UHGV virus genome: UHGV-0097969
Origin: a virus
DNA: 45,847 nucleotides
Reading direction: 5' to 3' (one strand)
A program made the position numbers and the translations under genes. The notes under the pieces were generated by a model, which was not told where the DNA came from, did not search any database, and saw only the letters and a list, made by a program, of their open reading frames with translations. Below, piece after piece: positions 1 to 45,847 of this stretch (positions within the stretch are counted from its first letter, which is position 1; the number at the start of each line of letters is the position of its first letter).

Positions 1-1346
1 TTTACCGTTTCCTGCAAACCGAGGTATTCGATAACGGCAGCAACGGTCGATTTCGCAAGAATATCCCGCCCGACTTTTGTCAGAGTTGCCAAGCTGGCGA
101 CATCATTCCCCGTAAAATACGGAAACCTGTCTGCCGCAGTAGCAAGCCCGGCCAGCGCCGTCAGGGTGGCATCTTTCGGTTGCTTACCCGCAAGCGCGTT
201 AGTCATGGTGGTCGCAAAATTCGGGTCGTTGCCCAACGCCGCAGCCAGCTCGTTTAGCGTATTCAGTGCGTCAGGCGACGAGTCCACGAGGGCAGCGATC
301 GCAGCCATAACATAAGCCGTGCTTGCGATCTGAGTATTGTTAGTACCTTTTGGCGCAGTTGGTGTTGTTGGTGTTCCGCTCAGCGCCGGACTGTTCAGGG
401 GCGCTTTCTTGTTCGTTTCATCCATTACCACCTTTACAGCTTTTGATGTCGCGGCCAGTGTTTCAGACGTGCTGTTGGTGGCGCTACTGAGCTGAACAAT
501 CCCTTTTCGCGCTGTGGTAGCGTCCTGTGCGGTGTATTTAGCGTTAGCAAGGTCATATGCTGCCTTTACCGCCTTTGGCGTTGCTGCCAGCGTCTCAGAA
601 TCGCTGTTAGTTGCGCTACTAAGCTGAACAATCCCTTTTCGCGCCGTGGTAGCGTCCTGTGCGGTGTATTTAGCGTTAGCCAGGTCATATGCTGCCTTAA
701 CAGCCTTAGGCGTCGCAGCAAGCGTTTCAGACGTGCTATTGGTGGCGCTGCTAAGTTGAACAAAGCCTTTTGAGGTTAAAGTTGCATCAGGATGATTACG
801 TGATTGCTCATGTTTCACAATGGCTTGCTTAAGCCGCTTTGCTGAAACAGCAAGGGAATCATCTGTACCTGCATCAATTTCTTGTTCATTAGCAAATCTT
901 GCAACCCCAACAACAGTTTCGGTCGCGGGAGGATTAATAAACTCAATATCACCAAATGTAATATTTTTAGTATCAAGAGTCTTAATTGCTATGTCACTTG
1001 ATATTAAAGCAATAGTAGATGATGCTTTATTTATTATTACTTGTTCTTGCGAGTATACAGCAAACAACGTTCCCTTATTTGTATACAATCCTATTGTATG
1101 GACAACATACTCATCTTTACTATCATCCTTCGCCGTTACATGAATTGTATCAGGGGAAACAACTTTGCCACCTATTGTGGTAAGTCGTTTTATTTCGTCT
1201 GTTATATTTGTCTGTGAGGTTGACGTGACATAATATCTACTACCTAAACCAACAGAAACAATCTCAACTTTATTTGTTCCTGTTTTGTTGGCATTAACCA
1301 ACTCCTGACGCCCGGCGTCAGTCATCGTAAATAATAATTTACTCAC
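1..1346 (-). CDS. tail fibre protein, P2 gpH / Mu S-like; N-terminal constant part only, C-terminus lies beyond the window start
   Basis: Probable GTG start at 1346 with AAGGAA 6 nt upstream (ATG at 1325 in frame); N-terminus MSKLLFTMTDAG resembles P2 H; conserved ...FPYFTGNDVASLATLTKVGRDILAKSTVAAVIEYLGLQETV at the crossover junction; open at window edge. Confidence 0.85.
   Translation of the reverse strand, partial: MSKLLFTMTDAGRQELVNANKTGTNKVEIVSVGLGSRYYVTSTSQTNITDEIKRLTTIGGKVVSPDTIHVTAKDDSKDEYVVHTIGLYTNKGTLFAVYSQEQVIINKASSTIALISSDIAIKTLDTKNITFGDIEFINPPATETVVGVARFANEQEIDAGTDDSLAVSAKRLKQAIVKHEQSRNHPDATLTSKGFVQLSSATNSTSETLAATPKAVKAAYDLANAKYTAQDATTARKGIVQLSSATNSDSETLAATPKAVKAAYDLANAKYTAQDATTARKGIVQLSSATNSTSETLAATSKAVKVVMDETNKKAPLNSPALSGTPTTPTAPKGTNNTQIASTAYVMAAIAALVDSSPDALNTLNELAAALGNDPNFATTMTNALAGKQPKDATLTALAGLATAADRFPYFTGNDVASLATLTKVGRDILAKSTVAAVIEYLGLQETV
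9..34. other. gix/cix-like invertase crossover site A (TTCCTGCAAACC GA GGTATTCGATAA) inside the tail fibre gene
   Basis: Two 12-bp half-sites around a central dinucleotide, matching the gix/hix/cix pattern as recalled; bases 1-24 are the exact reverse complement of 45824-45847. Confidence 0.6.
440..770. repeat. 132-bp in-frame tandem repeats (about 2.5 copies) inside the tail fibre gene
   Basis: Copies at 481-612 and 613-744 nearly identical, partial copies either side; encode 44-aa units (KGIVQLSSATNSxSETLAATPKAVKAAYDLANAKYTAQDATTAR). Confidence 0.85.
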
Positions 1347-1376
1347 GCTTAATTCCTTGAATTAACAAATTGCGAA

Positions 1377-1958
1377 TTAGCACTCGCCAATTAATCGTAC
1401 ATAGGACACCGGCTGACAAGCACCAACAATACCAACACCACCAGAAACATTGGCAGCTTGCGAAAATGTAAATAATGTTCTTGCCGACTTTGCGCTCTTG
1501 ATACTTCTTAACGTATCTTCCAACATCTCTTTCGAAGGAACGGCACCATCAAAAGAGTTAATCGAAGCAACAATTGAGGCTGTATATGGTTCGCCAGGTG
1601 GTGATGTTTCAAACCATTCTGTTATGTTTACCTCTCCACCCAAGCTATTTACTACATCTTCAACCGCTGCCCTTGTACCCTTTATTCGCTTTGTTCGTAT
1701 TATTGATTTAAAAACAGAACGCTTTAACGATACAGGCCAACTATCCCTCCATGTATCAGCATTCCATTGCCAGGCTAAATGATCGAGAACAACTGAGTCC
1801 AGGTTATCAACAACGCTATATATTTCTGTCTTATATATTAAATTGTTAATTGCTTGTAGTTCATCATCGATAGCTTTCGACATAGCTATCACGTTGGGAT
1901 CTCTAGCTAAGTTAGGAGGTAAAACATCCAACAAGCTAACATTAAAGATATCAGCCAT
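1377..1958 (-). CDS. tail protein, P2 gpI-like
   Basis: Size and position between baseplate J and tail fibre; family-level recognition only. Confidence 0.5.
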   Translation of the reverse strand: MADIFNVSLLDVLPPNLARDPNVIAMSKAIDDELQAINNLIYKTEIYSVVDNLDSVVLDHLAWQWNADTWRDSWPVSLKRSVFKSIIRTKRIKGTRAAVEDVVNSLGGEVNITEWFETSPPGEPYTASIVASINSFDGAVPSKEMLEDTLRSIKSAKSARTLFTFSQAANVSGGVGIVGACQPVSYVRLIGEC

Positions 1959-3075
1959 CCTCTAACCCCGCATACTGGCAATTTACATTTCTCTCTCTGG
2001 CGACCTGCGTCTCTCCAACCACAGTAAATACAGGACTTGATATTTCTAATCTTTTAGCCCCGGCATTTTTTAAACGTTGAATAATTTCATCTGGATTTAT
2101 ATCTCTTCCCATAACCGAACGTTGCCATTGTTTATACTCATCAATAGCTTTCTCAACCTCACTTTGAATTAATGTTGTTCTGTTTTTGTCCGATGAGTTA
2201 ATCCAGTATTTAATTATTATATCGTATTCAATGCTCTCTGGTTTCTTAACAAGAACTTTATCTGTGAATGGTCGAATATTAGTTGCAGAGAGAACGCTAT
2301 TTATCTGCTCCAATAGTTCATCAGAAGGTATATCTCCGTTCTCTAACAAAGAACGGATTTCTACAGTTCCGGGCGATGGTGTATATACATTCACATCTTT
2401 TATATTCTGATTGGCTGTTCTTGTCCAATATTTATAAGAATCCTCCGGCCCTGCTGTAGACAGTTTTTCCGGCGACAGTTTTATTCTTTCAGCATAATTA
2501 TCATCTGACTCTGTATCAGCACCAGAATTAGATGTTGTTAGATTCCTTACGCTGGAAATATACGGCAACGGAGTCACCAACTCATTTATTTGCCCTGGTA
2601 AAAAGCCATTCCCCGATAAACCAGGTATAACAGCATATCCTGAGACTGTACCAACTGTTTTCCCAGCAGGTATTTCCAACAAAACATCTGTTTGGAAAAT
2701 AACACCATTTCCAGTTGAAACTTGAGTGCCAGAAGGTATTGTATATATCCCCGATAATTTTGTTGACAGATTAAACTCAAATGTAGTCAAGGCAGATTGA
2801 GCTTCCAGCCTAGGCGTATCCGTCAGATAGCCTATATGATCGAGATATTCACCCCCACCATATGTAAGAAGGTTTTGTTTTGCAGAAAAATCGATAGCTT
2901 TTCTTTGCTGTATAATAATCTCACACAATGACAAGATGAATAATCTACGTGGATCAGCAGGTGCTAATGTTTCACCTGTTATACTCTCAAAAGCCCTGAT
3001 TGAACGAGTTGTTATATCAGTCGGGTTAGAATCTGCGAAAGTAATATCTGGCAAACCACCGCGCGGCAACGTCAT
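1951..3075 (-). CDS. baseplate J-like protein
   Basis: 374-aa ORF directly downstream of gpW-like gene, 4-nt overlap with neighbours; conserved order W-J-I-H. Confidence 0.65.
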   Translation of the reverse strand: MTLPRGGLPDITFADSNPTDITTRSIRAFESITGETLAPADPRRLFILSLCEIIIQQRKAIDFSAKQNLLTYGGGEYLDHIGYLTDTPRLEAQSALTTFEFNLSTKLSGIYTIPSGTQVSTGNGVIFQTDVLLEIPAGKTVGTVSGYAVIPGLSGNGFLPGQINELVTPLPYISSVRNLTTSNSGADTESDDNYAERIKLSPEKLSTAGPEDSYKYWTRTANQNIKDVNVYTPSPGTVEIRSLLENGDIPSDELLEQINSVLSATNIRPFTDKVLVKKPESIEYDIIIKYWINSSDKNRTTLIQSEVEKAIDEYKQWQRSVMGRDINPDEIIQRLKNAGAKRLEISSPVFTVVGETQVARERNVNCQYAGLEDG

Positions 3076-3392
3076 TCTCTAACTCCTATCACAAGTTTTG
3101 GCCTAATAAAACCATCAGAAACGTCCGTTCTTTCAAAAGTAACAGAATGGATAATCGCTCTAGGCTCAAACTCACTAATTTTTTGAATTATTTCTCGTGT
3201 TGCTGTAGCAATAAAAATTGGGCTGGGGCTGTCAACAAGACTTGAATTAACTCCTAATTTTCTGGCATATGGTACAGTGCCAATCTGAGTATTAATAATA
3301 GTAGAGACATTTTGCAAAACTTCTTCTACAACTGTTTTGGGCGACCAATCAATCGAGTAAGAAGGTGATGATATGGTAAACGTATTATTCAT
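3072..3392 (-). CDS. baseplate wedge protein, gpW/gp25-like
   Basis: 106-aa ORF translationally coupled to J; size and position. Confidence 0.55.
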   Translation of the reverse strand: MNNTFTISSPSYSIDWSPKTVVEEVLQNVSTIINTQIGTVPYARKLGVNSSLVDSPSPIFIATATREIIQKISEFEPRAIIHSVTFERTDVSDGFIRPKLVIGVRE

Positions 3393-3856
3393 AATAATTT
3401 ACCTAACGCACTTCTAGTTTTTGACTCTATATTGCCAGCAATATCAACTAATGCTTCTTTCAGAGAGGTCTGTCCGACTTCCTGTAATTTAATGCCGACG
3501 ATAATCACTCGTGGATTCCCAGTTGGACCGAAATAAGTCCATGATTCCTCTATATCTGTAATTATAAAATTACCAAAATACTGAATACCAATTACAACAG
3601 GATTTACTTCCTGAATTGATTGCATTATCCTAAGTAATGAAAGCGCAGCCAATGGAACAATGCCAAGTGTTGTATCCAACCGCATATTAAAACTAACTTC
3701 ATCCAGATCTGGACCTATATCCTCCAGAACAGGTTTAAGCCCAATAACATCATGGCGCGCTACACGACGCTTTGACGTCCTTTTAAAATTGTTGAACGTA
3801 TTCACCACTATTGATGAGGCAACAAAAGGCATTGTACCAAGCATACCCACAATCAT
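3389..3856 (-). CDS. baseplate/tail-associated protein (Mu gp46-like?)
   Basis: 155-aa ORF between spike and W-like genes, coupled overlaps; identity uncertain. Confidence 0.35.
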   Translation of the reverse strand: MIVGMLGTMPFVASSIVVNTFNNFKRTSKRRVARHDVIGLKPVLEDIGPDLDEVSFNMRLDTTLGIVPLAALSLLRIMQSIQEVNPVVIGIQYFGNFIITDIEESWTYFGPTGNPRVIIVGIKLQEVGQTSLKEALVDIAGNIESKTRSALGKLL

Positions 3857-4473
3857 GCCTGAGCCTCCGTTGTCGGAGCGTATTCCCCCTGAGCTGTGTG
3901 ATGGTGGCCTTTAGATTTAATCCCATCAACATCTATATCACCACCAACAACCTTAACATCCCCAGAAATTGTAGCTGCAACACCTCCAGCAGAAGATCCT
4001 TTCATTCCACCTTTGAAGGTTAGTAATCCTTCAACTGTAGCATTTCCGGTAATGATGGTTTCTGGAGCATCAATAGTTACGGTTCCTGTAGCCTTAACGG
4101 TTACATCTCCGACAGCATCAACAAGGAGTAAATTAGATTCTCTGTCTACCTCAATACGAGTTCCGTTATTAAATCTAATGACGCGTTTATTAACCGTATT
4201 AGATGGTGGCTTCTGTGTTTCATCATAAAAACTACCAAGAATAAAACCTTGTTGCGGCCCTGCGGGATGAAAGATACACAAAACTTGCTCACCAATATCT
4301 GGCATCCAGTAATCAGCATTCTTATCCGTATTTTTCACAATAACTGATAACTTTGCCGAAGTGACGTTATCCTGATCATCGAAAGTAACTCTTGCTGTAA
4401 CATCACCATCATCAATATCAGAAACAACGCCAACTCTTATAGTCTGACGTAATAATGTTTCTAAATCATTCAT
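3853..4473 (-). CDS. baseplate assembly protein V (central spike)
   Basis: 206 aa; N-terminal OB-fold-like region and Gly-rich C-terminal beta-helix-like tail; position after gpD-like gene. Confidence 0.65.
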   Translation of the reverse strand: MNDLETLLRQTIRVGVVSDIDDGDVTARVTFDDQDNVTSAKLSVIVKNTDKNADYWMPDIGEQVLCIFHPAGPQQGFILGSFYDETQKPPSNTVNKRVIRFNNGTRIEVDRESNLLLVDAVGDVTVKATGTVTIDAPETIITGNATVEGLLTFKGGMKGSSAGGVAATISGDVKVVGGDIDVDGIKSKGHHHTAQGEYAPTTEAQA

Positions 4474-4475
4474 AA

Positions 4476-5477
4476 TTAATACCCATTAATTACTCTTCGG
4501 ACATCAATCGAGGTGGTATAACCACTAGCCCCAATTGAATGCACAGCTTTCGATATAAGATATTTTCCAGAAAATGAACCGAATCCGTCCAGATTTATAG
4601 TTACACCAGCTACCAATCTGGTGTCTCCAACCAATACTAAAGATCCTGTATTTTGATATCTATTTTTAAGCCGCAAAGCAGCCTTTGCCTTACGTTTTGC
4701 TTCATCTAAATTAGCTACCAGTTTTCTTATCTTAAGATTCGACCCTTCTTCTACGGATGGATCTACCCAAGTATACGAAAGCGACTTTCTTTTTTTAGGT
4801 ACGCGATATTTGCACGTGCAACTTTTATACAAATCTGTAGATTGTGTGCTAAAGCTATATCTGATTATCTCATCAATACCTAACGTAAGCGTAGCGATAG
4901 GATTTTTTTGCTCAAACATCTCTTGAGCAAATATTATTAATTGGCTATCAGTGACCTTTAACGACAACCCTTCATCCTGGCAAAGTCGATGGAGAAATTT
5001 TAAATCGCTTTCCTCCATTTGATCTTCACGCGCATAATATGGATTACTATCACCATCAATAAGAAACAACAGTTCAAGGTTAGCTAATTTAGCTATAGAA
5101 GTTGCTATATCTTTAAGAGTTGTTTTTTCCCATGCATTACTTTTTAAATCACGTCTAATGCCTGATGAAACAGGAACAGAAACAGCAGTCACCTCAACAA
5201 CAGAAGGTGGTCCAGAGCAAGTTATGCCATCTACCTGGAATTTCCCGCACTCAAGGACGATTTGATTTATAGGCTTAAAGCTCAAATCAATAAAATCACC
5301 CTTTTTAGGTGTCCAGTCTCCAGACCATTTCCCATCATCATTTTTTAATATAATAGAAATATCATCGACCTGACCATCTTCATTATCTGTATAAGACATT
5401 GACAAAACATCAGGTGACATATGAGCGGTAATATTTACATTCTGATATATAACATCAAAAAGCGTTTTACGTAACAC
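4476..5477 (-). CDS. tail protein, late control gene D-like (baseplate hub)
   Basis: 333 aa, position between X-like and V-like genes. Confidence 0.55.
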   Translation of the reverse strand: MLRKTLFDVIYQNVNITAHMSPDVLSMSYTDNEDGQVDDISIILKNDDGKWSGDWTPKKGDFIDLSFKPINQIVLECGKFQVDGITCSGPPSVVEVTAVSVPVSSGIRRDLKSNAWEKTTLKDIATSIAKLANLELLFLIDGDSNPYYAREDQMEESDLKFLHRLCQDEGLSLKVTDSQLIIFAQEMFEQKNPIATLTLGIDEIIRYSFSTQSTDLYKSCTCKYRVPKKRKSLSYTWVDPSVEEGSNLKIRKLVANLDEAKRKAKAALRLKNRYQNTGSLVLVGDTRLVAGVTINLDGFGSFSGKYLISKAVHSIGASGYTTSIDVRRVINGY

Positions 5478-5685
5478 TATTGCGTCTCCACGGAGGCAAA
5501 TTGTTTACTGATATTGGCATAACCGGAGCATCAGGAACTTTAAGAATAATTCCCGCAGAAAAAAGCACCGTAAAGCGGTGCTCAGTATTAGCATCAATAA
5601 GAAGATAAGACAGGTACTCATTACCATACAACTTTAACGCGATACTATCCCATGAGTCCCCTTGAACCGTTCTATAATCATCCAA
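5467..5685 (-). CDS. tail protein X-like (LysM-like)
   Basis: 72 aa; MDDYRTVQGDSWDSIALKLYGN... resembles P2 gpX LysM-like fold. Confidence 0.5.
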   Translation of the reverse strand: MDDYRTVQGDSWDSIALKLYGNEYLSYLLIDANTEHRFTVLFSAGIILKVPDAPVMPISVNNLPPWRRNSVT

Positions 5686-8470
5686 AACTTAATCTCCGTT
5701 GTTGGAACATATGAGCACTCAATTTCTTCTCAAAATCAGAATATCCCGCATCTAATGCTCTTTTAGCTGCCGCCTCAGTTTCCTTTGGTGAACCAGCCGG
5801 AAGATTGATTACAGGTGAATAGGTTATTCCACCAGTCACAGCGTTAACGTTCTGGCGAGGTCCAGAAGTCCCGGCGGCAGATATTCCGTGAGGTGATAAA
5901 TTTGATTGCCCGAACTTGGTTGCTATTGCATTCTGTAAGCTGTTATTCCTGCTAACACCTGATGCCAGAGTAGTCATTATTGCACCACCTGACTTTGTTA
6001 GCTGTGAGAATGGACCTTTTTTCGCGTCAGAGAACGGTAAATACTCACGTACAGAAGAAAAAACGCCTTTCACTTCATTAATTAAAGCATTTGCTTTTGA
6101 TTTTATCCCAGTGATTAACGTCTCAATTATTTTTGCACCTGACTCACTCCAGTTTATTCCAGATAAATAAGCCGTTACAGATTGGAATGCTCTTATAAAG
6201 AGTCCAACTGGTGAAAAACGCATAAAAACAGATACCAGTGTATCTATGATTTTCTTTCCTGTTTCGCTCCAGTTAATGCCAGAAAGGTAATTTGTTGTAA
6301 GTTTAAATGCTTTAATTAAGAACGGAAGCGGAGACATCCATTTAAAAGCACTAATTAATGTACTGTAAATTCTTACTCCTGCCGAACTCCAGTTTATGTT
6401 GGAAAGATAATCCCATGCTTTACCAAACATAGATATAATCCATCCATTGAGGTCAAAGTTTAAGATAAAGTTTTTTATAGCCTCAAATGATTTAACTGTA
6501 TATTCCTTAACAGAAGGCCAAACTCTGACAGCATAATCTCTGATCTTATCCCAATTCTGATAGAGCAATATTCCTGCGGCAACCAGTGCAGATATAGCCA
6601 TCTGAATCCACCCGAAGGGTGTTAGCTTTGTCGCTACAGATAAAGCCAGCATAGCTACCCTACACGCTATAACCACACTTTTCATGGTTAGAAACGCACC
6701 TGCCGCCATCACAATCTGAGACACAAAATTGGGGTTGTTAGCTACAAATTCACTAATTTTTGTAATCAGCGGAACCAAAACACTAAGCGCGGCATTCAAA
6801 GCTGGTTGCAAGGCCTGACCAAAACTTAATGATGCATTGCTAGCCTGAATACGTAATTGTTTCAATCGCTCCGCATTGTCTTTCGTTATGTTGGCAAAAT
6901 CGCGGTCAATAACAGCACTTCCAGCCCCAAGAGATGTTGCTTTGATTCTCTGGTATTCCTTCCAGTTTTGAATCATCGGACGAACAAAGTTCTGAACCTG
7001 CATATCGCCAAATAGCTCACCAAGTAACTTCTGATCTCCGTTCTTAGTCATTTTCATGACAGAATGCATTGCAGCTTCGAATGGATTCTTCCCTTTTTTC
7101 TGCGCTGTTGTGACAATTTTATATAAATCTACACCGAAATTTTTCTTTGCTTTTTTTAGTGTTTCAGGGGAAAGTATTTTCGCCAAAAAGTTGTTCATAT
7201 TATTAGCAGCCTCATCCGAAGTTGCAGCACCTTTGCGAGCTATCTGCAAAGCTGCCCCCATCGTCGCGGCGGCTTCTTTACCTCCCATTTTTAATGCCTG
7301 GAACTGAGCACCAAGCACAGGAAGATTTTTGGCCATATCTTTAAATTCAAAGTTTCCCTCTTTCCCTGCCTGAACCAGAATCCCCATTGCAGACTTCATT
7401 TGAGATGGATCAATCTTCAATGAGTCACTTAATGTAAATGATGCTTTCGAGACATCGAGGATATCAGAGCCAGTAGCTGTAGCTGTTCGCCCAATAGTTA
7501 GTAGATTCGCCTGAGCCTCTTTATAATCCTGCCCAGCAGCGACGAGAAAACCCTGAGCGGCCTGAATATCAGATGCAAACTGGTTGGTGGCCGTTCCGGT
7601 AACAAGCATCGCCTGCCCCATCGCCTGAACTTCTTCCGGCTTCATATCTGCCGTAAGACCAATCATTTTGTTTTCACGATTGAAATTTGCTGCATTGTTA
7701 GCAGCAGCAAATGCACCAGCCGCTACAGCACCAGTTTGTAATCCTGACCTTACAAGTTGACTCTTTGCCTCACCAAGATGCTCTCGCTTCAATTCACGCT
7801 GCCTTTCCAACGCGCGGTTTAACTCCTCCTGAGCACGTTTTACTGCAAGAACATTTTTCCGTGCTTCAGCCAACGCATTTTTATAGCTGTTAATTTTATC
7901 AATACGTTGTTTTTCTAATGCCCGGTTAAGTTCCTCCTGCTGTTTTTTCACTTGCTGAACATTTGCTCTGGCTAAAGCCAAAGCCGTTCTGTAGCGGTTA
8001 ACCTGCTCAACGCTACGGGCCTGAGCCTCACGATTACGATCAATGCTGGCTTTAAGCTCTTTCTCTCTTGAGGCCAAAGCTCTGGCAGATGTATCAGCTC
8101 CCTGATAGGCAGACTTTAAAGCTGCCAGTTCTTCACGCTGAGAACGTAGTGATGCTCGTAAATTCGATGAATGTGTTTTTGCCTTCTCAAAGTCACGAAG
8201 CATCGCTCTGGTTGGATTGGCCGTGTTTTTTATTTGCTTCTGTAACTCTTCAACGCGAGCGGCAGCTTTATGATATTCGAGGGCAGTCTGTCCAACCTTT
8301 ACTTTTACAGATTGTAGCTTTTGAATTTCCCCATGTTCTTTCGTTAATCCAGCAAGCTCGGCATTTAATTTAGCAACAGCCTGATTAGCTGTAGTAAAAC
8401 TTTTGGGGAGAGAGGCGGCAACTTTACCGCCAATTTCAAAAGCCAGCTTAAAGTTCTTATTGCTGGCCAT
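5678..8470 (-). CDS. tail tape measure protein
   Basis: 930 aa, Ala/Gln/Lys-rich coiled-coil N-terminal half, hydrophobic segments, downstream of frameshifted chaperone. Confidence 0.85.
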   Translation of the reverse strand: MASNKNFKLAFEIGGKVAASLPKSFTTANQAVAKLNAELAGLTKEHGEIQKLQSVKVKVGQTALEYHKAAARVEELQKQIKNTANPTRAMLRDFEKAKTHSSNLRASLRSQREELAALKSAYQGADTSARALASREKELKASIDRNREAQARSVEQVNRYRTALALARANVQQVKKQQEELNRALEKQRIDKINSYKNALAEARKNVLAVKRAQEELNRALERQRELKREHLGEAKSQLVRSGLQTGAVAAGAFAAANNAANFNRENKMIGLTADMKPEEVQAMGQAMLVTGTATNQFASDIQAAQGFLVAAGQDYKEAQANLLTIGRTATATGSDILDVSKASFTLSDSLKIDPSQMKSAMGILVQAGKEGNFEFKDMAKNLPVLGAQFQALKMGGKEAAATMGAALQIARKGAATSDEAANNMNNFLAKILSPETLKKAKKNFGVDLYKIVTTAQKKGKNPFEAAMHSVMKMTKNGDQKLLGELFGDMQVQNFVRPMIQNWKEYQRIKATSLGAGSAVIDRDFANITKDNAERLKQLRIQASNASLSFGQALQPALNAALSVLVPLITKISEFVANNPNFVSQIVMAAGAFLTMKSVVIACRVAMLALSVATKLTPFGWIQMAISALVAAGILLYQNWDKIRDYAVRVWPSVKEYTVKSFEAIKNFILNFDLNGWIISMFGKAWDYLSNINWSSAGVRIYSTLISAFKWMSPLPFLIKAFKLTTNYLSGINWSETGKKIIDTLVSVFMRFSPVGLFIRAFQSVTAYLSGINWSESGAKIIETLITGIKSKANALINEVKGVFSSVREYLPFSDAKKGPFSQLTKSGGAIMTTLASGVSRNNSLQNAIATKFGQSNLSPHGISAAGTSGPRQNVNAVTGGITYSPVINLPAGSPKETEAAAKRALDAGYSDFEKKLSAHMFQQRRLSFG

Positions 8471-8475
8471 TAGTA

Positions 8476-8640
8476 TTAATCCTCATTAAACACGTCAATC
8501 CATGCGACGATTCGCCTCAACCGAAGCGAAAGCCAGTAGGATATAGGTGTTGATTGAGATGATTGAGATAGAGAACTCGCGGCCCTCATTATTTGCTTAT
8601 CAATAGGTTTTTGCTCATCAAAACCTACGAGAGCAAAAAA
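8476..8640 (-). CDS. -1 frameshift extension of the tail chaperone (gpE+E'-like)
   Basis: ORF 8476-8658 is in the -1 frame relative to gpE and overlaps its end; reading continues ...FFALVGFDEQ... after the slip. Confidence 0.5.
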   Translation of the reverse strand, partial: FFALVGFDEQKPIDKQIMRAASSLSQSSQSTPISYWLSLRLRRIVAWIDVFNED

Positions 8641-8906
8641 TTCTGTACCTTTTGACAAACTTTAACAAAGTCTTTCGCTGGTAATCCATTCAGATACTCT
8701 ATTGGACGACCAATACAGCGAGCAGCCAAGGCTGCATGGACTTTATTATCAAGTGATGTTTGAACTGAAACATGCCCTTGAGATTGCAGTAAGTCCGATA
8801 CCTCTAAAATATCACTGCCTTTTAGGTTGTCTAAATCAAGGTTGAGTTCAGTCACCGGCTCAAAGTCTTCAAAACGATATTCTTTACTTAATTTAACGGT
8901 TTCCAT
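8625..8906 (-). CDS. tail assembly chaperone, gpE-like
   Basis: 93 aa, ends ...QNFLLS; slippery heptamer near its 3' end; sits between tube and tape measure. Confidence 0.6.
   Translation of the reverse strand: METVKLSKEYRFEDFEPVTELNLDLDNLKGSDILEVSDLLQSQGHVSVQTSLDNKVHAALAARCIGRPIEYLNGLPAKDFVKVCQKVQNFLLS
8634..8640 (-). promoter_or_regulatory. programmed -1 ribosomal frameshift slippery site T TTT TTG
   Basis: Heptamer in X XXY YYZ register in the gpE frame, 2 codons before the gpE stop. Confidence 0.5.
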
Positions 8907-8915
8907 TTTGTCACC

Positions 8916-9437
8916 TTATAAACCTAAATCATCACGAACGCTTTTTAATATATCTTCACCATCAAAGATACAAATAAAGTTCAACTTATCAATTTCCAGG
9001 ACTTCTTTTCCATCAATAAATAATTTGATATAGAGAACTTCAAATTCATTCTCTGAATCAGTAGCCTTTGCCACCTGTAGCGAACCTAAATCCAGTTTTT
9101 TAGGGTTTAGCTTCATTGAAGCCCGAATAGGAACCGTTTTATATTTTCCTGTTCCTGCATCATAAACCTGCTGGCTACCGCGAAAATCTACCTGATGCGA
9201 TGAGGATAGAAATAATTTTGTACCAGCAGAGGTCAGAGTTCGCCATTTAAGAGAGACAGTCATTGGTTTGAAATGCCCCAGCGTTCCGCTCTCAAGCTCT
9301 CCAGCGATACCTGCACCACTAACAGTTTCTGTCATCATCTCAATTGATGGCAGCTTTGCGTCAGCAACACCGATAATACGGTTTCCCTCACCGTATACTG
9401 TAAAGTTAATAAGTCTCTCAGGAATTTGATTGCTCAA
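8916..9437 (-). CDS. tail tube protein
   Basis: 173 aa directly downstream of the sheath gene. Confidence 0.7.
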   Translation of the reverse strand: MSNQIPERLINFTVYGEGNRIIGVADAKLPSIEMMTETVSGAGIAGELESGTLGHFKPMTVSLKWRTLTSAGTKLFLSSSHQVDFRGSQQVYDAGTGKYKTVPIRASMKLNPKKLDLGSLQVAKATDSENEFEVLYIKLFIDGKEVLEIDKLNFICIFDGEDILKSVRDDLGL

Positions 9438-9453
9438 AGCAACCTCCTATTAT

Positions 9454-10917
9454 TTATTCAGAAAACAAGTTCAGCAGATAATCAGGATTATATTCCATGA
9501 CGAACTCAATATCTCTGGCAGGTGAGAATGGTGTCATTTTTACATGGAATTTAACAATCCCGTCCATTAATGACGTAATCGTGTTTTCAGACTGATCAAA
9601 GGTAACAACACCACCTGCAATATCCTGATTACCTGTGAGGCCGTTAAGCCAAATATTCGCACTTGTAACAATCGATTCAATTAATCGACGGTTTGCAGGA
9701 TTGTCTATTTTTGACCAATGCGAAAGAATTAACGTATTACCCACCCAGTTAAACATACGTCGGCAAACACGAAATGCGTCTTTGGGGTCTGTAGATGTTG
9801 GATAAATAGCATTACGGTTTCCCCATGATTTCCAACCATCAAAATTAAGGCTTGTTACAATCCCCTGTCCATTTAAGTAGTTTGCCTGGCTAATGTTAAG
9901 CCATACTTCACTGCCATCTTTACGTACAGCACCGTCCATCTGTAGTTTTATATTTGACGGAGAACGTGATGGAATATCACCATACTGACTATCCAGCAAG
10001 CATGTTGCGGCCGCTAAATGGGTTGAGTGATGGTAAATATTGTCACCAAGTTTCACCATCGGCCAGCACACTGTCTGGTTAGCGGCCATGTGATTATTGT
10101 TCTGTTTCCATTCAGGAACAGCCGAGTAATCACTGATAGTAGATTTATCGGTCGGCGCATCCGTTATAGCTTCTGCTTTGAACAATTCACTAATCAGCGC
10201 GGCTTTAGCCGCCATTAGCTGACCAACTTCACTATCAGAACTAAATCCAGGTGCAATCACTTGTCCAGGAACTAACTTGAAGCGGGGATACACATCTGAC
10301 AGTAACTCAAGCCCTGTATTGGCTTTAGTGTTGGAATCCACACCACCGATAATGTCATTTTTAGTTACGGCACCGGGATCAAGATGCGTATAACTAACCT
10401 TAAGAGTAGCGTCTTTTTCGGTAATTTTTCCTCCGCTAATAGCTGTAATGACCGTATAGCCATTATCATCCAGCGCCAGCACATAATCGGTATCAAGCGT
10501 TAACCCAGGCGAATCACCATCTGCTTTTTTCACAACAACAGATTTATATAAGACACCATCGTTAGAGAGCGTACCTTTCCCGCCAGAAAGTTTTACTAAC
10601 TCATCAGTAACGTCTTTCTTATGCTTTGCTGGATCAAGCACATTGATAAATACAACTGGCGCAACACCATATATTCCAAATGCGACTTTAATTACTTCGC
10701 TTAAAGTATATTTCTCGAAGTTTGTGCTATATCCTATTTTAGATACGGCCTCTGCGTATGTATAAGCAATGATAGGTTTATTTACCGCTGAGGCTGGATC
10801 TTCTAACTGATTAACAGGAGCCGTACCAAATGCGACAATCAACCCAGCACTAACTTGCACTGGAGGAGTTATAGATGTAGCCAGTTCAGATATATAAATA
10901 CCGTGGCGATATCCCAT
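9454..10917 (-). CDS. contractile tail sheath protein
   Basis: 487 aa; N-terminus MGYRHGIYISELATS... typical of Mu/P2-type sheaths. Confidence 0.8.
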   Translation of the reverse strand: MGYRHGIYISELATSITPPVQVSAGLIVAFGTAPVNQLEDPASAVNKPIIAYTYAEAVSKIGYSTNFEKYTLSEVIKVAFGIYGVAPVVFINVLDPAKHKKDVTDELVKLSGGKGTLSNDGVLYKSVVVKKADGDSPGLTLDTDYVLALDDNGYTVITAISGGKITEKDATLKVSYTHLDPGAVTKNDIIGGVDSNTKANTGLELLSDVYPRFKLVPGQVIAPGFSSDSEVGQLMAAKAALISELFKAEAITDAPTDKSTISDYSAVPEWKQNNNHMAANQTVCWPMVKLGDNIYHHSTHLAAATCLLDSQYGDIPSRSPSNIKLQMDGAVRKDGSEVWLNISQANYLNGQGIVTSLNFDGWKSWGNRNAIYPTSTDPKDAFRVCRRMFNWVGNTLILSHWSKIDNPANRRLIESIVTSANIWLNGLTGNQDIAGGVVTFDQSENTITSLMDGIVKFHVKMTPFSPARDIEFVMEYNPDYLLNLFSE

Positions 10918-11207
10918 TATTTAATCTCCATGATAGAAGAAGAAACTCTAGAGTACATTACATACTCGACACTGGTTTTATCAGAAAGTCTTTTCTCTGC
11001 ATCTGCAAAATCACTGGTTGCCACAAACAAACACTTTGCACCAGGAATATGTGATATTAATTTTTTACACTCTGGAGATAAGCCATTCTTAAATAGTTTA
11101 TGCTTCAAAATTGAGAGTTGAGGGATTGTTGGTCCTATATATACAAATGTTTGAGCAACATCTTCCTTCTTTTCTATATCTTCTTTACTACTTTTCTTAT
11201 TAGCCAT
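10917..11207 (-). CDS. hypothetical virion-module protein
   Basis: 96-aa ORF coupled to neighbours in the structural operon. Confidence 0.35.
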   Translation of the reverse strand: MANKKSSKEDIEKKEDVAQTFVYIGPTIPQLSILKHKLFKNGLSPECKKLISHIPGAKCLFVATSDFADAEKRLSDKTSVEYVMYSRVSSSIMEIK

Positions 11208-11693
11208 TTAGATAAACTCCTGAGACTGAATATTCTGAGGCTTTAATACTATCCACGTTCCAGTTGCTTCCGTTATCCAATATGGATACGGTTGATCATC
11301 AAACATTCGCCATCTGATATCGCCCTGAAAGAGAAATTTCTCTTCAAGTAAAGGCTTCTCCTGAAAATGAAACATCATCCTTTCAAGAAGAGCCATTACC
11401 CATTCATATCCAGTATGGTCCTCACAAAAACCACCTAGAAGAAACTTAACCTTAACTTCATCCGTTTCAGGCTGCATACCTCCTTCCGTGGGCCTGATAA
11501 TCACATGAGGAAATTCTGGCGGTTTATCTGGAGATGGTTGTGATTTAGGAGGCAAGTACCCTTTAAATATTGTTGGAACAAACAATTTAATATCGCTGTC
11601 TGTTTCATCATAAGGAGGTCCCTGCACTAATAAATCATGGAAAACCTCATGTTCCAACCGATTTTTTATTGCATCTATCAAAAGATTAATCAA
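11208..11693 (-). CDS. hypothetical protein (possible tail completion)
   Basis: 161 aa, position between head and tail genes. Confidence 0.35.
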   Translation of the reverse strand: MINLLIDAIKNRLEHEVFHDLLVQGPPYDETDSDIKLFVPTIFKGYLPPKSQPSPDKPPEFPHVIIRPTEGGMQPETDEVKVKFLLGGFCEDHTGYEWVMALLERMMFHFQEKPLLEEKFLFQGDIRWRMFDDQPYPYWITEATGTWIVLKPQNIQSQEFI

Positions 11694-12034
11694 ATCGGCA
11701 TTCCTCTGTTAGTATTAACAGTGAGAGTTATTTCCAATACACCAACATTATCTGATACTTCATCAACAATATAATTTTTACCGTTGATTTTCATTGACTG
11801 GTCTTTGACAGGGAGAACAGGAAAATCTTTTCTTGAAACAAATAATATTATTTGCCCCTGATTTATTCCCTCTGCAAACTCAGCATATGAGCGTTTATTC
11901 CGCTCATGAATAAGGTCTGTATCAATAACGGCAAGGATATCCTTGCCGTCTATGTTATATGTATCGGCAAACTCTTTTTCATTGAGGAATATTGCAGAAA
12001 TATCTTGCGCTATAACCTCTTTGAAGGAGTTCAT
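11690..12034 (-). CDS. hypothetical protein (possible head-tail connector)
   Basis: 114 aa, 4-nt overlap with neighbours. Confidence 0.35.
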   Translation of the reverse strand: MNSFKEVIAQDISAIFLNEKEFADTYNIDGKDILAVIDTDLIHERNKRSYAEFAEGINQGQIILFVSRKDFPVLPVKDQSMKINGKNYIVDEVSDNVGVLEITLTVNTNRGMPI

Positions 12035-12426
12035 TACTTCTTATTACCTTTCTTTTGCGTTGATTTTTTCGTATTACTGGTATCAGAAGTAGCTACAGAT
12101 TCAGATGAATCATCAGCAACCGTTTCCTCATTGCCGCCATCATCCTCAAACTCAACCTCGAATACACAGCTACCCGCCTCCGTTCGCGTAATCAACCCCG
12201 CGTCCACAGCATCATTAACAGCAGATGCGTATCCATGCTCAAAAGCTAACTTAGCAGCATCATAGCCCCCAGCCGATGCCAAATCACCATCCTCTTCGGT
12301 GGCAATAGCATGTCCTGACGCAATCAGTTCGGCAATTCTGGAGTTATCCATTAGCCCATTAAGCAAACGGCCCGCTTTTAGCGAGCCGTGGCTTATCGTA
12401 TCAATGTTTTTAATCAGTCTGGCCAT
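12034..12426 (-). CDS. hypothetical head-module protein with acidic C-terminus
   Basis: 130 aa immediately downstream of the major capsid gene. Confidence 0.35.
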   Translation of the reverse strand: MARLIKNIDTISHGSLKAGRLLNGLMDNSRIAELIASGHAIATEEDGDLASAGGYDAAKLAFEHGYASAVNDAVDAGLITRTEAGSCVFEVEFEDDGGNEETVADDSSESVATSDTSNTKKSTQKKGNKK

Positions 12427-13470
12427 TTAAACCACCTTAGCCACCAGATAGGCATCAGCCACACCAGGATTAGGCAGTGGAGATGACTTCATGGCAACAT
12501 AACGGCCAGCCGGCTTACGAGTTACCCAGGTGTCTGGAACTCGTGGTGACTCAACAATCGTTAGAGTCTTTTCGGCGTCATCTACAAGCTCTACAGCACC
12601 ATACAGCATCGTTCCTCGACCAGGAGAGCCAAAGAGGATCTTATCTTCCGGTACTAATGGTTCTGGTTTTCCTGTTTTATCATTGCGAATAAGTTCGTCG
12701 TAACCATAAAAATCGACACCTTCAAGATTGCCATAATGAGTTACGCCTTCTTCTAACTCCTTAGGCTCAATATACCCAAGCTCTTTTCGGCGATTATCAA
12801 GATATTTAGTTACTGCTTCATTTTTAACGAAAGCATCAACAACTTTTGCGCCCATTACGGCAACACGAGGTGTAAAACCTGAAGTTAGTGATACCCGACG
12901 TTTCCAGTTGCGAACATTGACCAACGGATCTGATTTTGCTGCACTCCATAAATCATCACCTGTCAGTTCAAGATATGGTTTATCTCCTTCCTCTTCAGGC
13001 CAAAAATAAACTGTGTCATCCACACCTTCACCAACAATATCAACCTGCCCCGTAAACAAGACTTGTGCACACATCCATTCTTCACGGCGATTAACCATTT
13101 CATCAAGCTCAAGCAAATCTTTACCTAATTGCTCGGCAGCTCGTTCTGCTGGCGATTTTGCGTTGTAAATATTCTCACCCGGAAGCCTGTTTAAAAGCAG
13201 CTCTGCTGTTGTTACCAAATCAGGTGCAACAAGTGGTGGCTCCAGAGTTCTCGTTACAAAGCCGCGTCGCTCAACGGTTTTTGAGCCAAAACCTTTACCA
13301 ACAAACGGAGCCATAGTACGGCCACCGCGAACAAAATCCAGATCAACTTTCTTTGTATTAAAGGTCTGAACACCAGGAAAAAAGGTACGAAGAAGAAAAC
13401 GACGAGCCTTGAAATTCTGAATAACAGGCTCAAGCATTGTACGTCGTTCAAAAATATCAATATTCGGCAT
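12427..13470 (-). CDS. major capsid protein, lambda gpE family
   Basis: 347 aa; N-terminus MPNIDIFERRTMLEPVIQNF... and size match E-type capsids. Confidence 0.85.
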   Translation of the reverse strand: MPNIDIFERRTMLEPVIQNFKARRFLLRTFFPGVQTFNTKKVDLDFVRGGRTMAPFVGKGFGSKTVERRGFVTRTLEPPLVAPDLVTTAELLLNRLPGENIYNAKSPAERAAEQLGKDLLELDEMVNRREEWMCAQVLFTGQVDIVGEGVDDTVYFWPEEEGDKPYLELTGDDLWSAAKSDPLVNVRNWKRRVSLTSGFTPRVAVMGAKVVDAFVKNEAVTKYLDNRRKELGYIEPKELEEGVTHYGNLEGVDFYGYDELIRNDKTGKPEPLVPEDKILFGSPGRGTMLYGAVELVDDAEKTLTIVESPRVPDTWVTRKPAGRYVAMKSSPLPNPGVADAYLVAKVV

Positions 13471-13490
13471 AAAAATACGACCTCTTTATA

Positions 13491-13874
13491 TTATGCAGAT
13501 GGATTTTGTTGTGCGGTGTTAAGGAATATCCCAACCTTCCGGCAAGCCAGATATACATCGGCAATCTTTGCTGATTCAGGAAGGATAACCGCATGTGCAT
13601 TGAACATTCCGGTCAGCCATGCTGTTCCAACTTGCGCTGAATCAGTCGCATCAATACTGTGTTGAGCGATACAATACGGTTCTTTTGCCACCCCCTCACC
13701 AGAGAGATTTATTGGTGCTACAGTGACAACATTTGTTGTCTGATCAATACTGACAAAAGCAAGCAACTCACCTCGATTTACTTTACCGCTGGCAAGTTTA
13801 ATACTTGTTGTAATTGCTGGCATACCACCAGAAATAATCAGATTATCTGGTTCAAATGAAAAAGACTCTCGCAT
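13491..13874 (-). CDS. head decoration protein (gpD-position)
   Basis: 127 aa between protease and capsid genes. Confidence 0.5.
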   Translation of the reverse strand: MRESFSFEPDNLIISGGMPAITTSIKLASGKVNRGELLAFVSIDQTTNVVTVAPINLSGEGVAKEPYCIAQHSIDATDSAQVGTAWLTGMFNAHAVILPESAKIADVYLACRKVGIFLNTAQQNPSA

Positions 13875-13883
13875 AAACTCACC

Positions 13884-14972
13884 TTAATTTTTATCGCGGT
13901 TTTTAAATACTGACCCAATAACATTTTTTACTACTTCAGCTTGTTTATCGCCGTTGTTTTCTGGTTGATTAACATCAACTGAATCATTCACCTCATTTGC
14001 GTCTTCTTGCCGTTGATTAAGAAAGTTTTTGTTACGCGCTCGCTCTGCATTCATAATTTCCAAAGCAAGTTCAGCCGCAGAAACTCCCGTTTTGAATTTT
14101 GCATTCTTAACCAGGTCGTCATGACCTGGAATCACGCTATTCTCGATTGTTTCAATGCGCTCACGTTCTGATTTAACGCCCTCGTCTTTACCAGCATTAA
14201 AAACCTGATTGTATAATTCTGGATATTTATTTTTTAATTCATCAAGAGTCACAACATCGTCCTCGGTTTGTTCATTTAATTCAGTAGATAATTCATTTTT
14301 ATTTTGTGGCAACTTTGCGAGCGAATCAGGTAATTTTGAAAACCTTGATGCTTCAAAAGTTATTCCATTGAGCGAAAGCATCCCTTCCTTTATAGAAGCG
14401 GATAAACGCATTGGTTTTTCAACTTCGTCAGCAAACCCAAGCTCAACAGCTTCTTCTGCATTTAGCCAAGTTTCCTGATCCATTAGTTCAATTAACTTAT
14501 CTTCAGAAAGTCCTGTCTTCTCCTTATATGCAGATAAAATACTATTTCGTATCTTATCCATCATCTCAGCAATATCACGCAATTCATCCGCATCCCCCAT
14601 TGCCCATGTCCACGGATTATGTATCATCATCATAGCATTAGATGGGATAACAACTTTATCACCTGCCATTGCAATAATGGTTGCAGCCGATGCAGCAATA
14701 CCATCAATATAAACTGTAATATTAGCCTTATGACGTTTTAATGAAGAAAGAATAGCTTGAGCTGTAAAAACAGAACCACCATAACTATTAATTTTTACGT
14801 TGATAGCATTTGATGAAATATCCTTTAACTTATTAACTATGTCAGAAGAAGAAACCTCATCAAATTCACCAATATACCCGTATATTAAAAGCTCAGCCGG
14901 AGTGTCATCTTCACCCGTGCTATTTTTTATTTCCCACCAATTAGGCATCATCAGTCTCCATATTTTGTTCAT
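13884..14972 (-). CDS. prohead protease, ClpP-like (with scaffold-like C-terminus)
   Basis: ClpP-type core ...YGGSVFTAQAI...GIAASAATIIAMAGDKVV...MMMIHNPW; downstream of portal. Confidence 0.8.
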   Translation of the reverse strand: MNKIWRLMMPNWWEIKNSTGEDDTPAELLIYGYIGEFDEVSSSDIVNKLKDISSNAINVKINSYGGSVFTAQAILSSLKRHKANITVYIDGIAASAATIIAMAGDKVVIPSNAMMMIHNPWTWAMGDADELRDIAEMMDKIRNSILSAYKEKTGLSEDKLIELMDQETWLNAEEAVELGFADEVEKPMRLSASIKEGMLSLNGITFEASRFSKLPDSLAKLPQNKNELSTELNEQTEDDVVTLDELKNKYPELYNQVFNAGKDEGVKSERERIETIENSVIPGHDDLVKNAKFKTGVSAAELALEIMNAERARNKNFLNQRQEDANEVNDSVDVNQPENNGDKQAEVVKNVIGSVFKNRDKN

Positions 14973-16515
14973 TTACCTCAGAAACAGGAGGATTAATAAG
15001 CCCCAACTCACGGCGAGCATTCTCTTCTCTGCCACAAATTTGTGCGGTTTCTTCCCAGTTAAGACCTGACATTTCAGCCGCTTCCTTTTCACGGGTAGAG
15101 AATGTTTCCTCAACACGCAGTTTTGCAGCTTTGACTTCTTTAAGGGGATCTAATTGGCCTTGTGATGGGCCATACCATTGAGCGCCACTCCATGCAGCGC
15201 GATATTCAGGCCCATAAAAAAAACCAGGGGCAATAACACGACCTTTAGCCACGGCTTCGGCCAACCATTCCTCATAGATCGGTTGGCAAAATGACTGAAC
15301 CATCCAGTCACGTCGCATACGGAACATTTTCCAGGCTTCAAGTAATGCGGCCCTGCTTGCGCTATAACTTGCTGTAAAATGCTTTACCAAGAGTTCGTAA
15401 GGGAGTTCTAAAGCAGCCCCAATTTGACGGCATATGGCGACAACAAAACCATCAAATGCCGTATTTGGTCGCCCGGGATTTGCTGTATCTATCGACTCAC
15501 CTTCACCCAAACTTACTATGGAGCCATTCCCCATTTCTTGGGTGTTATCATCATGGTTATCGATCTGCTCGTACTGAGGGATACCCGATTCACCGACTGG
15601 TCCATCAGGAGCCTCTGTTTTAATAAAGACAGTAAACATCCCTGACACAACCGCAGCAACCAATTCAGCATCGGTGTATCGTCCTAACTGCTTCAATGCT
15701 TCAATTACAGGAGCAAGGACAGGAACGCCACGGCGTTGCCCAGGCCTTTCAAAATCCTGCATGACATGCAGAATATTTCTTCTTCCTGTTTTACTCCCAT
15801 ATGCGGGAATACGTTCCCACTTGCGGGTTACAAAACCAGAAGTCCCGGCTGGGTGATGTTTTGCAACCCAGTACGCTACAGGCTCGCTAAATTCACCAAC
15901 CTCTACGCCACCGTAAAGATTTGGTATAAAACGATCCTCTGGATTGCAAACACGATCACCTTCAATTAAATAGACGCACAAATCATATATAACACCCTTA
16001 CGCTTAATAACTGGTAGCGCAGCAAATATATCGCCAGATGTTAACGCAGATATTTGGACCAATGATTGCAATTGTCCAAAAGTACACATTCTTGATGCAT
16101 CACAATTTGGAGAATCAGCCCATAATCTAAACTCACGCTCAACATGCTTTTCCCATGCTCGCGCTTCTTCCTGAGTCATCCCCAAGAAATCGGCATCAAT
16201 GTTCGCATTTAGTTTTAAACCGGAACCAACAACGTTTGTCCTGATAGTTTTTATTGCGCCAACCGATAGCGGGTTTCCCATGAAGAGATCACGAGAACGC
16301 TCACGCAATTTATCTATATTTTTAACAATATCATCATCAGGAGAACCAGCTTTACTAAACCAACCCCTTAATGATTTTTTATGAGTGCTTGCACCATGAC
16401 GTGAATATCCAAGGTTATTAATACCTTCAAGTGCCTCTAACCGTTTTCTTGCCAAAGCTCGATTTAATGCCCTCTGAGGTGAAAACGGCGCAATAACTCG
16501 ATCAAGAATATTCAT
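14941..16515 (-). CDS. portal protein, lambda gpB family
   Basis: 524 aa, ATG at 16515, between gpW-like and protease genes. Confidence 0.8.
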   Translation of the reverse strand: MNILDRVIAPFSPQRALNRALARKRLEALEGINNLGYSRHGASTHKKSLRGWFSKAGSPDDDIVKNIDKLRERSRDLFMGNPLSVGAIKTIRTNVVGSGLKLNANIDADFLGMTQEEARAWEKHVEREFRLWADSPNCDASRMCTFGQLQSLVQISALTSGDIFAALPVIKRKGVIYDLCVYLIEGDRVCNPEDRFIPNLYGGVEVGEFSEPVAYWVAKHHPAGTSGFVTRKWERIPAYGSKTGRRNILHVMQDFERPGQRRGVPVLAPVIEALKQLGRYTDAELVAAVVSGMFTVFIKTEAPDGPVGESGIPQYEQIDNHDDNTQEMGNGSIVSLGEGESIDTANPGRPNTAFDGFVVAICRQIGAALELPYELLVKHFTASYSASRAALLEAWKMFRMRRDWMVQSFCQPIYEEWLAEAVAKGRVIAPGFFYGPEYRAAWSGAQWYGPSQGQLDPLKEVKAAKLRVEETFSTREKEAAEMSGLNWEETAQICGREENARRELGLINPPVSEVNEQNMETDDA

Positions 16516-16751
16516 AAATCTCTTATCACCACTCGTTTAATTCGTGGGCCTCGGCGTATACCTGCTGATAATCTTTCTACTTCATTACGCCAGTAATCCA
16601 TCTCTTTTCTGACTTCTGATAAATCCGCACGAGTTAACTGCCGCGTACCAAATTTATATGACTGACCGCCAATAGCAATAGCGCGATATGCTTCCCGCCA
16701 GACAGATAACATCTCTCTGGCTTCAGTCAGAGAAAATGCTTCATTGTTCAT
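16512..16751 (-). CDS. head-tail joining protein, gpW family
   Basis: 79 aa ending ...RRGPRIKRVV, resembles lambda W; between terminase and portal. Confidence 0.55.
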   Translation of the reverse strand: MNNEAFSLTEAREMLSVWREAYRAIAIGGQSYKFGTRQLTRADLSEVRKEMDYWRNEVERLSAGIRRGPRIKRVVIRDL

Positions 16752-16762
16752 TTATATTTCCT

Positions 16763-18619
16763 CTATATGGTTACGCCTTTACTTATAACTCTACGGCGTC
16801 TTCTACGTATACCTGACGAGTTCTGCACATACACATTACCTCGCATTTCCTGTTCGGCAAGCCAGTTAAAATTAGGGTTCAGAATTTCCATCGCGGCAGT
16901 TGCATAGTTACGGCAATCAAGAGGCTCGTTACGCTCGTAGACTTTCACCCACTTTTCTTTTGTCTGCCCATTTTTATATTCAAATATTTTTTTCTCTGAT
17001 AATAATCCTTTAAAGTATTCGGTATCATATCCTCTGTCAGAATCTAATGGGAAATGCATATAACCAGGACCAGGATCATGTAGTTTAATTCTTGCCATGA
17101 TGGTCCCTTTACCATCATCAACCCCCAAATTAAACAACATAGCCCCCACACGGTTATTATTACTTGGCTTTCCTATAAATGGTAAACCTACCCCACCACG
17201 CCCCTTGATAGAGTATATTCGCCTTGATTCTCTCGGCTTAGTAAAGCGATATACCTCTGTCGTAAAATGCCCACCAGAGTCAATACAAACGGAAGAAATC
17301 TGTAATTTTCGACCGTCACGGAATGACCAGCTACGGAGTAAGTATTCATCAAGTTGTTTCCAGACAACATCTTGTGCGGGATCACCTGGGAATATTTTAT
17401 ATTCTATCCCCCATGACTCCTTACCTTTTCCCCAACCGACCAATTCACAAACTAAATACGTGTCCTGTACGTCAACACCAGCACTTAACAATAAAACATC
17501 ATCTGGTAAAAACTCTTCAAACCTTATTCTGCGTTGCAACAAGTATTCAGGATCGATATCGTCTTTAGCATCCTCTTTCCATGGCTCACCCAGCTTAAGG
17601 TTAATAAACTCCATTAATCCATTTTTATCGCGGTTTCTGGTTGCTTCCGTAAATTCTTCAACCAGCTCTGACAATGCAACCCACGGGGAGTAAAGACTGT
17701 TAATATGAAAACCAACAATACCTTTAACTCCAGTATGTTCAGCTATCCATACCCCCTTCGCCAACCAATCAACGTCTGGTTTACCAGATCCGCGCATAAT
17801 CCCGCCGCACTCACAGCACTCATATCTGGCCGTTTCCGGTAACGCCTCACCTGAATCGCTCTTATCCCATCTGACTTGCGACCATTTCATCACCTGCATG
17901 GTGCCACAACATGGGCAAGGAACATGGTAGTAACGCTGATCGGAGAGCTTAAACCACTTGTGGATTTTGCTCGTTTCCTCCAAAACAGGAGTAGAAACAA
18001 AAACTTTCTTACGATTATGAAAGTTGGTAGTACGCTGAATACCTAGTTTTAGTGGGTCGCCCTCCTGCGTCACACCGTAACGATCAATCTCATCAGCTAA
18101 CAGTATTCGAATTGGCCTGGATGCAAGACCTGCTGGGGAATTAGCACCAACAAGTGCTATATATCCACCAGCGTAATGCTTCATACGTATAGTCGTGCTG
18201 GACTTTTTGGCTGCACCGCGCCCCTCTTTCCCTTCATGCAGCTTGTGTTTCAAACCAGGGGAATATTTGAACGTCGGATCAATACGCTCTTTTGAAAAAG
18301 CCTCAGCCGCCTCTACCGTTGGATAAATCATCAACTGAGGAGATGGCTCCTGATCTGCAAAGTAACCCATAACATTTAGCTGTAATTCGGATTTACCAAT
18401 TTGCGAGCTACATTGCATCACTACTGTTTCTGTATCAGCGTCACCAATAACATCCATTGGTTCACGCAAATATGGCACTCGGCTTGTACGCCACGGCCCT
18501 GGCTCTGGAGACGTTCCCGGCGCTACATGACGATACTTATCAGCCCATTCGGAAACAGTTAGCCGTGATTTAGGGCGAAGCGCACGGAAAAAAGCGGTGC
18601 TCCATACTGTTTCGCCCAT
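16763..18619 (-). CDS. terminase large subunit, GpA family
   Basis: 618 aa; WADKYRHV... N-terminus, ATPase region, Cys cluster HVPCPCCG...YECCECG as in lambda gpA. Confidence 0.9.
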   Translation of the reverse strand: MGETVWSTAFFRALRPKSRLTVSEWADKYRHVAPGTSPEPGPWRTSRVPYLREPMDVIGDADTETVVMQCSSQIGKSELQLNVMGYFADQEPSPQLMIYPTVEAAEAFSKERIDPTFKYSPGLKHKLHEGKEGRGAAKKSSTTIRMKHYAGGYIALVGANSPAGLASRPIRILLADEIDRYGVTQEGDPLKLGIQRTTNFHNRKKVFVSTPVLEETSKIHKWFKLSDQRYYHVPCPCCGTMQVMKWSQVRWDKSDSGEALPETARYECCECGGIMRGSGKPDVDWLAKGVWIAEHTGVKGIVGFHINSLYSPWVALSELVEEFTEATRNRDKNGLMEFINLKLGEPWKEDAKDDIDPEYLLQRRIRFEEFLPDDVLLLSAGVDVQDTYLVCELVGWGKGKESWGIEYKIFPGDPAQDVVWKQLDEYLLRSWSFRDGRKLQISSVCIDSGGHFTTEVYRFTKPRESRRIYSIKGRGGVGLPFIGKPSNNNRVGAMLFNLGVDDGKGTIMARIKLHDPGPGYMHFPLDSDRGYDTEYFKGLLSEKKIFEYKNGQTKEKWVKVYERNEPLDCRNYATAAMEILNPNFNWLAEQEMRGNVYVQNSSGIRRRRRRVISKGVTI

Positions 18620-18624
18620 GAGGT

Positions 18625-19185
18625 TTATTCTTCCTGCTTAATAAATCGGGATTCCTGGAGCGCCTGAAGCGCAAAATTAATCTCGTCTTCAATAATGCGT
18701 TCGATCTCCCTGGCTGTTTTGCCTTCACAACGGGGAGCTGCTCTTGGAGCAATACTAAATAAGCGGCTACGCAATTCATTAGCTGCCAGAAATGCATCAT
18801 CCCTGACCGCATCTTTAGCGATGAGAGAGCCTTCCTTTTCTTCAAATTCAAGGCGTTTCAGCTTTGCCTGATAAATTTTTTCTGCAGTCTTAGCCTTGTT
18901 GAATTGCACCGCAACACCGGAAGTACCACCAGCTAATCCGGCATCATCAGCGGGTAACTCTGGTTGTTCCGAAGATATCCCATGCCCTCTTTTTCCGTTT
19001 TCAGCAGATACCTCACGACCAACCTGTCGGCTCGCTTCATAAGCCGCACTAGCTTTATCAAAATCCAGCTTGCCGCTTTTCAGCACTGGAATGCGACCGG
19101 AACGACAGAGCTTCGTAACCATTGCCGGAGAAATACCTTTCCGGCGGGCAAACTCTGACTTACTGACGATGGCCATTACTTGCAA
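18625..19185 (-). CDS. terminase small subunit (Nu1-like, N-terminal HTH)
   Basis: Track start is TTG; likely ATG at 19176 overlapping the upstream stop (TAATG); HTH-like N-terminus; immediately upstream of large terminase. Confidence 0.55.
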   Translation of the reverse strand: MQVMAIVSKSEFARRKGISPAMVTKLCRSGRIPVLKSGKLDFDKASAAYEASRQVGREVSAENGKRGHGISSEQPELPADDAGLAGGTSGVAVQFNKAKTAEKIYQAKLKRLEFEEKEGSLIAKDAVRDDAFLAANELRSRLFSIAPRAAPRCEGKTAREIERIIEDEINFALQALQESRFIKQEE

Positions 19186-19766
19186 CCATTAGCAAGATAC
19201 TGAACAAATCCCTCATGCGTTTCATGCGCGTCGTGGTACTGACGATAAACATCCAGCAACAATGCAATTTCCATATCCGTCGCGGGAATACGTTCTTTAT
19301 CAATAGCCAGGTACTTAATTTGAACAACAGGGGAAGAATTATCGTCTTCTTCCTGCGGCTGTTCATCGCTTAACATTTCGTCAAGCTCTGCATCATTAAA
19401 CCCAAGCAGATCAATATCAAAATCATCATCCATTAACTCTTTGACTTCTTCGGCCAGAAGCTGCATATCCCAGCCAGCATTTAAGGCAAGCTTGTTATCT
19501 GCAATCCTGTAAGCCTTCTTCTGTTTTTCAGAAAGGTTACTCAACCGAATCGCCGGAACTTTATCCATTTCCAGAATTTCGGCTGCTGCAAGCCGCCCAT
19601 GCCCCGCAATCAGTTCATTCTTTTCATCGATCAGCACAGGATTAGTGAAACCGAACTCACGGATACTGTTCACCAACTGTTCAACCTGCTCATCTGAATG
19701 AGTCCGTGAATTTTTGGCGTATCTGAGCAGCTTACCGACTGGTAAATATTCGATTTTTAGAGCCAT
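19176..19766 (-). CDS. ParB-like nuclease domain protein
   Basis: 196 aa; ParB N-terminal motif ...LIAGHGRLAAA...; coupled to small terminase. Confidence 0.65.
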   Translation of the reverse strand: MALKIEYLPVGKLLRYAKNSRTHSDEQVEQLVNSIREFGFTNPVLIDEKNELIAGHGRLAAAEILEMDKVPAIRLSNLSEKQKKAYRIADNKLALNAGWDMQLLAEEVKELMDDDFDIDLLGFNDAELDEMLSDEQPQEEDDNSSPVVQIKYLAIDKERIPATDMEIALLLDVYRQYHDAHETHEGFVQYLANGCK

Positions 19767-20322
19767 TTTTTAACCGCCATAACACAACAGGTTAAAGAAA
19801 ACTGTTTAACTTATTGATACTAAAAGAGAAAAATGACGATCTTTTTACTCATAAAAAATCACACAAACCAGCATAATCATCTGATTTTATTAAGTTTTTA
19901 TAAGTAAAAAGGATCTTGAGATGGTGTTTTGGTTAAAAGATTGGATGTATTTGCATGATTTATAACGATTTTTATCAGAACAACATCACATTGGTTAAAG
20001 ATCTGCGCGTATCTTGATGATCTAAAAGAAATTTTCTACTTTCTTTTTACCAGCACAAATACAGCAAAAAATCACATTTTCCCGATATTTTTCAATGAGA
20101 TGAGTAAATTTCTTTTACCGCAACTTTTAACCTAACTTTTTTCACGTTTAGCTAGCCGAACATCGGGGTTCGAATGACCCGCATCCAACGCTTTTGGCCA
20201 GAAGGACCCAATTCTGCCGGACGATGAAACGATGCTCGTGCTCCCCCACGGACAGCCAGCGAGCGACGCTACAGAACACAGTGAATACACCCTGCATAAC
20301 AACACCATCAACCACACGATGA

Positions 20323-21042
20323 TTAACGAGAGAACGTCTTAGAAAGGATGTCATCAATAGCCTTTGTGACTTCATCAGCAAACGCATCCTCACCAGCACG
20401 CAGCGCCACGCCATGCCAATCAAGACGCTGCGAATAGTTAGGTTGCTGGATGAACGTAAGGATCAACGTAGGACGCCGCCCAACGCGCTGCCAGACGCCT
20501 GGTTGAAGCGGGTTACTTGTACCAGGTCGAACAACAAAAAACTCCGTAGGCTTGCCCTGACGGCGATTTTGATGCGCATCTCGCTGAACTCTTAGGCCAG
20601 ATAAGACCTGCTGTAATTGCCCCCGCGAAATATTCCCGTATTTGTCCAGCTTTGCGCCGGGACCAGGAGCAAGCTGCCAGCCGTTAGGCAAATATCCACC
20701 AGCCCTTAGCGCCCCTTCTGAGCGTTTGTACTGTCGTTGGCCGCCTTCGATTTGCGGAGTCAACGTTACAGGGGCTGGCGTTCCACCCCATTCACGAGCA
20801 TACACAATGGCTGTAGGATCACTCTTCTTTGCGGCTAAAACGTAAGTAGAGTTCTGAATCCACGGCGTGGGCCTGTCAAATACCCGATTAATTTCATCCT
20901 TAATCGCAGCCTGAGAAGCCTTTGCCGTTCTGGTTGCTGTAAGCGCCATTGCGAACGGCAATTCGCGTTCTTCAAGGCGCTGGAGTTGTCGTTGAATATC
21001 CTGAGAAGAAAAATCCATCTTTATCTCAATTCTGTCAGCCAC
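20323..21042 (-). CDS. hypothetical protein
   Basis: 239-aa ORF, Gln/Arg/Pro-rich, no recognised motif. Confidence 0.4.
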   Translation of the reverse strand: MADRIEIKMDFSSQDIQRQLQRLEERELPFAMALTATRTAKASQAAIKDEINRVFDRPTPWIQNSTYVLAAKKSDPTAIVYAREWGGTPAPVTLTPQIEGGQRQYKRSEGALRAGGYLPNGWQLAPGPGAKLDKYGNISRGQLQQVLSGLRVQRDAHQNRRQGKPTEFFVVRPGTSNPLQPGVWQRVGRRPTLILTFIQQPNYSQRLDWHGVALRAGEDAFADEVTKAIDDILSKTFSR

Positions 21043-21058
21043 CAGCGCCTCCTACACA

Positions 21059-22438
21059 CTACTTAATCAGCGGCCGGAAAGCCGCCAGCACATCATCAGA
21101 TCGTCCGATTGTTGAACCACCAGGCAACGGCAACTCAAACTCAAAACGAACAGCTTTCTCCAGACTCGCCCAACTAAGGGAATCATCGTTAATGACGTGC
21201 AAATACCAGCTCTTACAGTTGAATATTGACCGCTTAATCCTGAAACCATGTACACGACACAACTGCTTCACTTCATCATCAGAGTGAAACTTCTGGTAAA
21301 ACCAGTGCCCCTTCCGGTACAACGCGGTAAAACCGTTATGATCAATAAAATAAAGCCGGCTTTTGGAACTCGCCGCTTGTGTTTGCTTCAGGACTGTTTC
21401 CAGCTCTCCACGGCTACGACCAGAAAAGAATATTGACCCACCAGCTTTACACAGGCCTTTCAGAACCGTCAGAACGGACCATTCAGCCTCGACACTATCG
21501 ACCGAGTTCAAAACGCTATCGCAAATCACGTAGTCGTAACGCCCTCGCGTTTTTAAGTCGTCCACCAGCGTATCAATCATCCGGTTTGTTGCGGTCCTAT
21601 CCAGAGTGTTTCCAGCGCCCTTACGGCGGAAAAGCTCGAGATCATGCAGGTTATATCCCTTTGCCCTGAGCATTCGCGCGTAGTCTCCCTGCCCCGAACC
21701 AAAATCAATTCCTCTTGGCGTCTTGGCAATGATCGGGAGGATCAACGACTCATACAGGTTTGATTTCAGGCTGCCACCATTACGCAACCGCATAAGCTGC
21801 GCATACGTCTGGATGTATGTTGTTTTCTCCAGATGAGAATACTCAAATACACCATAAGTTTTATTCAGATAACTTTGGTATTTTTCCTTCTCAACATCAG
21901 GGATCACAAACACCGTTAGCGGTGTGCGCGTCATTTTCGCTGCTAATGCATACTGAGCACAGTGAATAACCTCACCAGACTGAGTAGCAACACAACCACC
22001 CCACGGACCATACTTGATAACCAGTTCCGCTATGTTCTTTCGAACATATGCCATTTTCGCGCGCATATTGCCTGAGATCTGGCTTGCCGATACCTGAACA
22101 AAACCATGCTTATCTTCCAGACCGGACACCCTGCAACGCTCATCTCCGCTATCAAAATCCGTTCCGTTATGCAGTTGGTTAAACCGAACTTCGTCGTATA
22201 CCGTCGTTTCACAGGGCAACACATACACCGCAGCACGCGTTATTCCCAACTTACGTAGCGCCTTCGTCCTTTGGTGTCCCGCCACCAGCAAATCGCCGCG
22301 CACTATCAATGGCTTCACAAGCCCCAGCTCCCTGACGCTTTCGGCCAGCCTCGCAAGATCATCCTCACCGATAAAACGCGGGTTATATTCCGCGCCGCGT
22401 AGGTGCGTTATGTCGTAATTCAGGTGAAGCATCAGCAC
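21059..22438 (-). CDS. ParB-like N-terminal domain fused to class I SAM-dependent methyltransferase
   Basis: N-terminus ...LLVAGHQRTKALRKLG; C-terminal IDFGSGQGDY... and YDYVICDSVL Rossmann motifs; no DPPY/NPPW motif seen. Confidence 0.6.
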   Translation of the reverse strand: MLMLHLNYDITHLRGAEYNPRFIGEDDLARLAESVRELGLVKPLIVRGDLLVAGHQRTKALRKLGITRAAVYVLPCETTVYDEVRFNQLHNGTDFDSGDERCRVSGLEDKHGFVQVSASQISGNMRAKMAYVRKNIAELVIKYGPWGGCVATQSGEVIHCAQYALAAKMTRTPLTVFVIPDVEKEKYQSYLNKTYGVFEYSHLEKTTYIQTYAQLMRLRNGGSLKSNLYESLILPIIAKTPRGIDFGSGQGDYARMLRAKGYNLHDLELFRRKGAGNTLDRTATNRMIDTLVDDLKTRGRYDYVICDSVLNSVDSVEAEWSVLTVLKGLCKAGGSIFFSGRSRGELETVLKQTQAASSKSRLYFIDHNGFTALYRKGHWFYQKFHSDDEVKQLCRVHGFRIKRSIFNCKSWYLHVINDDSLSWASLEKAVRFEFELPLPGGSTIGRSDDVLAAFRPLIK

Positions 22439-23055
22439 ACCTCCCCAGCCAGCAATGCGGATACAAATCCGATATAGCTGCCATTATCATCAACATAACG
22501 AGACACCGCGCAGTCAAAACGATCCGCTTCCTCATCCGTTGCCGGGATTTTATGACCTCCAAATGACAGGTACTGAACTTTTACGCCTGATTTGGCCTCA
22601 TCCTTCTCAAATGGGATATCCATACCCTCTGTGTCATCGTAGACCGCCGCACTCAATAAGTTATCCAGTTCGCGCTGAGTAAAACCAATTGAGTCCAGAG
22701 CAAAATCATCGGCCGCAAGATCTGCAAGCTCCGCGCTTAACAACTCTTCATCCCAACCAGCATTCAGCGGAATACGGTTGTCGGCCAGACGATATGCCTT
22801 CTTCTGATTCTCCGTTAGCCCAGCCAGAACAATGCAGGGAACATCATCCATCCCCAACTGAGTGGCCGCAGCAATTCGACCATGACCAGCAATTACAACG
22901 TTGTTCTCGTCTATCAGGATCGGATTAGTCCATCCGTACTCCTGTATGCTGGCAACAATCTGATCTACCTGCTCCACGGAGTGTGTGCGAGCGTTCTTTT
23001 CATAACCAATCAACACAGAAAGTGGTAAAGAAACCACATTAAGATGTTTTGTCAT
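22432..23055 (-). CDS. ParB-like nuclease domain protein (paralog of 19176-19766)
   Basis: 207 aa; ...VIAGHGRIAAA...QKKAYRLADNR...LNAGWDEELL, collinear with the 196-aa paralog. Confidence 0.65.
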   Translation of the reverse strand: MTKHLNVVSLPLSVLIGYEKNARTHSVEQVDQIVASIQEYGWTNPILIDENNVVIAGHGRIAAATQLGMDDVPCIVLAGLTENQKKAYRLADNRIPLNAGWDEELLSAELADLAADDFALDSIGFTQRELDNLLSAAVYDDTEGMDIPFEKDEAKSGVKVQYLSFGGHKIPATDEEADRFDCAVSRYVDDNGSYIGFVSALLAGEVC

Positions 23056-23300
23056 GCCGTTTATCCGCTAAAATCCCCTCGCTTGTGCAAGCAAGTGGGC
23101 CTCGGTTTGTATCCACGGCACCCTGTGGGTATGAATGACTGTCGTCAGGTCGCAACTGACGGCGGTCGCCCACCTTCCAGTAATAAAAAAGCCACCAGCA
23201 TTAACTCCACAGCGAGCTGGAGTTAATGAGGCAGCTTTGGTTTGCGCATTATCGCAGCCCCTGATAAGCACAAGAGCTGCTGTAATGCGTTACGCAGGGA

Positions 23301-23618
23301 TCAAACGGAGGCGGCCGTTTCGTCGTCTTCAAGTACCGCGCCTTCTGGCAAATCAACACAGGCAAAAACAGGGCAGCCTGGATAACGATCATCTTCCATC
23401 GCAATCAGCATCGACTCACCGAACCACTCTGTGGTAGCACGACCATCAGCCGCCTGATAGTGAATCAGATACTGGTTTTCGCCATTTGCATACTGAGCAC
23501 GGGCTTGAACTTCTCCCCACTCTTCACTGATACGCATTGTTACCAGTTGGGATAATTCAAACTTAAACGGAACAGACTCTGCACCAATGGCAATCGGTTT
23601 ATCTTCTTTCTTTTCCAT
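23301..23618 (-). CDS. hypothetical protein
   Basis: Likely ATG at 23618 with AGGTGA upstream (track start 23687); preceded by a terminator hairpin. Confidence 0.4.
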   Translation of the reverse strand: MEKKEDKPIAIGAESVPFKFELSQLVTMRISEEWGEVQARAQYANGENQYLIHYQAADGRATTEWFGESMLIAMEDDRYPGCPVFACVDLPEGAVLEDDETAASV

Positions 23619-23667
23619 AACATCACCTGAAAATAAAAAGCCCCGCGACACCGCGAGGCTGTAAGAG

Positions 23668-23820
23668 TTACTTTCGATATAAATCAAGGTGCATTTGCTC
23701 TCGCTTACGCCGAAAAGCTCTCTGCGCCACTAAGATGCGCCACAGGACACCAGCAATAACCACCAGCGAGAAACAAAACCACACGGCCATAATCACCAGA
23801 AAAATGCCAAGACCATTCAT
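23668..23820 (-). CDS. small membrane protein (50 aa)
   Basis: Hand-translated MNGLGIFLVIMAVWFCFSLVVIAGVLWRIL...; ATGA overlap with upstream ORF; terminator follows. Confidence 0.35.
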   Translation of the reverse strand: MNGLGIFLVIMAVWFCFSLVVIAGVLWRILVAQRAFRRKREQMHLDLYRK

Positions 23821-24023
23821 GAAACTATCCATTCTTCAATGAATATCTCCAGTAATGTCAAGAGATACGCCGTACCCAGCGCGGTTCCTACCGATATAGC
23901 TAAGACAAACCTCAAAGATAACGAGGTGTCTTTCGCTTTTCTCCAGACGTAAGCGCCAGCCAGAAATACCAACAAATCTCTTATTGGAAGCGGGAACCAG
24001 AACAAATCACTCGGCAAGTCCAC
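23817..24023 (-). CDS. small membrane protein (68 aa)
   Basis: Two hydrophobic segments; coupled to flanking ORFs. Confidence 0.35.
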   Translation of the reverse strand: MDLPSDLFWFPLPIRDLLVFLAGAYVWRKAKDTSLSLRFVLAISVGTALGTAYLLTLLEIFIEEWIVS

Positions 24024-24025
24024 GG

Positions 24026-24481
24026 TTATATCCTTCCATTCATTTTTATCGGGTGACCAGATAGCCTTACGCTGTTGAGCTGTAAAGCTCCGGTATCAAC
24101 TAACTGATCAACTAACATGATTAGAGCTTCATATTCAGACTGATAGCTAACCTGACGCATTCGACCGCCGTTGTTCTCCAGAATGTCGGCCACCTTTGCA
24201 GCCAACTCGCTTAGACAGGAGAACTTATTCCCATATATCGTTTTATACTCGCGCTTCTGGCATTCTTCGGCTTGCGGCTGGTTATCGAGAGCTATCAGCG
24301 ACCGATGGCTATCAAGGAAGTCCACAATCTCATTCAGGCACTCTTTAGCTGCCTCATCGTGACTTTTTCCGTATGCTTCATGGAGGACTTTCATCCTCAT
24401 CATTGCTCCGTCACATATAGTCGAAAGCGCGTAAAGCACATCACTAACCGACATTTCTTTTTTGGTGCTTGTCGAAGGCAT
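24026..24481 (-). CDS. hypothetical protein
   Basis: 151-aa ORF in the small-gene block downstream of repeat cassette a. Confidence 0.4.
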   Translation of the reverse strand: MPSTSTKKEMSVSDVLYALSTICDGAMMRMKVLHEAYGKSHDEAAKECLNEIVDFLDSHRSLIALDNQPQAEECQKREYKTIYGNKFSCLSELAAKVADILENNGGRMRQVSYQSEYEALIMLVDQLVDTGALQLNSVRLSGHPIKMNGRI

Positions 24482-24555
24482 CCCATGTTCTCCTTTGTCT
24501 GGATGTAAAAAAGCCCCGGCAATTGCCGAGGCTCGTTGTTCGTTATCGTTACGGT

Positions 24556-24756
24556 TTAATGCTCGCGTCGTCCGGCGACAACTTCGGATTTGTATTTCAG
24601 GTCGCCCAGCAAGAATTGCAGTTTAAGCATCTTTGCCGCCGTGTAGTTCCCTGATTCAACAACCTCTTTCATGAGGTCATAAACGGCCGCTACATCATCA
24701 GTCAGGAACTCTTTGCGTTGCTGCTCAGTCGCACGTTTGAAGGAAATACGCATCAC
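24556..24756 (-). CDS. hypothetical small protein
   Basis: 66 aa, ATGA overlap with upstream ORF. Confidence 0.35.
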   Translation of the reverse strand: MMRISFKRATEQQRKEFLTDDVAAVYDLMKEVVESGNYTAAKMLKLQFLLGDLKYKSEVVAGRREH

Positions 24757-25022
24757 TCATCATCTCCTGCCGCACATACAACCTCACAAAAAACATCAGC
24801 GGAATGTTTCTTTTTGAATGAATGGCGCTCAAAACCGCACTCAATATCAGGCGCAAAAACATCCACCACATACGGTCTTTCAGAATGTTTGTTTTCCCAA
24901 CGATAAACCGTAGTGACGTTGAAATGTTTTAACGCTTCACGGAACTCAACGCTGCCAGTCAGGTTTTTTGAGGTCAGGTATTGCAGGAGGTTTTTTACTA
25001 CTTCACGGTCTTGTACTTTCAT
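24753..25022 (-). CDS. hypothetical protein, first gene after repeat cassette a
   Basis: ATG at 25022 preceded by GGAG within the conserved leader. Confidence 0.45.
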   Translation of the reverse strand: MKVQDREVVKNLLQYLTSKNLTGSVEFREALKHFNVTTVYRWENKHSERPYVVDVFAPDIECGFERHSFKKKHSADVFCEVVCAAGDDE

Positions 25023-25138
25023 CGGGTTATCTCCGGTTTAACCAGGGCGGGTATCGCTCGGTTTCGGGTATAACCTTAGGAAATTTTTTCCCACCTGTAA
25101 AGCACTTTTTATATAAATCTATAATTATATAATTCTAT
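25023..25138 (-). promoter_or_regulatory. conserved promoter/leader cassette, copy a
   Basis: About 108 bp near-identical to 31667-31768 and 41761-41876; TTTACA-N17-TAAGGT promoter-like, conserved leader with SD, AT-rich octamers upstream. Confidence 0.5.
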
Positions 25139-25722
25139 GACAGTTGCCAGAGAGCATCATGCAACTGGATACCTCCGTTGCACTGGTTGCCCCAGCCATG
25201 CCAGCCATCAGGTAAATCACCGCGAGCAAACAGCTCAATACGAGGAACATCACCTAACAGTCTTACCAGCTTGTCACGAACCACATCAGGCTTCCGTGAA
25301 TGTTCCAGACGAGGCGATGTAAACGACTGAATGATCCCCGCATCAAGGCGGGTCGGCAGTTTGCCTTTTACCGCAAACAAGCAATCTTCACTGTTCGCAC
25401 GAGTCATATGCCCCATCCCCATCACCAGCTTATCTGGTTGTCGGCTACCACATTTGTTCCATGTAAAGCCCTTCATGGTCATAAGCCTGAATCCCCATGC
25501 TTTCACCACCAGCAACGCTTCTTCTGGCTGAGTCGGAACCCACCACATGGCCAACAAACACGATTCAGGATTAGCAAGCTGCCAGACAGGAATACGAGCA
25601 ATATCCTCAGCTTTCATCGTTGGATACTTAAAACCAGCGCCACGACTCCCATCCTTACACTTGTCTTTGTATTCCCAGGGGGGATCTGCATAAATCAGAT
25701 TAAACAATGCAATTGCCTCCAT
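25135..25722 (-). CDS. DNA N6-adenine methyltransferase, MT-A70 family
   Basis: N-terminal motif ...LIYADPPWEY... (DPPW). Confidence 0.75.
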   Translation of the reverse strand: MEAIALFNLIYADPPWEYKDKCKDGSRGAGFKYPTMKAEDIARIPVWQLANPESCLLAMWWVPTQPEEALLVVKAWGFRLMTMKGFTWNKCGSRQPDKLVMGMGHMTRANSEDCLFAVKGKLPTRLDAGIIQSFTSPRLEHSRKPDVVRDKLVRLLGDVPRIELFARGDLPDGWHGWGNQCNGGIQLHDALWQLS

Positions 25723-26028
25723 GTTAGTTGTGCCTCCGGCGCTTATCTCCGGCAGTCATAACGCTGGCCAGCTCTACAGCAGACACAACGAAAAGGGCAC
25801 TAACCAGACTGATTAATGCCCTTGCCTGTTGTGTGCCGGATATCGCCCGACAACGCTGTTTTGGTAACACGGCTACAGTTCCGTGCCGCTCCAGCTTTTA
25901 CCCCTTTGCGGATAACAGGCCCTGCCTGTACTTAGCCCCACGTTCACCCGAATGTGCACCAGGCACGCATAAAGATGAGCACGAAGGAAGTAACTCCACC
26001 GCGCTTATCTTTATGTGTAAGAGTGAAT

Positions 26029-26104
26029 TGGTGGCCCCTACCGGATTTGAACCGATGACCGTGCGATTATGAGTCGCCTGCTCTAACCACTGAGCTAAGG
26101 GGCC
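26029..26104 (-). tRNA. tRNA with CAU anticodon (Ile2 or Met), CCA encoded
   Basis: Reverse complement GGCCCCTTAGCTCAGTGGTTAGAGCAGGCGACTCATAATCGCACGGTCATCGGTTCAAATCCGGTAGGGGCCACCA folds as a cloverleaf (7-bp acceptor, GCTC/GAGC D stem, TTCAAAT T loop); first half resembles ileX-type as recalled. Confidence 0.85.
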
Positions 26105-26273
26105 ATATTTGATTTGTTTGTCTGGTGTGGCGCCGCGTACGAAAATCCCAGCCAATAAATTCAGGATTTTTGGACGCGGCGGCATATCAGACAAACATGG
26201 TTGATGCGTGCGCTCATGAGAAAAGCGCATAGAATGTTGTAACTATATATTTATATAATTATAGAAATATATA

Positions 26274-26483
26274 TTACTTTTGGCAGTTGATTTCCCATGC
26301 CCTGTTATGAGCCAGAATATCTTTCTTTGTCTGGCGGTCCATAACATCGATGTCGTGATCAGTAAGGTAGATTGGCTTTACCCAATCACAGGCGGTATCA
26401 ACCACCACCGGGACGCTTCCACGACTCCCGCAGCTCGCGATCAACATCGTCATCAGCCATATGGTTAACACTCTGCTGTACAT
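26274..26483 (-). CDS. o-spanin (Rz1-like lipoprotein), overlapped frame
   Basis: Lipobox-like LIASC after a hydrophobic N-terminus; overlaps the 3' end of the i-spanin-like ORF in another frame. Confidence 0.45.
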   Translation of the reverse strand: MYSRVLTIWLMTMLIASCGSRGSVPVVVDTACDWVKPIYLTDHDIDVMDRQTKKDILAHNRAWEINCQK

Positions 26484-26676
26484 TCCCCACCTCTTTTGTC
26501 ACTTCTATACGCCGCTCCGCAGTGGCTTTTACGGCGGCTGCATTCTCATTAATGCGCTGCTTTTCAGCTTCATCTTCGGCCTTTTCTCGCCCCTTCATAC
26601 GACCAAAACCAAACGCACCGAATGCAACCAATATAACAGTGCCGATAAATGACAAAACGGCTTTCAAACCAGTCAT
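26398..26676 (-). CDS. i-spanin (Rz-like)
   Basis: N-terminal TM helix then charged coiled-coil region; directly downstream of endolysin. Confidence 0.5.
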   Translation of the reverse strand: MTGLKAVLSFIGTVILVAFGAFGFGRMKGREKAEDEAEKQRINENAAAVKATAERRIEVTKEVGNVQQSVNHMADDDVDRELRESWKRPGGG

Positions 26677-27215
26677 ACCACCACTCGATCTTTCATCCAG
26701 CCGTAGACAAACGACTCATTGGCCTCGCGCTTCTCCGCCAACTCCAGATAGCGTTCGCCCTGCGTACAGTTCAGCGACGTCAGCATCACCCGTTCTCCGT
26801 CTTTTCCCCGATTCCCAAGATAAGCACGCAGCGCATTAATGGTACGTGGACCGATTCGTCCGTCTGCATCCAAATCGGGATACAGCTTCCCGCGCAGATT
26901 GAACACATTCAGCCAGCGTTGAAGCATTTTTGACGCCACTGTTGGCCCCATGTTCACCCCCGTATCACACAGCTCTGCGGCAATATCAGAGGATAATGCG
27001 GCCACCTGATCAAAGCGTGGTCCGTACCAGTAATCAGCCTCAAGGATTTCCAGTGCCTGTTCGCGGGTTAAATCGCGCATATCGCCACGGTATCCATGAG
27101 CACGGGCAGTGTTCTGAGTAATGCCCCACTTTGTTGGGCCTCCCTTGTCGTCAGGGTGATCCACATAGCCGCCCTCTTTTCCAAGAACGCTGTTAAAAAT
27201 CTCATCTTTGGTCAT
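26673..27215 (-). CDS. endolysin, GH108 lysozyme with peptidoglycan-binding domain
   Basis: N-terminal ...GKEGGYVDHPDDKGGPTKWGIT... hallmark of GH108; follows holin genes. Confidence 0.8.
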   Translation of the reverse strand: MTKDEIFNSVLGKEGGYVDHPDDKGGPTKWGITQNTARAHGYRGDMRDLTREQALEILEADYWYGPRFDQVAALSSDIAAELCDTGVNMGPTVASKMLQRWLNVFNLRGKLYPDLDADGRIGPRTINALRAYLGNRGKDGERVMLTSLNCTQGERYLELAEKREANESFVYGWMKDRVVV

Positions 27216-27498
27216 GATTAAACCCTAATGCGTCAACTATCCGCGCCAGATTGCCCCTGAAATACAGAACAACGATGCAGATAATCAGATTTCCAATAAC
27301 CACCAGCCAGTGGGATTCTTGATAAAGACCGAACACATAACGGAAGGGAACATTGGCGTATACAATGACGTAGATATAAGCCAGAAAGGAAACAAATGGA
27401 CGATGCCTGGAGTCTTTCCGTCGATAAAGCATCAGCGCCATTACTATTACTGTGCAAAGCACCGCATTAATCAGTGCTGACGGGTCACTGCTTACCAT
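27202..27498 (-). CDS. holin/antiholin-like membrane protein
   Basis: Strongly hydrophobic; start uncertain (track 27534, internal Met at 27498); between holin and endolysin. Confidence 0.4.
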   Translation of the reverse strand: MVSSDPSALINAVLCTVIVMALMLYRRKDSRHRPFVSFLAYIYVIVYANVPFRYVFGLYQESHWLVVIGNLIICIVVLYFRGNLARIVDALGFNHDQR

Positions 27499-27880
27499 TT
27501 GAACCCCCTCCACGTAAGCGGGAAAGCATTCCAAAGATGCTACCGAGATCCTGGCTGTTTACGAACGTGAGGATTTTAATTGTCAATGCAGCCACAATAA
27601 CCGCACCAAGCGCATCAAGAGGTCGATCGTTGTAGCTGGTCCATTTGGCAAGAAATGAGCCAACTAACGGCGCTCCAATCACTCCAACAATGAACGATGT
27701 AAAGAAATAGCCAATCAGCTTGAGACGGCTAATATTCACCGCTGTAGCAACATAGAAAACAGCGCCAGCAAATGCCCCGAATACAACGCCGTAATCAATA
27801 CCAGTTGCAATACCAAAAACGCTGGCACCCATCAGGCCACCAGCAGCAACGGCCGTACCGGAAATTGGTTCTGCTGACAT
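27485..27880 (-). CDS. holin-like membrane protein
   Basis: 131 aa, Gly/Ala-rich TM segments; ATG at 27880 with GAGGA upstream; first gene of the lysis block. Confidence 0.5.
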   Translation of the reverse strand: MSAEPISGTAVAAGGLMGASVFGIATGIDYGVVFGAFAGAVFYVATAVNISRLKLIGYFFTSFIVGVIGAPLVGSFLAKWTSYNDRPLDALGAVIVAALTIKILTFVNSQDLGSIFGMLSRLRGGGSNGKQ

Positions 27881-27891
27881 TGAAATCCTCG

Positions 27892-27926
27892 TTAAAAAAA
27901 AAGCCCCGCCGAAAAAGGCAGGGCTT
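27892..27926 (-). terminator. strong intrinsic terminator immediately upstream of the holin RBS
   Basis: Minus strand AAGCCCUGCC-UUUUUC-GGCGGGGCUU followed by U9. Confidence 0.6.
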
Positions 27927-28258
27927 CATAAAGCAACAAATTACGCGGTAATCGCTTAACGCAGTTTTACTACGTTAAATGAAACACTACACCCAGTTAC
28001 CACCTAATACAAGGTTTTTCCATAAAAAACCTTCATATCGTGGTTAATCGATCAATAAAAAAACAATGTTCAATTTTTTACCAACCGAACATCCCGACCA
28101 GGACTTCCATAATATTCGCCGATATGCCACTGCTTAAGTTGAGTAATCTTCTCCAACTTAGCTCCCATAGAGTCCAGTTTCTGCCATGTTTTCGGTTGTA
28201 TGTGCTTCATTACCCGCTCTGAATATCTGAATACTGCTCGTAATCGCATGGATTCTCA

Positions 28259-28441
28259 CTACAGCTTATATAAGTGGTTTTTCCAGCGGTTTTGCGCCGC
28301 GCTGGGCTTTTTGCAAAAACCACAATCCATCATCCCGTAATATTTCATCAACCCCATCCGTCGGTTGCTGAGTCTCACCCACTGCCAGACGCCAGGAGCG
28401 TTTCTACGAACTAACAGAATCTTTGCTTTACGGTTTTTCAT
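28259..28441 (-). CDS. hypothetical small basic protein
   Basis: Internal Met of a longer track ORF; overlaps upstream gene end. Confidence 0.25.
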   Translation of the reverse strand: MKNRKAKILLVRRNAPGVWQWVRLSNRRMGLMKYYGMMDCGFCKKPSAAQNRWKNHLYKL

Positions 28442-29009
28442 CGCTTTGCTCTCCTGCGTCTCCTTTGGTGCGAATTCCAGCGGCGCGCTCGGCTTCACTT
28501 TGTTCCCAAAACCACTTGTGAAGCTCCATGAGCTTTTCGTCAATCGGTGCATATTTGCGATTCAAGTAGGCCTGAGCATCTTTCTCAGATTCGTCCGGCA
28601 ATTCGCCTGGGCCAAACAGTGTGTTATAAATCCATGCCAGTCCGCTTTTAGCGTCGCCAGTCGATTGCCATTCGATAATGGCAGCCTGCATGACCAGAAT
28701 GTTTTTCCCGATTAATAGGTCCAGTTCTTTGTACCTGTTGCGGATGTATGCATTCTCGCTTTGTAATTTTGCGTTGCGCTTCTCTGCGGCTTCCAGCTCA
28801 ACACGCAGCTTCCCTACCGTTAGCGCAATTTCCTCGTTCTCCTGGTCACGGCGTTTGATGTATTGCTGGTTTCTTTCCCGTTCATCCAGTAGTGCCAGCA
28901 CAACCTGAGGTGTGACTTTCATACGAAATGCCAGCAATTTTTGAGGCGTTGCTACTGTTTCAATTGCTACTGCTGCCTCACGCAGTGCCTGATAGTCAAT
29001 CTTGCTCAC
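28428..29009 (-). CDS. hypothetical coiled-coil protein
   Basis: 193-aa ORF, charged heptad-like middle region. Confidence 0.4.
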   Translation of the reverse strand: MSKIDYQALREAAVAIETVATPQKLLAFRMKVTPQVVLALLDERERNQQYIKRRDQENEEIALTVGKLRVELEAAEKRNAKLQSENAYIRNRYKELDLLIGKNILVMQAAIIEWQSTGDAKSGLAWIYNTLFGPGELPDESEKDAQAYLNRKYAPIDEKLMELHKWFWEQSEAERAAGIRTKGDAGEQSDEKP

Positions 29010-29695
29010 TGGTTGCCCTCCTGAATACGCTTAAACTCAATTACCCATACCCACGGGTTAGATAGCCAGTTCTCTTGCCCGTAAATACCGCGCCAGATAT
29101 CACCAAAGCCAACGCGATAAACAGCTTCCGGCGGTGTAATCTTGTACGTCGCCGGAGATGCGCCTTCTGCTTTAGCATCTGCCTCGCTCATGTCATGCAG
29201 CCGTTCCACACGCACGTCGGTAATTTCCAGCAAAATACGCGAAGCCCAGCGCGGCATGTGAATTGATGGACACCACCCGCCATCAAACTTTTCATTCACA
29301 GTGTGAGGTTTCCAGTCGGCATCATCGGGGATCGACCACAGGCCGTAATCACCAGGCTTTTGCTCGCAACTGGCTCGATAAATCCTTGCTGCGTTCTTCT
29401 CATCGCCACGACAAAGGTTGTCGTTCCAGTCCACACTGCAACCATCCTCATTGCCTAATATCGCCCACGCTTCACGGACCCATATGCGATCACCAACGTT
29501 ACCGAACGGGCATAAACCATGTTCAGGAGCATCCATAACGTGGGTATAGACACCATTGCGTTTCTTTGTCGGTTTACGGATAACCAGGCAGTTATCGGCC
29601 CTGACATTTTTTACAGGTCGGCGAGTCTGCGTCTTCCTTCCTTCAAGGATGGCCCTAACCATATCGTCATTAAAAACAACACCACGTTCTTTCAT
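29006..29695 (-). CDS. ASCH-like domain protein
   Basis: N-terminus ...MVRAILEGRKTQTRRPV... resembles the ASCH GxKTxxxR motif. Confidence 0.45.
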   Translation of the reverse strand: MKERGVVFNDDMVRAILEGRKTQTRRPVKNVRADNCLVIRKPTKKRNGVYTHVMDAPEHGLCPFGNVGDRIWVREAWAILGNEDGCSVDWNDNLCRGDEKNAARIYRASCEQKPGDYGLWSIPDDADWKPHTVNEKFDGGWCPSIHMPRWASRILLEITDVRVERLHDMSEADAKAEGASPATYKITPPEAVYRVGFGDIWRGIYGQENWLSNPWVWVIEFKRIQEGNQ

Positions 29696-29850
29696 TTAGA
29701 AGCCACCTTGTTCAATTTCCGGCGACAAGACACGCAATCATCAGGACTCTCAAAAGTGTCTGGCTCACGGTAATCACCAAAATACATCCAACGGCCGCAA
29801 ATGCTGGTTACTTCACCTTCATTAAAATAATGATGTTTATTCGCCTTCAT
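29692..29850 (-). CDS. small Cys-containing protein (zinc-ribbon-like?)
   Basis: Internal Met of track ORF 29692-29946; CxxC-like pairs. Confidence 0.25.
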   Translation of the reverse strand: MKANKHHYFNEGEVTSICGRWMYFGDYREPDTFESPDDCVSCRRKLNKVASK

Positions 29851-29879
29851 TGGCCTGACCCATCCGGCATTTTTCTTGC

Positions 29880-30245
29880 TCACTTCAACTCCTCCCGACG
29901 ACGTTCCTGAAGCTCTAGCATTGCGGCTCGGAAATCCTGCCACCATTCCTCATCTGCAACGGGGGTGTTTCGCTCCAGCACCTTGTCCGCATCAGCGATC
30001 AGGTTTGCCAGACTCTTGTCTGAAATCTTCGTTACCGGAGTCGTTGGTTGCTCAACCTGCCCGATAGGTTTTATCGTGCTCAAAAGGAGGCGACGGCTGG
30101 AAAGTGGCGACCCACAACGGCGCCCATCTTCCTTGCGATATGTTTCTTTCGGACCAACACACCAGGTTGTCGGCGTTTCGCGTAACTTCACTTTTTTCTC
30201 ACCATCAATGGTGATGATTATTCCGGTATGGGTTTTGATGCTCAT
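29880..30245 (-). CDS. hypothetical protein
   Basis: 121-aa ORF, 4-nt overlap with upstream gene. Confidence 0.35.
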   Translation of the reverse strand: MSIKTHTGIIITIDGEKKVKLRETPTTWCVGPKETYRKEDGRRCGSPLSSRRLLLSTIKPIGQVEQPTTPVTKISDKSLANLIADADKVLERNTPVADEEWWQDFRAAMLELQERRREELK

Positions 30246-30544
30246 GCCACAGCCCCTCTCAACGGCTTAACTTTGGCTAATAAGGTGTTAAACAACATGG
30301 AGTTAGGATTCATGCCAAATGGCAATTCCGGTTTAGCGGAGTAGTACAGGCAACCATTTATTTTCCTGGTTGTTATCTGTCCTTCGGCAACCATGCTTCT
30401 CAGTCTGCAACGCATAGAGTTCTGCGACACACCAATGTGCTCCGCGATTACGTCCACTTTTGAACATGGGTGATCGGTCAGGAAATTAATCACATCTTGG
30501 GGGTTAATAATTTTGCGTTTCATTGTCGAGGCGTCCTTATACAT
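30242..30544 (-). CDS. putative winged-helix DNA-binding protein
   Basis: 100 aa; AT-rich octamer motif directly upstream (30541-30562). Confidence 0.4.
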   Translation of the reverse strand: MYKDASTMKRKIINPQDVINFLTDHPCSKVDVIAEHIGVSQNSMRCRLRSMVAEGQITTRKINGCLYYSAKPELPFGMNPNSMLFNTLLAKVKPLRGAVA

Positions 30545-30592
30545 TTATATAATTCTATATACAGCGGGAGACATCCCGCCGTAGGCTTACTG

Positions 30593-31660
30593 TCAGGCTT
30601 TCAATAGCGATTCTTTCAGATATCGGGCATCAGCCAGGGCGTTTGGAGTAATCTTGCGAACCCATGCATTACGGGTTGGACTCCACTTAAAGGCGCGTGA
30701 TTTAAGCAGCGAACGAATGTTTGCCTCTGGTTTGCCAGGGAAATAAAACAGGATGCGGTTATCCTCTGGATCTATCTCCATAGAAAAGCCGTCGTATTCT
30801 TCGCGCTGTGCTCCTGTTACAGACTTGACCGATTCAAGCTCCTTAATACGGCTCTGTAGTCGTTTGATTTCGGCGTTATTGTTGCTCAGTGCGTATGAAG
30901 GGAATCCGATGCGCCCACAGAAATCTCCGGCCAGTAACTCTTTGGCTTCGCTTTCTGTAAACCTGAGATCGATTAATGCAGAAAGCTGCTGTATTTGGTC
31001 TTTTTTGTATTTGCGAATGGCCTTATTTGCGGCCTTCATTTTGACGTGTGACTTCATGCAGCCTTGCAGCTTACGAAGCAACTTAAATAGCGCATCAGGA
31101 TCATCAGACGAAATTCCATTACGACCAACACCTGCGGCTTTGCTCTCGTAGTGTGATGCTTTACTTTCGCATTCAACAAACGCTTTTCTGAATAACGCAT
31201 CAGCTTTAGACAAACGGCGGCGATGGCCTTTCGCGCTATAATGGTCAACTAAAATCGGCTGGCCTAACGGGATCACATCCAACAGGTCATGCGCTCGCTT
31301 ATGCGCTACCGCACCTTCTTTTCTGGCTTTTTCTGCACGAGCAATATATCGGGCAAGACGCGCGTTCTGGCGTTCCTGATAGGTGTTTACGTAATCATCT
31401 CCGCGCTGCTGCTGTTCAAGCCATGCTTTGCGCAGATCTTCTGTTACGTCCACCAGCTCCGCAGGGATACAACCTGTTTGGGCTTCATAAGAGTAACCAT
31501 CCTCATAGATGCGCCCATCGTCTTCAACAAAGAAAAAGGTTTCGTGCTCATCGCTTTTGACCATACGACCATTAACATGGCGTAATAGGTAGCCAGTATC
31601 AGTGCTCAACAGGCTGTTAGGGTTGTTGATCCAGTCAGAAATAATTACTTGTTTATTCAT
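30593..31660 (-). CDS. DUF3560-like protein, first gene after repeat cassette b
   Basis: ATG at 31660 (MNKQVIISDW...); motif ...IPLGQPILVDHYSAKGHRRR... resembles DUF3560; the track N-terminal extension is the translated repeat. Confidence 0.5.
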   Translation of the reverse strand: MNKQVIISDWINNPNSLLSTDTGYLLRHVNGRMVKSDEHETFFFVEDDGRIYEDGYSYEAQTGCIPAELVDVTEDLRKAWLEQQQRGDDYVNTYQERQNARLARYIARAEKARKEGAVAHKRAHDLLDVIPLGQPILVDHYSAKGHRRRLSKADALFRKAFVECESKASHYESKAAGVGRNGISSDDPDALFKLLRKLQGCMKSHVKMKAANKAIRKYKKDQIQQLSALIDLRFTESEAKELLAGDFCGRIGFPSYALSNNNAEIKRLQSRIKELESVKSVTGAQREEYDGFSMEIDPEDNRILFYFPGKPEANIRSLLKSRAFKWSPTRNAWVRKITPNALADARYLKESLLKA

Positions 31661-31666
31661 CAGATT

Positions 31667-31768
31667 TCTCCGGTTTAACCAGGGCGGGTATCGCTCGGTT
31701 TCGGGTATAACCTTAGGAAATTTTTTCCCACCTGTAAAGCACTTTTTATATAAATCTATAATTATATA
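31667..31768 (-). promoter_or_regulatory. conserved promoter/leader cassette, copy b (P_R'-like position after the Q-like gene)
   Basis: Near-identical to copies a and c; lies about 60 bp downstream of the Q-like stop. Confidence 0.5.
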
Positions 31769-31830
31769 TTTATAGATTTTCCGATATTCCCGATGCCTAC
31801 AAATCACCAAAACAGCTCAAAATGACACTT

Positions 31831-32208
31831 TCACTCTCTTCGTTTTTTCAAATAGTCGACAACATACGCCCTGGCTTTTGCCAGCTTCCGGCGATACTGT
31901 CTGAGACTAAGAGAAAGGGCGTGGGCTTTATCAATATGCGGTGCATTTATGTCGAGGCCCCGAATCTCCCACGCCCCGTATTCAATTCTGACAACCAGCG
32001 CCGCAGTCTCATCAACTACCGTGAGGGCCGTCACCGCTCCCTCGATACTGGTTTCCAGTGAGTCATTTGGTGCGCCGCCCCCTCCAGTAAACTGGCAGCG
32101 CGTAACCATCATCATTTCTAACATCGACGCGAAACCGCTACGGGCGTTGCAGCCATTGCGCACCCACAGCGCCCATAGCTCAAACAAGCTATCCAGATCG
32201 CGTCTCAC
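31831..32208 (-). CDS. late-gene antiterminator, Q-like
   Basis: 125 aa; N-terminal ...LFELWALWVRNG... resembles the P22 gp23/Q-like WGAW region; sits upstream of a late-promoter-like cassette. Confidence 0.45.
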   Translation of the reverse strand: MRRDLDSLFELWALWVRNGCNARSGFASMLEMMMVTRCQFTGGGGAPNDSLETSIEGAVTALTVVDETAALVVRIEYGAWEIRGLDINAPHIDKAHALSLSLRQYRRKLAKARAYVVDYLKKRRE

Positions 32209-32211
32209 TGT

Positions 32212-32544
32212 TCAGATCTCCCGTATCGTGACGGGATAAAGCGCCTCTACCTGCTTTTTCTTCATGATGTAGACGTCTGTTCGCACACCTTTAGTGTCGA
32301 CACAATCAATCGTCCCATCGTCATAAAACACCATGAAATCAAGTTTATAAACGACACCACCTGGCAGATGAAAAGGCACCTGCATAAGAAACGTCACAAC
32401 GCGGCCAGCTTTTCTCAGTAGCTTCAGTTCGCAGTAGTAATCAGCCTCTTTTTTGCTATCAAAAGCGATATCATCGACAACCGTTTTTTTATTGCCGTAT
32501 TTGCTTTTCCTTGTCGCTGGTTTGCGAAAGCCGGTATATCTCAT
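32212..32544 (-). CDS. DUF1064-like phage protein
   Basis: ...KYGNKKTVVDDIAFDSKKEADYYCELKLL... matches the DUF1064 signature. Confidence 0.55.
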   Translation of the reverse strand: MRYTGFRKPATRKSKYGNKKTVVDDIAFDSKKEADYYCELKLLRKAGRVVTFLMQVPFHLPGGVVYKLDFMVFYDDGTIDCVDTKGVRTDVYIMKKKQVEALYPVTIREI

Positions 32545-32945
32545 TTGGTATCCCCTGGTACTTCACCAAGACTAAGATCAAACCCAATTTCGTCTTTAAC
32601 TGACTGCGGCAACAGCTCCCACGTCTGCGCACACAAAAATTCATCTGTGCCATAACGCTCAACAAAGCGAGCACAATTACTCAGGGGAGGGTGACGAACG
32701 GCAATATGCGGAGGCACGCGCCCACCACCAGGCACAACACCGCGATGATGTGGTGCGCACAACCCAAAGCTATGGAAATGGCAATTCTCATCAACGCTGC
32801 CGTAATCAGGATCGTGATGTAGCTCCGTCCACAGCTCTGGATTCTCAATTTCACGGCCATCAATAATGCAAGCTATGCAACCCACGTGAGTGAGCACCGC
32901 TTGTATATAAAGTTTCTCTTTCTTCGTTGGTGTACGTCCGTTCAT
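32541..32945 (-). CDS. Cys/His-rich protein, possible HNH-like nuclease fold
   Basis: ...LHHDPDYGSVDENCHFHSFGLCAPHH... Confidence 0.3.
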   Translation of the reverse strand: MNGRTPTKKEKLYIQAVLTHVGCIACIIDGREIENPELWTELHHDPDYGSVDENCHFHSFGLCAPHHRGVVPGGGRVPPHIAVRHPPLSNCARFVERYGTDEFLCAQTWELLPQSVKDEIGFDLSLGEVPGDTK

Positions 32946-33178
32946 CAGCGCCCCTTACCATTGATAAAGAGGTTGAACTCGTTGATTAACTGGACATACA
33001 TGCTTCTGGCCGCGTAGTTCTTTGCCAGCTCTTTACGGGATGAGATCCCGCAAAACTCACGCAGAATCACAGAGGCCTCAGAACTGTTTGAAACGTTCTT
33101 CCCTGTTTTACTGGTCAGAAAGCACCAGAATTGGGGATTCTGGCAATGCATCGCAGCACCGCGAACATAACTACTCAT
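32945..33178 (-). CDS. hypothetical protein
   Basis: 77-aa ORF coupled to neighbours. Confidence 0.3.
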   Translation of the reverse strand: MSSYVRGAAMHCQNPQFWCFLTSKTGKNVSNSSEASVILREFCGISSRKELAKNYAARSMYVQLINEFNLFINGKGR

Positions 33179-33690
33179 TGATGGCCCCCGTCATTTCTGG
33201 TGCTTTTCACCGTGCGGCTTCTTAAAAACCTGCCATCACGAACAACAGACACATCTCGTTTACCCATCCTCATTTCACGGCGGTAACATTCAGAAAATGC
33301 CTCGTCCGGCATCATATAAATGCGACGCTTCGCCTCCGTATCCAGAAGGGAACGGCTTGGGGTTACATATAAAAACGACTCATCAATAGGGACAAAACCA
33401 CGAGCAAGAATTGCTGGCAGAATGCCAGGAAGAACGCAGAAAACAGCTCCACGATGCAGCAACATCTGGTACTCCATGACCTCCGTTATCCCCGTGACTA
33501 CTGTTACGGTGTCACGTCTGTTACGGCTGGCAACCAGTCGCTGCACACGTCCAATTTTCTGATCTACAGATAGATGTTTGCTATCGTTATCAATATGATC
33601 GATAACAAACCCTTTAATCGTTTGATCAAGGTAGTGCACCACCTTCGATTGAATCTGGTGATTATCACCAAAGAAGGCCAGAATCATCAT
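33175..33690 (-). CDS. hypothetical protein
   Basis: 171-aa ORF, 4-nt overlap with the Cro-like gene. Confidence 0.4.
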   Translation of the reverse strand: MMILAFFGDNHQIQSKVVHYLDQTIKGFVIDHIDNDSKHLSVDQKIGRVQRLVASRNRRDTVTVVTGITEVMEYQMLLHRGAVFCVLPGILPAILARGFVPIDESFLYVTPSRSLLDTEAKRRIYMMPDEAFSECYRREMRMGKRDVSVVRDGRFLRSRTVKSTRNDGGHQ

Positions 33691-34181
33691 TCCTCAAGCC
33701 TCCCAAGTGCTGAACGCCGGGCGTTGCTAATCTCCTTATGAATCAGCTCGATATCGCTGGAATCTTTATTCTTAAACTCCAGCATGGCAATCGCATCACG
33801 AACCTCTGAAACGGTTACGTGTGAGTGTTTCCAGCGAGCAATGAATCGCGGACCGCGTAGATTGCAACGCTCCGCAGGCATCCCCAGCTCAGAGAAAACC
33901 GCTTTCAGCCTTGATAAGCAGTTAACAGGGAGATTCCCTTTGATCTTGTTCTGCCGAACCGATGTGCCATCGCTACGCTGGCGCTGACGTTCGGCAAAAT
34001 CTGCCGCCCATTGCTGGACGTTAATCCGGCCTTCCGAATACGCCACCAGCAGCGTCAGGTTATCCGCACGAGGGAATCTCTCGAAGCGATACCAGGCACC
34101 AATCAGTGATGACGTAAAGCCAAACTTTCTGGCAACACCAATTTGGCCTCCATTCTCGTCAACCCACTCCTGAAAGGTCAT
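33687..34181 (-). CDS. Cro-like HTH regulator with C-terminal extension
   Basis: ATG at 34181 with GGAG upstream; Cro/YdaS-like N-terminus; divergent from the CI-like repressor. Confidence 0.5.
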   Translation of the reverse strand: MTFQEWVDENGGQIGVARKFGFTSSLIGAWYRFERFPRADNLTLLVAYSEGRINVQQWAADFAERQRQRSDGTSVRQNKIKGNLPVNCLSRLKAVFSELGMPAERCNLRGPRFIARWKHSHVTVSEVRDAIAMLEFKNKDSSDIELIHKEISNARRSALGRLEE

Positions 34182-34199
34182 TTAACGAACTCCAGTCAA

Positions 34200-34317
34200 A
34201 CCACGATATGTGGTATTAAAACCACATATCGTGAGTTTTTCAATGGGCGAAACAAAAAATAACCTTCTATTTGTGGTCCACCTCTCGTCTTACCATGTGA
34301 AAACCACTAAATGTGGT
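34200..34317. promoter_or_regulatory. operator cluster ACCAC-N5-GTGGT in the divergent immunity promoter region
   Basis: Perfect sites ACCACGATATGTGGT (34200-34214) and ACCACTAAATGTGGT (34303-34317), partial sites at 34221-34233 and 34272-34280. Confidence 0.55.
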
Positions 34318-34354
34318 AATGTATAAATAACCCACCATTCACGATTGATGAGAC

Positions 34355-35011
34355 ATGAAAAGCAACGACGAGAACATCAAGAAAGAAATAGGTCTGCGCA
34401 TTCAGACTCTACGGAAACAATCCGGCATGACTGCCGGAGATCTCCAGCAAGTCACTGGAATAGGCTTAAGCACCTTGCAGAACTATGAGGCCGGATTAAG
34501 ACAACCATCTATACCTGCCATCAAGAAAATCGCGCACGCCCTGAAAGCATCAGCGCCTTATATCGCGTGCTTAACAGATAACCCGTTCCCACCCCAGAAT
34601 ACTAACGCTCCTGTTATTCCTGGGCTTGTAGCTATAAAAAATGACATAGCATCGCACGCCGGAGAAAAGCCAGTGCTGGCGATAGAACAGGAGATTCTAC
34701 GAAGCAAGAACATCAACCCATCGTCTCTGTCAGTTCTCCAGAGCAACGATGAGTTAATGTCACCAACAATATCCCCAGGCTCCCAAGTCCTGATTAATAC
34801 AGACGATACAGAGATTCATGAGGGGATCTATGCCCTTGAAGACAGAAATGGCCTGGTTGTTTTGAGGCACTGTAGAGTCATACCGGGTGACAATGCTGTT
34901 ATGCTGTCAACCGAAAGGGATGCTGAAATGAACACTAAGCATCTGAATAACGAGGAATTTAAGCGTTATAAAGTTCTGGGCCGCGTAGTTAGTGTTGTCA
35001 ACTGGTTATGA
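34355..35011 (+). CDS. CI-like repressor (HTH plus S24/LexA-like C-terminal domain)
   Basis: HTH ...QSGMTAGDLQQVTGIGLSTLQNYEAG...; C-terminal domain of LexA/CI type. Confidence 0.8.
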   Translation: MKSNDENIKKEIGLRIQTLRKQSGMTAGDLQQVTGIGLSTLQNYEAGLRQPSIPAIKKIAHALKASAPYIACLTDNPFPPQNTNAPVIPGLVAIKNDIASHAGEKPVLAIEQEILRSKNINPSSLSVLQSNDELMSPTISPGSQVLINTDDTEIHEGIYALEDRNGLVVLRHCRVIPGDNAVMLSTERDAEMNTKHLNNEEFKRYKVLGRVVSVVNWL

Positions 35012-35103
35012 TACACAGCACGGCGAAAGCCGTGCATTTCTACGCTCAAAAAAACCACGCTTTGTGGTTTTGACAACATGTGAAAGTATAAAAGAGGCTA
35101 CGC

Positions 35104-35478
35104 ATGGAATTACATACAGCCAATAAAAACGAAACTCTGATCACTGCTGGAATCGAAATCCAAGCGTTGAACATAGCGATTGAGTGTATGTTATGCCAAA
35201 TCATTGATAATGAGAAAGATATCGACTGGATAGAATCTATCCTTCATCTGGCATCAGAACAAAAAGTCTGCCTCAAAACGGCCTTACAATACGATGTGCC
35301 AGCGGTATCGAAGCTGTGCCAGCCATTGATGGCATATAACAGGGCTATTATTTCTGTATGCCTCATGATTCTCGATGAAAACACCCCTCTTAGCGACCGC
35401 TCAGAAGCTGCTCTAACCCTCTCACGTAAACAGCGACAGCTAGCAAATCAACTGATATCAACGATAGCTGACCTCTGA
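35104..35478 (+). CDS. hypothetical protein downstream of the repressor
   Basis: AAGAGG 6 nt upstream of ATG; hairpin GCGGGC-taac-GCCCGC after the stop. Confidence 0.4.
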   Translation: MELHTANKNETLITAGIEIQALNIAIECMLCQIIDNEKDIDWIESILHLASEQKVCLKTALQYDVPAVSKLCQPLMAYNRAIISVCLMILDENTPLSDRSEAALTLSRKQRQLANQLISTIADL

Positions 35479-35500
35479 CTGCAAGCGGGCTAACGCCCGC

Positions 35501-35606
35501 TTATATGATTATAGATTTATATAATTATATAAAACACTTTTCATCAGCCAAAAAGTTGGTTATGCTTACCTCGTTCTATAAATATAGATTTATAGAATTA
35601 TATAAC
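35501..35606. repeat. AT-rich octamer arrays upstream of parA (candidate centromere/operator)
   Basis: ttatatga ttatagat ttatataa ttatataa at 35501-35532 and tatagatttatagaattatataa at 35580-35606; similar array at 36281-36314. Confidence 0.45.
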
Positions 35607-35613
35607 CAAACAC

Positions 35614-36282
35614 ATGGAGTCTCGACAAATGACTATCTCTGTAGGTATTTTCAACGGAAAAGGCGGCGTAACCAAATCAACAATTGCCCGTGCTTTAGCA
35701 GTTGCTTATGCAAAGGCCGGCTGGAATGTATGCCTGATCGATATGGATGTGCTTAACGGAACGGTAACGCGTTGGGTACAACGCAGAATGGCCAACAATA
35801 TCGAACCTGCAATCGCGGCGCAGCCGTGCGGCACACCATCACAAGTCCAGAAAATCATCGAATCAGAAGTATACGACCTGGTTATCGTCGATGGCGGTGC
35901 CTACGCATCTGAATCAGTACCGAAGCTCTCTGAATTTCTGGATATGGTTATTTTGCCAACCAGATTCTCTACCGATGACCTGGAAACCACCGTTAACACA
36001 GCTCATGGCATCGTTAAAAAGGGTGTGCCAATCAAGAAAATTTGCATGGTGTTCTCAGGCGCGGCTGAAAACGAAGCCGACTACATTGAAGCCCAAGAGT
36101 ACCTGGCTAATACGCCATACTTTGTTGTCGATAAGTACATTCCCCACAAGCCAGCTCTGAGCAAAGCTCAGGATAAGGGCTTAAGCCTCATTGAGTGCTC
36201 ATACGTTGCGCCACGCAAAAAGGCAGACGACGTTATTCAGGGGATTATCAACCAGCTTGAGGCTCTGACTACTGCCGCGTAA
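35614..36282 (+). CDS. parA: ParA/ParF-type partition ATPase (type Ib)
   Basis: Deviant Walker A GIFNGKGGVTKST; about 220 aa; probable true start ATG at 35629 with GGAG upstream. Confidence 0.85.
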   Translation: MESRQMTISVGIFNGKGGVTKSTIARALAVAYAKAGWNVCLIDMDVLNGTVTRWVQRRMANNIEPAIAAQPCGTPSQVQKIIESEVYDLVIVDGGAYASESVPKLSEFLDMVILPTRFSTDDLETTVNTAHGIVKKGVPIKKICMVFSGAAENEADYIEAQEYLANTPYFVVDKYIPHKPALSKAQDKGLSLIECSYVAPRKKADDVIQGIINQLEALTTAA

Positions 36283-36325
36283 TATATAATTATAGTTTTA
36301 TAGATTTATATAAGAGGGGATACAC

Positions 36326-36574
36326 ATGGCCGCACCATCAAAACCACCAAAGAAGAACAGCAAAGGCGTACCGCCATCGATCGAACAACCGCAGGTTTTC
36401 GACCCGACTGAAACGCCAACCAGAACCAAATCAGGTGGGGCACAAATGGCGTTTAACGTCGACCCTGAATTTAAACGTGAGTACAAAACATTCGCCAGCT
36501 CAATGGATATGTCATTGAAAGAAGTGCTGACAAAATCTTTTGAGTTACTCAAGGCTCAATACAACCAGAAGTAA
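36326..36574 (+). CDS. ParG-like ribbon-helix-helix centromere-binding protein
   Basis: 82 aa; flexible basic N-terminus then RHH-like ...QMAFNVDPEFKREYKTFASSMDMSLKEVLTKSFELL; immediately after parA. Confidence 0.55.
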   Translation: MAAPSKPPKKNSKGVPPSIEQPQVFDPTETPTRTKSGGAQMAFNVDPEFKREYKTFASSMDMSLKEVLTKSFELLKAQYNQK

Positions 36575-36639
36575 GAGAAGGTGACGGCCTCCAGCGCCAA
36601 CTGTTGGCCGTCGCGACACAACAAGGGGAATTTGTTATG

Positions 36640-36786
36640 TCCGAACAACAATATACACGGTTACTGAAAACTCGTCTAACCGACCTCAAACGGCTGCAAG
36701 CTGGTTGCTTATTTGCCCTGCTATCTACCAGACCAGAATGGGTACGTGAAGCAGTTCTGAAAGGCTTAATGCGCTCCAGCGTTTAA
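36640..36786 (+). CDS. hypothetical small protein
   Basis: ATG with AAGGGGAA upstream (track ORF starts 36604). Confidence 0.3.
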   Translation, partial: SEQQYTRLLKTRLTDLKRLQAGCLFALLSTRPEWVREAVLKGLMRSSV

Positions 36787-36795
36787 ATTCAACCA

Positions 36796-36819
36796 TAAAA
36801 AAGGCCCCCGAAGGGGCCT
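36796..36819 (-). terminator. intrinsic terminator between convergent units
   Basis: AGGCCCC-cgaa-GGGGCCT stem with T-run on the minus strand. Confidence 0.5.
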
Positions 36820-36824
36820 AATCG

Positions 36825-36947
36825 CTACTTGCTGCTAATGTTTATCGTCACATTCAGAGCGTTATCAGTAATCTTCCAACCCTCCCCATGTGGCGTAAAC
36901 AAAGCTCCAGTAACAACGATAAAAATACACATGTAGTATTTTTTCAT
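36825..36947 (-). CDS. small hydrophobic peptide (40 aa), putative
   Basis: MKKYYMCIFIVVTGALFTPHG...; AAGGG SD; terminator directly after the stop. Confidence 0.3.
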   Translation of the reverse strand: MKKYYMCIFIVVTGALFTPHGEGWKITDNALNVTINISSK

Positions 36948-37261
36948 TGTGTGGCCCTTACAGGCCGTTTCACGGCATCCCCACCGACGAAAATGACGCG
37001 AGAGCAAGCACGCTGTTTGTGCCTGCGTGGTACGGCAAGTGGATAATCCTTTCCTGAAAGTCAGTGCCCGGGTGCGAATCGGCGGAAAGGCCCCAAGCCA
37101 TATTACACGTCATACCCTTCATAATGAAGGAATAAAAAACGCTTTTATTACATAAGATTACACGTAAATAAGTTAAAAACCTTCATTTTGCATGAGCTAA
37201 TGAGCTAAATTTTTTTATATGAATAGTGGACTATTCACCTCAGTTGGGTAAGAATGTAGTT

Positions 37262-37365
37262 GCTGTTTGTGCTTGCGTGGTTGTATTAGTACAACGACGT
37301 TATGCTGAAAGGACCGCGAATCCGATCAGCACGAAAGAACCGTCCTCAAAAGGACGGTTTTTTTG
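37262..37365 (+). ncRNA. candidate small RNA (about 100 nt)
   Basis: Promoter-like TGGACT-N17-AAGAAT (37227-37255), strong terminator ACCGTCCT-caaa-AGGACGGT plus T6 at 37339-37365; 3' end overlaps the stop of the convergent HTH gene. Confidence 0.35.
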
Positions 37366-37918
37366 TTTCTCCCCCTTCCTTCCCAAATGATTCAAATGTT
37401 AATGAGAGTGAATCATTTGATATGTTCGATTTAGCGCCGTTATCGACCCAATTTCTGTATGCTTCATCACAACAGTACCTTACAGCAGTTGGAATAACAG
37501 GAGAGCCGCCCAGAAATGAAAATCCCATTGAGCTTATGCTAATTCTTTCGAATGGCCTATTTCTCAATGCTTCAAATCCCTTGCTGTTGAAGTAACTCAG
37601 CATCAGAGGTAAAAGGTTATCCTCGTCTTGACTGATTGTTCCCGGGAAAAAGTAGTAACCATGGCGATTAAATTCGGGAATCAGTTTTTCTACCAACAAC
37701 ATGAAATTCATTGGGGTAATATTAAGGGCAGAGCAAGCACCAAAAAGAGCATCAACCGTTAATACAGACTGTCCGTTCTCTATCTTTGTCCATGCGTTTG
37801 GTGTTTTTCCAGCAGCTTGAGCCAGCACTCCTTGATGCACACCTCTTTCTAGCCTAAGTTCTTTTATGATCATTAGGTGGATTGTTGAAAAACATGAGTT
37901 TTTTGACGTTTCAGTCAT
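37346..37918 (-). CDS. HTH (XRE-type) regulator with C-terminal domain of unknown function
   Basis: Likely ATG at 37918 (track 37975); divergent from the antirepressor operon. Confidence 0.5.
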   Translation of the reverse strand: MTETSKNSCFSTIHLMIIKELRLERGVHQGVLAQAAGKTPNAWTKIENGQSVLTVDALFGACSALNITPMNFMLLVEKLIPEFNRHGYYFFPGTISQDEDNLLPLMLSYFNSKGFEALRNRPFERISISSMGFSFLGGSPVIPTAVRYCCDEAYRNWVDNGAKSNISNDSLSLTFESFGKEGGETKKPSF

Positions 37919-38056
37919 TTTTTTATCCCCATATTGAATTTTTTCCTTGTTCCCAACTTTAACAAAACACCACAACTCAGGATTGAGTCATTCCCTACAG
38001 GAACTATACATTCCCGTATTTGGTATATCAAGAAAATTAAAAGCTCGGCATTCAAA

Positions 38057-38071
38057 CCCACACTATGTGGT
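38057..38071. promoter_or_regulatory. operator-like site CCCAC-N5-GTGGT upstream of the antirepressor operon
   Basis: One mismatch to the ACCAC-N5-GTGGT sites at the cI/cro region; sits about 25 bp upstream of a TTGACA -35. Confidence 0.4.
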
Positions 38072-38094
38072 TTAGTCTGTTAAAATCCGCCGTA

Positions 38095-38203
38095 TTGACA
38101 TGAATGCGCCATTGGTGGACACTTTCCGAGCCGTAGCAAAATCTACGGTCGGGATTGGAACCCCGTAGACACAATGGCGCATACCGCGTTAGCGGTTTTT
38201 TTA
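38095..38203 (+). promoter_or_regulatory. promoter plus structured leader with intrinsic terminator (attenuator or small RNA) ahead of the antirepressor operon
   Basis: TTGACA at 38095-38100; hairpin CCGTAG-caaaat-CTACGG; long-range GCGCCATTG...CAATGGCGC; terminator ACCGC-gtta-GCGGT plus T7 at 38183-38202. Confidence 0.35.
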
Positions 38204-38368
38204 TGCGTAAAGCACTGCTACACCCAAATTATGGTGGGGCGTGCGGGGGAGTCGTAAGACTCGCCGGTTCGTCATTGTGTCCGGTAGTTCCAACCCAGCA
38301 CGTCTCACCACCCAATGATTGGAACCTGACGGTGGTGAGTATCCTTAACCTTTAAGGGAATCATCACA

Positions 38369-38560
38369 ATGACAAACCTACCCCATGACTATTACGTCAA
38401 CCTCGTAAAGATCCTTCTCAAGAAAGCCTCATACGCCGATAAATTCCGCTTGGCTGAAATAATCGAGCGCGAAGCTATGCGCATCGCCAGCAACGATAAC
38501 GCTGTTTCTGACGCAAAAATCTCCCTCGTAACCAAAGTAGTTATGGGAGGTGCAAAATGA
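38369..38560 (+). CDS. small protein upstream of and coupled to the antirepressor
   Basis: 63 aa, AAGGGA SD; stop overlaps next start (ATGA). Confidence 0.4.
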   Translation: MTNLPHDYYVNLVKILLKKASYADKFRLAEIIEREAMRIASNDNAVSDAKISLVTKVVMGGAK

Positions 38561-39738
38561 AAACGCTTCCGACCGTTAACACCCTACAGCCTATCCTGCA
38601 TAACCAAATCCCCGTTATCACTACTGAACTACTGGCAAAGCTATACGGCACAGACGTTGATAACATCAAAAAAAATTACTCACGTAACGCAAACCGCTTT
38701 ATTGAAGGAAAGCATTTTTTCAAAGTGGCTGGCGATGAGTTAAAAACTTTGCGAGTGACTTTAAGTCACTCACAAAATTTGCGACTGGTTTTAAACGAGT
38801 CACAAAATGAGGTGCAAATTTCCCCCAAAACTCGCTCTCTCATCCTCTGGACAGAACGCGGGGCTGCACGTCACGCCAAAATGCTTGAAACTAACCAAGC
38901 GTGGGATGTGTTCGAACGGCTGGAAGACTGCTACTTCAACCAGAACGCGCAAACGGCCGCGACCGTTACCGTCTCGCCAAACAATGCTCGTGAGGTTGTC
39001 GATACGCTCAACGCCAAACCGATGTTTTACATTAAAGTGTGCAACAACGAGCCACTCACAACCTCAGCCGATGTTGCCCAGGCATTCAGCACCACAAACA
39101 ATTCCATCGTTATGGCCATCGATGCGCTACGCATTCCTCGCACGGCTGCGGCGCGTCACTTCTTTAAAGAGCAACGACCGCTGGAAGGAAGCGACCGCGA
39201 AATAACAATCTATCGCATGACAAAAGACGGATTTACCTTACTCATGGAGAGCATCGACGGTCCAAGCGTGAAAGATATCAAGCTGGCCTACATTGAAGCC
39301 TTTAACGCTATCAGCAGCGTGTTAAAAACACAGTACGAGCGTGATCTGGCTAAACGACTGTACCAGGAAAAAACGATTATCCGCGCGGCAACAGAGCATA
39401 ATCGGCTATTAACGGAACCGAACTACAGGAAGGAACTAATCAAGGAGTTTGACAAGGCAACAGGAAAAACCAAAGCGGCGCTAAATCTGCCAGCAATGAC
39501 TCAGGAAAATGTGATATCAGCCTTACTTCTTGATCTGCTCAGAAACGCCAGAGCACTGATCAGCTTTGACGAAAACCTGAATCCTCAGCTCAAGCTACTA
39601 CCACCGACAGGCAAAGTAGTCGACCAGGCAGATCACAACAGCATACTCAGCGTACTGGATGCAAACCTACCAGCCAGGACACTACAGGAACTGATAAAGA
39701 TATCGGCGGATAAACTGGCCGCAGGTGCAAAACCATAA
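38557..39738 (+). CDS. Rha-family phage regulatory protein / antirepressor (ORF6N-like N-terminus plus Rha domain)
   Basis: ...ILWTERGAARHAKMLETNQAWDVFERLEDCYF... and ...ITIYRMTKDGFTLLMESIDGPSVKDIKLAYIEAFNAI... resemble ORF6N and Rha signatures. Confidence 0.55.
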   Translation: MKTLPTVNTLQPILHNQIPVITTELLAKLYGTDVDNIKKNYSRNANRFIEGKHFFKVAGDELKTLRVTLSHSQNLRLVLNESQNEVQISPKTRSLILWTERGAARHAKMLETNQAWDVFERLEDCYFNQNAQTAATVTVSPNNAREVVDTLNAKPMFYIKVCNNEPLTTSADVAQAFSTTNNSIVMAIDALRIPRTAAARHFFKEQRPLEGSDREITIYRMTKDGFTLLMESIDGPSVKDIKLAYIEAFNAISSVLKTQYERDLAKRLYQEKTIIRAATEHNRLLTEPNYRKELIKEFDKATGKTKAALNLPAMTQENVISALLLDLLRNARALISFDENLNPQLKLLPPTGKVVDQADHNSILSVLDANLPARTLQELIKISADKLAAGAKP

Positions 39739-39772
39739 AACAAAGCGCCCGATTTGGGCGCTTCTTCAATTC

Positions 39773-40408
39773 TTAATATTTCAGTGTAATCAGTAGCGAC
39801 ACGTGCCCTGATTTGTCACGAGAAACGTAATACTCGCCTCTCTTAGTCTTAAACTCAGCTTTCTGCGTATCAGATTTAACAATCTGCTCTAACTGCGCGA
39901 TCACTGTGTCTCTATCACTTGATGCATCCAAGACTTCAACAGCTACGGCCATAGAAAGCAAGGAATCAGAGCTAGGCTTAGATACTCGCCATAATAACTC
40001 TGAAATCTTCCCATCCTTATCAACTCTAGCTCGACCGTTAACAGATGAATTGATGGCAAATTCAACGGTGTTGTTACCTTGTTTAACTGACTTAATTCTT
40101 ATAGTGGAGGTGGATTTTCCTGATGTAGCGATACCTTCAAGGTCATCATTATATAGCTGCTTAAACTTATCTACGGTCACGCCATCGAAAGCAGCTCCGG
40201 TAGTAGCCGTAGTGCCGGAGTCTTCTGGAATCAAGGCCACAGCAGCAAGAGTATTAACAACAACAAAAGTAGCAATCCCAAGAAACCCACTCACTAAAAC
40301 AGCTTTGAACTTACTACCAGAAGATGGGCCACATTGTTTCCGATATGCACCACGAACTACGAAGAAACACAAAATCAGGCTAATAATAAACGCCACCAGC
40401 ATCCCCAT
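39773..40408 (-). CDS. membrane-anchored protein of unknown function
   Basis: 211 aa, two N-terminal hydrophobic helices, Ser/Thr-rich soluble domain. Confidence 0.5.
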   Translation of the reverse strand: MGMLVAFIISLILCFFVVRGAYRKQCGPSSGSKFKAVLVSGFLGIATFVVVNTLAAVALIPEDSGTTATTGAAFDGVTVDKFKQLYNDDLEGIATSGKSTSTIRIKSVKQGNNTVEFAINSSVNGRARVDKDGKISELLWRVSKPSSDSLLSMAVAVEVLDASSDRDTVIAQLEQIVKSDTQKAEFKTKRGEYYVSRDKSGHVSLLITLKY

Positions 40409-40971
40409 AGAAATCTCCTTTTAGATATAAGGGTAAAGCAATATCGTATTGGATCTTCCTTTAGACACAACCCCCCCTCCCCCCATACAGGGTGCCCTTT
40501 ACCGGAGTTCCGGCCCCTTCTCAAAAGCATCAAAAAAAGCTCGAGATCGAGTACCGGAACTCATGCCACCAGATAGCTCCACATCGTTTCCAATGCTTCG
40601 CCGCCGTGTGCGCCCTGTGGCCCACAATCATGCCATTGGTCGTCTGATATACCTTCTTCTGCTCATTGAGCACAGGCGAGTTGTCGCACTCCTGCCTTTC
40701 TCAGACTCGACTTAGTTTAGATCGCTGTTCCTGGCTTGCGTCAGCACACTTTCCCCTTGTACGCATACCCGCGCGCCACTTCGCCCAAAAACACCGAACC
40801 CAACGAAGTGGCAAAGACAACGACGCGAGCGTGAGTCTGAAACAGGCACCAGTAAAAAAGGGGTTGCAGGCGCAAAAAGATTTGATTATCTTTAGACGCA
40901 AGAAAGCCGCCCCAATCAAGAGGTGTCTTTTTAAATCCAGCCTACCAAGCAAGATTTAAATTTCAGACTGA

Positions 40972-40995
40972 AAACCGCCCGGCAAGGCGGTTTTT
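40972..40995. terminator. bidirectional intrinsic terminator
   Basis: AAAA-CCGCC-cggcaa-GGCGG-TTTTT; ends the HTH/unit-c transcript. Confidence 0.5.
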
Positions 40996-41043
40996 GTCTT
41001 TCTGGCGCTTACATTACACCACCATAAAACGATCCGTAAAGGA

Positions 41044-41316
41044 TCATTTGATCCCTTGTTCCAATTCTGACGACACTTTAACCTTTTCCCATACAAGGGT
41101 TTGCAGCCTTAACAGAATCGCATCTTTATCAAGGTGTGAAAGATCCTTAACCATATCGTCAAACGACAGAACGCGAATGGCCATCTCAATGACCCTCGGC
41201 GGCTCCCCCTTCTCATATCGCTTATATGTAGCCAACGATATCCCAAATTCTTCGGCGGCTCGCTCCTGCGTCCAGTTCATCCCTCGACGCCATAATTTCA
41301 ATTCATAACCCGTCAT
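41044..41316 (-). CDS. HTH (XRE/Cro-type) DNA-binding protein
   Basis: ATG at 41316 with GAGGAGG SD; HTH ...MNWTQERAAEEFGISLATYKRYEKG... Confidence 0.6.
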   Translation of the reverse strand: MTGYELKLWRRGMNWTQERAAEEFGISLATYKRYEKGEPPRVIEMAIRVLSFDDMVKDLSHLDKDAILLRLQTLVWEKVKVSSELEQGIK

Positions 41317-41379
41317 AGCATCCTCCTCGCACAATATTAACACTCGCAAAGTGTCAAAATGACACTTTGCGCATTGTGT

Positions 41380-41760
41380 TTACTTAACGAGGAATAAAAA
41401 TGGTTTATTGTTCGGCGGTGTAATCGGGGCTGGCTCGCTTTTGCTTATGCGATCAGTGTACCAGGCCAGCTCCTTGTCAAAGTAAGCCTGATTAAAATAG
41501 GCCATGAATGTAGTTTCAAATCCATAACGACCGCTAATACGCAGCATCTGATTGCCGTTCTCTGTTTCCAGATATACCTGGGCACGTTCCTGATTCTCCT
41601 TCAGCCAGGTTAAAGCCTCATCGCATGAGGACACACGATACTCATCATCGTAGCAGTCATCGATGCGGCTTGAGGAAGAACGGCAAATCACGCCAACAGA
41701 ACCAGCCAGGATAGTTTGAATTTTAAGGAAAGCGTTTTTGCGGATTTTAATCATGCTCAT
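41380..41760 (-). CDS. hypothetical protein, first gene after repeat cassette c
   Basis: ATG at 41760 preceded by the conserved leader. Confidence 0.45.
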   Translation of the reverse strand: MSMIKIRKNAFLKIQTILAGSVGVICRSSSSRIDDCYDDEYRVSSCDEALTWLKENQERAQVYLETENGNQMLRISGRYGFETTFMAYFNQAYFDKELAWYTDRISKSEPAPITPPNNKPFLFLVK

Positions 41761-41876
41761 CGGGTTATCTCCGGTTTAACCAGAGCGGGTATCGCTCGGT
41801 TTCGGGTATAACCTTAGGAAATTTTTTCCCACCTGTAAAGCACTTTTTATATAAATCTATAATTATATAATTCTAT
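41761..41876 (-). promoter_or_regulatory. conserved promoter/leader cassette, copy c
   Basis: Near-identical to copies a and b (one G/A difference in the leader). Confidence 0.5.
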
Positions 41877-41880
41877 AAGC

Positions 41881-41908
41881 ACAAAAAAGCCCCTTTGCAA
41901 CAGGGGCT
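41881..41908 (-). terminator. intrinsic terminator after the toxin-antitoxin pair
   Basis: AGCCCCT-ttgcaac-AGGGGCT with T-run on the minus strand. Confidence 0.55.
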
Positions 41909-41923
41909 TATCATTCGTTCTGA

Positions 41924-42223
41924 TCAGATGTTAAACGCTATTCGTTTTCCTGTGGGAAGCTCAACATCCAGGCTTAATTTGCCTCCCATAGCTTCAACGT
42001 AACGCTTTAATGTCGCCAGCTTTAAATCATTTCCGCGCTGCTCCAGCTTTGTTACTGCTGGCTGGCTTATACCCATCGCCTCAGCAACCTGTTTTTGTGA
42101 TAACTGGAGTTCTTCACGCATCATCTGCAAGCCGACCTCAAGAATCATCTCATCTGCCATTTCTTTAATTCGCGCCTGGCTTTCCGGTGAACGGCTGGCA
42201 ATCGCCTCATCTAATGTTCTCAT
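41924..42223 (-). CDS. higA: HTH antitoxin, HigA-like
   Basis: 99 aa, XRE-type HTH ...LSQKQVAEAMGISQPAVTKLEQ...; start overlaps toxin stop (ATGA). Confidence 0.65.
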   Translation of the reverse strand: MRTLDEAIASRSPESQARIKEMADEMILEVGLQMMREELQLSQKQVAEAMGISQPAVTKLEQRGNDLKLATLKRYVEAMGGKLSLDVELPTGKRIAFNI

Positions 42224-42576
42224 TACTTGCTCTCCAGTGTGTTCAGATGTGCTGCAAACTCATCCTCAGCTATACGCACCAGTTTTTCATAAAACCGCTT
42301 ATCGTTACTTTTGTCTCCTGCACAAAGAACGATGGCCCGGCGAATCGGATCGAACGCATAAAAGGCTCTTATCGGACGGCCAAAAAACTGAACGCGAAGC
42401 TCTTTCATATTTTTGTACCGAGAACCTTTTACGGTATCGGCATATGGCCTAGGTAACTCAGGTCCGTAAACCTGTAGCTTTTTCAAATCAGCCAAAACCT
42501 TTTCCTGAAGAGCGTCTTCTTGCTCATTTAGCCAGTCGTCAAATCGCTGGCTAAAAAGTACCGTCCACATGCTCAA
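42223..42576 (-). CDS. higB: RelE/HigB-like toxin (Gp49-like)
   Basis: ...RVQFFGRPIRAFYAFDPIRRAIVLCAGDKSNDKRFYEKL... resembles the Gp49/HigB family; toxin-first order; track start is TTG, likely ATG at 42570. Confidence 0.65.
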   Translation of the reverse strand: MSMWTVLFSQRFDDWLNEQEDALQEKVLADLKKLQVYGPELPRPYADTVKGSRYKNMKELRVQFFGRPIRAFYAFDPIRRAIVLCAGDKSNDKRFYEKLVRIAEDEFAAHLNTLESK

Positions 42577-42579
42577 TCC

Positions 42580-42624
42580 TATAACCTGTAGTTTATATCA
42601 CTAACTATATAACCTGTGAGTTAT
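42580..42624. promoter_or_regulatory. direct-repeat operator in the higBA promoter region
   Basis: TATAACCTGTAGTTTATA and TATAACCTGTGAGTTATA just upstream of higB. Confidence 0.4.
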
Positions 42625-42814
42625 AATTTCAAGAAAAACGGGGCTATTTAACATAATGGACGTTATCGGCACCACCGGATCACCGTTCGTTGTCGGATCT
42701 AAAAAATCCGCTCAAAAGATCATGTTTTCCTGGGCGTTTTCCACCGTTTTTTATGTTGCTTATTTGTTAATGAAATCTCGTTTCCAGTTTCGCCTCATTT
42801 TCGACGCGAAAGCC

Positions 42815-43105
42815 CTATTTTTGTGACTTTACTCCTGGCATATGGACTTCCCAGCGCCGAATCCCCATAGCTGCGCAAAAATCAGCCACATAATTCAATC
42901 CCGCCCATTCGCGGATACCACCACGGGCTTTTTCAATGAAAACGGCAATCCCTTTTTTATTGAGAGCAAAAAGCCGCCAGCTTTTTGTCACTTCGTCCTG
43001 GGTAGCCACAACACAAGTGAAAGCGCCCATGCGATACAGGTCCAAGAACTCTTTGCGTGTTTTGCGTACAAGTTCCATAACAAACCTCATATTTGCATGT
43101 TTCAA
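42815..43105 (-). CDS. hypothetical protein
   Basis: 96-aa ORF coupled to the upstream HTH-like gene. Confidence 0.4.
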   Translation of the reverse strand: MKHANMRFVMELVRKTRKEFLDLYRMGAFTCVVATQDEVTKSWRLFALNKKGIAVFIEKARGGIREWAGLNYVADFCAAMGIRRWEVHMPGVKSQK

Positions 43106-43401
43106 ACATCTGTTTTGTCATCAATGAAGATTAACCCTAACCCAGCGAAGTAACACAGCAGCGCCCAGGCTGCATACGGAATGCTGGATCTGGATGTGGA
43201 CTCCTTTAACATCTGCCAGTTGCGAACATTGCGACTATCTTTTAAGCCAAGTTTTTTGGCCAACTGCGAGCCGCTCATTCCGGTCAGGCCAATGACTGCC
43301 CGAACTTCTCCACATGTAGGAGATTCCCATTCATCCGCTTTTTTTAAACAAGCCGGATTCAACATTTTTAAAACAGTATCTTTATCCATAACCATCTCCA
43401 T
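43102..43401 (-). CDS. HTH-like protein with C-terminal hydrophobic segment
   Basis: ...VIGLTGMSGSQLAKKLGLKDSRNVRNWQ... then IPYAAWALLCYFAGLGLIFI. Confidence 0.4.
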   Translation of the reverse strand: MEMVMDKDTVLKMLNPACLKKADEWESPTCGEVRAVIGLTGMSGSQLAKKLGLKDSRNVRNWQMLKESTSRSSIPYAAWALLCYFAGLGLIFIDDKTDV

Positions 43402-43636
43402 TTATTACATCTACGATGGTAGGAAATCTTTTCCTATGTGGCAATAGAAATTTACCACATTTCGTATAAGACAAGTTTTCTATACCTAATAGGAAATCAT
43501 GATTCTTACGTTTTATCGCGTTCTGATGGCTACTGTGTGCGTATTTATCGACGTTTATTGATAAGGCTCGCCCCTTCCTCCTGCAAAGCCTGGCCGTAGG
43601 CCTTATTTCGGCCTTATATAAATTGATTTTGTATAG

Positions 43637-43748
43637 TTCGAAACGCGCCGTTTCGAAAAGGATGATCAGGCTGCTCCATGCCTCCGGCAAGTGCCGGAGG
43701 AGGTATATTTGAGCGTAGCGACTCGAACCGGCGCGAGCTTTAGCTCGC
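43637..43748. repeat. cluster of three perfect palindromes in the AT-rich region downstream of repA (candidate origin)
   Basis: TTCGAAACG-cgc-CGTTTCGAA (43637-43657), CCTCCGGCA-ag-TGCCGGAGG (43681-43700), GCGAGCT-tt-AGCTCGC (43733-43748). Confidence 0.4.
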
Positions 43749-44032
43749 TGCAAGGGCGAACATATTCACAGGCAAAGCCTGCGTAAGTTAAATAAAGAAA
43801 GTCTTAATAAAAGAAAGTGATTTTGCATTTATTTGTTTAGTGCATCTATTATAAAAAACCATTTGCATATACATATCAAAACTGTGGACAACTTAATTAG
43901 CCGATGCCTGTAAAGGCGATATTTACGCTGTGTTCAGGTTTAGAGAAAATTAATTTAGCTTGTTTTTTGAACAGATATTTTATTGCGACGTAGATAATCC
44001 TCCGGTAAAACCGGATTCATCATTCAGGTGGG

Positions 44033-44881
44033 TTAATGTTGGAGTGATTTCCAGGTCTTTCTTAGCCTGTTATAACGCTGCTCAACGAGGGAGCGTAAAT
44101 ATGCAAGGTCAGCTCCAGGATACATGCCATCAGCAAATTCCTGGCTAACCTCTCTAGTGATTTGATGACGAAGTTCGGCCTCTCCCTTTTCCCGAACAAG
44201 ACGCGCAGCTCTCTCCGCTGCTTTCTGTTTTGCCTTTATCTCTCTGGCCGTCTTCCTCTGACGCCATACATTCTCCATCTGCTCCTGAATAACAATACGC
44301 TTATAATCAGCCTCCGTTATCGCTTTTTTAAGCCGTTCGCTATTCTTCGCATTGAAGTAATTAAGTTTCTGGCTAACCGCACGTCTCCATGCTTGTTCAG
44401 TAATACCAACGGTTTCCAGCAGTTGATCACGAATCTCTATTTTCGCTGGCCAATACTGTTTATTCACCCGATCCCAGCGACGTTCATAATCAATAAAACC
44501 TAACGCTTTCAGTTGCGACAACGCCCTTGTACAGCGCGTTATAGACTTGTTCCCAGCTTCGGATACGGTAGACAGGCCGCAAAAATCAGCCAACGCCTCA
44601 GCACTAGCCAGAACCCGCTTAGAAATGATGTTTACATGGTGCAAAATCGCAGCGATCACAGCATTAATCGCCCGACGACGATGCTCGTTTATCCGGCGCT
44701 TCCGCTCTGACGGTTGATTAACGTAGAACGCAACCTCACACGTAAGATCACGCCCATTAATGCGCTGTAAAGCATCAGATAACACCAGCGGCAGCTTGTG
44801 CGTATGGTGCTTTGGAGGCTGGAACTCCGGCGACAAATTACAAACGTAAGCTGAACGTAGAGACGGCATTGGTCTATCCAT
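44033..44881 (-). CDS. repA: replication initiator RepA, IncFII RepA1-like
   Basis: ...CGLSTVSEAGNKSITRCTRALSQLKALGFIDYERRWD... resembles R100/R1 RepA1; basic C-terminus; in-frame upstream ATG at 45013 would add 44 aa. Confidence 0.75.
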   Translation of the reverse strand: MDRPMPSLRSAYVCNLSPEFQPPKHHTHKLPLVLSDALQRINGRDLTCEVAFYVNQPSERKRRINEHRRRAINAVIAAILHHVNIISKRVLASAEALADFCGLSTVSEAGNKSITRCTRALSQLKALGFIDYERRWDRVNKQYWPAKIEIRDQLLETVGITEQAWRRAVSQKLNYFNAKNSERLKKAITEADYKRIVIQEQMENVWRQRKTAREIKAKQKAAERAARLVREKGEAELRHQITREVSQEFADGMYPGADLAYLRSLVEQRYNRLRKTWKSLQH

Positions 44882-44925
44882 ATGTTCGCTCTTGCGTCCA
44901 CGGAAAACCAACGTATAATGGGAGT

Positions 44926-45006
44926 TGTCGAGGCGCCCATGGATTGTTGTTGTTGGTTTTCCGTGGATGTCGCAAGAAGCCCGCAGATTTATCTGCGGGC
45001 TTTTTG
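44926..45006 (+). ncRNA. CopA-like antisense RNA in the repA leader
   Basis: Promoter TTGCGT-N16-TATAAT (44892-44919) and terminator GCCCGCAGA-ttta-TCTGCGGGC plus T5 (44979-45005), opposite to repA. Confidence 0.45.
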
Positions 45007-45194
45007 TTTCCATATCTGGTCACTTTCCAACCAGACACCCACAATCATAACCACGTTACGTGGTTTTAAGAGAACTCTACCACAACACTTTCGGTCATGC
45101 ACGAAGTCTCTCACTGATCGAACGATAATCCACCAGTAAAAGGATCTAAATTGGATCTCGTTTTGCGAGCATCATACTACTGGCCTAACTCCAG

Positions 45195-45749
45195 TCAATG
45201 ATTCCCAGCCGGAAACCTGCGGTAAAGCGTGGATAAGGTAACATCGAAGATAATCGCTATCTGCTTACGTGAAACACCATTCGCAATAAGCCTTCCGATC
45301 TGTTCCCATTGCTCTGGTGCCAATTTTGAGCGGCGTCCTCCTATCCTGCCGTTAGCCCTTGCCACCGCCAATCCTGCACGCGTTCTTTCAATCATATTTT
45401 CCCGCTCCATCTCTGCGACTGCACTCAGCATCGTGTAGGCAAAGCGGCCAATTGAAGTGCTAATTTTTATCCCTTCCGTAATCGAAATAAACTCAATGTT
45501 GTTTGATAAAAAATAATTAAGTAAATCAACAAGATGAATCAGAGAGCGCCCCATTCGGTCCAGCTTCCAGACAATAACCGTATCGCCCGGCCGTAACACC
45601 TTCAGTAGCTTATCAAGTCCTGGTCGTTTTGATTTAGCACCGGATATTTTATCTTCAAAAATCCGGTCACATCCTGAACTCCTGAGCGCCTCCAGTTGTA
45701 ATTCCAAATTCTGGTCAAAAGTTGACACCCTCGCATAACCATATTGCAT
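45195..45749 (-). CDS. site-specific DNA invertase, Gin/Pin/Cin/Hin family serine recombinase
   Basis: MQYGYARVSTFDQNLELQLEAL...VWKLDRMGRS... catalytic-Ser N-terminus and C-terminal HTH; 184 aa. Confidence 0.9.
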   Translation of the reverse strand: MQYGYARVSTFDQNLELQLEALRSSGCDRIFEDKISGAKSKRPGLDKLLKVLRPGDTVIVWKLDRMGRSLIHLVDLLNYFLSNNIEFISITEGIKISTSIGRFAYTMLSAVAEMERENMIERTRAGLAVARANGRIGGRRSKLAPEQWEQIGRLIANGVSRKQIAIIFDVTLSTLYRRFPAGNH

Positions 45750-45813
45750 ACTTTCTAAACCGCGATTGTTGCTAAAAGCGGGAAAAAATATCGTTCAGAC
45801 GACACAGAGGCAA

Positions 45814-45839
45814 TTCGCAAAAACCTCGGTTTGCAGGAA
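45814..45839. other. gix/cix-like invertase crossover site B
   Basis: Reverse complement TTCCTGCAAACC GA GGTTTTTGCGAA; inverted partner of site A; 65 bp upstream of the invertase start. Confidence 0.6.
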
Positions 45840-45847
45840 ACGGTAAA

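Follow-up and report, generated by a model that had tools for sequence, protein, structure and literature searches.

The window analysed here, a stretch of 45,847 nucleotides, very probably represents the full invariant backbone of a circular E. coli phage-plasmid of ~48.7 kb, most likely broken during assembly by mixed orientations of an invertible tail-fibre segment. In close relatives of this element the segment inverts. The switch is of the Gin/Cin/Pin/Hin kind, and the finding, which joins textbook biology with an assembly artefact, implies no new mechanism.

As a whole, the window is one SPAdes-style contig of a metagenome assembly (ERZ1745007 NODE_355, 77.97x), for which positions 28557-45847 were checked and found identical. 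The element has a contractile tail of the P2 type. It carries genes for terminase, portal, capsid, sheath, tube, tape-measure and a P2-type baseplate, together with plasmid genes for ParA/ParB, a toxin-antitoxin pair and the following replication protein:

44033-45013, minus strand: IncFII-type RepA (PF02387, E=1.3e-43; repA is annotated in the relatives)

RepA shows the element to be both a phage and a plasmid.

The two termini of the window were read directly and compared with each other and with the crossover sites of Mu. The features found at the ends are:

1-25, no strand: arm A of the inverted repeat, the inner (segment-side) part of the repeat
45823-45847, no strand: arm B of the inverted repeat, the exact reverse complement of 1-25
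9-34, plus strand: crossover site A, gix-like, 26 bp (TTCCTGCAAACCGAGGTATTCGATAA), core GA at 21-22
45814-45839, minus strand: crossover site B, gix-like, 26 bp, core at 45826-45827

The terminal repeat (TTTACCGTTTCCTGCAAACCGAGGT in arm A) is perfect over 25 nt and extends to 28 nt with one mismatch (28 nt and 96% by the repeat finder). The original prediction had placed a perfect inverted repeat at both ends, which was borne out, and had given its length as 24 nt, which is corrected here to 25 nt. The chance of a 25-nt perfect match exactly at both termini is of the order of 4^-25; the repeat is real and far above chance. Each end also contains the predicted 26-bp gix-type site. Mu gixL and gixR both read TTCCTGTAAACCGAGGTTTTGGATAA (taken from AF083977); site A differs from them at 3 of 26 positions (23/26 match) and site B, read as the reverse complement of 45814-45839, at 4 of 26 (22/26 match), and the central GA is common to all of them. 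When the window was scanned for the 17-nt segment-side-plus-core motif TTCCTGYAAACCGAGGT with up to 3 mismatches tolerated, it was found only at 9-25 (plus strand) and 45823-45839 (minus strand), two matches where 0.10 were expected, a number reached in none of 100 shuffles. Arm A ends at the TTTACCG base at which the 34-bp inverted repeat of the Mu G segment starts. Site B had been predicted to lie just upstream of the invertase, and it does, with the invertase ATG (45749) 65-90 nt downstream. In two relatives, L018 and L019 (GCA_036480075.1 and GCA_019212645.1), the tail-fibre-side site reads ACCTCAGTTTGCAGG, with a C-to-T change beside the GA core (position 12 of 26); on the invertase side, the site has stayed the same in both.

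The left end of the window falls within a tail-fibre gene:

1-1346, minus strand: constant N-terminal part of a P2 H-like tail fibre (PF03406, E=1.6e-61)

This reading frame begins at GTG 1346, the start annotated in relatives, or at ATG 1325, reaches window base 1 without a stop codon and is without a C-terminal receptor-binding cassette. Its translation on the minus strand ends ...AKSTVAAVIEYLGLQETV where the frame runs off base 1. The constant part carries Pfam Phage_fiber_2 repeats, P2 gene H is 87.6% identical to window 1-639, and baseplate genes resembling P2 I/J lie next to it in the window. Site A had been expected to lie inside this gene at the ...IEYLGLQETV junction. The translation places it exactly there, with the constant part of the fibre outside the segment and ending ...IEYLGLQETV within site A.

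The right end of the window carries the recombinase gene and a putative control element:

45195-45749, minus strand: DNA invertase, 184 aa, small serine recombinase with Ser9 (PF00239 and PF02796)
45665-45727, minus strand: candidate recombinational enhancer with the Fis-like 15-mers GTGTCAACTTTTGAC and GTTCAGGATGTGACC, from a scored scan

The invertase contains a resolvase catalytic domain (PF00239, E=3.3e-44) with the motif YARVS9T, followed by HTH_7 (PF02796, E=2e-14). It matched Mu Gin (PDB 3UJ3) over residues 2-181 with E=4.5e-62, and γδ and Tn3 resolvases matched far less well; of Hin, only the 52-residue DNA-binding domain was matched in the PDB search (E=8.5e-07). Judged by its sequence, the protein is an intact Gin homologue. 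Hin residues Gln151, Arg154 and Leu155 are uniquely conserved in Fis/enhancer-dependent invertases (McLean et al., PMC3798978), and alignment gives Q150, R153 and L154 (WEQIGRL) as their equivalents in the window. Basic residues 47, 48 and 51 are also among the Hin contacts to Fis or the enhancer (PMC3798978); helix B reads LDKLLK in the window versus LKRALK in Hin/Gin, so that two of the three basic residues are kept and one is Asp. A small serine recombinase with a helix-turn-helix, two inverted 26-bp sites with a 2-bp core and the Q/R/L residues were all found together in the window.

In the known systems, the enhancer is ~65 bp long and lies ~100 bp from one site (PMC3798978), with two Fis sites spaced by ~48 bp. 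About 107 bp separate the candidate enhancer, which falls within the 5′ end of the invertase gene, from the site B core, and the Fis-like 15-mers of the candidate at 45713-45727 and 45665-45679 are 48 bp apart; the motif is loose and falls in a conserved coding region. The corresponding positions at ATG+28 and +77 also score in Mu gin, a likeness confounded by the loose motif and by coding constraint. When a strict AT-rich Fis motif was used for the scan, no convincing pair was seen around the position at which an enhancer would be expected. Because the same region also encodes the conserved catalytic motif (RVST...DQ), the enhancer call is confounded, and the element is given here as a candidate.

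The DNA that would join the two ends of the window was found in complete relatives. Over its full length, the window is collinear with the E. coli plasmid pHN68-3 (97-99.9% identity), base 1 of the window corresponding to plasmid position 22433 and base 45847 to plasmid position 25344. The only pHN68-3 DNA without a window counterpart is 22434-25343, a block of 2,910 bp bounded by both copies of the 25-nt repeat. The window and this segment add up to 48,757 bp, compared with 48,743 bp for pHN68-3. Collinearity was also seen with the ATCC 25922 plasmid and with Yersinia phages vB_YpM_39, vB_YpM_41 and vB_YpM_44. The complete relatives are circular molecules of 48.1-49.7 kb and are continuous across both window ends, in agreement with the predicted circular molecule plus invertible segment. 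The block between the sites measures 2,910-3,061 bp (sizes of 2,910, 3,005, 3,024, 3,030, 3,048 and 3,061 bp were seen), within the 2-5 kb that had been proposed. In every complete relative examined, its order was a fibre C-terminal cassette, a chaperone, an opposed chaperone and an opposed C-terminal cassette, with chaperones of 528 or 534 nt. The two opposed cassettes, each with its own chaperone, are absent from the window and present in all of these relatives, as the original prediction had anticipated. The segment side of both sites, which faces out of the window, faces the same way in all complete relatives. The cassettes are highly mosaic, with phages 39 and 44 only 67-84% identical over parts of the segment.

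When the window fibre frame was joined in silico to the pHN68-3 segment, the fusion was in frame in both orientations. The resulting proteins were 741 aa (...LGLQETVNKAGNAVQ...) and 760 aa (...LGLQETVNQASGALQ...) long, and their C-termini differed. Going by these relatives, the molecule in this sample would have carried a segment of this kind, present in a mix of orientations.

The comparison with relatives also bears on two other readings of the window ends. A perfect inverted repeat exactly at both termini would also be seen if a linear replicon or a transposable element truly ended there. However, the ends sit in the middle of the tail-fibre reading frame, the repeat is a recombinase crossover site common to Mu, and the relatives are circular and run on without a break across both ends; the linear-replicon and transposon-end readings are ruled out by this collinearity, and we give them almost no weight. 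It is just as improbable that the segment was lost, leaving a circle of 45.8 kb whose abutting sites defeated the assembler. Placed end to end, the termini would indeed form a perfect 50-bp palindrome, and nothing direct favours the loss beyond that. On the other hand, serine invertases acting at inverted sites invert and do not delete (PMC3798978), and the tail fibre would be left without a receptor-binding domain and chaperone. Moreover, none of the complete relatives inspected was without the segment, and the contig has no terminal direct overlap of the kind that SPAdes leaves on closed circles. The preferred reading is that of a backbone from which an existing segment was separated in assembly.

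Among relatives, the segment was seen to invert. The ATCC 25922 plasmid is available in two assemblies, CP158444 and CP009073 (both 48,488 bp), which were compared over 9.9 kb and differed only by an exact 3,048-bp reverse complement. In this plasmid the two sites differ by one base (G/A, equivalent to window base 15), which travels with the segment, and the flanks from base 26 outward are fixed. Since the difference at base 15 moves and the bases from 26 onward stay, the exchange point is confined to window bases 16-25, an interval that includes the core GA (21-22). For nine plasmids that encode the window's exact invertase protein, the fetched DNA covered the segment together with both sites, and seven of these plasmids carry the 2,910-bp segment. 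The orientation was the same in six of these seven (pHN68-3 and five others, at 98.9-99.0% identity), and the segment of L017 is 99.0% identical to the reverse complement of that of pHN68-3. Queries made as chimeric junctions showed both types of invertase-side junction in finished E. coli plasmids, four plasmids matching one type at 97.5% or more and two plasmids matching the other at 99.3% or more. Both orientations, as had been predicted, are thus present in independent assemblies of one strain and among plasmids sharing an identical invertase. The pair vB_YpM_39 and vB_YpM_44, in which the chaperone sizes are swapped, was also considered as a simple flip and was rejected, BLAST showing mosaic cassettes of 67-84% identity.

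We propose that the tail-fibre gene is split by a Mu-G-type switch, its constant N-terminal part of 440-odd codons ending in site A. The segment of ~2.9-3.1 kb absent from the contig would carry two opposed C-terminal receptor-binding cassettes with their chaperones. The invertase would synapse the two inverted 26-bp sites, cut at the central GA, rotate the half-sites and flip the segment; host Fis, acting on the putative enhancer in the 5′ end of the invertase gene, would probably assist. With each flip, the constant part of the fibre would become joined in frame to one of the two cassettes, and this cassette swap would be expected to switch the host range of progeny virions. If both orientations coexisted in the sample, the de Bruijn graph would branch at the last shared base, which is the inner edge of the inverted repeat, and the assembler would emit the backbone as a linear contig with the copies of the repeat at its ends.

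Mixed orientations are the simplest cause of the break, and the positions at which the contig stops are consistent with them. The assembler read through perfect repeats of 99 bp or more inside the window, indicating that a 25-nt inverted repeat alone would not break the contig. In metagenome mode, SPAdes uses k-mers up to 55 by default. With k-mers of this length, a repeat of 25-28 nt does not branch the graph on its own; the sequence beyond the shared stretch has to continue in two different ways. In pHN68-3, the segment ends differ from each other already at the first base after GGTAAA (c versus t), and this is where the contig stops at both ends. Three further metagenome assemblies break 30 nt or less from site B: ERZ28647623 (scaffold of 45,422 bp), ERZ28535840 and ERZ28661454 (scaffold of 46,426 bp).

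The main rival is that the contig was broken by co-resident variants of the phage-plasmid with different cassettes, instead of by flipping within one population. Such a strain mixture would suit a metagenome assembly as source, and the cassettes are very mosaic, with segment lengths that vary among relatives; cassettes also occur in ~490 E. coli chromosomes, so that unrelated prophages could add branches to the graph. Against a strong mixture, the backbone is a single unbroken 45.8-kb contig at 78x although parts of it vary by 2-3% between relatives. Neither the invertase nor either site is damaged, both orientations are seen in clonal cultures of relatives, and both ends of the contig stop where the two ends of one pHN68-3-type segment diverge. 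We consider a mixture of variants unlikely, and flipping of one segment within a population is the explanation that we adopt.

The arrangement was compared with known inversion systems, and the closest in layout is the Mu G segment, which has the same order of constant fibre, gix, cassette with chaperone, opposed chaperone with cassette, gix and invertase. In Mu these elements are S, U (528 nt), U' (534 nt), S'v and gin. The pHN68-3 segment is 92% identical to Mu over 2,029 bp covering U, U' and S'v, whereas its first ~880 bp, the Sv-equivalent cassette, are unrelated to Mu Sv. Mu further differs in that its constant part is Sc and not P2 H-like, its inverted repeat is 34 bp long compared with the 25 perfect nt of the window, and it is a transposable phage, whereas the carrier here is a phage-plasmid with an IncFII RepA. 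Among the Mu-like phages sampled, the closest (LC727895, whose insert is annotated as Mu-like) had 58% amino acid identity to the invertase by tblastn. Grundy and Howe are said to have found in 1984 that the two orientations of Mu G give different host ranges, and the annotation of the Mu record likewise gives a host-range difference between orientations.

The C segment of P1/P7 with Cin, and the 'pin' system of SJ46, are likewise invertible fibre segments with an adjoining serine invertase in a plasmid prophage. Salmonella phage SJ46, a P1-like phage-plasmid, is 89.8% identical at the nucleotide level over 607 bp covering the invertase gene and site B, and its invertase is the closest outside the window's own family. 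The P1 C segment has inverted repeats of ~0.6 kb, and P1-like elements are ~90-100 kb long with a different tail and replicon. In P2, genes H and G are fixed and are not known to have an invertase or invertible segment; in the window, by contrast, the H-like shaft is joined to a Mu-type switch. Hin flips a promoter and not coding cassettes, but Hin/hix and e14 Pin share with the window a small serine recombinase with a C-terminal helix-turn-helix, 26-bp sites and a 2-bp core, as well as the Q/R/L Fis-contact residues described above; their enhancer lies ~100 bp from one site, a distance similar to that of the candidate in the window (PMC3798978). Tail-fibre inversions have been called a well-known phenomenon (PMC5903667), and tail-fibre proteins are among the annotations significantly enriched at the targets of predicted programmed inversions (PMC9881135).

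Several other features were noted in the window. Rfam matches to isrK and to C4 antisense RNA (38130-38202 and 38227-38315, both plus strand) lie directly upstream of an ORF6N/Rha antirepressor-like gene (38557-39738, plus strand), which makes up an immunity module of the P1/P7 immI type, here in a phage whose tail is P2-type. The lineage combines this P1-type C4/antirepressor module with the P2-type tail and the Mu-type G switch. Three near-identical promoter/leader cassettes of ~115 bp were found on the minus strand at 25022-25138, 31660-31774 and 41760-41876, each ending exactly at an ATG (of an 89-aa ORF, a DUF3560 protein and a 126-aa ORF). Their order is an AT-rich TATAGAATTATATAATTATAGATTTATATAAAAAG block, TTTACA-17 nt-TAAGGT and a GGAGA ribosome-binding site, and the copies at 25030 and 31667 share a perfect repeat of 99 bp or more. 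AT-rich imperfect palindromes (TATAGATTTATATAA / TTATATAATTATAGA) occur at 26237-26273, 35496-35605 and 36281-36326 and in the three leaders. By analogy with the P1 C1 operators, these scattered palindromes may be dispersed operators for a repressor (the XRE-family protein at 34355-35011). A full-length Rfam match to the ryfA sRNA was found at 36797-37095 on the minus strand (134.6 bits versus a gathering score of 80), within 36574-37302 and between the small ORFs after the parA-like gene and the next ORFs. A single tRNA with anticodon CAT (26029-26104, minus strand) is called Met by ARAGORN, and RefSeq gives tRNA-Ile for its pHN68-3 homologue.

In 36 blocks of a public collection, the contigs that carry the exact invertase protein are just 2-5 kb long. 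Site B is ~4 kb from the leader repeat at 41757-41876, and from this spacing many short-read assemblies probably break at both, isolating a fragment with RepA and the invertase. A 94,204-bp record of ATCC 25922, NZ_CP032086.1, contains the element with two copies of the invertase region, which may reflect a dimer or a misassembly.

For sequence collections, the finding explains "linear" contigs of 45-46 kb with inverted-repeat ends and a truncated fibre gene, namely that of this element and those of at least three public metagenome assemblies. Completeness, circularity and host-range predictions made from such contigs are wrong unless the ~3-kb segment is restored. An active inverton can be flagged cheaply by a terminal inverted repeat that matches the gix/hix/cix consensus.

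Of 5,426 complete E. coli genomes, 82 carry a related element, nearly always as a circular plasmid of ~48-50 kb; the reference strain ATCC 25922, with its 48,488-bp plasmid, is one of these 82. Further relatives were seen in E. albertii and in Klebsiella aerogenes and Salmonella plasmids. Three relatives, the Yersinia phages vB_YpM_39, vB_YpM_41 and vB_YpM_44 (circular, ~49 kb), have been deposited as phages, and related phages have been propagated on Yersinia pestis. That the relatives include plaque-isolated phages indicates that the family makes virions. An assignment to the pSLy3 group proved wrong, since pSLy3 belongs to the SSU5 supercommunity, a different group. In the searchable literature on the Yersinia phages, the ATCC 25922 phage-plasmid and invertible segments of phage-plasmids, the family and its switch were not described. 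It is conceivable, and we suggest it tentatively, that these elements form an uncharacterised phage-plasmid group in which cassette flipping and frequent cassette swapping would govern the spread of a plasmid replicon across genera. With this family, a widespread E. coli phage-plasmid joins the elements that carry a working Gin-type inversion switch, one that probably acts on host range.

Follow-up and report, generated by a model that had tools for sequence, protein, structure and literature searches.

A widely conserved ParB-fold/methyltransferase gene pair upstream of phage terminase genes, most likely a DNA modification cassette

What do three ParB-like proteins, one of them fused to a methyltransferase, do next to the terminase genes of a phage? 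The question is raised by a ~48 kb E. coli phage-plasmid, 79 of whose 82 E. coli matches are on plasmids, and of which a stretch of 45,847 nucleotides (UHGV-0097969; hereafter the window) was analysed. The whole gene cluster is carried on the minus strand in the order ParB1, fusion, 239-aa gene, gap, ParB3, TerS and TerL (Table 1), and the open reading frames lie where a preliminary description, made from the sequence alone, had placed them. The fusion is annotated in RefSeq as a protein of 457 aa with its start ATG at 22432. Stop and start codons overlap between ParB1 and the fusion, and again between ParB3 and TerS. The single operon proposed earlier is not established, since the cluster is interrupted by a non-coding gap with a probable cos site. 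No hairpin comparable to the terminator-like one upstream of the cluster occurs on the same strand from there to TerL, and this hairpin may delimit the transcription unit reading into ParB1.

Table 1. Features of the ParB/methyltransferase and terminase locus, in window coordinates
Feature	Position	Strand	Evidence or remark
Intrinsic-terminator-like hairpin, strong, upstream of cluster	23639..23660	minus	9-bp stem, 7 GC pairs, then T run
ParB1 (small ParB/Srx-fold protein, 207 aa)	22432..23055	minus	phrog_620, E = 4e-74
Fusion (ParB-N/class I methyltransferase, 459 aa)	21059..22438	minus	phrog_5475, E = 1.6e-265
239-aa protein	20323..21042	minus	phrog_1924 ('minor tail protein' label), E = 8e-97
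Non-coding gap, 556 bp	19767..20322		cluster split here; probable cos site inside
Probable cosN, inferred 12-nt cohesive end GGTCATTCGAAC	20168..20179	minus	ends of Yersinia phage records
AT-rich cosB-like region, five GGTTAAARR repeats, both orientations	19767..20132		pattern search
ParB3 (small ParB/Srx-fold paralogue, 196 aa)	19176..19766	minus	phrog_620, E = 5e-75
TerS, small terminase subunit	18625..19185	minus	phrog_57, E = 7e-42
TerL, large terminase subunit, lambda gpA type	16763..18619	minus	Pfam GpA_ATPase E = 7e-76, GpA_nuclease E = 2e-85

The locus comprises two separate units, a variable cassette (ParB1 and the fusion) and a backbone (the 239-aa gene, cos, ParB3, TerS and TerL), and not the single four-gene module that had been suggested. 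The 239-aa gene, ParB3 and TerS are retained in all 22 relatives with upstream sequence, and TerL is present too wherever the loci of these relatives reach that far, but only 3 of the 22 carry ParB1 and the fusion, and the backbone thus persists without them. One relative, L174, carries the scar of a deletion, located at GTTTGA microhomology. The 239-aa gene is the last backbone gene before cos and lies outside the cassette. Its product has no Pfam match. In the records of the unrelated Pseudomonas cos phages F10, MD8 and JBD68, the right end is closed by a homologue as the final gene, and just 7 of 70 IMG/VR loci have a member of this family following the fusion.

The gap likely contains the cos site, judging from the ends of related phage records. 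Three Yersinia phage records, 99% identical here, start and end within it, at window positions 20179/20180 in two records and 20167/20168 in one, with a spacing of exactly 12 nt between these break points. All five matches to the GGTTAAARR pattern in the window fall inside the 366 bp of the cosB-like region, in which no Rfam family was matched. ParB3 is best explained as a backbone paralogue, translationally coupled to the small terminase and situated just downstream of cos; it adjoins TerS in all 23 related loci, the majority of which lack the fusion. Its role is probably DNA handling tied to packaging, for which the methyltransferase would not be required.

ParB1 and the fusion are best explained as a mobile two-gene accessory cassette of temperate phages of several phyla. 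A small ParB lies directly upstream on the same strand, usually overlapping, in 55 of the 58 IMG/VR fusion loci with upstream sequence, and within 1.5 kb in two more. P0380 and P0381 are natural single chains in which a complete small ParB, C-terminal domain included, precedes the fusion (hhalign probability 95–96%, E about 1e-8). The same pair precedes TerS and TerL in Bacteroides phage BS-TP3 and recurs in prophages of alpha- and gammaproteobacteria and in metagenomic contigs. A terminase gene usually lies downstream, and the TerL proteins belong to at least four unrelated families; the position upstream of terminase noted in the preliminary description is real and conserved far beyond the E. 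coli phage-plasmid. A conserved third partner of ~150 aa, rich in cysteine and histidine and of unassigned fold, often accompanies the pair. The terminase-upstream position may merely be a common insertion hot-spot for accessory genes.

The fusion combines a ParB-type nucleotide pocket with an intact SAM-binding motif. Residues 1–92 form a ParB-N domain whose YNPR/GHQR/FNQLHN pocket is invariant, residues ~110–191 are a probable degenerate second ParB-like domain (E = 0.0035–0.009 against the small-ParB profile), and residues ~225–459 form a class I SAM methyltransferase, which carries E268 and the motifs DFGSGQG and CDSVLNSV, recognised earlier in the shorter forms GSGQG and DSVL. Among 72 fusion homologues, the pocket residues Y18, N19, R21, G54, H55, Q56, R57, N87 and N91 and the SAM motif residues D245, G249 and E268 are invariant. 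The family profile matches the Spo0J CTPase domain (E = 4e-8), the ParB_N score of 24.3 bits lies just under the Pfam cut-off of 26.3, and Methyltransf_23 (PF13489) scores 32.6 bits, above its cut-off of 27. The AF2 model of the fusion has a pLDDT of 94.7. The Methyltransf_23 score and the invariant DFGSGQG and E268 place the enzyme in class I, which is marked by a Rossmann-like fold, a GxGxG motif I and an acidic residue ending beta-2. PHROG 5475, matched over residues 3–459 (profile positions 1–457 of 458), is labelled 'unknown function', and no well-characterised family with known function was matched.

The catalytic domain lacks the hallmarks of the familiar DNA methylases. The absence of a DPPY/NPPW motif, remarked on earlier, is confirmed by the sequence, which holds no (D/N/S)PP(Y/F/W) and has CDSVLNSV at that position after beta-4; the Pfam families N6_N4_Mtase, MT-A70 and N6_Mtase do not match the fusion. 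Nor does the C5 cytosine class, with no DNA_methylase Pfam match, no PCQ/ENV motifs in the fusion and no C5 cytosine methyltransferase structure among the fold matches listed. By fold, the nearest neighbours of the domain are methyltransferases of small molecules and of tRNA rather than of DNA.

The ParB assignments, on whose profile support the preliminary description had staked its reading, are solid in HMM searches. Pfam, PHROG and profile matches to solved domains agree: ParB3 scores 33.7 bits for ParB_N (cut-off 26.3) and ParB1 23.9 bits, just below it, and the small-ParB family profile matches the solved ParB, Noc and Spo0J CTPase domains in the PDB (E = 9e-7). As for the claimed paralogy, ParB1 and ParB3 are 48% identical over their full length, and the ParB domain of the fusion shares only 28% identity with ParB1 over 74 residues. 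In comparison with canonical ParBs, the positions of Boxes I–III are kept, including the Box II arginine, and GHGR, which contains this arginine, is invariant among 38 small ParBs; fold homology of the N-domain and the Box II arginine (GxxR) place the proteins in the ParB/Srx superfamily (PF02195), whose solved ParB and Srx members share a beta-alpha-beta-beta-alpha-beta-alpha N-domain fold. The canonical catalytic Glu of GERR is replaced by His in all three proteins (GHQR, GHGR), so that clamp-like CTP cycling is not assured. The AF2 model of ParB1 has a nucleotide-binding domain (1–95), helices (103–139), a disordered acidic linker (139–159; pLDDT < 50) and a C-terminal domain of ~45 aa (160–204). 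Since ParB3-type proteins have the same C-terminal domain and yet occur without the fusion, this domain is not a fusion-specific interface. The nucleotide-binding domain of both small ParBs is of the kind that DNA amino-methylases carry N-terminally: it aligns to the first ~150 residues of the models of phrog_498 (E = 1.7e-50 for ParB1, 3.9e-52 for ParB3) and of PADLOC MTase_II (3e-37 and 2e-40, respectively), and 48 of the best 80 IMG/VR relatives are long ORFs with a DPPx motif.

The cassette resembles several known systems. Like the ParB-N/N6-N4 DNA methyltransferase fusions (for example B. cereus Bce_0392, PHROG 498, MTase_II), which are also prophage-encoded and often adjoin terminase genes, the fusion begins with a ParB/Srx domain, from the same clade as theirs, and ends with a SAM methyltransferase; it differs from them in its Methyltransf_23-like catalytic domain without (D/N/S)PP(Y/F/W), in the insertion of the putative second ParB-like domain, and in the separate small ParB encoded upstream almost always. 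A Bacillus cereus prophage ParB-methylase fusion encoded beside a terminase small-subunit gene has DNA-nicking activity (PMC3592412, PMC5512222). The layout of ParB1, with a nucleotide-binding domain, helical pair, linker, C-terminal domain and no DNA-binding domain, is like that published for the 5mYOX-associated ParB activators, which adjoin and are required by a post-replicative DNA-modifying enzyme, the phage thymine dioxygenases needing them for activity on dsDNA (PMC13229309). Unlike in that system, the partner here is a methyltransferase with ParB domains of its own, and the reference plasmid record carries no annotated TET/JBP dioxygenase. Canonical CTP-dependent DNA clamps (ParB, Noc, KorB) share the homologous N-terminal fold and the Box I–III positions, whereas the present proteins have no HTH, ParA partner or ParA-binding motif, carry GHQR or GHGR in place of GERR, and are ~200 aa long or fused to an enzyme.

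The architecture of the fusion is already catalogued without an assigned function. In a 2025 PNAS survey (PMC12704722), fusions of a ParB-CTPase fold to Methyltransf_23 (PF13489) have the same Pfam architecture and are likewise enriched in phages and prophages, the likeness being one of architecture. The survey reports that ParB-fold/SAM-methyltransferase fusions bind ATP, one phage and one bacterial construct having been made for NTP-binding assays; it assigns the fusions neither substrate nor function, and its accessible part mentions neither the partner small ParB nor the terminase linkage seen here.

The cassette is widely conserved and most likely modifies DNA, and the packaging-linked DNA modification or anti-restriction role raised in the preliminary description is plausible. 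Tentatively, we favour a late-infection enzyme that modifies DNA with the assistance of ParB and under the control of NTP. Its place at the front of the block of packaging genes makes late expression of the cassette probable. ParB1 and the fusion protein would form one complex, in which binding of a nucleotide triphosphate to the ParB folds would gate engagement with, or activation on, dsDNA, as ParB domains do in the ParB-DNA-methylase fusions and the ParB-activated thymine dioxygenases. Before encapsidation, the C-terminal class I domain would use SAM to methylate the replicated phage DNA. With neither amino-methylase nor C5-methylase motifs in its active site, it would modify a non-canonical position, and the payoff would likely be protection against host restriction or a mark on phage DNA.

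A serious rival, though somewhat less likely, is that the substrate of the methyltransferase is not DNA but a nucleotide or other small molecule, an RNA such as a tRNA, or a protein such as a packaging or host protein. The ParB folds would then be ATP/CTP-binding regulatory or substrate-binding modules, comparable to sulfiredoxin, SerK and SbnI. The lack of both DPPY-type and PCQ/ENV motifs and of a DNA-binding HTH in ParB1, ParB3 and the fusion, by Pfam and AF2 models, speaks for such a substrate and against DNA, and the cysteine- and histidine-rich partner frequent beside the pair is in keeping with it; the same phage also already encodes an MT-A70 DNA methylase (Pfam), which likewise counts against the DNA reading. 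However, the ParB domain belongs to the clade attached to true DNA methylases, the cassette shares its genomic niche with ParB-DNA-methylase genes, class I folds say little about substrate, and the sole ParB partner of a phage enzyme tested so far works on dsDNA.

Less likely still, the small ParB and the tandem-ParB/methyltransferase may be a nucleotide-gated late machine that installs a methyl mark which none of the three classical classes of DNA methylase makes. Such a mark could lie at an uncommon position of a base, on the backbone, or on a packaging-associated non-DNA target. If true, phages would have a further, novel system of modification or anti-defence, in most lineages with the ~150-aa protein as a third component.

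We consider it improbable that the ParB-fold proteins are nucleases or nickases that help terminase to process concatemers at cos or that break down the DNA of hosts or competitors, with the methyltransferase protecting phage DNA in the manner of restriction-modification. The nicking reported for the ParB-methylase fusion, the DNase activity reported for Osa and other ParB/Srx proteins, the overlap of ParB3 with TerS ~400 bp downstream of the putative cosN, and the HNH nucleases that other cos phages have in the same niche are all consistent with such a role. The GpA-type TerL, however, has its own nuclease domain, the pair is found with unrelated terminases, and most relatives with the same terminase and cos region have no cassette, which is thus not needed for packaging.

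A partition role in maintaining the phage-plasmid, suggested by its plasmid-prophage nature and by the annotation 'chromosome (plasmid) partitioning protein' in some records, is very improbable and was rejected: the three proteins have no HTH_ParB match in Pfam and score 29.8, 16.4 and 40.1 bits for TIGR00180 (cut-off 58.45), no LG(R/K)GL ParA-interaction motif is visible at their N-termini, the ParA gene of the reference plasmid record lies ~13 kb from ParB1 beside a small downstream gene of its own, and the pair also occurs in chromosomally integrated prophages and in BS-TP3, which was isolated from sewage and whose genome record is linear.

A small ParB almost always accompanies the fusion of a ParB-N domain to a class I SAM methyltransferase (PHROG 5475) in phage genomes. 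The fusion family comprises ~309 clusters at 50% identity (E ≤ 1e-30 among 1.84 billion representatives) from phages of Proteobacteria, Bacteroidota, and Firmicutes, and nearly all of its members, among the matches listed, are 440–500 aa long. Of 70 full-length fusion loci in an IMG/VR survey, 58 have upstream sequence, and a small ParB lies directly upstream of the fusion in 55 of them. The order ~200-aa ParB, fusion (with overlapping stop and start), and terminase genes was found in six metagenomic or genomic contexts and in Bacteroides phage BS-TP3, and the family of the large terminase (TerL) behind the pair varies among GpA, TerL_ATPase, Terminase_6, and Terminase_3. A recognizable TerL occurs within 4.5 kb of the fusion in at least 33 of 54 loci, a lower bound given the few TerL seed sequences. 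In two natural database proteins, P0380 (658 aa) and P0381 (659 aa), one chain holds an entire small ParB, C-terminal domain included, together with the fusion, and this gene-fusion evidence indicates that the two proteins work together. A distant fusion (27% identity) in Brochothrix phage BtpYZU02 is without the small-ParB partner.

The preliminary description had treated the ParB-like genes, the fusion, and a 239-aa unknown as one module, but the cluster consists of two units, and most relatives keep the backbone (239-aa gene, gap, ParB3, TerS, and TerL) without the cassette (ParB1 and the fusion). ParB3 orthologues of ≥76% identity were examined in 23 IMG/VR loci, 22 of which include upstream sequence. 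In every one of these 22, the 239-aa gene, the gap, ParB3, and the small terminase (TerS) follow in that order, with TerL next where the locus reaches, and only three of the 22 carry ParB1 and the fusion. The backbone of locus L174 (IMGVR_UViG_2713896902_000003) shares 97% identity with the window, and the locus contains a 62-aa chimeric ORF (L174:4519-4707). In this ORF the N-terminus encoded by the phrog_1935 gene, which is located upstream of ParB1, is followed by the C-terminal 23 residues of the fusion, and the junction shows a GTTTGA microhomology (equivalents of window ~23576 and ~21154). The ORF is a deletion scar, left where a close relative lost ParB1 and most of the fusion. Because the backbone persists in cassette-less loci and in the L174 deletion, the element can be maintained without the cassette. 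Among complete E. coli genomes (n = 5426), the cassette is almost fixed, with the backbone in 72 and the cassette in 71, so that ~1.3% (71/5426) carry the cassette on phage-plasmids.

Features of the ParB/methyltransferase region and associated genes (window positions unless a database locus, L, is named)
Feature	Coordinates	Strand	Description
ParB1	23055..22432	-	ORF, 207 aa
Fusion	22438..21059	-	ORF, 459 aa
239-aa ORF	21042..20323	-	phrog_1924
Gap			556 bp, between 239-aa ORF and ParB3
ParB3	19766..19176	-	ORF, 196 aa
TerS, then TerL		-	After ParB3 in transcription direction
Two terminator-like hairpins	24534-24511 and 23660-23639	- (coding strand)	Strong, intrinsic type; upstream of ParB1 cluster
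MT-A70 gene	25135-25722		Family of DNA adenine methyltransferases, DPPW motif
tRNA gene	26029-26104		Anticodon CAT
~150-aa partner	L005:2210-2644; L006:9473-9973; L007:9412-9867; L003:11419-11883
DUF3560 proteins	L001:13135-14202; L006:986-2926; L007:1026-1844

The backbone includes a probable cos site. Records of Yersinia phages break at window 20179/20180 (two records) and 20167/20168 (one record), and the 12-nt distance between these points implies a cohesive end, GGTCATTCGAAC, at 20168–20179. All five window matches to GGTTAAARR fall within 366 bp (19767–20132) between the cos site and the ParB3 start, a cluster resembling a cosB array; a search of the gap for non-coding RNA gave a spurious miRNA match and nothing else. 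With cos in the gap, ParB1, the fusion, and the 239-aa gene would lie at the right end of the virion DNA and ParB3, TerS, and TerL at the left end, and the two groups would be contiguous only in the circular or concatemeric form, where transcription could possibly read through cos as in lambda. The 239-aa protein has no Pfam, NCBIfam, or PDB sequence match, and its family is the last gene before the right end in F10, MD8, and JBD68-type Pseudomonas phage records; the conserved feature of phrog_1924 is this position beside cos, not its "minor tail" label. The gene follows the fusion in the window lineage only (7/70 IMG/VR loci), and synteny ruled out the 239-aa protein as a member of the cassette. 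ParB3 probably has a packaging-proximal function independent of the methyltransferase.

The domain assignments made earlier from the sequence held up: ParB-N in three proteins and Methyltransf_23 in the fusion are backed by Pfam, PHROG, NCBIfam, and PADLOC, and the fusion has the motifs DFGSGQG and CDSVLNSV and lacks a DPPY-type motif. Among PADLOC defense-system models, the sole match was to a type II methylase model, in its ParB portion. Family profiles of the fusion (E = 4e-8) and of the small ParBs (E = 9e-7) match CTPase domains in solved structures of Spo0J, ParB, Noc, and PadC. ParB1 and ParB3 are full-length paralogues with 48% identity, and the ParB domain of the fusion is more distant (28% identity to ParB1 over 74 residues). 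The ParB1 model consists of a nucleotide-binding domain (residues 1–95), a helical pair (103–139), a disordered acidic linker (139–159), and a C-terminal domain of a beta-hairpin and two helices (160–204), with no HTH, which is the layout published for the ParBs through which phage thymine dioxygenases are activated on dsDNA (PMC13229309). Conservation of the C-terminal domain extends over 49 distinct small ParBs adjoining fusions; this domain was rejected as a fusion-specific interface because ParB3 orthologues retain it in fusion-less phages. The nucleotide-binding domain of the small ParBs belongs to the clade usual at the N-terminus of DNA amino-methylases, and 48 long ORFs with a DPPx motif were found among its 80 closest IMG/VR relatives. 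A partition role for the ParB-like genes was rejected as highly improbable.

The AlphaFold model of the fusion, built on an alignment of 72 homologues (pLDDT 94.7, pTM 0.90), has a ParB-N fold at residues 1–92, and the pocket residues Y18, N19, R21, G54, H55, Q56, R57, N87, and N91 are invariant across these homologues. Residues ~112–191 are modeled with the same strand and helix order as ParB-N and match small-ParB profiles in the correct register (E = 0.0035–0.009), with the Box II arginine missing. This segment is probably a degenerate second ParB-like domain, a grading based on secondary-structure order since the direct comparison with the N-domain in an internal-repeat test was not significant (E = 0.12). 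The class I methyltransferase spans residues ~225–459; motif I is invariant, beta-2 ends in an acidic residue, and the active site differs from that of every classical DNA methylase.

We tentatively propose, at a confidence that stops somewhat short of probable, that ParB1 and the fusion form a nucleotide-dependent, dsDNA-engaging enzyme. Nucleotide binding by the ParB folds would let the complex engage dsDNA or become activated on it, and, late in infection, it would methylate a non-canonical position in replicated phage DNA. The nearest characterized relatives are ParB-DNA-methylase fusions. In fold searches of PDB libraries, the catalytic domain resembles small-molecule and tRNA methyltransferases, and a substrate other than DNA is a serious rival that we regard as possible if rather doubtful. 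A nuclease role is quite unlikely; one of the characterized ParB-DNA-methylase fusions has nicking activity. A 2025 survey (PMC12704722) lists the ParB-fold/Methyltransf_23 architecture as phage-enriched with no function assigned, describes constructs for expressing one example from a phage and one from a bacterium, and reports ATP binding for ParB-fold/SAM-methyltransferase fusions. The literature found makes no mention of the near-obligatory small-ParB partner, natural fusions of both proteins, the probable second ParB-like domain, a third partner of ~150 aa, the linkage to terminases of unrelated families, or the cassette/backbone split.

ParB-fold proteins are emerging as nucleotide-gated regulators far beyond chromosome segregation, and one has already been shown to activate a phage DNA-modifying enzyme. 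In the present family, a methyltransferase whose active site is not that of a classical DNA methylase is joined to the ParB fold, which apparently occurs twice within the fusion and once more in a partner of its own. If the substrate is DNA, methylation by the ParB1-fusion complex would be novel in its chemistry or in how it is targeted, with a bearing on restriction evasion and on phage and plasmid host range; if it is not, phages would be shown to use the ParB fold in a new way. The proposal is testable, since nature provides near-isogenic variants that have or lack the cassette, and the cassette size suits expression in E. coli.

In 44 of the 70 IMG/VR loci, the downstream neighbor of the fusion is the ~150-aa protein, which has the conserved motifs RYFWAK, HCAxCL, GDxxYxCGV, and LTCRNFQFGA. 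It has no Pfam or PHROG match, and tblastn found no copy in the window. This protein may be a third component of the module, its place being taken by the 239-aa gene in the window lineage.

The window region is 100% identical to p21KM1392_3, a circular 49.4-kb E. coli plasmid, and matches ~70 further E. coli records, with 79 of 82 matching places on plasmids. Escherichia phage vB_EcoM-613R2 and three Yersinia phages are 99% identical to the region. Because the reference plasmid has RepA and ParA together with a lysis cassette, a lambda gpA-type terminase, and a contractile tail, besides a toxin-antitoxin pair, the element is a phage-plasmid. A literature search found no publications on the Yersinia phages, and the entry in an E. 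coli prophage preprint reads "ParB" and nothing beyond. The ParB1 cluster is separated from the lysis/MT-A70 region by both hairpins, which suggest antitermination or a separate late promoter. The MT-A70 gene is a separate gene 2 kb upstream, inside the same variable region that differs in L174. The equivalent of the nearby tRNA gene is tRNA-Ile according to RefSeq and tRNA-Met according to ARAGORN and the Yersinia phage record, and a possible identity is tRNA-Ile2 of the lysidine type. Two distant prophages carry an opposite-strand Amidoligase_2 gene that separates the ParB/methyltransferase pair from the terminase genes (L003:13054-19196 and L007:10904-12289), accompanied in L003 by GGACT-domain genes. 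Three cassette-bearing elements that are otherwise unrelated each have DUF3560 proteins in their early regions.

Follow-up and report, generated by a model that had tools for sequence, protein, structure and literature searches.

Where a tRNA gene lies in a long untranslated stretch between two blocks of phage genes, it may be asked whether that stretch serves the tRNA or whether the tRNA is a passenger in an RNA with a role of its own. The case considered here is the viral genome UHGV-0097969, of which the whole stretch of 45,847 nucleotides that was analysed is called the window. A preliminary description, made from the letters of the window, had marked positions 25740–26104 as a phage-borne tRNA(CAU) followed by GC-rich structured sequence that could be a co-transcribed small RNA or a degenerate second tRNA. 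In the present analysis, the tRNA is of a known kind, and the sequence that follows it is an undescribed leader whose structure comprises a terminator and a fold that would act on translation. The reading that we favour, with somewhat better than even confidence, is that of a tRNA-Ile2 cassette in a non-coding late leader RNA, whose terminator and rydB-class fold would gate the gene of an MT-A70 family methyltransferase.

Replicon and Gene Order

The ~700 bases around the tRNA match, at 97–98% identity, ~70 circular E. coli plasmids of 47–49 kb, including the plasmid of E. coli ATCC 25922 (48,488 bp), and they also match three GenBank records, i.e., Yersinia phage vB_YpM_39, 41, and 44; a literature search for the ~48-kb plasmids and for the "Yersinia phage vB_YpM" records brought up no paper. 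The ATCC 25922 plasmid is annotated with RepA, ParA, a RelE/ParE toxin pair, and an XRE repressor that is divergent from the early operon. Its gene order leads from holins and a GH108 lysozyme to the tRNA, the MT-A70 methyltransferase, ParB-like proteins, the terminase, the head genes, and finally a P2-like contractile tail, and from the early operon through the tail, all genes are co-directional and read from the minus strand of the window. The replicon is thus a phage-plasmid with RepA, ParA, and a P2-like tail, more specifically a myovirus phage-plasmid of the RepA type, ~48 kb in size, that is found in Escherichia and Salmonella. Phage-plasmids bearing the leader occur in many clinical E. 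coli and in the reference strain ATCC 25922. Plasmid pSLy3, tried as a further member of the ~48-kb family, was discarded as a 114-kb SSU5-type plasmid.

The conserved untranslated leader sits between the lysis genes and the MT-A70 gene, whose ATG start codon is at 25722 on the minus strand (Table 1). The same gene order is found in three Salmonella plasmids (L003–L005) and in the IMG/VR contig L048, with MT-A70 proteins ~76% identical to that of the window. Prophages of the lambdoid or phiV10-like type, in which MT-A70 is 77% identical, were considered as further relatives and rejected, as their upstream regions are unrelated and the gene lies there in an early recET/perC operon. Similarly, a plasmid origin was rejected for the leader region, repA being ~18 kb off.

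Table 1. Features of the tRNA and leader region, in window coordinates.
Feature	Coordinates	Strand	Basis
AT-rich 28-bp quasi-palindrome (26245–26272) with sigma-70-like match CTGCCA-17-TATAAT (26286–26258)	26245..26286	-	promoter scan, 10/12 matches
Imperfect inverted repeat, ~40 bp, directly upstream of the tRNA	26115..26197		one long hairpin in every lineage, arm sequences differ
tRNA-Ile2-type gene, anticodon CAU, encoded CCA, G27-A43 mismatch	26029..26104	-	ARAGORN; Rfam; PGAP; identity to ileX
Hairpin 1, 22 bp	25968..26015	-	fold; stem arms differ compensatorily between lineages
Conserved leader core, ~95 nt, three short helices	25836..25929	-	89–94% identity between lineages
Intrinsic terminator: 14-pair stem 25823–25793, then UUUUCGUUGUGU	25783..25834	-	terminator scan
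rydB-class motif, 63 nt	25727..25789	-	Rfam rydB sub-threshold; 20-nt identity to true rydB
P1: GUUGUGUCU paired with AGGCACAAC	25789–25781 with 25735–25727	-	
AGAGCU box	25775–25770	-	
P2: GCU-GGCC-AGC	25772–25763	-	
P3: UGCCGGAGAUAAGCGCCGG	25754–25736	-	
MT-A70 Shine-Dalgarno GGAGG	25733..25737	-	read directly from the sequence
MT-A70 family methyltransferase gene, first after the leader	25135..25722	-	Pfam PF05063, E = 3e-23; PGAP annotation

A tRNA-Ile2 Gene

A single tRNA with the anticodon CAU is reported by ARAGORN in the 45.8-kb window, and the Rfam tRNA family (RF00005) matches it over the full model length with 67 bits against a gathering score of 29, well above the family threshold; the tRNA(CAU) of the preliminary description is accepted by both. 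The ARAGORN label "Met" reflects the anticodon only; PGAP assigns the isotype tRNA-Ile in every record of the ~70 E. coli plasmids. The gene is identical at 68 of 76 positions to E. coli ileX (chromosomal, beside mug) and at 72 of 76 to the tRNA-Ile of ~92-kb P1-like plasmids. The first 42 nt are the same as in ileX, in line with the earlier remark that the first half resembles enterobacterial tRNA-Ile2. The Rfam alignment flags 27:43 as non-canonical and so confirms the G-A pair that had been noticed at the base of the anticodon stem; this pair is not a defect, as the P1-like plasmid tRNA-Ile has it too. At the same position, E. coli has G-U and a third lineage (L048) has A-C, and the weakness of the 27:43 pair is, therefore, characteristic of the family and no mark of decay.

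Identity elements for IleRS and TilS reportedly comprise C4-G69, C5-G68, U12-A23, C29-G41, A37/A38, and A73, and all of them are present in the phage tRNA, the loop CUCAUAA included. Judged from its sequence, the gene has the body of a tRNA-Ile2 and not that of an initiator or elongator tRNA-Met. The known systems of this class, namely ileX and ileY of E. coli, the tRNA-Ile of P1-like plasmids, and ileZ of Stx phages, resemble it in the CAU anticodon, the identical loop CUCAUAA, the acceptor stem GGCCCCU/AGGGGCC, A73, the encoded CCA, and an AUA-rich mobile carrier. The phage gene has G27-A43 where ileX has G27-U43, its variable loop and T-arm differ, and its genomic slot, after the lysis genes, is another one; the downstream flank of the P1-like plasmid gene was tried as a relative of the leader and found to be unrelated.

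A Structured Leader Downstream of the tRNA

The leader can be separated from the tRNA by comparison of relatives. Three Salmonella plasmids that lack the tRNA have retained the whole 3' leader along with the large inverted repeat, the promoter-like motif, and the stem of hairpin 1; they also hold a ~135-nt element X. In them and in L048, the hairpin 1 stem encloses a further element, Y, which is conserved and ~95 nt long. L048 thus combines X and Y with the tRNA, and X is absent from the window. The spacer is modular, with the tRNA as one optional cassette, and the structured RNA is independent of the tRNA, being kept in the tRNA-less Salmonella relatives. The span of 25740–26104 given in the preliminary description does contain structure; its extent was too short, as the unit runs down to the MT-A70 start at 25722 and upstream to the promoter-like motif at ~26286.

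With regard to its composition and folding, the earlier impression of a GC-rich structured sequence was borne out: the G+C content of 25740–26028 is 52.6% against 44.5% for the whole window, and the minus-strand RNA from 26028 to 25780 folds at -97.7 kcal/mol (z = -4.5), a value that none of 200 shuffled sequences equalled. The opposite strand of the flank also folds well, as expected for hairpins. Between lineages, the last 64 nt of the leader are 95–98% identical, compared with only ~70% for the MT-A70 coding sequence and ~26% for the interior of the terminator hairpin. Two natural variants are of interest for the remaining parts. In one E. fergusonii plasmid, the interior of hairpin 1 is the exact reverse complement, and in plasmid pESBL3215, ~100 nt covering the core are deleted; plasmid carriage and maintenance thus do not require the core.

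The strand on which the structure is kept was read from alignment A1, which holds 13 sequences of four lineages and was folded with RNAalifold. Standard pairs fill 98.4% of the cells on the sense strand as opposed to 86% on the antisense strand, and the sense strand has 105 G-U cells versus 5 A-C cells; of the variable pairs, 11 alternate between Watson-Crick and G-U, as against one or two that change to A-C. Within the core, one-sided substitutions preserve G-U pairs on the minus strand. The pattern points to an RNA on the gene-sense strand, which outside the terminator is suggestive, since the structure was taken from the same alignment of four lineages; with only four leader lineages, the case for covariation there depends on G-U changes on one side of a pair. 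The "co-transcribed RNA" of the preliminary description is, on this basis, a fair description of what appears to be a conserved, structured, same-strand RNA ending in a terminator.

Pattern scans of viral and metagenome contigs returned the same four core lineages only, and permissive Rfam scans of the region (E up to 10) and of the longer Salmonella versions gave, besides the tRNA of the window, a sub-threshold rydB match and chance miRNA-type matches on palindromes. No riboswitch class and no GOLLD or ROOL RNA was matched in the window region (E up to 10) or in the longer Salmonella versions (E up to 1). A search for antisense targets within the window gave no significant complementarity; it gave a single 15-nt stretch, in the 5' part of a repressor-like gene (34427–34441), that is identical rather than complementary. 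The leader RNA is non-coding, conserved far above the neighbouring gene, and absent from Rfam.

Upstream of the tRNA, the AT-rich motif is presumed to be the start of the transcription unit. It occurs at no fewer than six intergenic sites of the window, where none would be expected, and the Salmonella and L048 lineages have kept it along with the GTTACAACATTC that lies downstream. A strict promoter scan returned one match only, below the mean of 2.7 for shuffled sequences. The inverted repeat between the motif and the tRNA folds better on the antisense strand than on the sense strand (-61 vs -48 kcal/mol).

An Intrinsic Terminator with a Possible Clamp

The leader continues into an intrinsic terminator that is located 70 nt before the MT-A70 gene and combines compensatory changes with a U-run: six pairs of its stem change on both sides between lineages, and the stem can be clamped by the pairing of ACACAAC (25834–25828) with GUUGUGU (25789–25783). 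A terminator-like hairpin had been placed near 25780–25815 in the preliminary description, which was correct as to its nature and slightly off as to its position. The U-tract is interrupted (UUUUCG), and termination may be weak for this reason. An antiterminator helix was also looked for; the candidate, AAAGGG/CCCUUU, shows no covariation upon inspection of alignment A1 and breaks in the Salmonella lineage, and it was rejected as a conserved helix. The terminator is not the last part of the element, as it is followed by the rydB-class motif, which overlaps the MT-A70 ribosome-binding site.

Klebsiella phage ST147-VIM1phi7.2 and Citrobacter phage phiNP also have, in their leaders, a module of a small CCGG hairpin, ACACAAC, a long hairpin, and UUUCGUUGUG (nhmmer E = 1e-6 and 0.035). 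These leaders, which are long, untranslated, and unannotated, resemble that of the window in the ACACAAC-hairpin-GUUGUG module. They hold element X, as the Salmonella and L048 versions do and the window does not, and unlike the window leader, they head an early-type operon and come after a repressor-like gene.

A rydB-Class Motif over the Shine-Dalgarno Sequence

The Rfam family rydB (RF00118) matches 25780–25725 with 27.3 bits against a gathering score of 50, which leaves the window motif below the threshold; the Salmonella relatives score 25.7–29.1 bits and are sub-threshold too, and the true E. coli rydB, located between ydiH and sufA, reaches 81.6 bits. The window motif is homologous to the true rydB and agrees with it in the AGAGCU box and in a hairpin of 20 identical nt, UGCCGGAGAUAAGCGCCGGA; the rydB hallmarks, i.e., the P3 hairpin CCGGAGAUAAGCGCCGG, the AGAGCU box, and the closing helix P1 (9 bp), are all found in the window, with hairpin, box, short P2, and closing P1 in places that match those of RydB. 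Differences from RydB also exist: the P1 of the window is of another sequence and 9 bp long, a 9-nt linker separates P2 from P3, and the motif is embedded in a 5'UTR, where it overlaps the Shine-Dalgarno sequence and has neither a promoter nor a terminator of its own. A promoter-like site between the leader terminator and the motif and a second terminator before the MT-A70 ATG were both looked for, and neither was found. P3 and P1 together take up the whole of the GGAGG (25737–25733), P3 with its 3' arm and P1 with its 3' strand. One E. coli study (PMC11228462) names RydB itself among the regulators of RpoS.

The motif extends well beyond this phage-plasmid family. A custom model (R1), with the window instance in its training set, gives one match in the window, and the exact 19-mer TGCCGGAGATAAGCGCCGG is found in 65 IMG/VR contigs, 53 of which lie outside the family. 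The flanks of these contigs follow a common plan that consists of a lineage-specific P1, the AGAGCU box, a short P2, and an invariant P3. P1 covaries, with 30 distinct complementary sequence pairs across the phage instances, and in a covariance model of 64 aligned instances, five of the five modelled P1 pairs change on both sides, with the proviso that the registers vary between subtypes and that slid controls are not clean. GUUGUGU takes part in two pairings, for it can either bind ACACAAC and extend the terminator stem, as RNAalifold preferred, or form P1 with its partner, thereby defining two mutually exclusive conformations.

rydB Copies in Other Phages and Late-Leader Parallels

The surroundings of the motif in other phages are informative. 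Among the 53 contigs outside the family, in which the hairpin mostly sits between Q and the holin, 42 have a P21-type holin or a lysozyme 160–1433 nt downstream on the same strand, and 17 have a Q antiterminator (PF06530 or PF03589) upstream. Canonical phage copies score 77–81 bits with Rfam rydB, above the threshold; no named phage with canonical rydB was found in the INPHARED collection beyond this family. In contigs L182 and L183, the canonical rydB comes after an STnc100 RNA with a terminator at its end, and the order there is Q, STnc100, terminator, rydB, often a second terminator, and holin. The window runs in parallel, with promoter-like motif, tRNA and leader, terminator, rydB-like motif, and MT-A70. 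Because the canonical copies follow an STnc100-plus-terminator unit, the order of terminator, rydB, and first late gene is common to both. Moreover, tRNAs are present in nine of the 54 contigs scanned, all within ~400 nt of the motif and on the same strand; in five contigs, a tRNA-Gly and a tRNA-Asn are located 60 nt upstream of it.

Short, terminated RNAs from late promoters that act as sRNAs are known, for instance StxS and lambda 6S RNA, and in the case of StxS, a tRNA promoter lies just downstream (PMC7547250). The rydB context elsewhere suggests, by analogy, a late-operon leader like lambda 6S RNA or StxS, which end at tR' (PMC7547250). At the level of sequence, the window resembles these systems in having a structured non-coding leader with an intrinsic terminator before late-type genes and in the location of tRNA genes within the spacer. 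It departs from them in that its lysis genes are upstream and not downstream, and in that no Q gene or qut-type site was found in the window. A search by Pfam and PHROG among ten early ORFs yielded neither a Q-type nor another antiterminator, and the AT-rich motif is the sole promoter candidate. Similarity in sequence to STnc100 or to HK022 put was not detected; HK022 put RNA was rejected as a model after comparison with the immunity and put region of HK022, which the leader does not resemble.

A broader proposal can be made tentatively, and we hold it to be less likely than not: the rydB-class fold may be a widespread, undescribed structured element of phage late-operon leaders (between Q and holin in lambdoid prophages, often beside tRNA cassettes, and in the MT-A70 leader here), acting as a cis switch that hides a Shine-Dalgarno sequence and is coupled to a clamped terminator, with E. 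coli RydB as a chromosomal relic or domesticated copy. The link to RydB provides a poorly understood E. coli sRNA with a phage context, i.e., late-gene leaders near Q, holin, and tRNAs, and adds a possible cis role. It also fits the idea, derived from StxS, of antiterminated phage leaders as a source of regulatory RNAs.

Proposed Mechanism

In the favoured reading, a functional tRNA-Ile2 would have been inserted as a cassette into a leader between the lysis cassette and the MT-A70, ParB, and terminase genes. Transcription would begin at the AT-rich promoter-like motif or enter from the lysis genes, and RNase P and RNase E would free the tRNA. Much of the transcription would then end at the terminator, unless relieved by some antitermination factor, and the product would be a short structured RNA in the manner of lambda 6S RNA or StxS; this terminated product may itself be a stable RNA. 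Read-through transcripts would carry the rydB-class motif, in which P1 and P3 are predicted to bury the MT-A70 Shine-Dalgarno sequence. Both termination and the translation of downstream genes would be gated in this manner, and the switch between the two states would lie in GUUGUGU, which can pair upstream (terminator clamp) or downstream (P1). The gating probably reaches genes beyond MT-A70.

Alternative Explanations

Alternatively, the downstream sequence may be one or more stand-alone trans-acting sRNAs, either cut from the tRNA precursor in the manner of the 3'ETS-leuZ sponge or acting like RydB or StxS on host mRNAs such as rpoS, with any control of MT-A70 being incidental. Such a role would suit the nearly invariant 3' 64 nt (95–98%), as expected for a sequence-specific function in trans, and has a precedent in StxS; the canonical phage rydB copies are, furthermore, short units with a terminator of their own after them, and five contigs place tRNA-Gly and tRNA-Asn 60 nt upstream of rydB. 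We nevertheless regard it as unlikely, as the motif of the window follows the terminator and runs into the MT-A70 Shine-Dalgarno sequence and ATG with no terminator of its own, and no significant complementarity to it was found elsewhere in the window.

The layout of a ~95-nt structured domain, a terminator, a Shine-Dalgarno-occluding helix, and a methyltransferase gene is also typical of a ligand-sensing riboswitch, e.g., for SAM or SAH, or of a protein-dependent attenuator, in which core and terminator together would tune MT-A70; the alternative pairings of GUUGUGU would be in keeping with it. This explanation is improbable, however, given that no riboswitch family is matched even at E up to 10, that the sole antiterminator candidate is not conserved and breaks in the Salmonella lineage, and that the core is naturally deletable, as in pESBL3215.

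Slightly less probable again, and very unlikely on the whole, is a role of the hairpins as DNA, whether in the origin of replication, in packaging, or as sites bound by a ParB-like protein or a phage regulator. Features that recall DNA elements are the repetition of the AT-rich palindrome around the genome, the better antisense folding of the large inverted repeat upstream of the tRNA, and the inversion inside hairpin 1 in one plasmid, which is an event at the DNA level. Downstream of the tRNA, however, G-U pairs are kept on the sense strand only (105 G-U vs 5 A-C), which is unexpected for DNA palindromes; at the same time, repA is located elsewhere on the plasmid and the terminase gene is ~7 kb away.

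A protein encoded by the region, by a 114-aa plus-strand ORF (25728–26072) or a 48-aa minus-strand ORF (25870–25724), is highly improbable. Although the plus-strand frame is largely open in all lineages and two records carry a PGAP hypothetical protein here, no Pfam match was obtained for these two ORFs or for a 110-aa minus-strand ORF, and in the Salmonella lineage, stop codons interrupt the 48-aa ORF. In the 114-aa frame, which runs into the tRNA and whose ends are not conserved, four of the six core substitutions between window and Salmonella are non-synonymous, and all six preserve RNA pairs. Lastly, a decayed second tRNA, as raised in the preliminary description and as might be expected from the frequent clustering of phage tRNAs (e.g., ileZ-argN-argO in Stx phages), can be dismissed as next to impossible, since the permissive Rfam scan (E up to 10) of 25650–26300 gives one tRNA with no further tRNA-like match, ARAGORN finds one gene, and conservation between lineages is far too high for a decaying gene.

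Codon Usage and the Role of the tRNA

In a crude ORF set of the window, AUA accounts for 16.1 per 1000 codons and for 25.7% of the Ile codons; in the ATCC 25922 plasmid, it reaches 15.4 per 1000, with 24.7 per 1000 in the tail genes. In E. coli, AUA makes up roughly 4–5 per 1000. The codon-usage comparison proposed earlier thus comes out with AUA being 3–5 times commoner here, especially in the tail genes, relative to this rough figure for E. coli. The host TilS would convert C34 to lysidine, whereby the tRNA would read AUA. The tRNA-less Salmonella relative, which has no tRNA anywhere on its plasmid, is still AUA-rich (12.0 per 1000), and the tRNA is, for this reason, helpful at most and not essential; it probably assists late translation and is dispensable. 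The best reading of the sequence is that of a putatively functional AUA decoder carried as a moron, and in this respect, the tRNA is an ordinary one, i.e., one more phage copy of an AUA decoder on an AUA-rich element.

Variable elements and rearrangements of the leader

Beyond the parts shared with the window, the leaders of the tRNA-less Salmonella plasmids and of the IMG/VR contig L048 carry element X, a conserved non-coding block that is not present in the window (Table). Several Klebsiella phages and Citrobacter phage phiNP have the same block at 86–87% identity, every time within long untranslated leaders. In the Salmonella and L048 lineages, the stem of hairpin 1 further encloses a conserved insert, element Y, the place of which is taken in the window by a small hairpin. 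Rfam searches with elements X and Y returned no match for either.

Hairpin 1 and the conserved leader core have also been rearranged in individual plasmids. In E. fergusonii pRHB41-C23_4 (L155), the inner part of hairpin 1 (equivalent to window 26007-25976) is inverted: its sequence matches the reverse complement of that of the window exactly and is bounded by 8-bp perfect inverted repeats. This is one single inversion event, seen at 1 of the 35 examined loci with hairpin 1. Plasmid pESBL3215 (L157) has undergone a natural deletion of ~100 nt (equivalent to window ~25950-25850), flanked by the short direct repeats TTCGGG and GTCGGG, by which most of the core is lost.

Upstream of the tRNA, an imperfect palindrome is present in all four leader lineages, and its arm sequences differ from one lineage to another. 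The antisense strand of this palindrome folds better than the sense strand (-61 vs -48 kcal/mol), and it may therefore act in DNA or in antisense RNA.

The tRNA region is also found in GenBank OR545053-OR545055 (L001), deposited under the names Yersinia phage vB_YpM_39, 41 and 44. Over 700 bases around the tRNA, these records are ~98% identical to plasmids that many E. coli strains carry; their annotation gives all proteins as hypothetical and assigns the tRNA to tRNA-Met.

Genomic neighbours of the rydB-class motif

In the lambdoid viral contigs L182 (4591-4770) and L183 (11203-11396), the interval from Q to the holin gene contains STnc100 (RF02076) and, directly 3' of it, rydB, and because of this arrangement the two look like successive late-leader RNAs. 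In an unrelated phage (contigs L172, 3971-4141, and L202), a DNA methyltransferase gene is followed by a non-canonical rydB-class motif, 34 nt after which come a tRNA-Asn and then holin and lysozyme genes, so that this phage and the window have in common a methyltransferase gene, a rydB-like motif and a tRNA gene as a trio. Within the window itself, 15 nt of the rydB-like motif (the ATGACTGCCGGAGAT region) recur without a mismatch at 34427-34441, inside a small hairpin in the 5' part of a plus-strand repressor-like gene; at a BLAST E of 0.011, this identity may be due to chance.

Other RNA loci, terminators and repeats of the window

Three further RNA loci of the window score above the Rfam threshold (Table). 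The pairing of isrK with C4 antisense RNA suggests an immunity region of the P1 or Gifsy type, and ryfA may represent a toxin locus of type I. Three additional strong intrinsic-terminator-like hairpins lie inside the one-directional gene array that runs from early to late genes; together with the terminator at 25823-25793, they suggest either read-through control or many separate promoters.

Finally, an AT-rich quasi-palindrome of ~28 bp, ATATATTTCTATAATTATATAAATATAT and variants thereof, is repeated at intergenic sites, with the flank CTGTAAAGCACTTTTT common to three of the copies. These copies look like a set of operators or promoters dispersed over the genome, resembling the scattered C1 operators of P1.

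Table. Coordinates of the leader elements, RNA loci, terminator-like hairpins and repeats
Feature	Location	Strand	Remarks
Element X	L048 1843-1978; L003 (Salmonella plasmid) 2115-2250; L159 3001-3134; L160 2501-2630		~135 nt
Element Y	L003 2335-2440; L048 2090-2185		~95 nt
Imperfect palindrome	26115-26197		~40 bp; between promoter-like motif and tRNA
ryfA	36797-37095	-	Rfam, 134.6 bits
isrK	38130-38202	+	Rfam, 67.7 bits
C4 antisense RNA	38227-38315	+	Rfam, 74.1 bits
Terminator-like hairpins	27927-27900; 24534-24511; 23660-23639	-	gene-sense strand
AT-rich quasi-palindrome copies	25111-25138; 26245-26272; 31748-31775; 35503-35611; 36282-36311; 41849-41876		window

Follow-up and report, generated by a model that had tools for sequence, protein, structure and literature searches.

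A strong intrinsic terminator at the holin ribosome-binding site of an Escherichia coli phage-plasmid as a probable gate to the lysis genes

How RNA polymerase reaches the lysis genes of the virus genome UHGV-0097969 is not obvious from their position, since an intrinsic terminator appears to stand directly before the first of them, the holin gene. An earlier note on the same DNA had proposed that this terminator is strong, that it leaves the lysis genes dependent on read-through, and that read-through belongs to a Q-type antitermination regulon. Here we analyse the site within the whole stretch of 45,847 nucleotides (the window), compare it with its counterparts in related phages and weigh the ways in which it might be passed.

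The terminator site occurs in 70 of 5426 complete E. coli genomes (~1.3%), and 71 of its 72 places in them are on plasmids of 47-50 kb; PLSDB holds 61 such non-mobilizable plasmids, including that of the reference strain ATCC 25922 (NZ_CP009073.1, 48,488 bp), which is 95.8% identical to the window across the site. RefSeq genes of a 99% identical plasmid include RepA, a RelE/ParE pair, ParA, an XRE/S24-type repressor, Ref-like and DUF1064 genes and tail genes. Plasmid location taken together with replication, partition and tail genes identifies the window, as judged from its sequence, as a phage-plasmid of E. coli of roughly 48 kb. Among phage records, three unannotated Yersinia myoviruses of 49 kb come closest, and we found no literature on this phage-plasmid family. 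Elsewhere in the element, isrK and C4 antisense RNA (38130-38202 and 38227-38315, plus strand), each scoring above its Rfam gathering threshold, immediately precede the gene of a 393-aa anti-repressor of the Ant/Rha-like kind (38557-39738, plus strand), an arrangement that constitutes an immI anti-repressor module of the P1/P7/Gifsy type. A full-length match to ryfA RNA (134.6 bits; 36797-37095, minus strand) adjoins the par genes and ends at a terminator at 36819-36802. In the gap that separates the XRE/S24 repressor gene from the divergent early operon are an inverted repeat with 13-bp arms, CACGATATGTGGT...ACCACATATCGTG (34202-34233), and a smaller ACCAC...GTGGT palindrome at ~34300-34320, both of which are likely operators.

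Read 5' to 3' on the minus strand, the terminator and what follows it are GAAGCCCTGCC-TTTTTC-GGCGGGGCTTT-TTTTTT-AACGAGGATTTCA-ATG, and the sequence directly 5' of the stem is ...TTGCTTTAT, then GAAGCCCTGCC. The Rho-independent terminator spans 27927-27894, with its 5' arm at 27927-27917, a 6-nt loop at 27916-27911, its 3' arm at 27910-27900 and a run of nine U (U9) at 27902-27894. Its stem has 11 pairs, 7 of them G-C, and consists of an 8-bp G+C core, one G.U pair included, lengthened by A-U and G.U pairs on the first three U of the run; the description in the earlier note (a 10-bp GC-rich stem plus U9) was essentially right, accurate for the U-tract and in need of correction for the length of the stem. 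A G+C-rich stem of 5-14 bp with a short loop and at least six U on its 3' side defines a Rho-independent terminator by sequence, and the 27927 hairpin falls within that definition. At -20.0 kcal/mol it is the most stable of six window terminators tested, and its 71-nt context folds at -24.7 kcal/mol (z = -4.2), a value that none of 200 shuffles equalled. A consensus scan of 20-36 kb ranked it first of 23 terminator-like sites, and under stringent settings (stem of at least 8, at least 6 G-C pairs, at least 7 T in 8) three sites were found in the real window vs none in 40 dinucleotide shuffles.

The signal is strand-specific, as U9 follows the hairpin on the minus strand and an A-run precedes it on the plus strand; a bidirectional terminator or a plus-strand role was rejected on account of that A-run and of the absence of real genes there. 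It is also intergenic and co-directional with its neighbours, lying between a 59-aa gene (stop at 28070) and the holin gene (start at 27880), both on the minus strand. The stem is invariant among 11 near-identical copies from plasmids and phages, with one-nucleotide differences confined to the lengths of loop and U-tract. By sequence and predicted fold, the hairpin and U9 form a canonical, strong, strand-specific intrinsic terminator, and the claim that such a terminator precedes the lysis cassette is confirmed.

Its spacing from the holin gene is tighter than had been thought. The Shine-Dalgarno sequence GAGGA (27890-27886, minus strand, by direct reading) starts 3 nt past the end of the U-tract and the AUG (27880-27878) lies 13 nt past it; the earlier figure of about 12 nt between the U-tract and the ribosome-binding site does not hold. 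The accompanying statement that no space is left for a separate promoter does, as the U-tract abuts the Shine-Dalgarno sequence. With 3 nt between the two, the lysis genes would therefore have no promoter of their own. A scan of the minus strand for sigma-70 promoters with at least 9/12 matches found none in the terminator-to-holin gap or in 27928-28430, and a promoter in either interval was rejected, only candidates of 3/6 plus 3/6 being visible by eye.

The genes around the terminator are all on the minus strand, and those directly behind it form a recognisable lysis cassette. The first (27485-27880) matches Pfam PF16931 (Phage_holin_8, E 1.7e-37) and is labelled 'phage holin family protein' in RefSeq plasmids; the annotation of the 99% identical plasmid uses the same start codon. 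It is followed by a second holin-family ORF at 27202-27534 (PF05449, Phage_holin_3_7, E 1.2e-17), for which RefSeq sets a later start (297 nt), and by an endolysin at 26673-27215 with Pfam Glyco_hydro_108 (GH108) and PG_binding_3 domains. Two overlapping small ORFs of the ORF list (26398-26676 and 26274-26483) have no Pfam family match; from their position we infer that they are spanins, and the second carries a lipobox-like LIASC. Between these ORFs and the next terminator is a tRNA with anticodon CAT (26029-26104, minus strand), called Met by ARAGORN and Ile for its RefSeq equivalent in the 99% identical plasmid, which is possibly a lysidine-type tRNA-Ile2.

On the minus strand, no other strong terminator is present from the repressor-proximal early region at ~34.3 kb down to 27.9 kb, and the 27927 site is the first one downstream both of the early promoter and of a promoter cassette, b, at 31.7 kb. 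Polymerase that leaves the early and accessory genes would thus meet its first barrier here, ahead of the genes for lysis, packaging and structure. Further strong minus-strand terminators follow: at 25823-25793 (-17.9 kcal/mol), after the tRNA and before an MT-A70 methylase gene; at 24534-24511 (-18.2 kcal/mol), ~25 nt before a 151-aa gene; and at 23660-23639 (-16.0 kcal/mol), ~20 nt before a 105-aa gene and upstream of ParB-like and packaging genes. All three occupy short gaps immediately ahead of a gene, and one more terminator (5583-5563, -11.7 kcal/mol) lies within the tail-gene array. The lysis and morphogenesis genes are co-directional downstream and are separated by terminators from upstream transcription; because the late genes can be reached only across this series, the arrangement carries the signature of processive antitermination.

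The placement of the terminator is not peculiar to the window. We collected 80 IMG/VR loci encoding relatives of the holin, whose 130 nt upstream of the start codon amount to 53 distinct sequences. An alignment-based test of covariation was abandoned, as the stems differ in length and MAFFT/RNAalifold recovered only 3 pairs; hairpins were scored sequence by sequence against controls instead. A perfect-stem hairpin followed by a T-run was found in 44 of the 53 distinct upstream regions vs 6 of 277 control windows (2%) from the same strand of the same loci and 2 of 530 shuffles. The relatives' stems comprise ~12 distinct arm sequences, and their distance to the AUG is fixed, at 18-19 nt in the group of the window (19 nt in the window itself) and 45-58 nt in a group whose holins are 82% identical; it is therefore the position of the terminator that is conserved rather than its sequence.

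Recombinant genomes indicate to which module the terminator belongs. A Salmonella Concord plasmid of this phage-plasmid family (locus L086) has a different lysis cassette preceded by a different terminator, AAGCCTCGC...GCGGGGCTT-T7, 45 nt before the first gene; it is homologous to the window over the 59-aa gene and 110 nt of spacer, up to a point just before the hairpin. Conversely, some E. coli and IMG/VR copies diverge upstream of 28067 and yet keep spacer, terminator and holin. The terminator therefore belongs to the lysis module. In four further relatives (L026, L011, L068 and L035) extra genes are inserted and the terminator is still directly before the holin gene.

Relatives with a recognised antiterminator offer the closest comparison. 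In loci L018 and L030 a Q gene (PF06530 with DUF1133, and PF03589, respectively) ends ~150 nt before the holin gene, and the gap contains a good promoter with one or two terminators 60-90 nt downstream of it. The L018 promoter is TTGCAG-17-TTAAAT, and the corresponding stretch of L030 has what we take to be a lambda-PR'-like look. Each locus is a compact PR'-tR'-holin unit. They share with the window a homologous holin (~82% identical), a second holin, spanins, and a terminator that keeps a fixed short distance from the holin start and moves with the lysis cassette. They differ in the recognised Q gene so close to the holin, in their often tandem terminators and in a leader, CCCCTC...GAGGGG, that would sequester the Shine-Dalgarno sequence; the window has none of the three.

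This leader, CCCCTC-N-GAGAGGACTCACGGCAATAAGAGGGGG, follows the terminator, within the ~45 nt that separate it from the holin AUG, in the 82%-identity holin relatives (L011-L081; L018 4953-4997) and is absent from the window and 10 close relatives. In the minimum-free-energy fold of its common variant (-15 kcal/mol) CCCCUC pairs with the Shine-Dalgarno sequence GAGGGG, a pairing that a second variant tested does not form, and the predicted fold suggests an extra translational lock on the holin. In L011 the part comprising terminator and leader (CCCCTC...GAGAGGACTCA) is duplicated, at 4470-4560 and 4925-4995, around an insert between Q and holin, a pattern such as the insertion of a moron into the leader might leave behind.

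The window itself yielded no canonical Q, N or put element. The gene in the position of Q, after Ref-like and DUF1064/RusA-like genes, encodes a 125-aa protein (31831-32208, minus strand) that is assigned to phrog_5285, a group of unassigned function. Sequence comparison does not place it in a known Q family: it has no Pfam match at E<=0.01, including the Q families PF03589, PF06530 and PF06323, and no PDB sequence match; its single full-length NCBIfam match, to PA0613_fam, is weak (E 2.5e-4, 21 bits vs a cutoff of 100); and hhalign against Q82-like/DUF1133 proteins gave 14% probability, over an N-terminal L-x-x-W-x-x-W motif only. Its 31 close homologues are all hypothetical proteins, and one of 24 close homologues matches PF06530, at E 0.07.

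The wider family and the predicted structure are more suggestive. An exhaustive profile search yielded ~130 clusters (50% identity) of proteins of 110-150 aa. Of 70 aligned members, 9 weakly match Pfam Phage_antitermQ (PF06530; best E 1e-4) and 36 weakly match NCBIfam PA0613_fam (alignment A3; best E 2.8e-8), each being the commonest match of the family in its library; some members also weakly match ECF-sigma models. PA0613 adjoins the holin gene PA0614 in the R/F-pyocin cluster of P. aeruginosa, and we found no literature on PA0613 as an antiterminator or with an assigned function. An AF2 model of the 125-aa protein, built from 24 sequences (pLDDT 77, residues 23-46 poorly defined), returned Q21 entries at the top of a Foldseek search of the PDB (6P1C, 6P1A, 6P18, 6P1B and 6JNY), followed by sigma region 4 domains. 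These Q21 matches are weak (E 0.3-0.9, probability up to 0.94, TM ~0.5). The resemblance to Q21 (PDB 6P18, 6P19, 6JNX, 6JNY) and to P. aeruginosa AlpA (7XYB), at E 0.3-0.9 and TM ~0.5 and with no sequence match, is largely to a helix-turn-helix of the sigma-region-4 kind, a common fold. From its position and this model we regard the 125-aa protein as a reasonable candidate antiterminator.

More distant genomes carry the gene in comparable company. A search of species-representative genomes with the A1 profile gave a single Pantoea locus, and of five more distant loci with a 125-aa homologue (L083, L084, L088, L089 and Pantoea L090) four have several intrinsic terminators between that gene and the packaging genes; L083 shows no convincing terminator in its 7 kb available.

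Where such a factor would load is less clear from the sequence, as the window holds three copies of a promoter-like cassette on its minus strand. Cassette b (31661-31785, before a DUF3560 gene) consists of an octamer array, TTTACA-17-TAAGGT and a conserved 5'UTR. A second copy, cassette a (25023-25140), lies after the lysis genes and before the pre-packaging genes and is 98% identical over 108 nt (31667-31774 vs 25030-25137), and a third (41761-41885) is located in the plasmid-maintenance region, after the terminator of the RelE/ParE operon and before a 126-aa gene. Each has TATA-rich octamers with an 8-bp period, a promoter-like site and ~45 nt of conserved 5'UTR up to a start codon, and the three genes that follow are unrelated. 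The -35 elements are at 41839, 31738 and 25101; the -10 element is TAAGGT in the window and a better TATGGT in other plasmids and Salmonella. The octamer TTATATAA is palindromic, and similar arrays are found directly upstream of parA (35501-35532 and 35566-35613), after the spanin-position ORFs (26227-26282) and before an HTH gene (30529-30560).

The promoter-like site of cassette b starts 93 nt past the stop codon of the 125-aa gene, and its initially transcribed region contains, by eye, AGCGAT, which resembles the lambda counterpart motif AACGAT. From cassette b to the first strong terminator is 3.8 kb, outside the 50-250 nt of lambda-type units; cassette a is followed by a terminator ~570 nt downstream, at 24534. 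A candidate terminator after the third cassette, a hairpin with 12-bp arms at 41371-41345 just upstream of a small HTH gene, was rejected for lack of a U-tract, and this palindrome looks like an operator. With the cassette triplicated, one copy in the maintenance region and similar arrays also before parA, it is therefore not demonstrably a loading promoter of the PR' type. The 3.8-kb distance, the three copies and the parA-type arrays suggest control of another kind. A role as Q-loading promoter and membership of a partition- or repressor-controlled regulon are equally conceivable for the cassette. As for the octamers, they may bind the 125-aa protein or serve as scattered operators or centromere sites. 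Transcripts that reach 27927 could equally start at cassette b, at the early promoter at ~34.2 kb or at a weak promoter in the 140 nt upstream of the hairpin. The proposal that a Q-type regulon is fed from cassette b is thus supported in part only: the candidate gene is where a Q gene would be expected and its product has a Q21/sigma-region-4-like predicted fold, but a canonical Q is lacking and the cassette is triplicated.

Based on these observations, we think it fairly probable that the 27927 terminator gates the lysis module and is read through by processive antitermination of the lambda Q type, with the 125-aa protein as the likeliest factor. Polymerase from the repressor-controlled early operon (~34.2 kb), from the cassette at 31.7 kb, or from both, would halt at 27927, leaving the upstream genes expressed and holin, endolysin and spanins silent, and the lysis genes would be transcribed solely by polymerase that reads through the hairpin. 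After induction, a processive factor of the lambda Q type, most likely the 125-aa protein, would permit read-through, and the same factor would take polymerase past the terminators at 25823, 24534, 23660 and 5583, so that the genes for packaging and structure are reached as well. The need for read-through, which the earlier note had asserted, is well supported by anatomy and comparison; we infer the remainder, namely efficient termination in vivo, dependence of read-through on a factor, the identity of that factor and its loading site. Because the terminator is placed before related and unrelated lysis cassettes alike, read-through by processive antitermination is the best explanation, and terminator-resistant transcription would be the simplest route to lysis and late gene expression. 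Since intrinsic terminators are leaky, the lysis genes may be expressed to some extent even with no factor.

In lambdoid phages the promoter PR' is constitutive, its transcript is terminated just downstream in lysogens, and Q antiterminates it (PMC7547250). Common to that switch and the window are an intrinsic terminator between upstream transcription and the lysis genes, lysis and then morphogenesis genes on one strand broken by further terminators, and a candidate regulator gene that closes the early region, behind genes of the recombination/resolvase type. The window differs in having no member of the three known Q families, in the three copies of its promoter cassette, in a putative loading promoter 3.8 kb from the terminator with 8-9 genes between (~200 nt in lambda), and in a terminator that touches the holin Shine-Dalgarno sequence; in lambda, ~400 nt separate tR' from S.

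The ~140 nt before the hairpin are a non-coding block of some interest. This block (27928-28069, minus strand), between the terminator and the last gene before it (the 59-aa gene, 28070-28249, minus strand; phrog_9594, E 7.7e-45, function not assigned, with a homologue in the Salmonella locus L086), comprises an A+T-rich hairpin, a G/U-rich stretch and two small hairpins. Its proximal 100 nt are identical in the 11 copies and the next 50 nt vary, and 28066-27958 is 85% conserved in Salmonella phage-plasmids that have a different terminator and lysis cassette, with a core conserved at ~96%, including TTGTTT-17-TAGTGT. Together, block and terminator are strongly structured (z -4.7). At 27895-28051 (minus strand) the block matches the Rfam family GcvB (RF00022) over the full length of the model, including the G/U-rich stretch GGUGUAGUGUUUCAUUU, at 36.7 bits (E 1.7e-6 in a 601-nt search), below the gathering score of 42; no known RNA family scores above its Rfam gathering threshold at the terminator site. 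An identity with GcvB is not supported, as the match is sub-threshold and weaker in the Salmonella L086 homologue (22.9 bits), and it probably reflects a generic layout of hairpin, G/U stretch, hairpin and terminator. The RNA could be a small RNA derived from a 3'UTR or leader, or generic architecture only, and an sRNA role for the block is speculative.

This block is where the best of the rival explanations would operate, a local PR'-like unit in which a weak constitutive promoter (TTGTAT-17-TAGTGT, ~28013-27985) makes an RNA of ~85-90 nt that, like lambda 6S RNA or StxS, ends at a terminator, here the hairpin, and is possibly a regulatory sRNA, and the antiterminator loads there and not at cassette b. 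The conservation just described, in the 11 copies and in Salmonella, speaks for such a unit, as do the structure of the block with its terminator and its sub-threshold GcvB-like architecture; the 60-90 nt between promoter and terminator in relatives agree with it, and in the distant locus L084 a promoter-like site (8104-8131) is followed ~50 nt on by a terminator and then by genes. Stx phages provide a precedent: in lysogens a constitutive PR' transcript stops at tR', ahead of the toxin and lysis genes, antitermination lengthens it after induction, and the terminated RNA, StxS, can itself function (PMC7547250). The window departs from the Stx arrangement in that the promoter near its terminator is only a weak candidate; if real, it would turn the locus into a genuine counterpart of PR'-tR', complete with a short terminated RNA like StxS. 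We nevertheless judge this reading unlikely. Both hexamers match at only 3/6 positions and the scan returned nothing at 9/12 or better, the GcvB score falls in Salmonella, and identity among plasmids that are 97-99% identical is weak evidence of selection. Nor does the block resemble the cassettes beyond chance: as a degenerate fourth copy it was rejected, since dinucleotide shuffles scored as high as its local alignment (27) in 299 of 1000 cases and genomic windows in 45 of 294.

A plainer reading takes the hairpin for an ordinary operon-end terminator that closes the upstream unit and stabilises its 3' end, with lysis arising by leak after induction and no antiterminator involved. The upstream array of co-directional genes does end 143 nt before the hairpin, a recognisable Q, N or put element is absent, and, holins acting at low dose, leak combined with a rise in plasmid copy number might suffice. 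However, U9 and a stem of -20 kcal/mol are expected to terminate efficiently, and four further strong terminators in series would reduce the yield multiplicatively to a small value. In recombinants, moreover, the terminator goes with the lysis cassette and not with the upstream gene, and it holds the same position in relatives served by recognised Q systems, so that we hold a simple operon end to be quite improbable. The thought that the sigma-region-4-like 125-aa protein works at the three cassettes to activate late promoters or as a sigma-like factor, and is not an antiterminator, with read-through occurring otherwise, draws on the weak ECF-sigma matches of some family members and on the resemblance of three identical promoters with a sub-optimal -10 (TAAGGT) to regulated promoters, but it leaves passage of a U9 terminator 3 nt before the holin Shine-Dalgarno sequence unexplained, and the protein falls short of the size of a full sigma factor and has no recognisable region 2, so that we find this idea very doubtful.

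Gating of the lysis module by the terminator, with read-through by a Q-type factor, can be carried further, to a tentative proposal that we hold to be possible rather than likely: phrog_5285, with its ~130 clusters and weak links to Phage_antitermQ and PA0613, would be a fourth family of Q-type antiterminators that load at the triplicated, octamer-flanked cassette, so that partition and the lytic switch are wired together, with the 27927 terminator as the decisive gate and the 140-nt RNA perhaps an sRNA of the plasmid state. The linear phage-plasmid N15, a plasmid prophage with a lambda-like Q-dependent late operon, has partition sites dispersed near phage promoters; its Q is a recognised one, its morphology and genes are unrelated to those of the element studied here, and the parallel with the octamer arrays is only a lead, by analogy.

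The lysis gate proposed here corresponds to the established late switch of the lambda type, placed in a new host element, and introduces no new principle. When a prophage is maintained as a plasmid, any leak into the holin gene kills the host, and a very strong terminator at the holin ribosome-binding site explains how the genes upstream can be transcribed safely. Across the ~50 phages compared, lysis cassettes that enter new genomes by recombination bring a 5' terminator of their own with them, which offers a rule for annotation in which a terminator followed by a holin gene marks the start of the late, antitermination-dependent region. The 125-aa protein and its relatives are, in addition, a candidate new antiterminator family, present in a phage-plasmid of ~1.3% of complete E. 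coli genomes.

Follow-up and report, generated by a model that had tools for sequence, protein, structure and literature searches.

Lambdoid phages in general carry a cleavable CI, and the C-terminal domain of 186 CI provides a precedent for an S24 homologue that is not a peptidase. The isrK/C4-type cassettes of P1 and N15 are anti-immunity devices and not a route of SOS induction. The non-cleaved repressors of Gifsy, 186 and N15 are inactivated by antirepressors, and in these known cases of antirepressor-driven induction the antirepressor is under LexA repression (PMC3121763). The Gifsy repressors (GfoR/GtgR) are small, single-domain proteins (PMC3121763). Gifsy-1 IsrK opens translation of orf45 and of the coupled anrP in trans, and AnrP, which is antirepressor-like, raises expression of a repressed phage operon (PMC4825925). 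The SOS-responsive antirepressor of Gifsy-1 is a separate, LexA-controlled gene (PMC3121763), and anrP answers to IsrK (PMC4825925). Here, we describe a likely phage-plasmid immunity repressor whose S24-type C-terminal domain lacks both catalytic residues, and an isrK/C4 antirepressor cassette on the same element, in UHGV virus genome UHGV-0097969 (the window: the whole stretch analysed, 45,847 nucleotides).

Over the 2.8 kb compared, the window shares 99% identity with circular, non-mobilizable E. coli plasmids of about 48 kb, a type represented in PLSDB by 58 complete plasmids, one of which resides in ATCC 25922, a reference strain. The window is just as close to three isolates of Yersinia phage, vB_YpM_39, 41 and 44, and infectious virions of the 48-kb element have been isolated on Yersinia pestis. 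In a complete relative, the annotated genes comprise tail and head genes of myovirus type, genes for lysis, an IncFII-type RepA, ParA and a toxin of the HigB type. E. coli carries the element as a circular phage-plasmid of myovirus type, about 48 kb in size. vB_YpM_HQ103 was considered as a further related phage and rejected, being an unrelated phage of 32 kb. Literature searches on the element, its Yersinia phage isolates and the regulation of the ATCC 25922 phage-plasmid returned nothing relevant and no experimental work, and a search on lysis-lysogeny control of 48-kb phage-plasmids found no study.

The sequence-only reading had placed a CI-like repressor gene on the plus strand at 34355-35011, and the ORF list has a gene of 218 aa at exactly this place (Table 1). 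Its N-terminal HTH_3 domain is the best-conserved part of the family in a 12-member alignment (dN/dS about 0.04-0.07), and in relatives whose repressors are 60-65% identical, both the recognition helix and the operator are unchanged. Over aa 113-212, Pfam gives a sub-threshold match to Peptidase_S24 (PF00717; 18.4 bits, the gathering score being 23.3). Of the PHROG profiles, phrog_4 ('transcriptional repressor') spans the whole protein (E 9.6e-27), and aa 110-214 match phrog_6201 ('CI-like repressor'). Thirteen proteins with at least 60% identity were found among 5.8 billion sequences, 12 of which were aligned as the repressor family; none of the 13 has a precomputed PF00717 match. An exhaustive profile search, with 7,219 hits, added many further distant full-length relatives.

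Table 1. Features of the repressor region, the antirepressor cassette and the repA region, in window coordinates.
Feature	Coordinates	Strand	Basis or remark
First gene of divergent early operon, 164 aa	33687..34181	-	ORF; phrog_7452; synteny conserved
Operator O1, ACCACGATATGTGGT	34200..34214		exact match; divergent intergenic region; position kept in L007-L010
Operator O2, ACCACATATCGTGAG	34221..34235		imperfect; adjoins O1; relatives have ACCAC-N5-GTGGG at the same place
Operator O3, ACCACTAAATGTGGT	34303..34317		exact; just 5' of repressor gene; kept in relatives
Repressor gene, 218 aa	34355..35011	+	HTH_3 N-terminus, linker, catalytically dead S24-fold C-terminus
HTH_3 DNA-binding domain, aa 16-69	34400..34561	+	Pfam PF01381, E 4.5e-11
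Ala102-Gly103, linker	34658..34663	+	sequence; vestigial or coincidental 'cleavage site'
Pseudo-S24 C-terminal domain, aa 106-218	34670..35008	+	
Leu134 codon TTA	34754-34756	+	catalytic Ser position (LexA S119, UmuD S60)
Arg171 codon AGG	34865-34867	+	catalytic Lys position (LexA K156, UmuD K97); in R-H-C-R motif
Operator O4, ACCACGCTTTGTGGT	35054..35068		exact; between repressor gene and 124-aa ORF; kept in relatives
Conserved 124-aa ORF	35104..35478	+	directly 3' of repressor, own operator; phrog_7632; in all relatives
Repressor-type operator, CCCACACTATGTGGT	38057..38071		one-mismatch variant; left edge of antirepressor cassette
isrK-like RNA	38130..38202	+	Rfam RF01394, 67.7 bits (GA 50); ends in terminator hairpin
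C4 target copies a1, b1 in isrK-like RNA	a1 38155-38161; b1 38168-38176	+	complementarity
Terminator-like site in isrK-like RNA	38183-38196	+	terminator scan
C4 antisense RNA	38227..38315	+	Rfam RF01695, 74.1 bits (GA 45)
C4 pairing elements b', a'	b' 38271-38281; a' 38287-38293	+	complementarity, covariation
Leader with C4 targets a2, b2	38319..38373 (a2 38319-38325; b2 38365-38373)	+	complementarity, covariation
63-aa leader ORF, icd/orf45 position	38369..38560	+	stop overlaps ant start
Antirepressor Ant, 393 aa	38557..39738	+	ORF6N/AnrP-like N-terminus, Rha domain, C-terminal extension
repA	44033..45013	-	annotation in relatives
Operator, ACCACGTTACGTGGT	45050..45064		exact; about 37 bp 5' of repA start codon

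Allowing one mismatch, the window contains 8 copies of the palindrome ACCAC-N5-GTGGT where 0.70 are expected, and 0 of 100 shuffles reached 8. O1, O2 and O3 are three operators inside the 173-bp intergenic region (34182-34354) that separates the repressor gene from a long divergent early operon (Ref nuclease, DUF1064, DUF3560 and others), whose first gene is presumed to be repressed from O1/O2; O3 likely serves autoregulation of the repressor gene. Citrobacter and Klebsiella relatives, with repressors of 61-65% identity, show the same synteny, and operator positions are conserved in four relatives. Two features of a CI-type repressor are present, namely the HTH_3 domain and a divergent early operon with multiple palindromic operators. 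A master immunity repressor would be expected to have such a layout, and ORF 34355-35011 is likely the immunity repressor of the phage-plasmid. Between the repressor gene and O4, a hairpin at about 35018-35035 can be read by eye; the terminator scan did not flag it.

The C-terminal domain was compared with active S24 proteins through a family-only C-terminal profile, aligned by hhalign to LexA, lambda CI and UmuD (references from the lambda and K-12 records) and 9 canonical homologues. The match of the repressor's C-terminal profile to canonical S24 has a probability of 98.6% (E 6.4e-16, 98 columns). An HMM profile of 46 C-terminal domains aligned to LexA and, across residues 49-136, to the entire S24 domain of UmuD, and hhalign and the independent HMM alignment give identical register for the Ser and Lys columns. 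A family-only HMM against LexA, CI and UmuD was uninformative, and searches of PDB sequences, with the single sequence and with the family only, matched HTH domains alone, because the C-terminal domain of the repressor is too divergent.

In both alignments the column of LexA Ser119 holds Leu134, which bears out the by-eye reading of NDELM at the position of the Ser motif. At the Lys position the same reading had seen VLRH: the absence of a Lys stands, but the register was one residue off, LRHC being the counterpart of VKRL and the residue in question being Arg171 and not Leu170. The proposed absence of the S24 Ser/Lys dyad thus agrees with a proper alignment to LexA, CI and UmuD, which gives Leu134 and Arg171. 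Both residues lie in motifs that are invariant in 12/12 family members, D-x-L-M-x-P-T-I (with Leu134 and Met135) and Arg171-His172-Cys173-Arg174. In a set of 70 homologues, the residue pair in the Ser/Lys columns is L/R in 19, S/R in 13, S/K in 12 and A/R in 9, with other pairs rarer; Arg occupies the Lys position in 48, the repressor's own family included, and canonical Ser/Lys members (G-D-S-M...V-K-R) occur only farther from the repressor. The wider Arg-containing clade has RWIR, RRIR or RNIR in place of RHCR, with neither His nor Cys conserved. The repressor would thus sit in a large, undescribed CI-like clade in which Arg replaces the catalytic Lys and the Ser position varies freely. The linker pair Ala102-Gly103 falls outside the stretch aligned by hhalign and has no alignment to the LexA cleavage site; at this place relatives have SG, TG, AG, PG or GS, or the Gly is absent.

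LexA S119A is inactive, and LexA K156R cleaves poorly and at very high pH only. The repressor almost certainly cannot self-cleave by the LexA/CI mechanism, since the nucleophile on which S24 autocleavage depends is missing; both catalytic residues are lost, and therefore the repressor must be switched off some other way. An AF2 model built on the 46-sequence alignment, which includes distant representatives, has a mean pLDDT of 90.6 and shows the S24 beta-fold in the C-terminal domain; with the 12-sequence family alignment, pLDDT of this domain was below 50. Comparisons between repressor relatives show saturation at synonymous sites (pS 0.53-0.87) and, for the C-terminal domain, a pN of 0.14-0.29 and a dN/dS of about 0.1-0.2, which indicates purifying selection. 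Because the fold is retained and purifying selection acts between relatives, the domain is a maintained, functional pseudo-protease and no decaying remnant. A non-autocleaving CI-like repressor is well supported, with sequence, profile, predicted structure and conservation in agreement.

About 3-3.5 kb downstream of the repressor gene lies the antirepressor operon. The ORF list, Pfam and PHROG all uphold the earlier description of a Rha/ORF6N operon at 38369-39738: its product Ant matches Pfam ORF6N (1.1e-20) and Phage_pRha (1.5e-12) and anti-repressor PHROGs down to 4.5e-60, and aa 1-163 share 49% identity with Gifsy-1 AnrP. Upstream of it, Rfam places an isrK-like RNA and a C4 antisense RNA. 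Element b' of C4 is complementary to b1 and b2, and a' to a1 and a2, as complementary 7-9-mers; b2 spans the ATG of the 63-aa leader ORF, and at ATGA (38557-38560) the stop of this ORF overlaps the start of ant, which suggests that the two are translationally coupled. Elements a'/b' and both of their targets change together among the window, L002/L006, L007, L008 and L009, giving at least four specificity types (for example, GTTCCAA/TTGGAAC to ACGCCAA/TTGGCGT to CTGCAAA/TTTGCAG). These compensatory changes in all three copies are strong comparative evidence for the predicted pairing of C4 with its targets. Repressor and cassette occur together in 58/58 related E. coli-type plasmids. The cassette type itself is common, being found in Stx and other lambdoid phage records, ST64B, phiP27, P1 and D6.

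The sequence-only reading had also noted a related operator ahead of the Rha operon at 38057-38071, and the enrichment of the motif in the window indicates that this site is real. L007 and L008 have the same CCCAC half-site at their O1. In the 58 related plasmids, homology to the cassette starts at query position 12-15, which is exactly this operator. The site is kept in the window/L002, L006/L012 and L011 despite three different upstream sequences, with variation, A or G, in the spacer alone. Because it is kept while the upstream flanks differ, the operator is part of the cassette in the E. coli lineage. In L009 the operator is imperfect and stands at another distance from the cassette, and none was found at the cassette in L007 and L008, the Citrobacter relatives. 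In the window, the TTGACA of a conserved promoter-like TTGACA-17-GACACT, which would start isrK, lies 23 bp downstream of the operator; repressing this promoter from the operator would need an overlapping second promoter or looping. A sigma-70 scan flagged no promoter overlapping the operator. By eye only, an extended -10-like motif, TGTTAAAAT, can be read at 38078-38086, and it would put the operator over the -35 of a second promoter.

LexA boxes near 38000-38370, the interval singled out in the sequence-only reading, were not found in a search for CTGT-N8-ACAG with at most one mismatch. Over the whole window this pattern occurs 14 times against 13.6 expected, as by chance, and neither the window nor the complete relative L006 contains a 20-mer that has the two CTG/CAG cores and agrees with the consensus at 13/20 positions or more. 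Only one site, at 11706, matches CTGT-N8-ACAG exactly, and it was rejected as a LexA box: it lies at an ORF junction among structural genes, scores 12/20 by hand count and is put down to chance. With no LexA box near the cassette or elsewhere in the window or L006, nothing ties Ant expression to DNA damage, and the wiring in which LexA represses the antirepressor is absent here.

The account that we favour, and hold to be fairly probable, is that the immunity repressor has a dead S24 dyad and that lysogeny is ended by the Ant of the isrK/C4 cassette. The HTH_3 domain of the repressor would bind the 15-bp ACCAC-N5-GTGGT at O1-O3, at O4 and in front of the cassette and repA, and the pseudo-S24 domain would be kept for dimerisation or cooperativity, possibly also as a docking surface. 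Ant would be the most likely agent to end lysogeny without self-cleavage. Its gene would be silenced twice, by the repressor operator at the cassette's upstream border and by the C4 antisense RNA, which would pair with the start region of the leader ORF to which ant is coupled, and the isrK-like RNA would supply decoy copies of the C4 targets. We infer the master role of the repressor, the binding of Ant to it and the route of induction via Ant. Induction through the Rha/ORF6N antirepressor, as first suggested from the sequence, is plausible, and this route is strengthened because the cassette and the repressor co-occur strictly and an operator stands at the edge of the cassette.

The main competitor, which we regard as unlikely though deserving of weight, accepts a non-cleaving repressor and takes the isrK/C4/Ant cassette as an anti-immunity or superinfection device like P1 immI and N15 immA, with induction proceeding via a small inactivator (the 124-aa ORF or an early-operon product), host proteases or loss of the repressor. 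Neither the window nor L006 has a LexA box, the cassette is a mobile module widely shared in lambdoid phage records, and its tight antisense control argues for a device that is off by default. The cassettes of L007 and L008 come without the operator, and L010, which also has a dead dyad, lacks the cassette at the syntenic position, with no isrK or C4 within the 12 kb examined. The Gifsy-1 precedent points the same way, since there the SOS-responsive antirepressor is another gene, controlled by LexA (PMC3121763), and anrP answers to IsrK (PMC4825925). The presence of the cassette in 58/58 plasmids, with a repressor-type operator at its start, suggests instead that it is integrated into the element's own circuit; moreover, no alternative inactivator was identified, and the 124-aa ORF has no family annotation in Pfam or PHROG.

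Removal of the repressor by proteolysis after all, either by self-cleavage with His172/Cys173 as substitute residues or by ClpXP/Lon without an antirepressor, is very improbable. R-H-C-R is invariant in the 12-member family, and the predicted structure would keep the S24 fold with a cleavage-site-like hairpin and a loop bearing Ala102-Gly103, but the wider Arg-containing clade conserves neither His nor Cys, the two residues, neighbours on one beta-strand, face opposite ways, and Ala-Gly is not conserved in the family. We know of no precedent for self-cleavage through substitute His/Cys residues. It is barely credible that the protein is an accessory regulator, of repA, partition or a moron, and not the master lysogeny repressor, so that the dead domain would be irrelevant to induction: there is an exact operator in front of repA, the repressor gene adjoins the parA module and the element has other HTH genes, but the layout is the classic divergent one, with three operators facing a long early operon, it is conserved across genera, and phage repressor PHROGs match the protein from end to end. 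A reading to which we give little credence has the dead cleft repurposed as a regulated docking site, for Ant or for the repressor's own linker, with the invariant His-Cys perhaps sensing redox state or metal.

If true, such a docking site would provide phage-plasmids with an induction switch that is independent of SOS and takes no input from LexA. More generally, if the repressor is uncleavable and there is no LexA box, induction of the element may not follow the usual DNA-damage logic, which bears on predicting its spread, for instance under antibiotic treatment. The 48-kb phage-plasmids are common in E. coli and little studied. The repressor also points to a sizeable CI-like group, annotated merely as 'XRE family' or 'helix-turn-helix', in which the protease-like domain is dead yet conserved.

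Compared with lambda CI, P22 C2 and LexA, the repressor likewise has palindromic operators in a divergent control region, but differs in its Leu134/Arg171, its non-conserved Ala-Gly and an S24 score below the gathering threshold. With the dyad replaced, Ala-Gly not conserved and the S24 score sub-threshold, it is a non-peptidase homologue of these proteins. Unlike the Gifsy repressors GfoR/GtgR, it keeps a full pseudo-S24 domain. Whereas the antirepressors Tum of 186 (acting on CI), AntC of N15 (on CB) and GfoA/GftA of Gifsy are under LexA, the control of Ant here combines a repressor operator with an antisense RNA and has no LexA box. The Gifsy-1 isrK-orf45-anrP locus has the same order, with isrK, a C4-type RNA, a short leader ORF and a coupled antirepressor-like gene (PMC4825925). 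At 393 aa against the 187 aa of Gifsy-1 AnrP, Ant carries a Rha domain and a C-terminal region in addition; the leader ORF here has 63 aa, an operator of the resident repressor precedes the cassette, and the element is a plasmid-prophage.

Similarly, P1/P7 immI (c4-icd-ant, with C1 operator Op51) and N15 immA belong to plasmid prophages, as here, and share the operon layout: a primary operator, a1/b1, C4, a2/b2 at the start of the leader and a coupled ant. The P1 record follows the same order as the cassette (c4-a1b1, C4, icd, ant1), and in these systems, as here, the a/b elements switch specificity between relatives. No protein similarity was found between Ant and P1 Ant1 or between the leader ORF and P1 Icd, and the HTH_3/pseudo-S24 repressor is unrelated to P1 C1. 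Both halves of the locus, a non-peptidase S24 repressor and an antisense-controlled ant cassette, have clear precedents, and the strategy is one already known.

About 37 bp separate the repA start codon from an exact copy of the repressor-type operator on its upstream side, A/T flanks included as usual (coordinates of this and other features in the table below). Plasmid replication may also be under the control of the prophage repressor. An operator also precedes the 124-aa ORF directly 3' of the repressor gene. This ORF is conserved, being found in every relative examined, has no match in Pfam, and could encode a co-regulator or an inactivator of the repressor.

Features of the phage-plasmid outside the antirepressor cassette (window positions)
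Feature	Position	Strand	Details
tRNA gene	26032-26104	-	Rfam tRNA, 67 bits; inside the phage-plasmid
P1 Ref homologue	32541-32945	-	RecA-dependent nuclease; early operon
124-aa ORF	35104-35478	+	phrog_7632; directly 3' of repressor gene, behind own operator (35054-35068)
AT-rich repeat arrays	35501-35613 and 36282-36321		TTATAGATTTATA-like, ~8-bp phasing
ryfA RNA	36797-37095	-	full-length Rfam match, 134.6 bits (GA 80)
HTH_3 protein	37346-37975	-	209 aa; divergent from antirepressor cassette
repA	44033..45013	-	IncFII-type
Repressor-type operator	45050-45064		ACCACGTTACGTGGT; exact copy

The early operon carries a RecA-linked Ref function, while the repressor is without the chemistry for RecA-stimulated cleavage; in relatives, the Ref homologue matches Pfam RecA_dep_nuc and is annotated as 'Ref family recombination enhancement nuclease'. 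The sole exact copy of CTGT-N8-ACAG in the window (CTGTTAGTATTAACAG, 11706-11721), located where the minus-strand ORFs 11208-11693 and 11690-12034 meet, was considered as a LexA box and judged to be a chance occurrence, with just 12 of 20 matches to the LexA-box consensus by hand count.

The AT-rich arrays form inverted sets on either side of the gene pair of parA and an 82-aa protein, and are probably centromere-like partition sites. The ryfA match has the partition genes on one side and the antirepressor cassette on the other. It recurs in the related sequences L011 and L012 and may represent a stabilisation locus resembling type I toxin-antitoxin systems. In the Yersinia phage record, the region corresponding to the tRNA gene carries an annotated tRNA-Met. 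The flank that holds the HTH_3 gene is variable, with terminator-like sequence in L006 and L012 and a different HTH gene in L011. The isrK/C4/ant cassette itself is absent at the syntenic position in L010, from Klebsiella aerogenes (12 kb of the 46-kb contig examined), and the L010 repressor (P0010) shares the Leu/Arg substitutions of the window repressor in a family alignment.

Where the cassette is present, the C4 pairing elements a' and b' covary with both sets of targets (38155-38373), defining at least four specificity types among the window, L002, L006, L007, L008 and L009. The b element reads CATTGTGTC in the window versus CCATGGTGA in L006 and L002, in sequences otherwise 99% identical, and antisense specificity has therefore been swapped between near-identical plasmids. 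Phages P1 and P7 likewise differ by a swap of antisense specificity.

Follow-up and report, generated by a model that had tools for sequence, protein, structure and literature searches.

Octamer arrays shared by the partition operon and phage control regions of an enterobacterial phage-plasmid: candidate sites for a small RHH partition protein

Introduction

Why would the same short AT-rich repeat be found around the partition genes of a phage-plasmid and also at its phage control regions? The question is raised by the par locus of UHGV-0097969, of which a stretch of 45,847 nucleotides was analysed (hereafter the window). A sequence-only reading of this DNA had described octamer arrays at eight intergenic sites and had raised the possibility that a single small DNA binder, with the ParG-like protein encoded after parA as a candidate, serves the partition promoter and the phage promoters alike.

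Judged from its gene content, the window represents a phage-plasmid of the Escherichia/Yersinia myovirus type that encodes an IncFII RepA and has a par operon of type Ib. This identification is drawn from the annotation of pEA15_3, in which phage genes are combined with RepA, toxin–antitoxin and ParA genes: it lists a contractile-tail phage, an IncFII-type RepA, a RelE/HTH toxin–antitoxin pair, a CI-like HTH/S24 repressor, a Rha-type protein and, directly after a ParA gene, the gene for a small 'hypothetical protein'. Such a virus lives as a plasmid of about 48 kb; the window itself is 45.8 kb. The par region is 98–99% identical to that of three Yersinia pestis myophages (vB_YpM_39, 41 and 44) and matches 61 circular plasmids in PLSDB from Escherichia, Salmonella and Klebsiella, nearly all of about 47–52 kb and including the 48.5 kb plasmid of E. 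coli ATCC 25922. Assignment of the element to the pSLy3 group was considered and dismissed, as that group is SSU5-related and larger. Our literature search retrieved no paper on the element family or its octamer repeats.

Further relatives are found in Serratia, Pantoea and Shewanella. Loci encoding homologues of the small protein downstream of ParA were located by exact-protein contig look-ups and belong to elements from Pantoea, Serratia and Shewanella, to phage-plasmid contigs of metagenomic origin and to one contig resembling a conjugative plasmid (L010). The relatives used most below are a Salmonella Weltevreden plasmid (L003; NZ_LN890526), a Pantoea element (L007), a differently organised phage (L013) and Serratia marcescens p2 (L014; CP083756), which is complete at 46.8 kb. 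The Serratia relative examined carries blaTEM-1. Resistance genes are commonly carried by phage-plasmids, and little is understood of how these elements coordinate the phage programme with their maintenance as plasmids.

Results

The octamer arrays

The repeat unit is 8 bp long and follows the consensus TTATAKAW, that is T-T-A-T-A-(G/T)-A-(A/T), in strict register. Among the 31 units compared, positions 3–5 (A-T-A) never vary, and T occupies position 2 in all but one (30/31). Eight arrays are present in the window, three around the partition genes and five at phage control regions. Seven of them consist of four units; the array at 30537 has three, which become four in pEA15_3 and vB_YpM_39. 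A scan for at least three in-phase 8-mers, each with at most one mismatch to WTATAKAW or its reverse complement, returned exactly these eight sites in 45.8 kb and no others.

This regularity is far above what the base composition would give. The pattern TATA-N4-TATA-N4-TATA occurs 11 times, spread over seven of the array sites, against an expectation of about 0.01 from local-composition shuffles (mean 0.007–0.02, maximum 1); shuffling was carried out within blocks of 32, 48 or 100 bp, so that local AT-richness is kept. In a motif-free self-similarity scan of the window period 8 is the sole signal, with nothing at periods 6, 7, 9 or 10. Three of the arrays are copies within one repeated module, a cassette of about 110 bp, and the number of independent sites is therefore about six and not eight. 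The arrays that had been reported at eight intergenic sites are thus all present, conserved and well in excess of chance after correction for AT content; the earlier positions hold as sites, while their exact limits shift by 0–9 bp on refinement.

The arrays are maintained where the surrounding DNA is not. The Salmonella Weltevreden plasmid, with about 80% identity in par, has eight arrays, all at orthologous positions, in diverged flanks, and the promoter DNA between the first two par arrays (A and B below) has diverged beyond recognition. Among E. coli plasmids array C has four, six or seven units and array B four or five (five in E. fergusonii pRHB23-C02_4), and the indels within arrays are multiples of 8 bp only. 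Substitutions are confined to the degenerate K and W positions, for example TTATAGAT to TTATATAT (L001/L002 versus the window). Together, the kept positions, the 8 bp indels and the substitutions within the degeneracy indicate at the sequence level that the arrays are under selection.

Could the arrays do without a dedicated protein, acting as AT-rich UP-elements, as bendable DNA, as slippage-prone microsatellites or as sites for host nucleoid proteins? Their AT-richness, their place in the UP-element zone at four or five promoters, the TATAAT-like hexamers within them and their polymorphic unit number would all fit. However, the strict 8 bp phase, the invariant TATA core and an occurrence far above the local-composition expectation speak against it, as does the presence of arrays downstream of a transcription start and between cistrons. 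We consider this explanation extremely improbable, also in view of the core switch described below. Iterons of the replication initiator were rejected on position and Rep type: RepA is IncFII-type, and the scan of the whole window places no array near repA (44033–45013), the closest being that at 41847.

The partition operon

Array A (35501–35532, plus strand) consists of the units TTATATGA TTATAGAT TTATATAA TTATATAA and lies directly 3' of a terminator-like GC hairpin that ends the upstream 124-aa gene. It covers about −73 to −42 of a putative par promoter (35538–35566, plus strand), and its position is kept in five relatives. This promoter combines the −35 hexamer TTTTCA (35538–35543) with a 17 bp spacer and the −10 hexamer TATGCT (35561–35566), and is weak, with a consensus match of 8/12. 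A sigma-70 consensus scanner called neither the par promoter nor the cassette promoters described below in the window, and both are named putative promoters from the conserved position of their hexamers only. In L003, L007, L008, L009 and L014, arrays A and B enclose equivalent hexamers. The loci with a comparable hexamer pair are those from Salmonella, Serratia and Pantoea together with two metagenomic loci.

Array B (35574–35605, plus strand; four units) corresponds to about +1 to +32 of the predicted par transcript and precedes the SD sequence GGAG (35617) of parA (35629–36282, plus strand). The latter encodes a 217-aa deviant-Walker-A ATPase of type Ib size with the sequence GKGGVTKS at residues ∼10–17. 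It matches Pfam CbiA/MipZ/ParA and phrog_164, and the NCBIfam model ParA_partition spans residues 5–206 (model positions 2–200 of 203), below its cut-off. The closest solved structure is TP228 ParF (E = 3e-4). The Pfam matches begin at residue 5–7, and no N-terminal HTH or other DNA-binding domain is found. Array C (36282–36313, plus strand; four units) is located in the intercistronic gap and is followed by an SD sequence and by the gene for an 82-aa protein (36326–36574, plus strand), here called CBP for its probable role as centromere-binding protein, which starts 44 bp after parA. In relatives the place of this third array is variable, either between the genes or after the CBP gene.

By these features the par operon is of type Ib layout: the gene for a small CBP lies directly downstream in the operon, ParA falls within ∼200–230 aa and is devoid of an N-terminal HTH, and short-repeat arrays surround the putative par promoter, the last as a sequence feature seen in the window and in nine related loci. 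In type Ib systems the small protein encoded downstream binds the centromere and also acts as an autorepressor (PMC3130281).

CBP as a predicted RHH protein

Direct searches of Pfam, NCBIfam and the PDB with the 82-aa sequence gave no match, and the protein belongs to phrog_6024, annotated as 'unknown function'. An exhaustive profile search collected about 100 cluster representatives of 75–90 aa. Their alignment shows a conserved basic N-terminus, MA..KPPKK..KGxPP, followed by a variable linker and by a C-terminal segment of the form LNFKV-xxEFxxEFKxFA-xxxxSMxxLLxxxFExYK. In CBP itself this corresponds to a disordered basic N-terminal tail, in which K..KG.PP is conserved, a β-strand QMAFNVD and two helices (residues 47–59 and 64–80). 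An AF2 model based on an alignment of 39 sequences predicts strand–helix–helix for residues 41–80 with pLDDT >90 and disorder for residues 1–40. An earlier model from ten near-identical sequences was poor and its Foldseek matches were meaningless.

With the better model, nearly all of the top 50 Foldseek matches in the PDB are ribbon–helix–helix (RHH) DNA-binding domains, among them PutA, CdbA, StnY, AmrZ, CopG, Arc and the ParD and AtaR antitoxins. The target TM scores are 0.65–0.86 with r.m.s.d. values of 1.2–2.1 Å over about 43 residues. The individual E-values are weak, as is to be expected for so small a domain. Pfam RHH_10 gives a weak match in 10 of the 39 family members. An hhalign comparison with TP228 ParG aligns the entire RHH domain with a probability of 49% (E = 1.7e-4), and the PDB profile match to 1p94 has E = 0.87. 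Neither ParG nor Omega_Repress appears in a Pfam scan of the 39 members.

According to the model, then, CBP is an RHH protein of ParG/ω-like architecture, with the β–α–α fold of the RHH superfamily. By sequence it is a member of neither family: it falls outside the ParG sequence profile, and it differs from the ω repressor family both in profile and in the DNA repeat, which has an 8 bp period and another sequence here in place of the 7 bp heptads WATCACW. The label 'ParG-like' given to it before holds for fold and architecture and fails for membership of the ParG sequence family. Each homologue examined is encoded directly 3' of a ParA of 213–218 aa (nine loci: L003 and L007–L014).

Co-variation of repeat and protein

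In every related locus examined, arrays with an 8 bp period flank the par promoter, with a unit core that differs from locus to locus. On the protein side, the model indicates that strand positions 42 and 44 of CBP should face the major groove, alternating with the hydrophobic residues M41, F43 and V45. Four classes can be distinguished when the two are compared. A strand M-[A/S/G]-F-N-V (A/S/G42–N44), as in the window and in Salmonella L003, goes together with TTATAKAW. The combination N42–N44 (x-N-F-N-V; L007, L008, L011 and L014) is found with TTAAAKAT, N42–K44 (x-N-F-K-[V/I]; L010, L012 and L013) with TTA(A/G)CGAW, and T42–N44 (L-T-F-N-I; L009) with ATAYRTAW. For L011, L012 and L013 the motif class was predicted from the strand before the DNA was looked up, and all three predictions matched. 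The tracking of the unit core with residues 42 and 44 over four motif classes and ten loci is suggestive, in a set where whole elements co-diverge.

The switch is genome-wide. As a scan with IUPAC 8-mers at one mismatch failed to separate the AT-rich motif classes, it was replaced by counts of exact 6-nt cores in 8 bp phase, for which the local-shuffle expectation is 0.00 in every element. The window has seven TATAKA arrays plus a weaker eighth and Salmonella L003 has eight, with zero TAAAKA arrays in either; conversely, TATAKA arrays number zero in S. marcescens p2, Pantoea L007 and L011, which have eight, seven and four TAAAKA arrays, respectively. The par arrays and the dispersed arrays switch core together, and the dispersed ones always carry the local par motif. 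In S. marcescens p2 the arrays are orthologous to those of the window: three are at par, three precede cassette-like promoters, one (38069–38092, with the swapped motif) lies before a start reading '...GGACGTCTCGACAATG' and is the counterpart of window site 30537, and one more completes the eight. In L011 the core promoter of the window's cassette is kept (TTTACAGGTAGGAAA..TTTCCTAG, also given as TTTACAGGTAGGAAA..TTTCCTA) with TTAAAKAT units upstream. At the level of sequence, L011 represents a motif swap that occurred naturally, at a promoter that is conserved in other respects. In the non-phage plasmid contig L010 the arrays occur around par only.

A discrete change of core between related Enterobacterales hosts (E. 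coli/Salmonella versus Serratia/Pantoea) disfavours a host factor or generic AT-richness, since neither would require it. The same comparison bears on whether some other phage regulator binds the arrays, be it the MarR-like winged-helix protein (30242–30524), the 124-aa protein encoded upstream of parA or an HTH protein. Co-divergence of whole elements means that other proteins differ between the motif classes as well, and the 124-aa gene is syntenic with par in phage-plasmids. Yet arrays flank the par promoter both in L010, from which CI, the 124-aa gene and the winged-helix gene are all absent, and in L013, a phage of different organization, and the motif class follows the CBP strand residues, including in the three forward predictions. 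A binder of this kind is very unlikely in our judgement. As a general caveat, tracking of the motif by some other protein inherited along with it is conceivable in principle.

Individual candidates were also considered. The CI repressor was rejected as the octamer binder, since distinct operators of its own, ACCAC-N5-GTGGT, can be recognized in the cI/early region. Nor do we favour the winged-helix protein, given that arrays flank par in the contexts of L010 and L013, where the phage regulatory genes are missing. Three ParB/Srx-domain proteins of the late region are unlikely binders because the arrays track the CBP β-strand and flank par in L010 and L013, where the regulatory context differs.

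The dispersed arrays

Three of the five dispersed arrays, all on the minus strand, belong to the repeated cassette. That of cassette 1 (25109–25140; units TCATAGAA TTATATAA TTATAGAT TTATATAA) ends 7 bp upstream of a −35 hexamer TTTACA (25101–25096), which is paired with the −10 hexamer TAAGGT (25078–25073), and the cassette precedes an operon in which methyltransferase and ParB/Srx-domain genes lead on to terminase (packaging/late genes). The arrays of cassette 2 (31746–31777) and cassette 3 (41847–41878) have the same geometry. The former is upstream of a DUF3560/primase-like gene (30593–31660, minus strand). The latter comes directly after the terminator of the RelE/HTH toxin–antitoxin operon and is upstream of a gene of unknown function (41380–41760, minus strand), which is followed by a small HTH gene. 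The common layout on the minus strand is a 4 × 8 array, AAAGTGC, TTTACA, 17 bp, TAAGGT, a conserved leader of ∼45 nt, GGAGA and ATG. The cassette arrays are located at about −74 to −43, which is the same position as that of array A at the putative par promoter (−73 to −42). The 17 bp spacer holds a separate palindrome, AGGAAA-N3-TTTCCY, which suggests that another regulator acts on the core promoter of the cassette and is a further point against assigning the arrays to such a regulator.

The two remaining arrays are also on the minus strand. The three-unit array (30537–30560) is flanked on one side by a hairpin that comes after the DUF3560 gene and on the other by the SD/ATG (30524) of the MarR-like winged-helix gene; the leader here is similar to the parA leader (…CTCGACAATG). 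The four-unit array at 26243–26274 abuts a −35-like TTACAA (26242–26237) and is 139 bp upstream of tRNA-Met (26029–26104, minus strand). Neither sequence nor unit number sets the dispersed arrays apart from the par arrays.

These positions can be read in more than one way. The dispersed arrays may be extra centromeres and nothing else, placed in the scarce intergenic DNA of a compact genome and of no transcriptional effect. They would then raise the number or size of partition complexes, like the four sopC sites in N15. In line with this, array C, the array at 30537 and that at 29756 of S. marcescens p2 do not precede promoters, the third par array changes place from relative to relative, and four units equal the minimum for ParA activation in pSM19035 (PMC9499535). 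On the other hand, the 7 bp gap to the −35 hexamer is constant in all three cassettes, Salmonella, L011 and Serratia retain this juxtaposition, also in cases of a swapped motif, and the cassette geometry is identical to that of array A at the presumably autoregulated par promoter. A purely centromeric role is possible and, in our estimate, unlikely.

The opposite reading makes the dispersed arrays operators alone, with CBP as a global repressor or activator and the centromere formed by the par-proximal arrays. Their placement at −74 to −43 in three cassettes, as at the par promoter, agrees with this, and ω represses several promoters through such arrays (PMC9499535). However, every promoter array of pSM19035 also has centromere activity (PMC3130281, PMC9499535), and the likeness of the dispersed arrays to the par arrays in sequence and unit number does not favour such a division of labour. 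Moreover, no promoter is recognizable downstream of arrays 30537 and 36282, so that a purely regulatory role misfits some of the sites. We hold this second reading to be rather improbable.

Discussion

Comparison with characterized partition systems

The closest parallel is the δ/ω system of pSM19035. It also pairs a ParA with a small RHH CBP that has a flexible N-terminal tail, and it uses contiguous short repeats of mixed orientation with one dimer per repeat, as is predicted here. Several arrays per replicon, which overlap or abut promoters, are operators and centromeres there, as we propose for the present element; they are found at the copS, δ and ω promoters, where the heptad arrays overlap three promoters and double as parS (PMC9499535). 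ParA activation in pSM19035 needs at least four contiguous repeats (PMC9499535), and four is the modal array size here. The two systems differ in the repeat itself, heptads WATCACW there and 8 bp TTATAKAW here, which are unrelated in sequence, and in array length (7–10 units compared with four). The additional sites are at copy-control and toxin genes in pSM19035, but at promoter cassettes, a tRNA and a regulator gene in the window, and the host here is a Gram-negative phage-plasmid known from sequence alone.

TP228 (ParF/ParG/parH–OF) shares with the window the type Ib operon, a small ParA that is its closest solved relative, and an RHH CBP with a disordered tail. ParG binds 4 bp boxes separated by 4 bp AT spacers and thus with an 8 bp period (PMC3130281); a recognition core plus AT-rich spacer at this period, with direct and inverted units, is common to both, as are arrays upstream of and over the promoter (PMC3130281). 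The relation between CBP and ParG is nevertheless weak and one of fold only (hhalign 49%, PDB profile E = 0.87), the core is ACTC there and TATAKA here, and the 20 contiguous boxes of TP228 contrast with 12 units in three blocks at par and five further arrays elsewhere in the genome.

Phage-plasmid N15 offers a precedent for dispersal, as its SopAB system uses four dispersed sopC centromere sites scattered through phage regions. According to a citation in PMC11652158 (Ravin, Rech & Lane, 2008, J Bacteriol 190:3538), Sop is reported to aid the expression of late genes in N15. N15, however, is linear and of type Ia, its ParB (SopB) is a large HTH protein and its sites are palindromic, whereas the present element is a circular IncFII-type replicon of type Ib with an RHH protein and tandem octamers. 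Finally, pB171 par2 (parC1–parA–parB–parC2) is alike by layout, with repeat clusters on both sides of a small parA–parB operon (PMC4270457); some of the relatives here also have arrays after the CBP gene. Dispersed sites, in contrast, are not described for pB171, which was compared by its description.

A model for the arrays

The reading that we consider likely is that the arrays are binding sites of the 82-aa RHH protein, serving as centromere and operator at par and, in the phage regions, as additional centromeres, promoter modulators or both. That one small protein might serve both sets of arrays, as was suggested from the sequence, finds support in its predicted RHH fold, its position after ParA, the co-variation of motif and strand residues and the genome-wide switch of the core. 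Binding, stoichiometry, repression, centromere activity and the sign of the effect at the cassettes are all inferred.

In this model one CBP dimer would occupy each 8 bp unit, and four contiguous dimers would coat each 32 bp array cooperatively. Arrays A and B would bracket the putative par promoter (about −73 to −42 and +1 to +32), leading to autorepression, while arrays A, B and C together would form the centromere, at which the disordered basic tail of CBP may engage ParA. CBP would likewise dock at −74 to −43 upstream of the three identical promoter cassettes, before the winged-helix gene and upstream of the tRNA. Eight dispersed partition-complex sites would in this way wire the occupancy of the partition protein to phage transcription units.

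A dispersed array is a plausible minimal centromere, as its four units equal the ω minimum for ParA activation (PMC9499535), and an effect on transcription is plausible as well, given the fixed placement in the UP-element/α-CTD zone of the cassette promoters. As to its sign, our guess is dampening through masking of that zone. By analogy with the arrays of pSM19035, which hold both roles, it is plausible that the centromere and promoter roles of the dispersed arrays are mutually compatible. A counterpoint is that an autoregulated CBP would have a roughly constant occupancy, ill-suited to switching phage promoters.

Biological implications

What appears to be new is an uncharacterized CBP family, four-unit octamer arrays and an apparent two-residue recognition code, together with the conserved dispersal of the arrays to phage promoter cassettes across a phage-plasmid lineage that is widespread in enterobacteria. 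The reading would assign a function to the unannotated family phrog_6024 with its ∼100 cluster representatives. The two-residue code could serve orthogonal partition or incompatibility tools, and the relatives supply natural motif-swap controls for experiments. The element family is a compact, testable case of a type Ib partition protein with apparently eight dispersed targets.

A bolder proposal, which we regard as speculative and doubtful, is that the partition protein is a lineage-specific, genome-wide coupler in which segregation and the lysogeny/lysis programme share the eight sites, residues 42 and 44 acting as a re-programmable code. It would do so by coating the arrays at −74 to −43 of the three homogenized cassettes and those before the regulator gene and the tRNA. 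If true, the recognition code at these residues would read A/N for TATAKA, N/N for TAAAKA and N/K for TARCGA, and lytic or early transcription would be tied to the state of the partition complex, through an occupancy of CBP that is ParA-engaged and depends on copy number.

Variation of the arrays and promoter cassettes

The in-phase 8 bp arrays vary in length between near-identical plasmids. Among E. coli ECOR39 RCS82_pI, AR_0067 unnamed2 and E. fergusonii pRHB23-C02_4, array C of the par operon contains one, three or four copies of TTATAGAT, and one additional TTATAGAA is observed in array B. The MarR-like gene has a translation-initiation region (30524-30560), in which an array is followed by AAGGACGCCTCGACAATG, that resembles the one of parA (35574-35631), where array B is followed by ..GGAGTCTCGACAAATG. 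The same pairing is present in the Serratia marcescens phage-plasmid L014 (CP083756.1), and this likeness suggests that an array-plus-leader module was duplicated.

Three promoter/leader cassettes of about 110 bp each were located by sequence on the minus strand (25023-25140, 31661-31777 and 41761-41878), and each contains a conserved leader of about 45 nt with GGAGA-N7-ATG at its 3' end. The copies are near-identical inside one genome, whereas sequence comparison of the window with the Salmonella relative shows that they differ between genomes, which indicates that the three cassettes evolve in concert.

The -35/-10 spacer of each cassette contains a palindrome, AGGAAA-N3-TTTCCY (25078-25092, 31715-31729 and 41816-41830), of which a further perfect copy lies between repA and the small ORFs downstream (43421-43435). 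It is retained in the Salmonella Weltevreden plasmid NZ_LN890526 and in L011, a relative that keeps the core promoter of the cassettes with a swapped array, while the Serratia form reads AGGAC..GTCCT. The palindrome is probably the operator of some regulator distinct from CBP, the ribbon-helix-helix protein encoded after parA.

Neighbouring loci and cargo of relatives

A full-length Rfam match to the ryfA RNA (134.6 bits) is found on the minus strand at 36797-37095, directly 3' of the par operon, and this adjoining locus may be type I toxin-antitoxin-like. The likely CI operators are three ACCAC-N5-GTGGT inverted repeats (34190-34330), which lie where the CI-like repressor gene (34355-35011) and the leftward early operon diverge. 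Rfam matches to isrK and C4 antisense RNA (38130-38202 and 38227-38315, plus strand) lie upstream of Rha/antirepressor-like genes of 63 and 393 amino acids; together they are a P1/P7-type immI (C4-ant) immunity module.

According to the annotation of the close relative pEA15_3, three genes for proteins with a ParB/Srx N-terminal domain precede the terminase genes (about 19176-23055, minus strand), and in the Salmonella relative one such protein is annotated as methyltransferase-domain-containing. Neither these three proteins nor the MT-A70 methyltransferase (25135-25722) belong to the partition system.

In the conjugative-plasmid-like contig L010, a perfect tandem repeat, (TTTATTTC)x5, is located about 280 bp upstream of parA (9015-9064) and is unlike the AACGA-type par arrays of the same locus. 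In Serratia L014, blaTEM-1 (23202-24062) adjoins a recombinase gene; the phage-plasmid lineage of the window can therefore carry resistance genes.

Follow-up and report, generated by a model that had tools for sequence, protein, structure and literature searches.

[quoted passage not shown] The toxin gene ryfA has since been renamed timP, and the chromosomal system is known as timPR, also STnc2070 (PMC7667032). Its mRNA of ~300 nt is folded into SL1-SL4 and encodes a peptide of 38-41 amino acids with a hydrophobic N-terminus, which is translated and toxic in Salmonella (PMC7667032). [quoted passage not shown] Eighteen nt at the 5′ end of the small RNA TimR are complementary to SL2, which precedes the RBS by more than 60 nt (PMC7667032, PMC11228461). 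A lower stability has been reported for TimR than for the timP mRNA; removal of timR at its native locus did not stop growth of Salmonella, and no persister or phage phenotype was observed (PMC7667032). The published work is mechanistically detailed, concerns the chromosomal locus only, and has established no biological role for timPR. Our literature search found no paper discussing a plasmid- or phage-borne copy.

The arrangement of two divergent, non-overlapping genes is also that of tisB/istR-1, zorO/orzO, shoB/ohsC and dinQ/agrB of E. coli, which likewise employ a trans-encoded antisense RNA with a seed of ~20 nt far upstream of a structured RBS. Unlike timP, which uses a structural switch, these systems need nucleolytic processing or standby sites, and they share no sequence homology with the locus described below. 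Since plasmid type I toxin-antitoxin systems have been known since hok/sok, a timPR copy on a plasmid is unsurprising in kind. The hok/sok system of plasmid R1 offers an analogy insofar as it, too, is a plasmid-borne small membrane toxin with an unstable antisense RNA and a proposed stabilizing role. Only hok/sok has a cis-overlapping antisense RNA, translational coupling through mok and activation by 3′-processing; its sequences are unrelated to those studied here, and post-segregational killing has been demonstrated for hok/sok while it is presumed for our locus. A hok/sok-type module was rejected because the antisense gene lies clear of its target, 250 nt away, and Rfam gave no hok/sok match.

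The stretch of DNA analysed (the window; 45,847 nt, virus genome UHGV-0097969) represents most of a ~48-kb myovirus-type phage-plasmid, which carries genes for a contractile tail, capsid, terminase and lysis together with RepA, ParA and RelE/ParE. Judged from its sequence, the locus at 36797-37368, which carries no annotation, belongs to the enterobacterial timP/timR (ryfA/ryfB) type I toxin-antitoxin family as a divergent copy (Table 1). Both RNAs and the peptide are homologous to their chromosomal counterparts, and the architecture, the complementarity between the RNAs and the covariation of the pairing segments are all present. We put the joint claim, that this phage-plasmid locus is timPR and acts by the mechanism proposed below, at a probability of about 85%. 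The family and its mechanism are already known, and the plasmid copy is an ordinary member in a less usual home. An earlier, sequence-only reading of this DNA had offered a type I toxin/antisense pair as one option, and this was right, the ORF being homologous to TimP and the plus-strand RNA to TimR. That reading overlooked the existence of a well-studied family (timPR, identical with ryfA/ryfB; PMC7667032, PMC11228461, PMC13000454), and also that the toxin transcript is larger than the ORF, since it is a predicted mRNA of ~300 nt reaching up to 37095 with the upstream repeat copy inside it.

Table 1. Features of the timPR locus in the window, and the seed/target haplotypes found among its relatives
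Feature	Position	Strand	Basis
timP (ryfA) mRNA, ~300 nt: SL1-SL4 5′UTR, 40-codon ORF, terminator	36797..37095	-	Rfam RF00126
timP intrinsic terminator	36802..36819	-	terminator scan; 7 bp, 6 GC
TimP-like ORF, 40 aa, MKKYYMCIFIVVTGALFTPHGEGWKITDNALNVTINISSK	36825..36947	-	ORF list; NCBIfam NF040796
SL4 (GGCC/GGCC), with part of Shine-Dalgarno AAGGG (36955-36959) inside	36953..36966	-	consensus fold
SL3, with pseudoknot site 3 GUCGGUG (36982-36988) at tip	36970..37001	-	consensus fold and pseudoknot test
SL2, 8-bp stem	37004..37026	-	consensus fold, 14 homologues, columns 70-93
Predicted TimR-binding site: 5′ flank, 5′ arm and loop of SL2	37012..37031	-	upstream repeat copy
Site 2 (UGCCGU), partner of SL4 5′ flank	37032..37037	-	5/6 pairs with site 4 kept
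Pseudoknot site 1 (CACUGAC), upper SL1	37060..37066	-	7/7 pairs with site 3, one G·U
Predicted timP -10 box (TAATAT, minus strand)	37100..37105	-	inferred; predicted start near 37093-37095
Predicted timR promoter (TGGACT, 17 nt, AAGAAT)	37227..37255	+	inferred; hexamers conserved
TimR-like antitoxin sRNA, ~105 nt	37262..37368	+	covariance model R1 match 37257-37364
TimR seed, downstream repeat copy	37262..37281	+	repeat search, duplex energies
TimR hairpin 1 (GUUGUA-UUAG-UACAAC)	37280..37295	+	alignment, fold
TimR hairpin 2, family-invariant loop CCGCGAA	37304..37330	+	joint alignment
TimR terminator, overlapping convergent HTH stop	37331..37366	+	arms 37331-37346 / 37351-37366, 16 bp, then T run
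Haplotype A (window)			GCTGTTTG..
Haplotype B			GCTGCTTG..
Haplotype C			GCCGCTTG..
Haplotype D			GCTTACTTG..ATACGAGT

The sequence-only reading had proposed searches of Rfam and of small-toxin databases. An Rfam scan of the whole window matches the minus strand to ryfA (RF00126) over the full length of the model (1-296/296; 134.6 bits, gathering score 80, E=2.1e-34). Plasmid-type relatives score 134-142 bits and chromosomal ryfA RNAs 227-315, so that the RNA in the window has about half the bits of its chromosomal counterparts. The peptide is matched from end to end (1-40/40) by the NCBIfam family toxic_TimP (NF040796; E=1.2e-4), with a score of 22.2 bits that lies below the curated cutoff of 45, a value which is an annotation criterion and not a biological one. 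All plasmid-type TimP variants fall at 21-24 bits, and the TimP of Yersinia plasmid pGDT4 reaches 47.2, just above the cutoff. Pfam contains no TimP family.

The annotated TimP of pGDT4 is the closest relative of the peptide (49% identity, with GGW.IS.N...VTIN.SGK in common); identity to K-12 TimP is 35%, and a separate BLASTP alignment gave 33% (E=1e-6). The start of the 40-aa ORF coincides with the aligned timP AUG, after SL4, and the N-terminal alignment reads M-K/R-x-Y-x-C-I-x-x-V-V-(S/T)-G-A-L, which is hydrophobic and signal-like. The ORF had been reported previously as lying on the opposite strand with a terminator of its own, and it does: reading leftwards from 36947 to 36825, it is followed by a short GC-rich hairpin terminator at 36819..36802.

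A different view of the minus-strand transcript is that it acts mainly as a non-coding riboregulator, the RyfA sRNA, and that the small ORF is incidental. RyfA has stress-resistance, biofilm and virulence phenotypes in Shigella, UPEC and APEC, which have been interpreted as sRNA effects (PMC8205139, PMC10664665, PMC13188913). Across 14 plasmids the 3′ half of the timP transcript shows no nucleotide difference (100% identity), which fits constraint on the RNA, and a codon comparison between the window and IMG/VR contig L060 (9 synonymous and 14 non-synonymous changes) gives no strong coding signature. This view is nevertheless improbable, since TimP homologues that are only 35-59% identical have kept the start, the stop, the length (39-40 aa), the hydrophobic N-terminus and the C-terminal ..VTIN.S(S/G)K, since conservation extends to the Shine-Dalgarno sequence, to SL4 and to the pseudoknot that activates translation, and since the Salmonella peptide is both made and toxic.

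A consensus fold of 14 timP RNAs (six plasmid-type, the window included, and eight chromosomal) recovers all of SL1-SL4 as well as the start-codon hairpin and contains 13 compensatory pairs. The SL1-SL3 pseudoknot helix, 7 bp as in the chromosomal system, is 100% paired in 14/14 homologues, and three of its pairs are altered on both sides; slid controls in the same homologues are 27-67% paired. These compensatory changes fall between the plasmid and the chromosomal types of timP. The GGCC/GGCC stem of SL4 covers two G's of AAGGG, and in the plasmid type a U-A pair is replaced by C-G, again compensatory. SL4 is shorter than in chromosomal timP (4-5 bp versus 6-7 bp) and its stem is weaker. The site 1-site 2 pairing, which locks the inactive conformation of chromosomal timP, is not clearly preserved: in the K-12 register the plasmid type shows an A-C mismatch at its centre, and a shifted 4-bp GGCA/UGCC alternative can be read by hand from the alignment. 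RNAalifold also pairs the 5′ with the 3′ end (columns 4-6 with 304-306), a pairing that overlaps the timP terminator stem. From this pattern of conserved pairing we predict that the translational switch of timP is retained on the plasmid copy.

For the plus-strand RNA a covariance model (R1) was built from 13 aligned chromosomal TimRs of Citrobacter, Kluyvera, Superficieibacter, Pseudocitrobacter, Salmonella arizonae and Escherichia spp., the plasmid sequences being left out. Its sole strong match in the window is full length (37257-37364, plus strand; 53.6 bits, E=2.4e-10). Plasmid and chromosomal TimRs align in four common modules, these being the seed, hairpin 1, hairpin 2 with its CCGCGAA loop, and the terminator; in hairpin 2, every plasmid-type sequence has A-U at two positions where the chromosomal RNAs have G-C, each a compensatory change. 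Segment 37258-37368 of the plus strand has a folding energy of -46.5 kcal/mol (z = -6.1 versus shuffles). The strong terminator previously noted for this RNA was confirmed as a 16-bp hairpin followed by a T run; it is missing from a simple terminator scan, probably because the T run is taken up by A/T pairs that lengthen the stem. The minimum-free-energy fold of the window TimR sequesters the seed, which is the case neither in haplotype lineages B-D nor in the chromosomal TimRs, and as an unconserved feature this fold was rejected as regulatory and treated as prediction noise.

Rfam holds no TimR family, and both the window RNA and the K-12 TimRs yield only sub-threshold, terminator-driven matches there. 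Those to OrzO-P, ohsC and AgrB are weak, and identities of the sRNA as RNAI, OrzO, ohsC or AgrB were rejected on the ground that the K-12 TimRs give the same matches. The match to ColE1 RNAI (RF00106) has 28.2 bits (E=0.0016), the gathering score being 47. Together with the position of the 3′ end, whose overlap with the stop of the convergent HTH gene the sequence-only reading had described (the TGA, 37346-37348, minus strand, sits within the terminator hairpin), this match could suggest that the plus-strand RNA is chiefly an antisense RNA to, or shares a terminator with, the HTH gene, or that it controls replication in the manner of RNAI, with the direct repeat a coincidence. We regard this as very remote and already largely refuted. 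The sRNA is conserved in plasmid pEC0585-2 (L003) and in contig L060, both of which lack the HTH gene, and the overlap of terminator and stop codon is therefore incidental; the replicon is of the RepA type, with the initiator encoded ~7 kb away; and the covariation of seed and target, to which we now turn, rules out coincidence. The terminator may act bidirectionally.

The 20-bp direct repeat was found as claimed, with GCTGTTTGTGCCTGCGTGGT at 37012-37031 and GCTGTTTGTGCTTGCGTGGT at 37262-37281, a single C/T difference and a spacing of 250 nt. There are no further copies on either strand with up to three mismatches (0.00 expected, 100 shuffles). When divergent transcripts have a direct repeat in common, their RNAs are complementary, and the repeat is thus an antisense seed/target pair, a point the sequence-only reading had missed. 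The first 20 nt of the sRNA form 20 bp with SL2 (19 Watson-Crick and one G·U; -39.4 kcal/mol). The predicted duplex lies at +65..+84 of the timP mRNA, and the AUG at +149 is 64 nt downstream, so that, as in the chromosomal system, the sRNA 5′ end faces an SL2 that precedes the RBS by more than 60 nt.

Among 22 copies of the locus we distinguished four seed/target haplotypes (GCTGT.., GCTGC.., GCCGC.. and GCTTAC..; Table 1), and in each both repeat copies have changed in step. Because seed and target covary, the repeat is not a coincidence. The cognate target is the best or tied-best partner of every plasmid sRNA, at -32 to -39 kcal/mol. Energies across systems are weaker: plasmid TimR with K-12 timP gives -17 kcal/mol, and the K-12 TimRs with plasmid timP -18 to -21 kcal/mol. 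The changes in both copies and the difference between cognate and K-12 energies lead us to predict a functional seed/target pair that is insulated from the chromosomal system of the host. By these energies, TimRs of haplotypes A, B and C would partly cross-protect, whereas none would be expected between D and A or between K-12 and the plasmid. Besides this orthogonal seed and the shorter SL4, the plasmid pair differs from the chromosomal one in the spacer between the two start sites, ~165 bp in the window versus ~75 bp in K-12.

The promoter-like element upstream of the plus-strand RNA fared less well than the rest of the sequence-only reading. A TGGACT hexamer, 17 nt and AAGAAT are indeed present, and the hexamers are conserved across 14 plasmid variants amid a hypervariable spacer, but the element is weak (8/12). 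Both predicted promoters score 7-8/12 and are unlisted by a promoter scan with a threshold of 9/12. At the position of the timP -10 box the plasmid lineages have TAATAT, TAACAT or TAAAAT. The spacer itself (37096-37261) is hypervariable between lineages, with indels and low identity, while the timP 3′ half and TimR hairpin 2 are nearly invariant, which suggests either mosaic recombination or diversifying selection on promoters and seed. A perfect palindrome, AATAGTGGACTATT, occurs at 37222-37235, overlapping the predicted timR -35, and is lost in three plasmid variants (L007-L009). Other copies in the window are not above chance; this, the loss in three variants and the different cI operators led us to reject the palindrome as an operator in common with the CI-like repressor. 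The K-12 timR -35 is likewise embedded in a palindrome, an unrelated one.

By analogy with Salmonella, in which transcription, toxicity and repression are known, the locus would operate as follows. An mRNA of ~300 nt would be transcribed leftwards from about 37095 and would encode, behind its SL1-SL4 5′UTR, a TimP-like small inner-membrane toxin of 40 amino acids. Its translation would need the 7-bp SL1-SL3 pseudoknot as well as release of the Shine-Dalgarno sequence from SL4. The TimR-like sRNA of ~105 nt would be transcribed rightwards from about 37262 and pair through its first 20 nt with the 5′ flank, the 5′ arm and the loop of SL2, ~64 nt upstream of the AUG. This binding would open SL2, prevent formation of the pseudoknot and so block initiation of TimP synthesis.

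The locus occurs in at least 60 Escherichia plasmids (PLSDB), three Yersinia phage genomes and nine IMG/VR contigs; the sequences deposited for Yersinia phages vB_YpM_41/44 are identical. In the 71 complete E. coli genomes that possess it, it is always on plasmids, and the copy on plasmid NZ_CP009073 of E. coli ATCC 25922, a standard laboratory strain, is 99.3% identical to the locus in the window. Every phage-plasmid record that we inspected, whether plasmid or phage, lacks a timPR annotation, the reasons being the peptide score below the NCBIfam cutoff and the absence of a TimR family from Rfam. The phage-plasmid falls outside the pSLy3 and SSU5 groups of Pfeifer et al., and our literature search found no paper describing this ~48-kb family.

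Plasmid-borne timPR is also found on conjugative plasmids of Yersiniaceae, namely Y. pseudotuberculosis pGDT4 (NC_011759), where it is annotated, and plasmids of Y. similis and Serratia spp. The seed/target direct repeat of these plasmids is alike in form, again with a single C/T (G·U) difference. Their setting differs, in that the carriers are conjugative (IncFII/MOBP or MOBF) with a phospholipase-D-family gene and a relaxase beside the module, whereas the module in the window adjoins a partition operon. The copies on the phage-plasmid and on Yersiniaceae plasmids indicate that the timPR family is horizontally mobile. The Yersiniaceae copies recorded are those of pGDT4 (L081, 3928-4330), Serratia pJSRIV001_1 (L082) and Y. 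similis (L083), located between the phospholipase-D-family gene and the relaxase, and downstream of the pGDT4 copy is a second, truncated timP/timR-like remnant.

In the window, timPR directly follows parA (35614-36282), which has a small partner ORF as its neighbour, an 82-aa ORF and a 49-aa ORF, and precedes a variable XRE-HTH gene and then an ORF6N-Rha antirepressor cassette controlled by isrK/C4. In this phage-plasmid, widespread in Escherichia and Yersinia, an intact, co-evolving timPR thus has the partition genes as neighbours, a position that suggests a maintenance function. Our tentative proposal, to which we give somewhat less than an even chance, is that the module stabilizes the element by acting on cells that have lost it, through either post-segregational killing or inhibition of their growth. 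It is the most likely role in view of the location next to parA on a low-copy prophage-plasmid, the mismatch between the seed and chromosomal timPR, and the reported instability of TimR. As native timR removal left Salmonella growing, killing after plasmid loss is not assured. A further point against a maintenance role is that the RelE/ParE of the element could already provide addiction; a RelE/ParE type II pair is located near repA on the ATCC 25922 plasmid (L080, 15512-16158), and its presence in the same phage-plasmid family means that the element may have two addiction systems.

It is conceivable, if doubtful, that timPR was recruited as an addiction module and that seed and target then diversified into lineage-specific 'bar codes'. 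Equally speculative is the corollary that these bar codes insulate the module from chromosomal TimR and, in the most divergent lineage, from related elements. Were the addiction reading true, it would be the first clear selective function for timPR, and the lineage pairs would constitute a natural orthogonal set of seeds and SL2 targets for studying the pseudoknot switch.

Type I systems have elsewhere been linked to phage exclusion. A genuine timPR might accordingly serve in defence or superinfection exclusion, for instance through abortive infection once transcription of TimR is halted by an infecting phage, or as a membrane-acting helper in the lytic cycle of the element. The position of the module between the maintenance genes and the immunity/antirepressor region (CI-like repressor, isrK/C4, ORF6N-Rha) would suit such a role, as would the adjoining variable HTH cassette, a common sight in accessory or defence islands. 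We consider it rather unlikely, because deletion of timPR in Salmonella left P22 infection unaffected (PMC7667032), the immediate surroundings of the locus yielded no defence genes, and a holin/endolysin cassette is present elsewhere on the element.

Several other features of the neighbourhood were recorded. The XRE-family HTH gene (37346-37918, minus strand) between timR and isrK is a variable cassette, present in the window, in ATCC 25922 and in some lineages. Directly upstream of a 63-aa ORF and the ORF6N+Rha antirepressor are isrK (RF01394, 38130-38202) and the C4 antisense RNA (RF01695, 38227-38315). This region (38130-38315 and 38369-39738) has been kept in three related elements (L003, L007 and L060) and looks like a P1 immI-like antirepressor control cassette. 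The CI-like repressor (34355-35011, within the region 34199-35011) has an HTH_3 and a weak Peptidase_S24 match, and it is preceded by three inverted repeats of the AAACCAC...GTGGT type, which probably make up the immunity operator region of this element. A tRNA-Met (CAT) gene of the phage-plasmid lies at 26029-26104 (minus strand).

Hairpin 2 was also used as a DNA search pattern. In IMG/VR its first version returned 47 loci, mostly chance matches, of which nine were real. A refined version found 17 chromosomal loci in GTDB genomes and was specific, yet too strict, missing the Yersiniaceae type with its CCGCTAA loop. With one version mostly chance and the other too strict, the pattern is unfit for estimating the size of the family. 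Finally, K-12 has two TimR paralogues, the timP-adjacent ryfB, which pairs with timP SL2 at -25.4 kcal/mol, and a distal copy, which does so at -35.8 kcal/mol. The distal copy adjoins the remnant of a second ryfA 5′ end, which is IS128 in Rfam.
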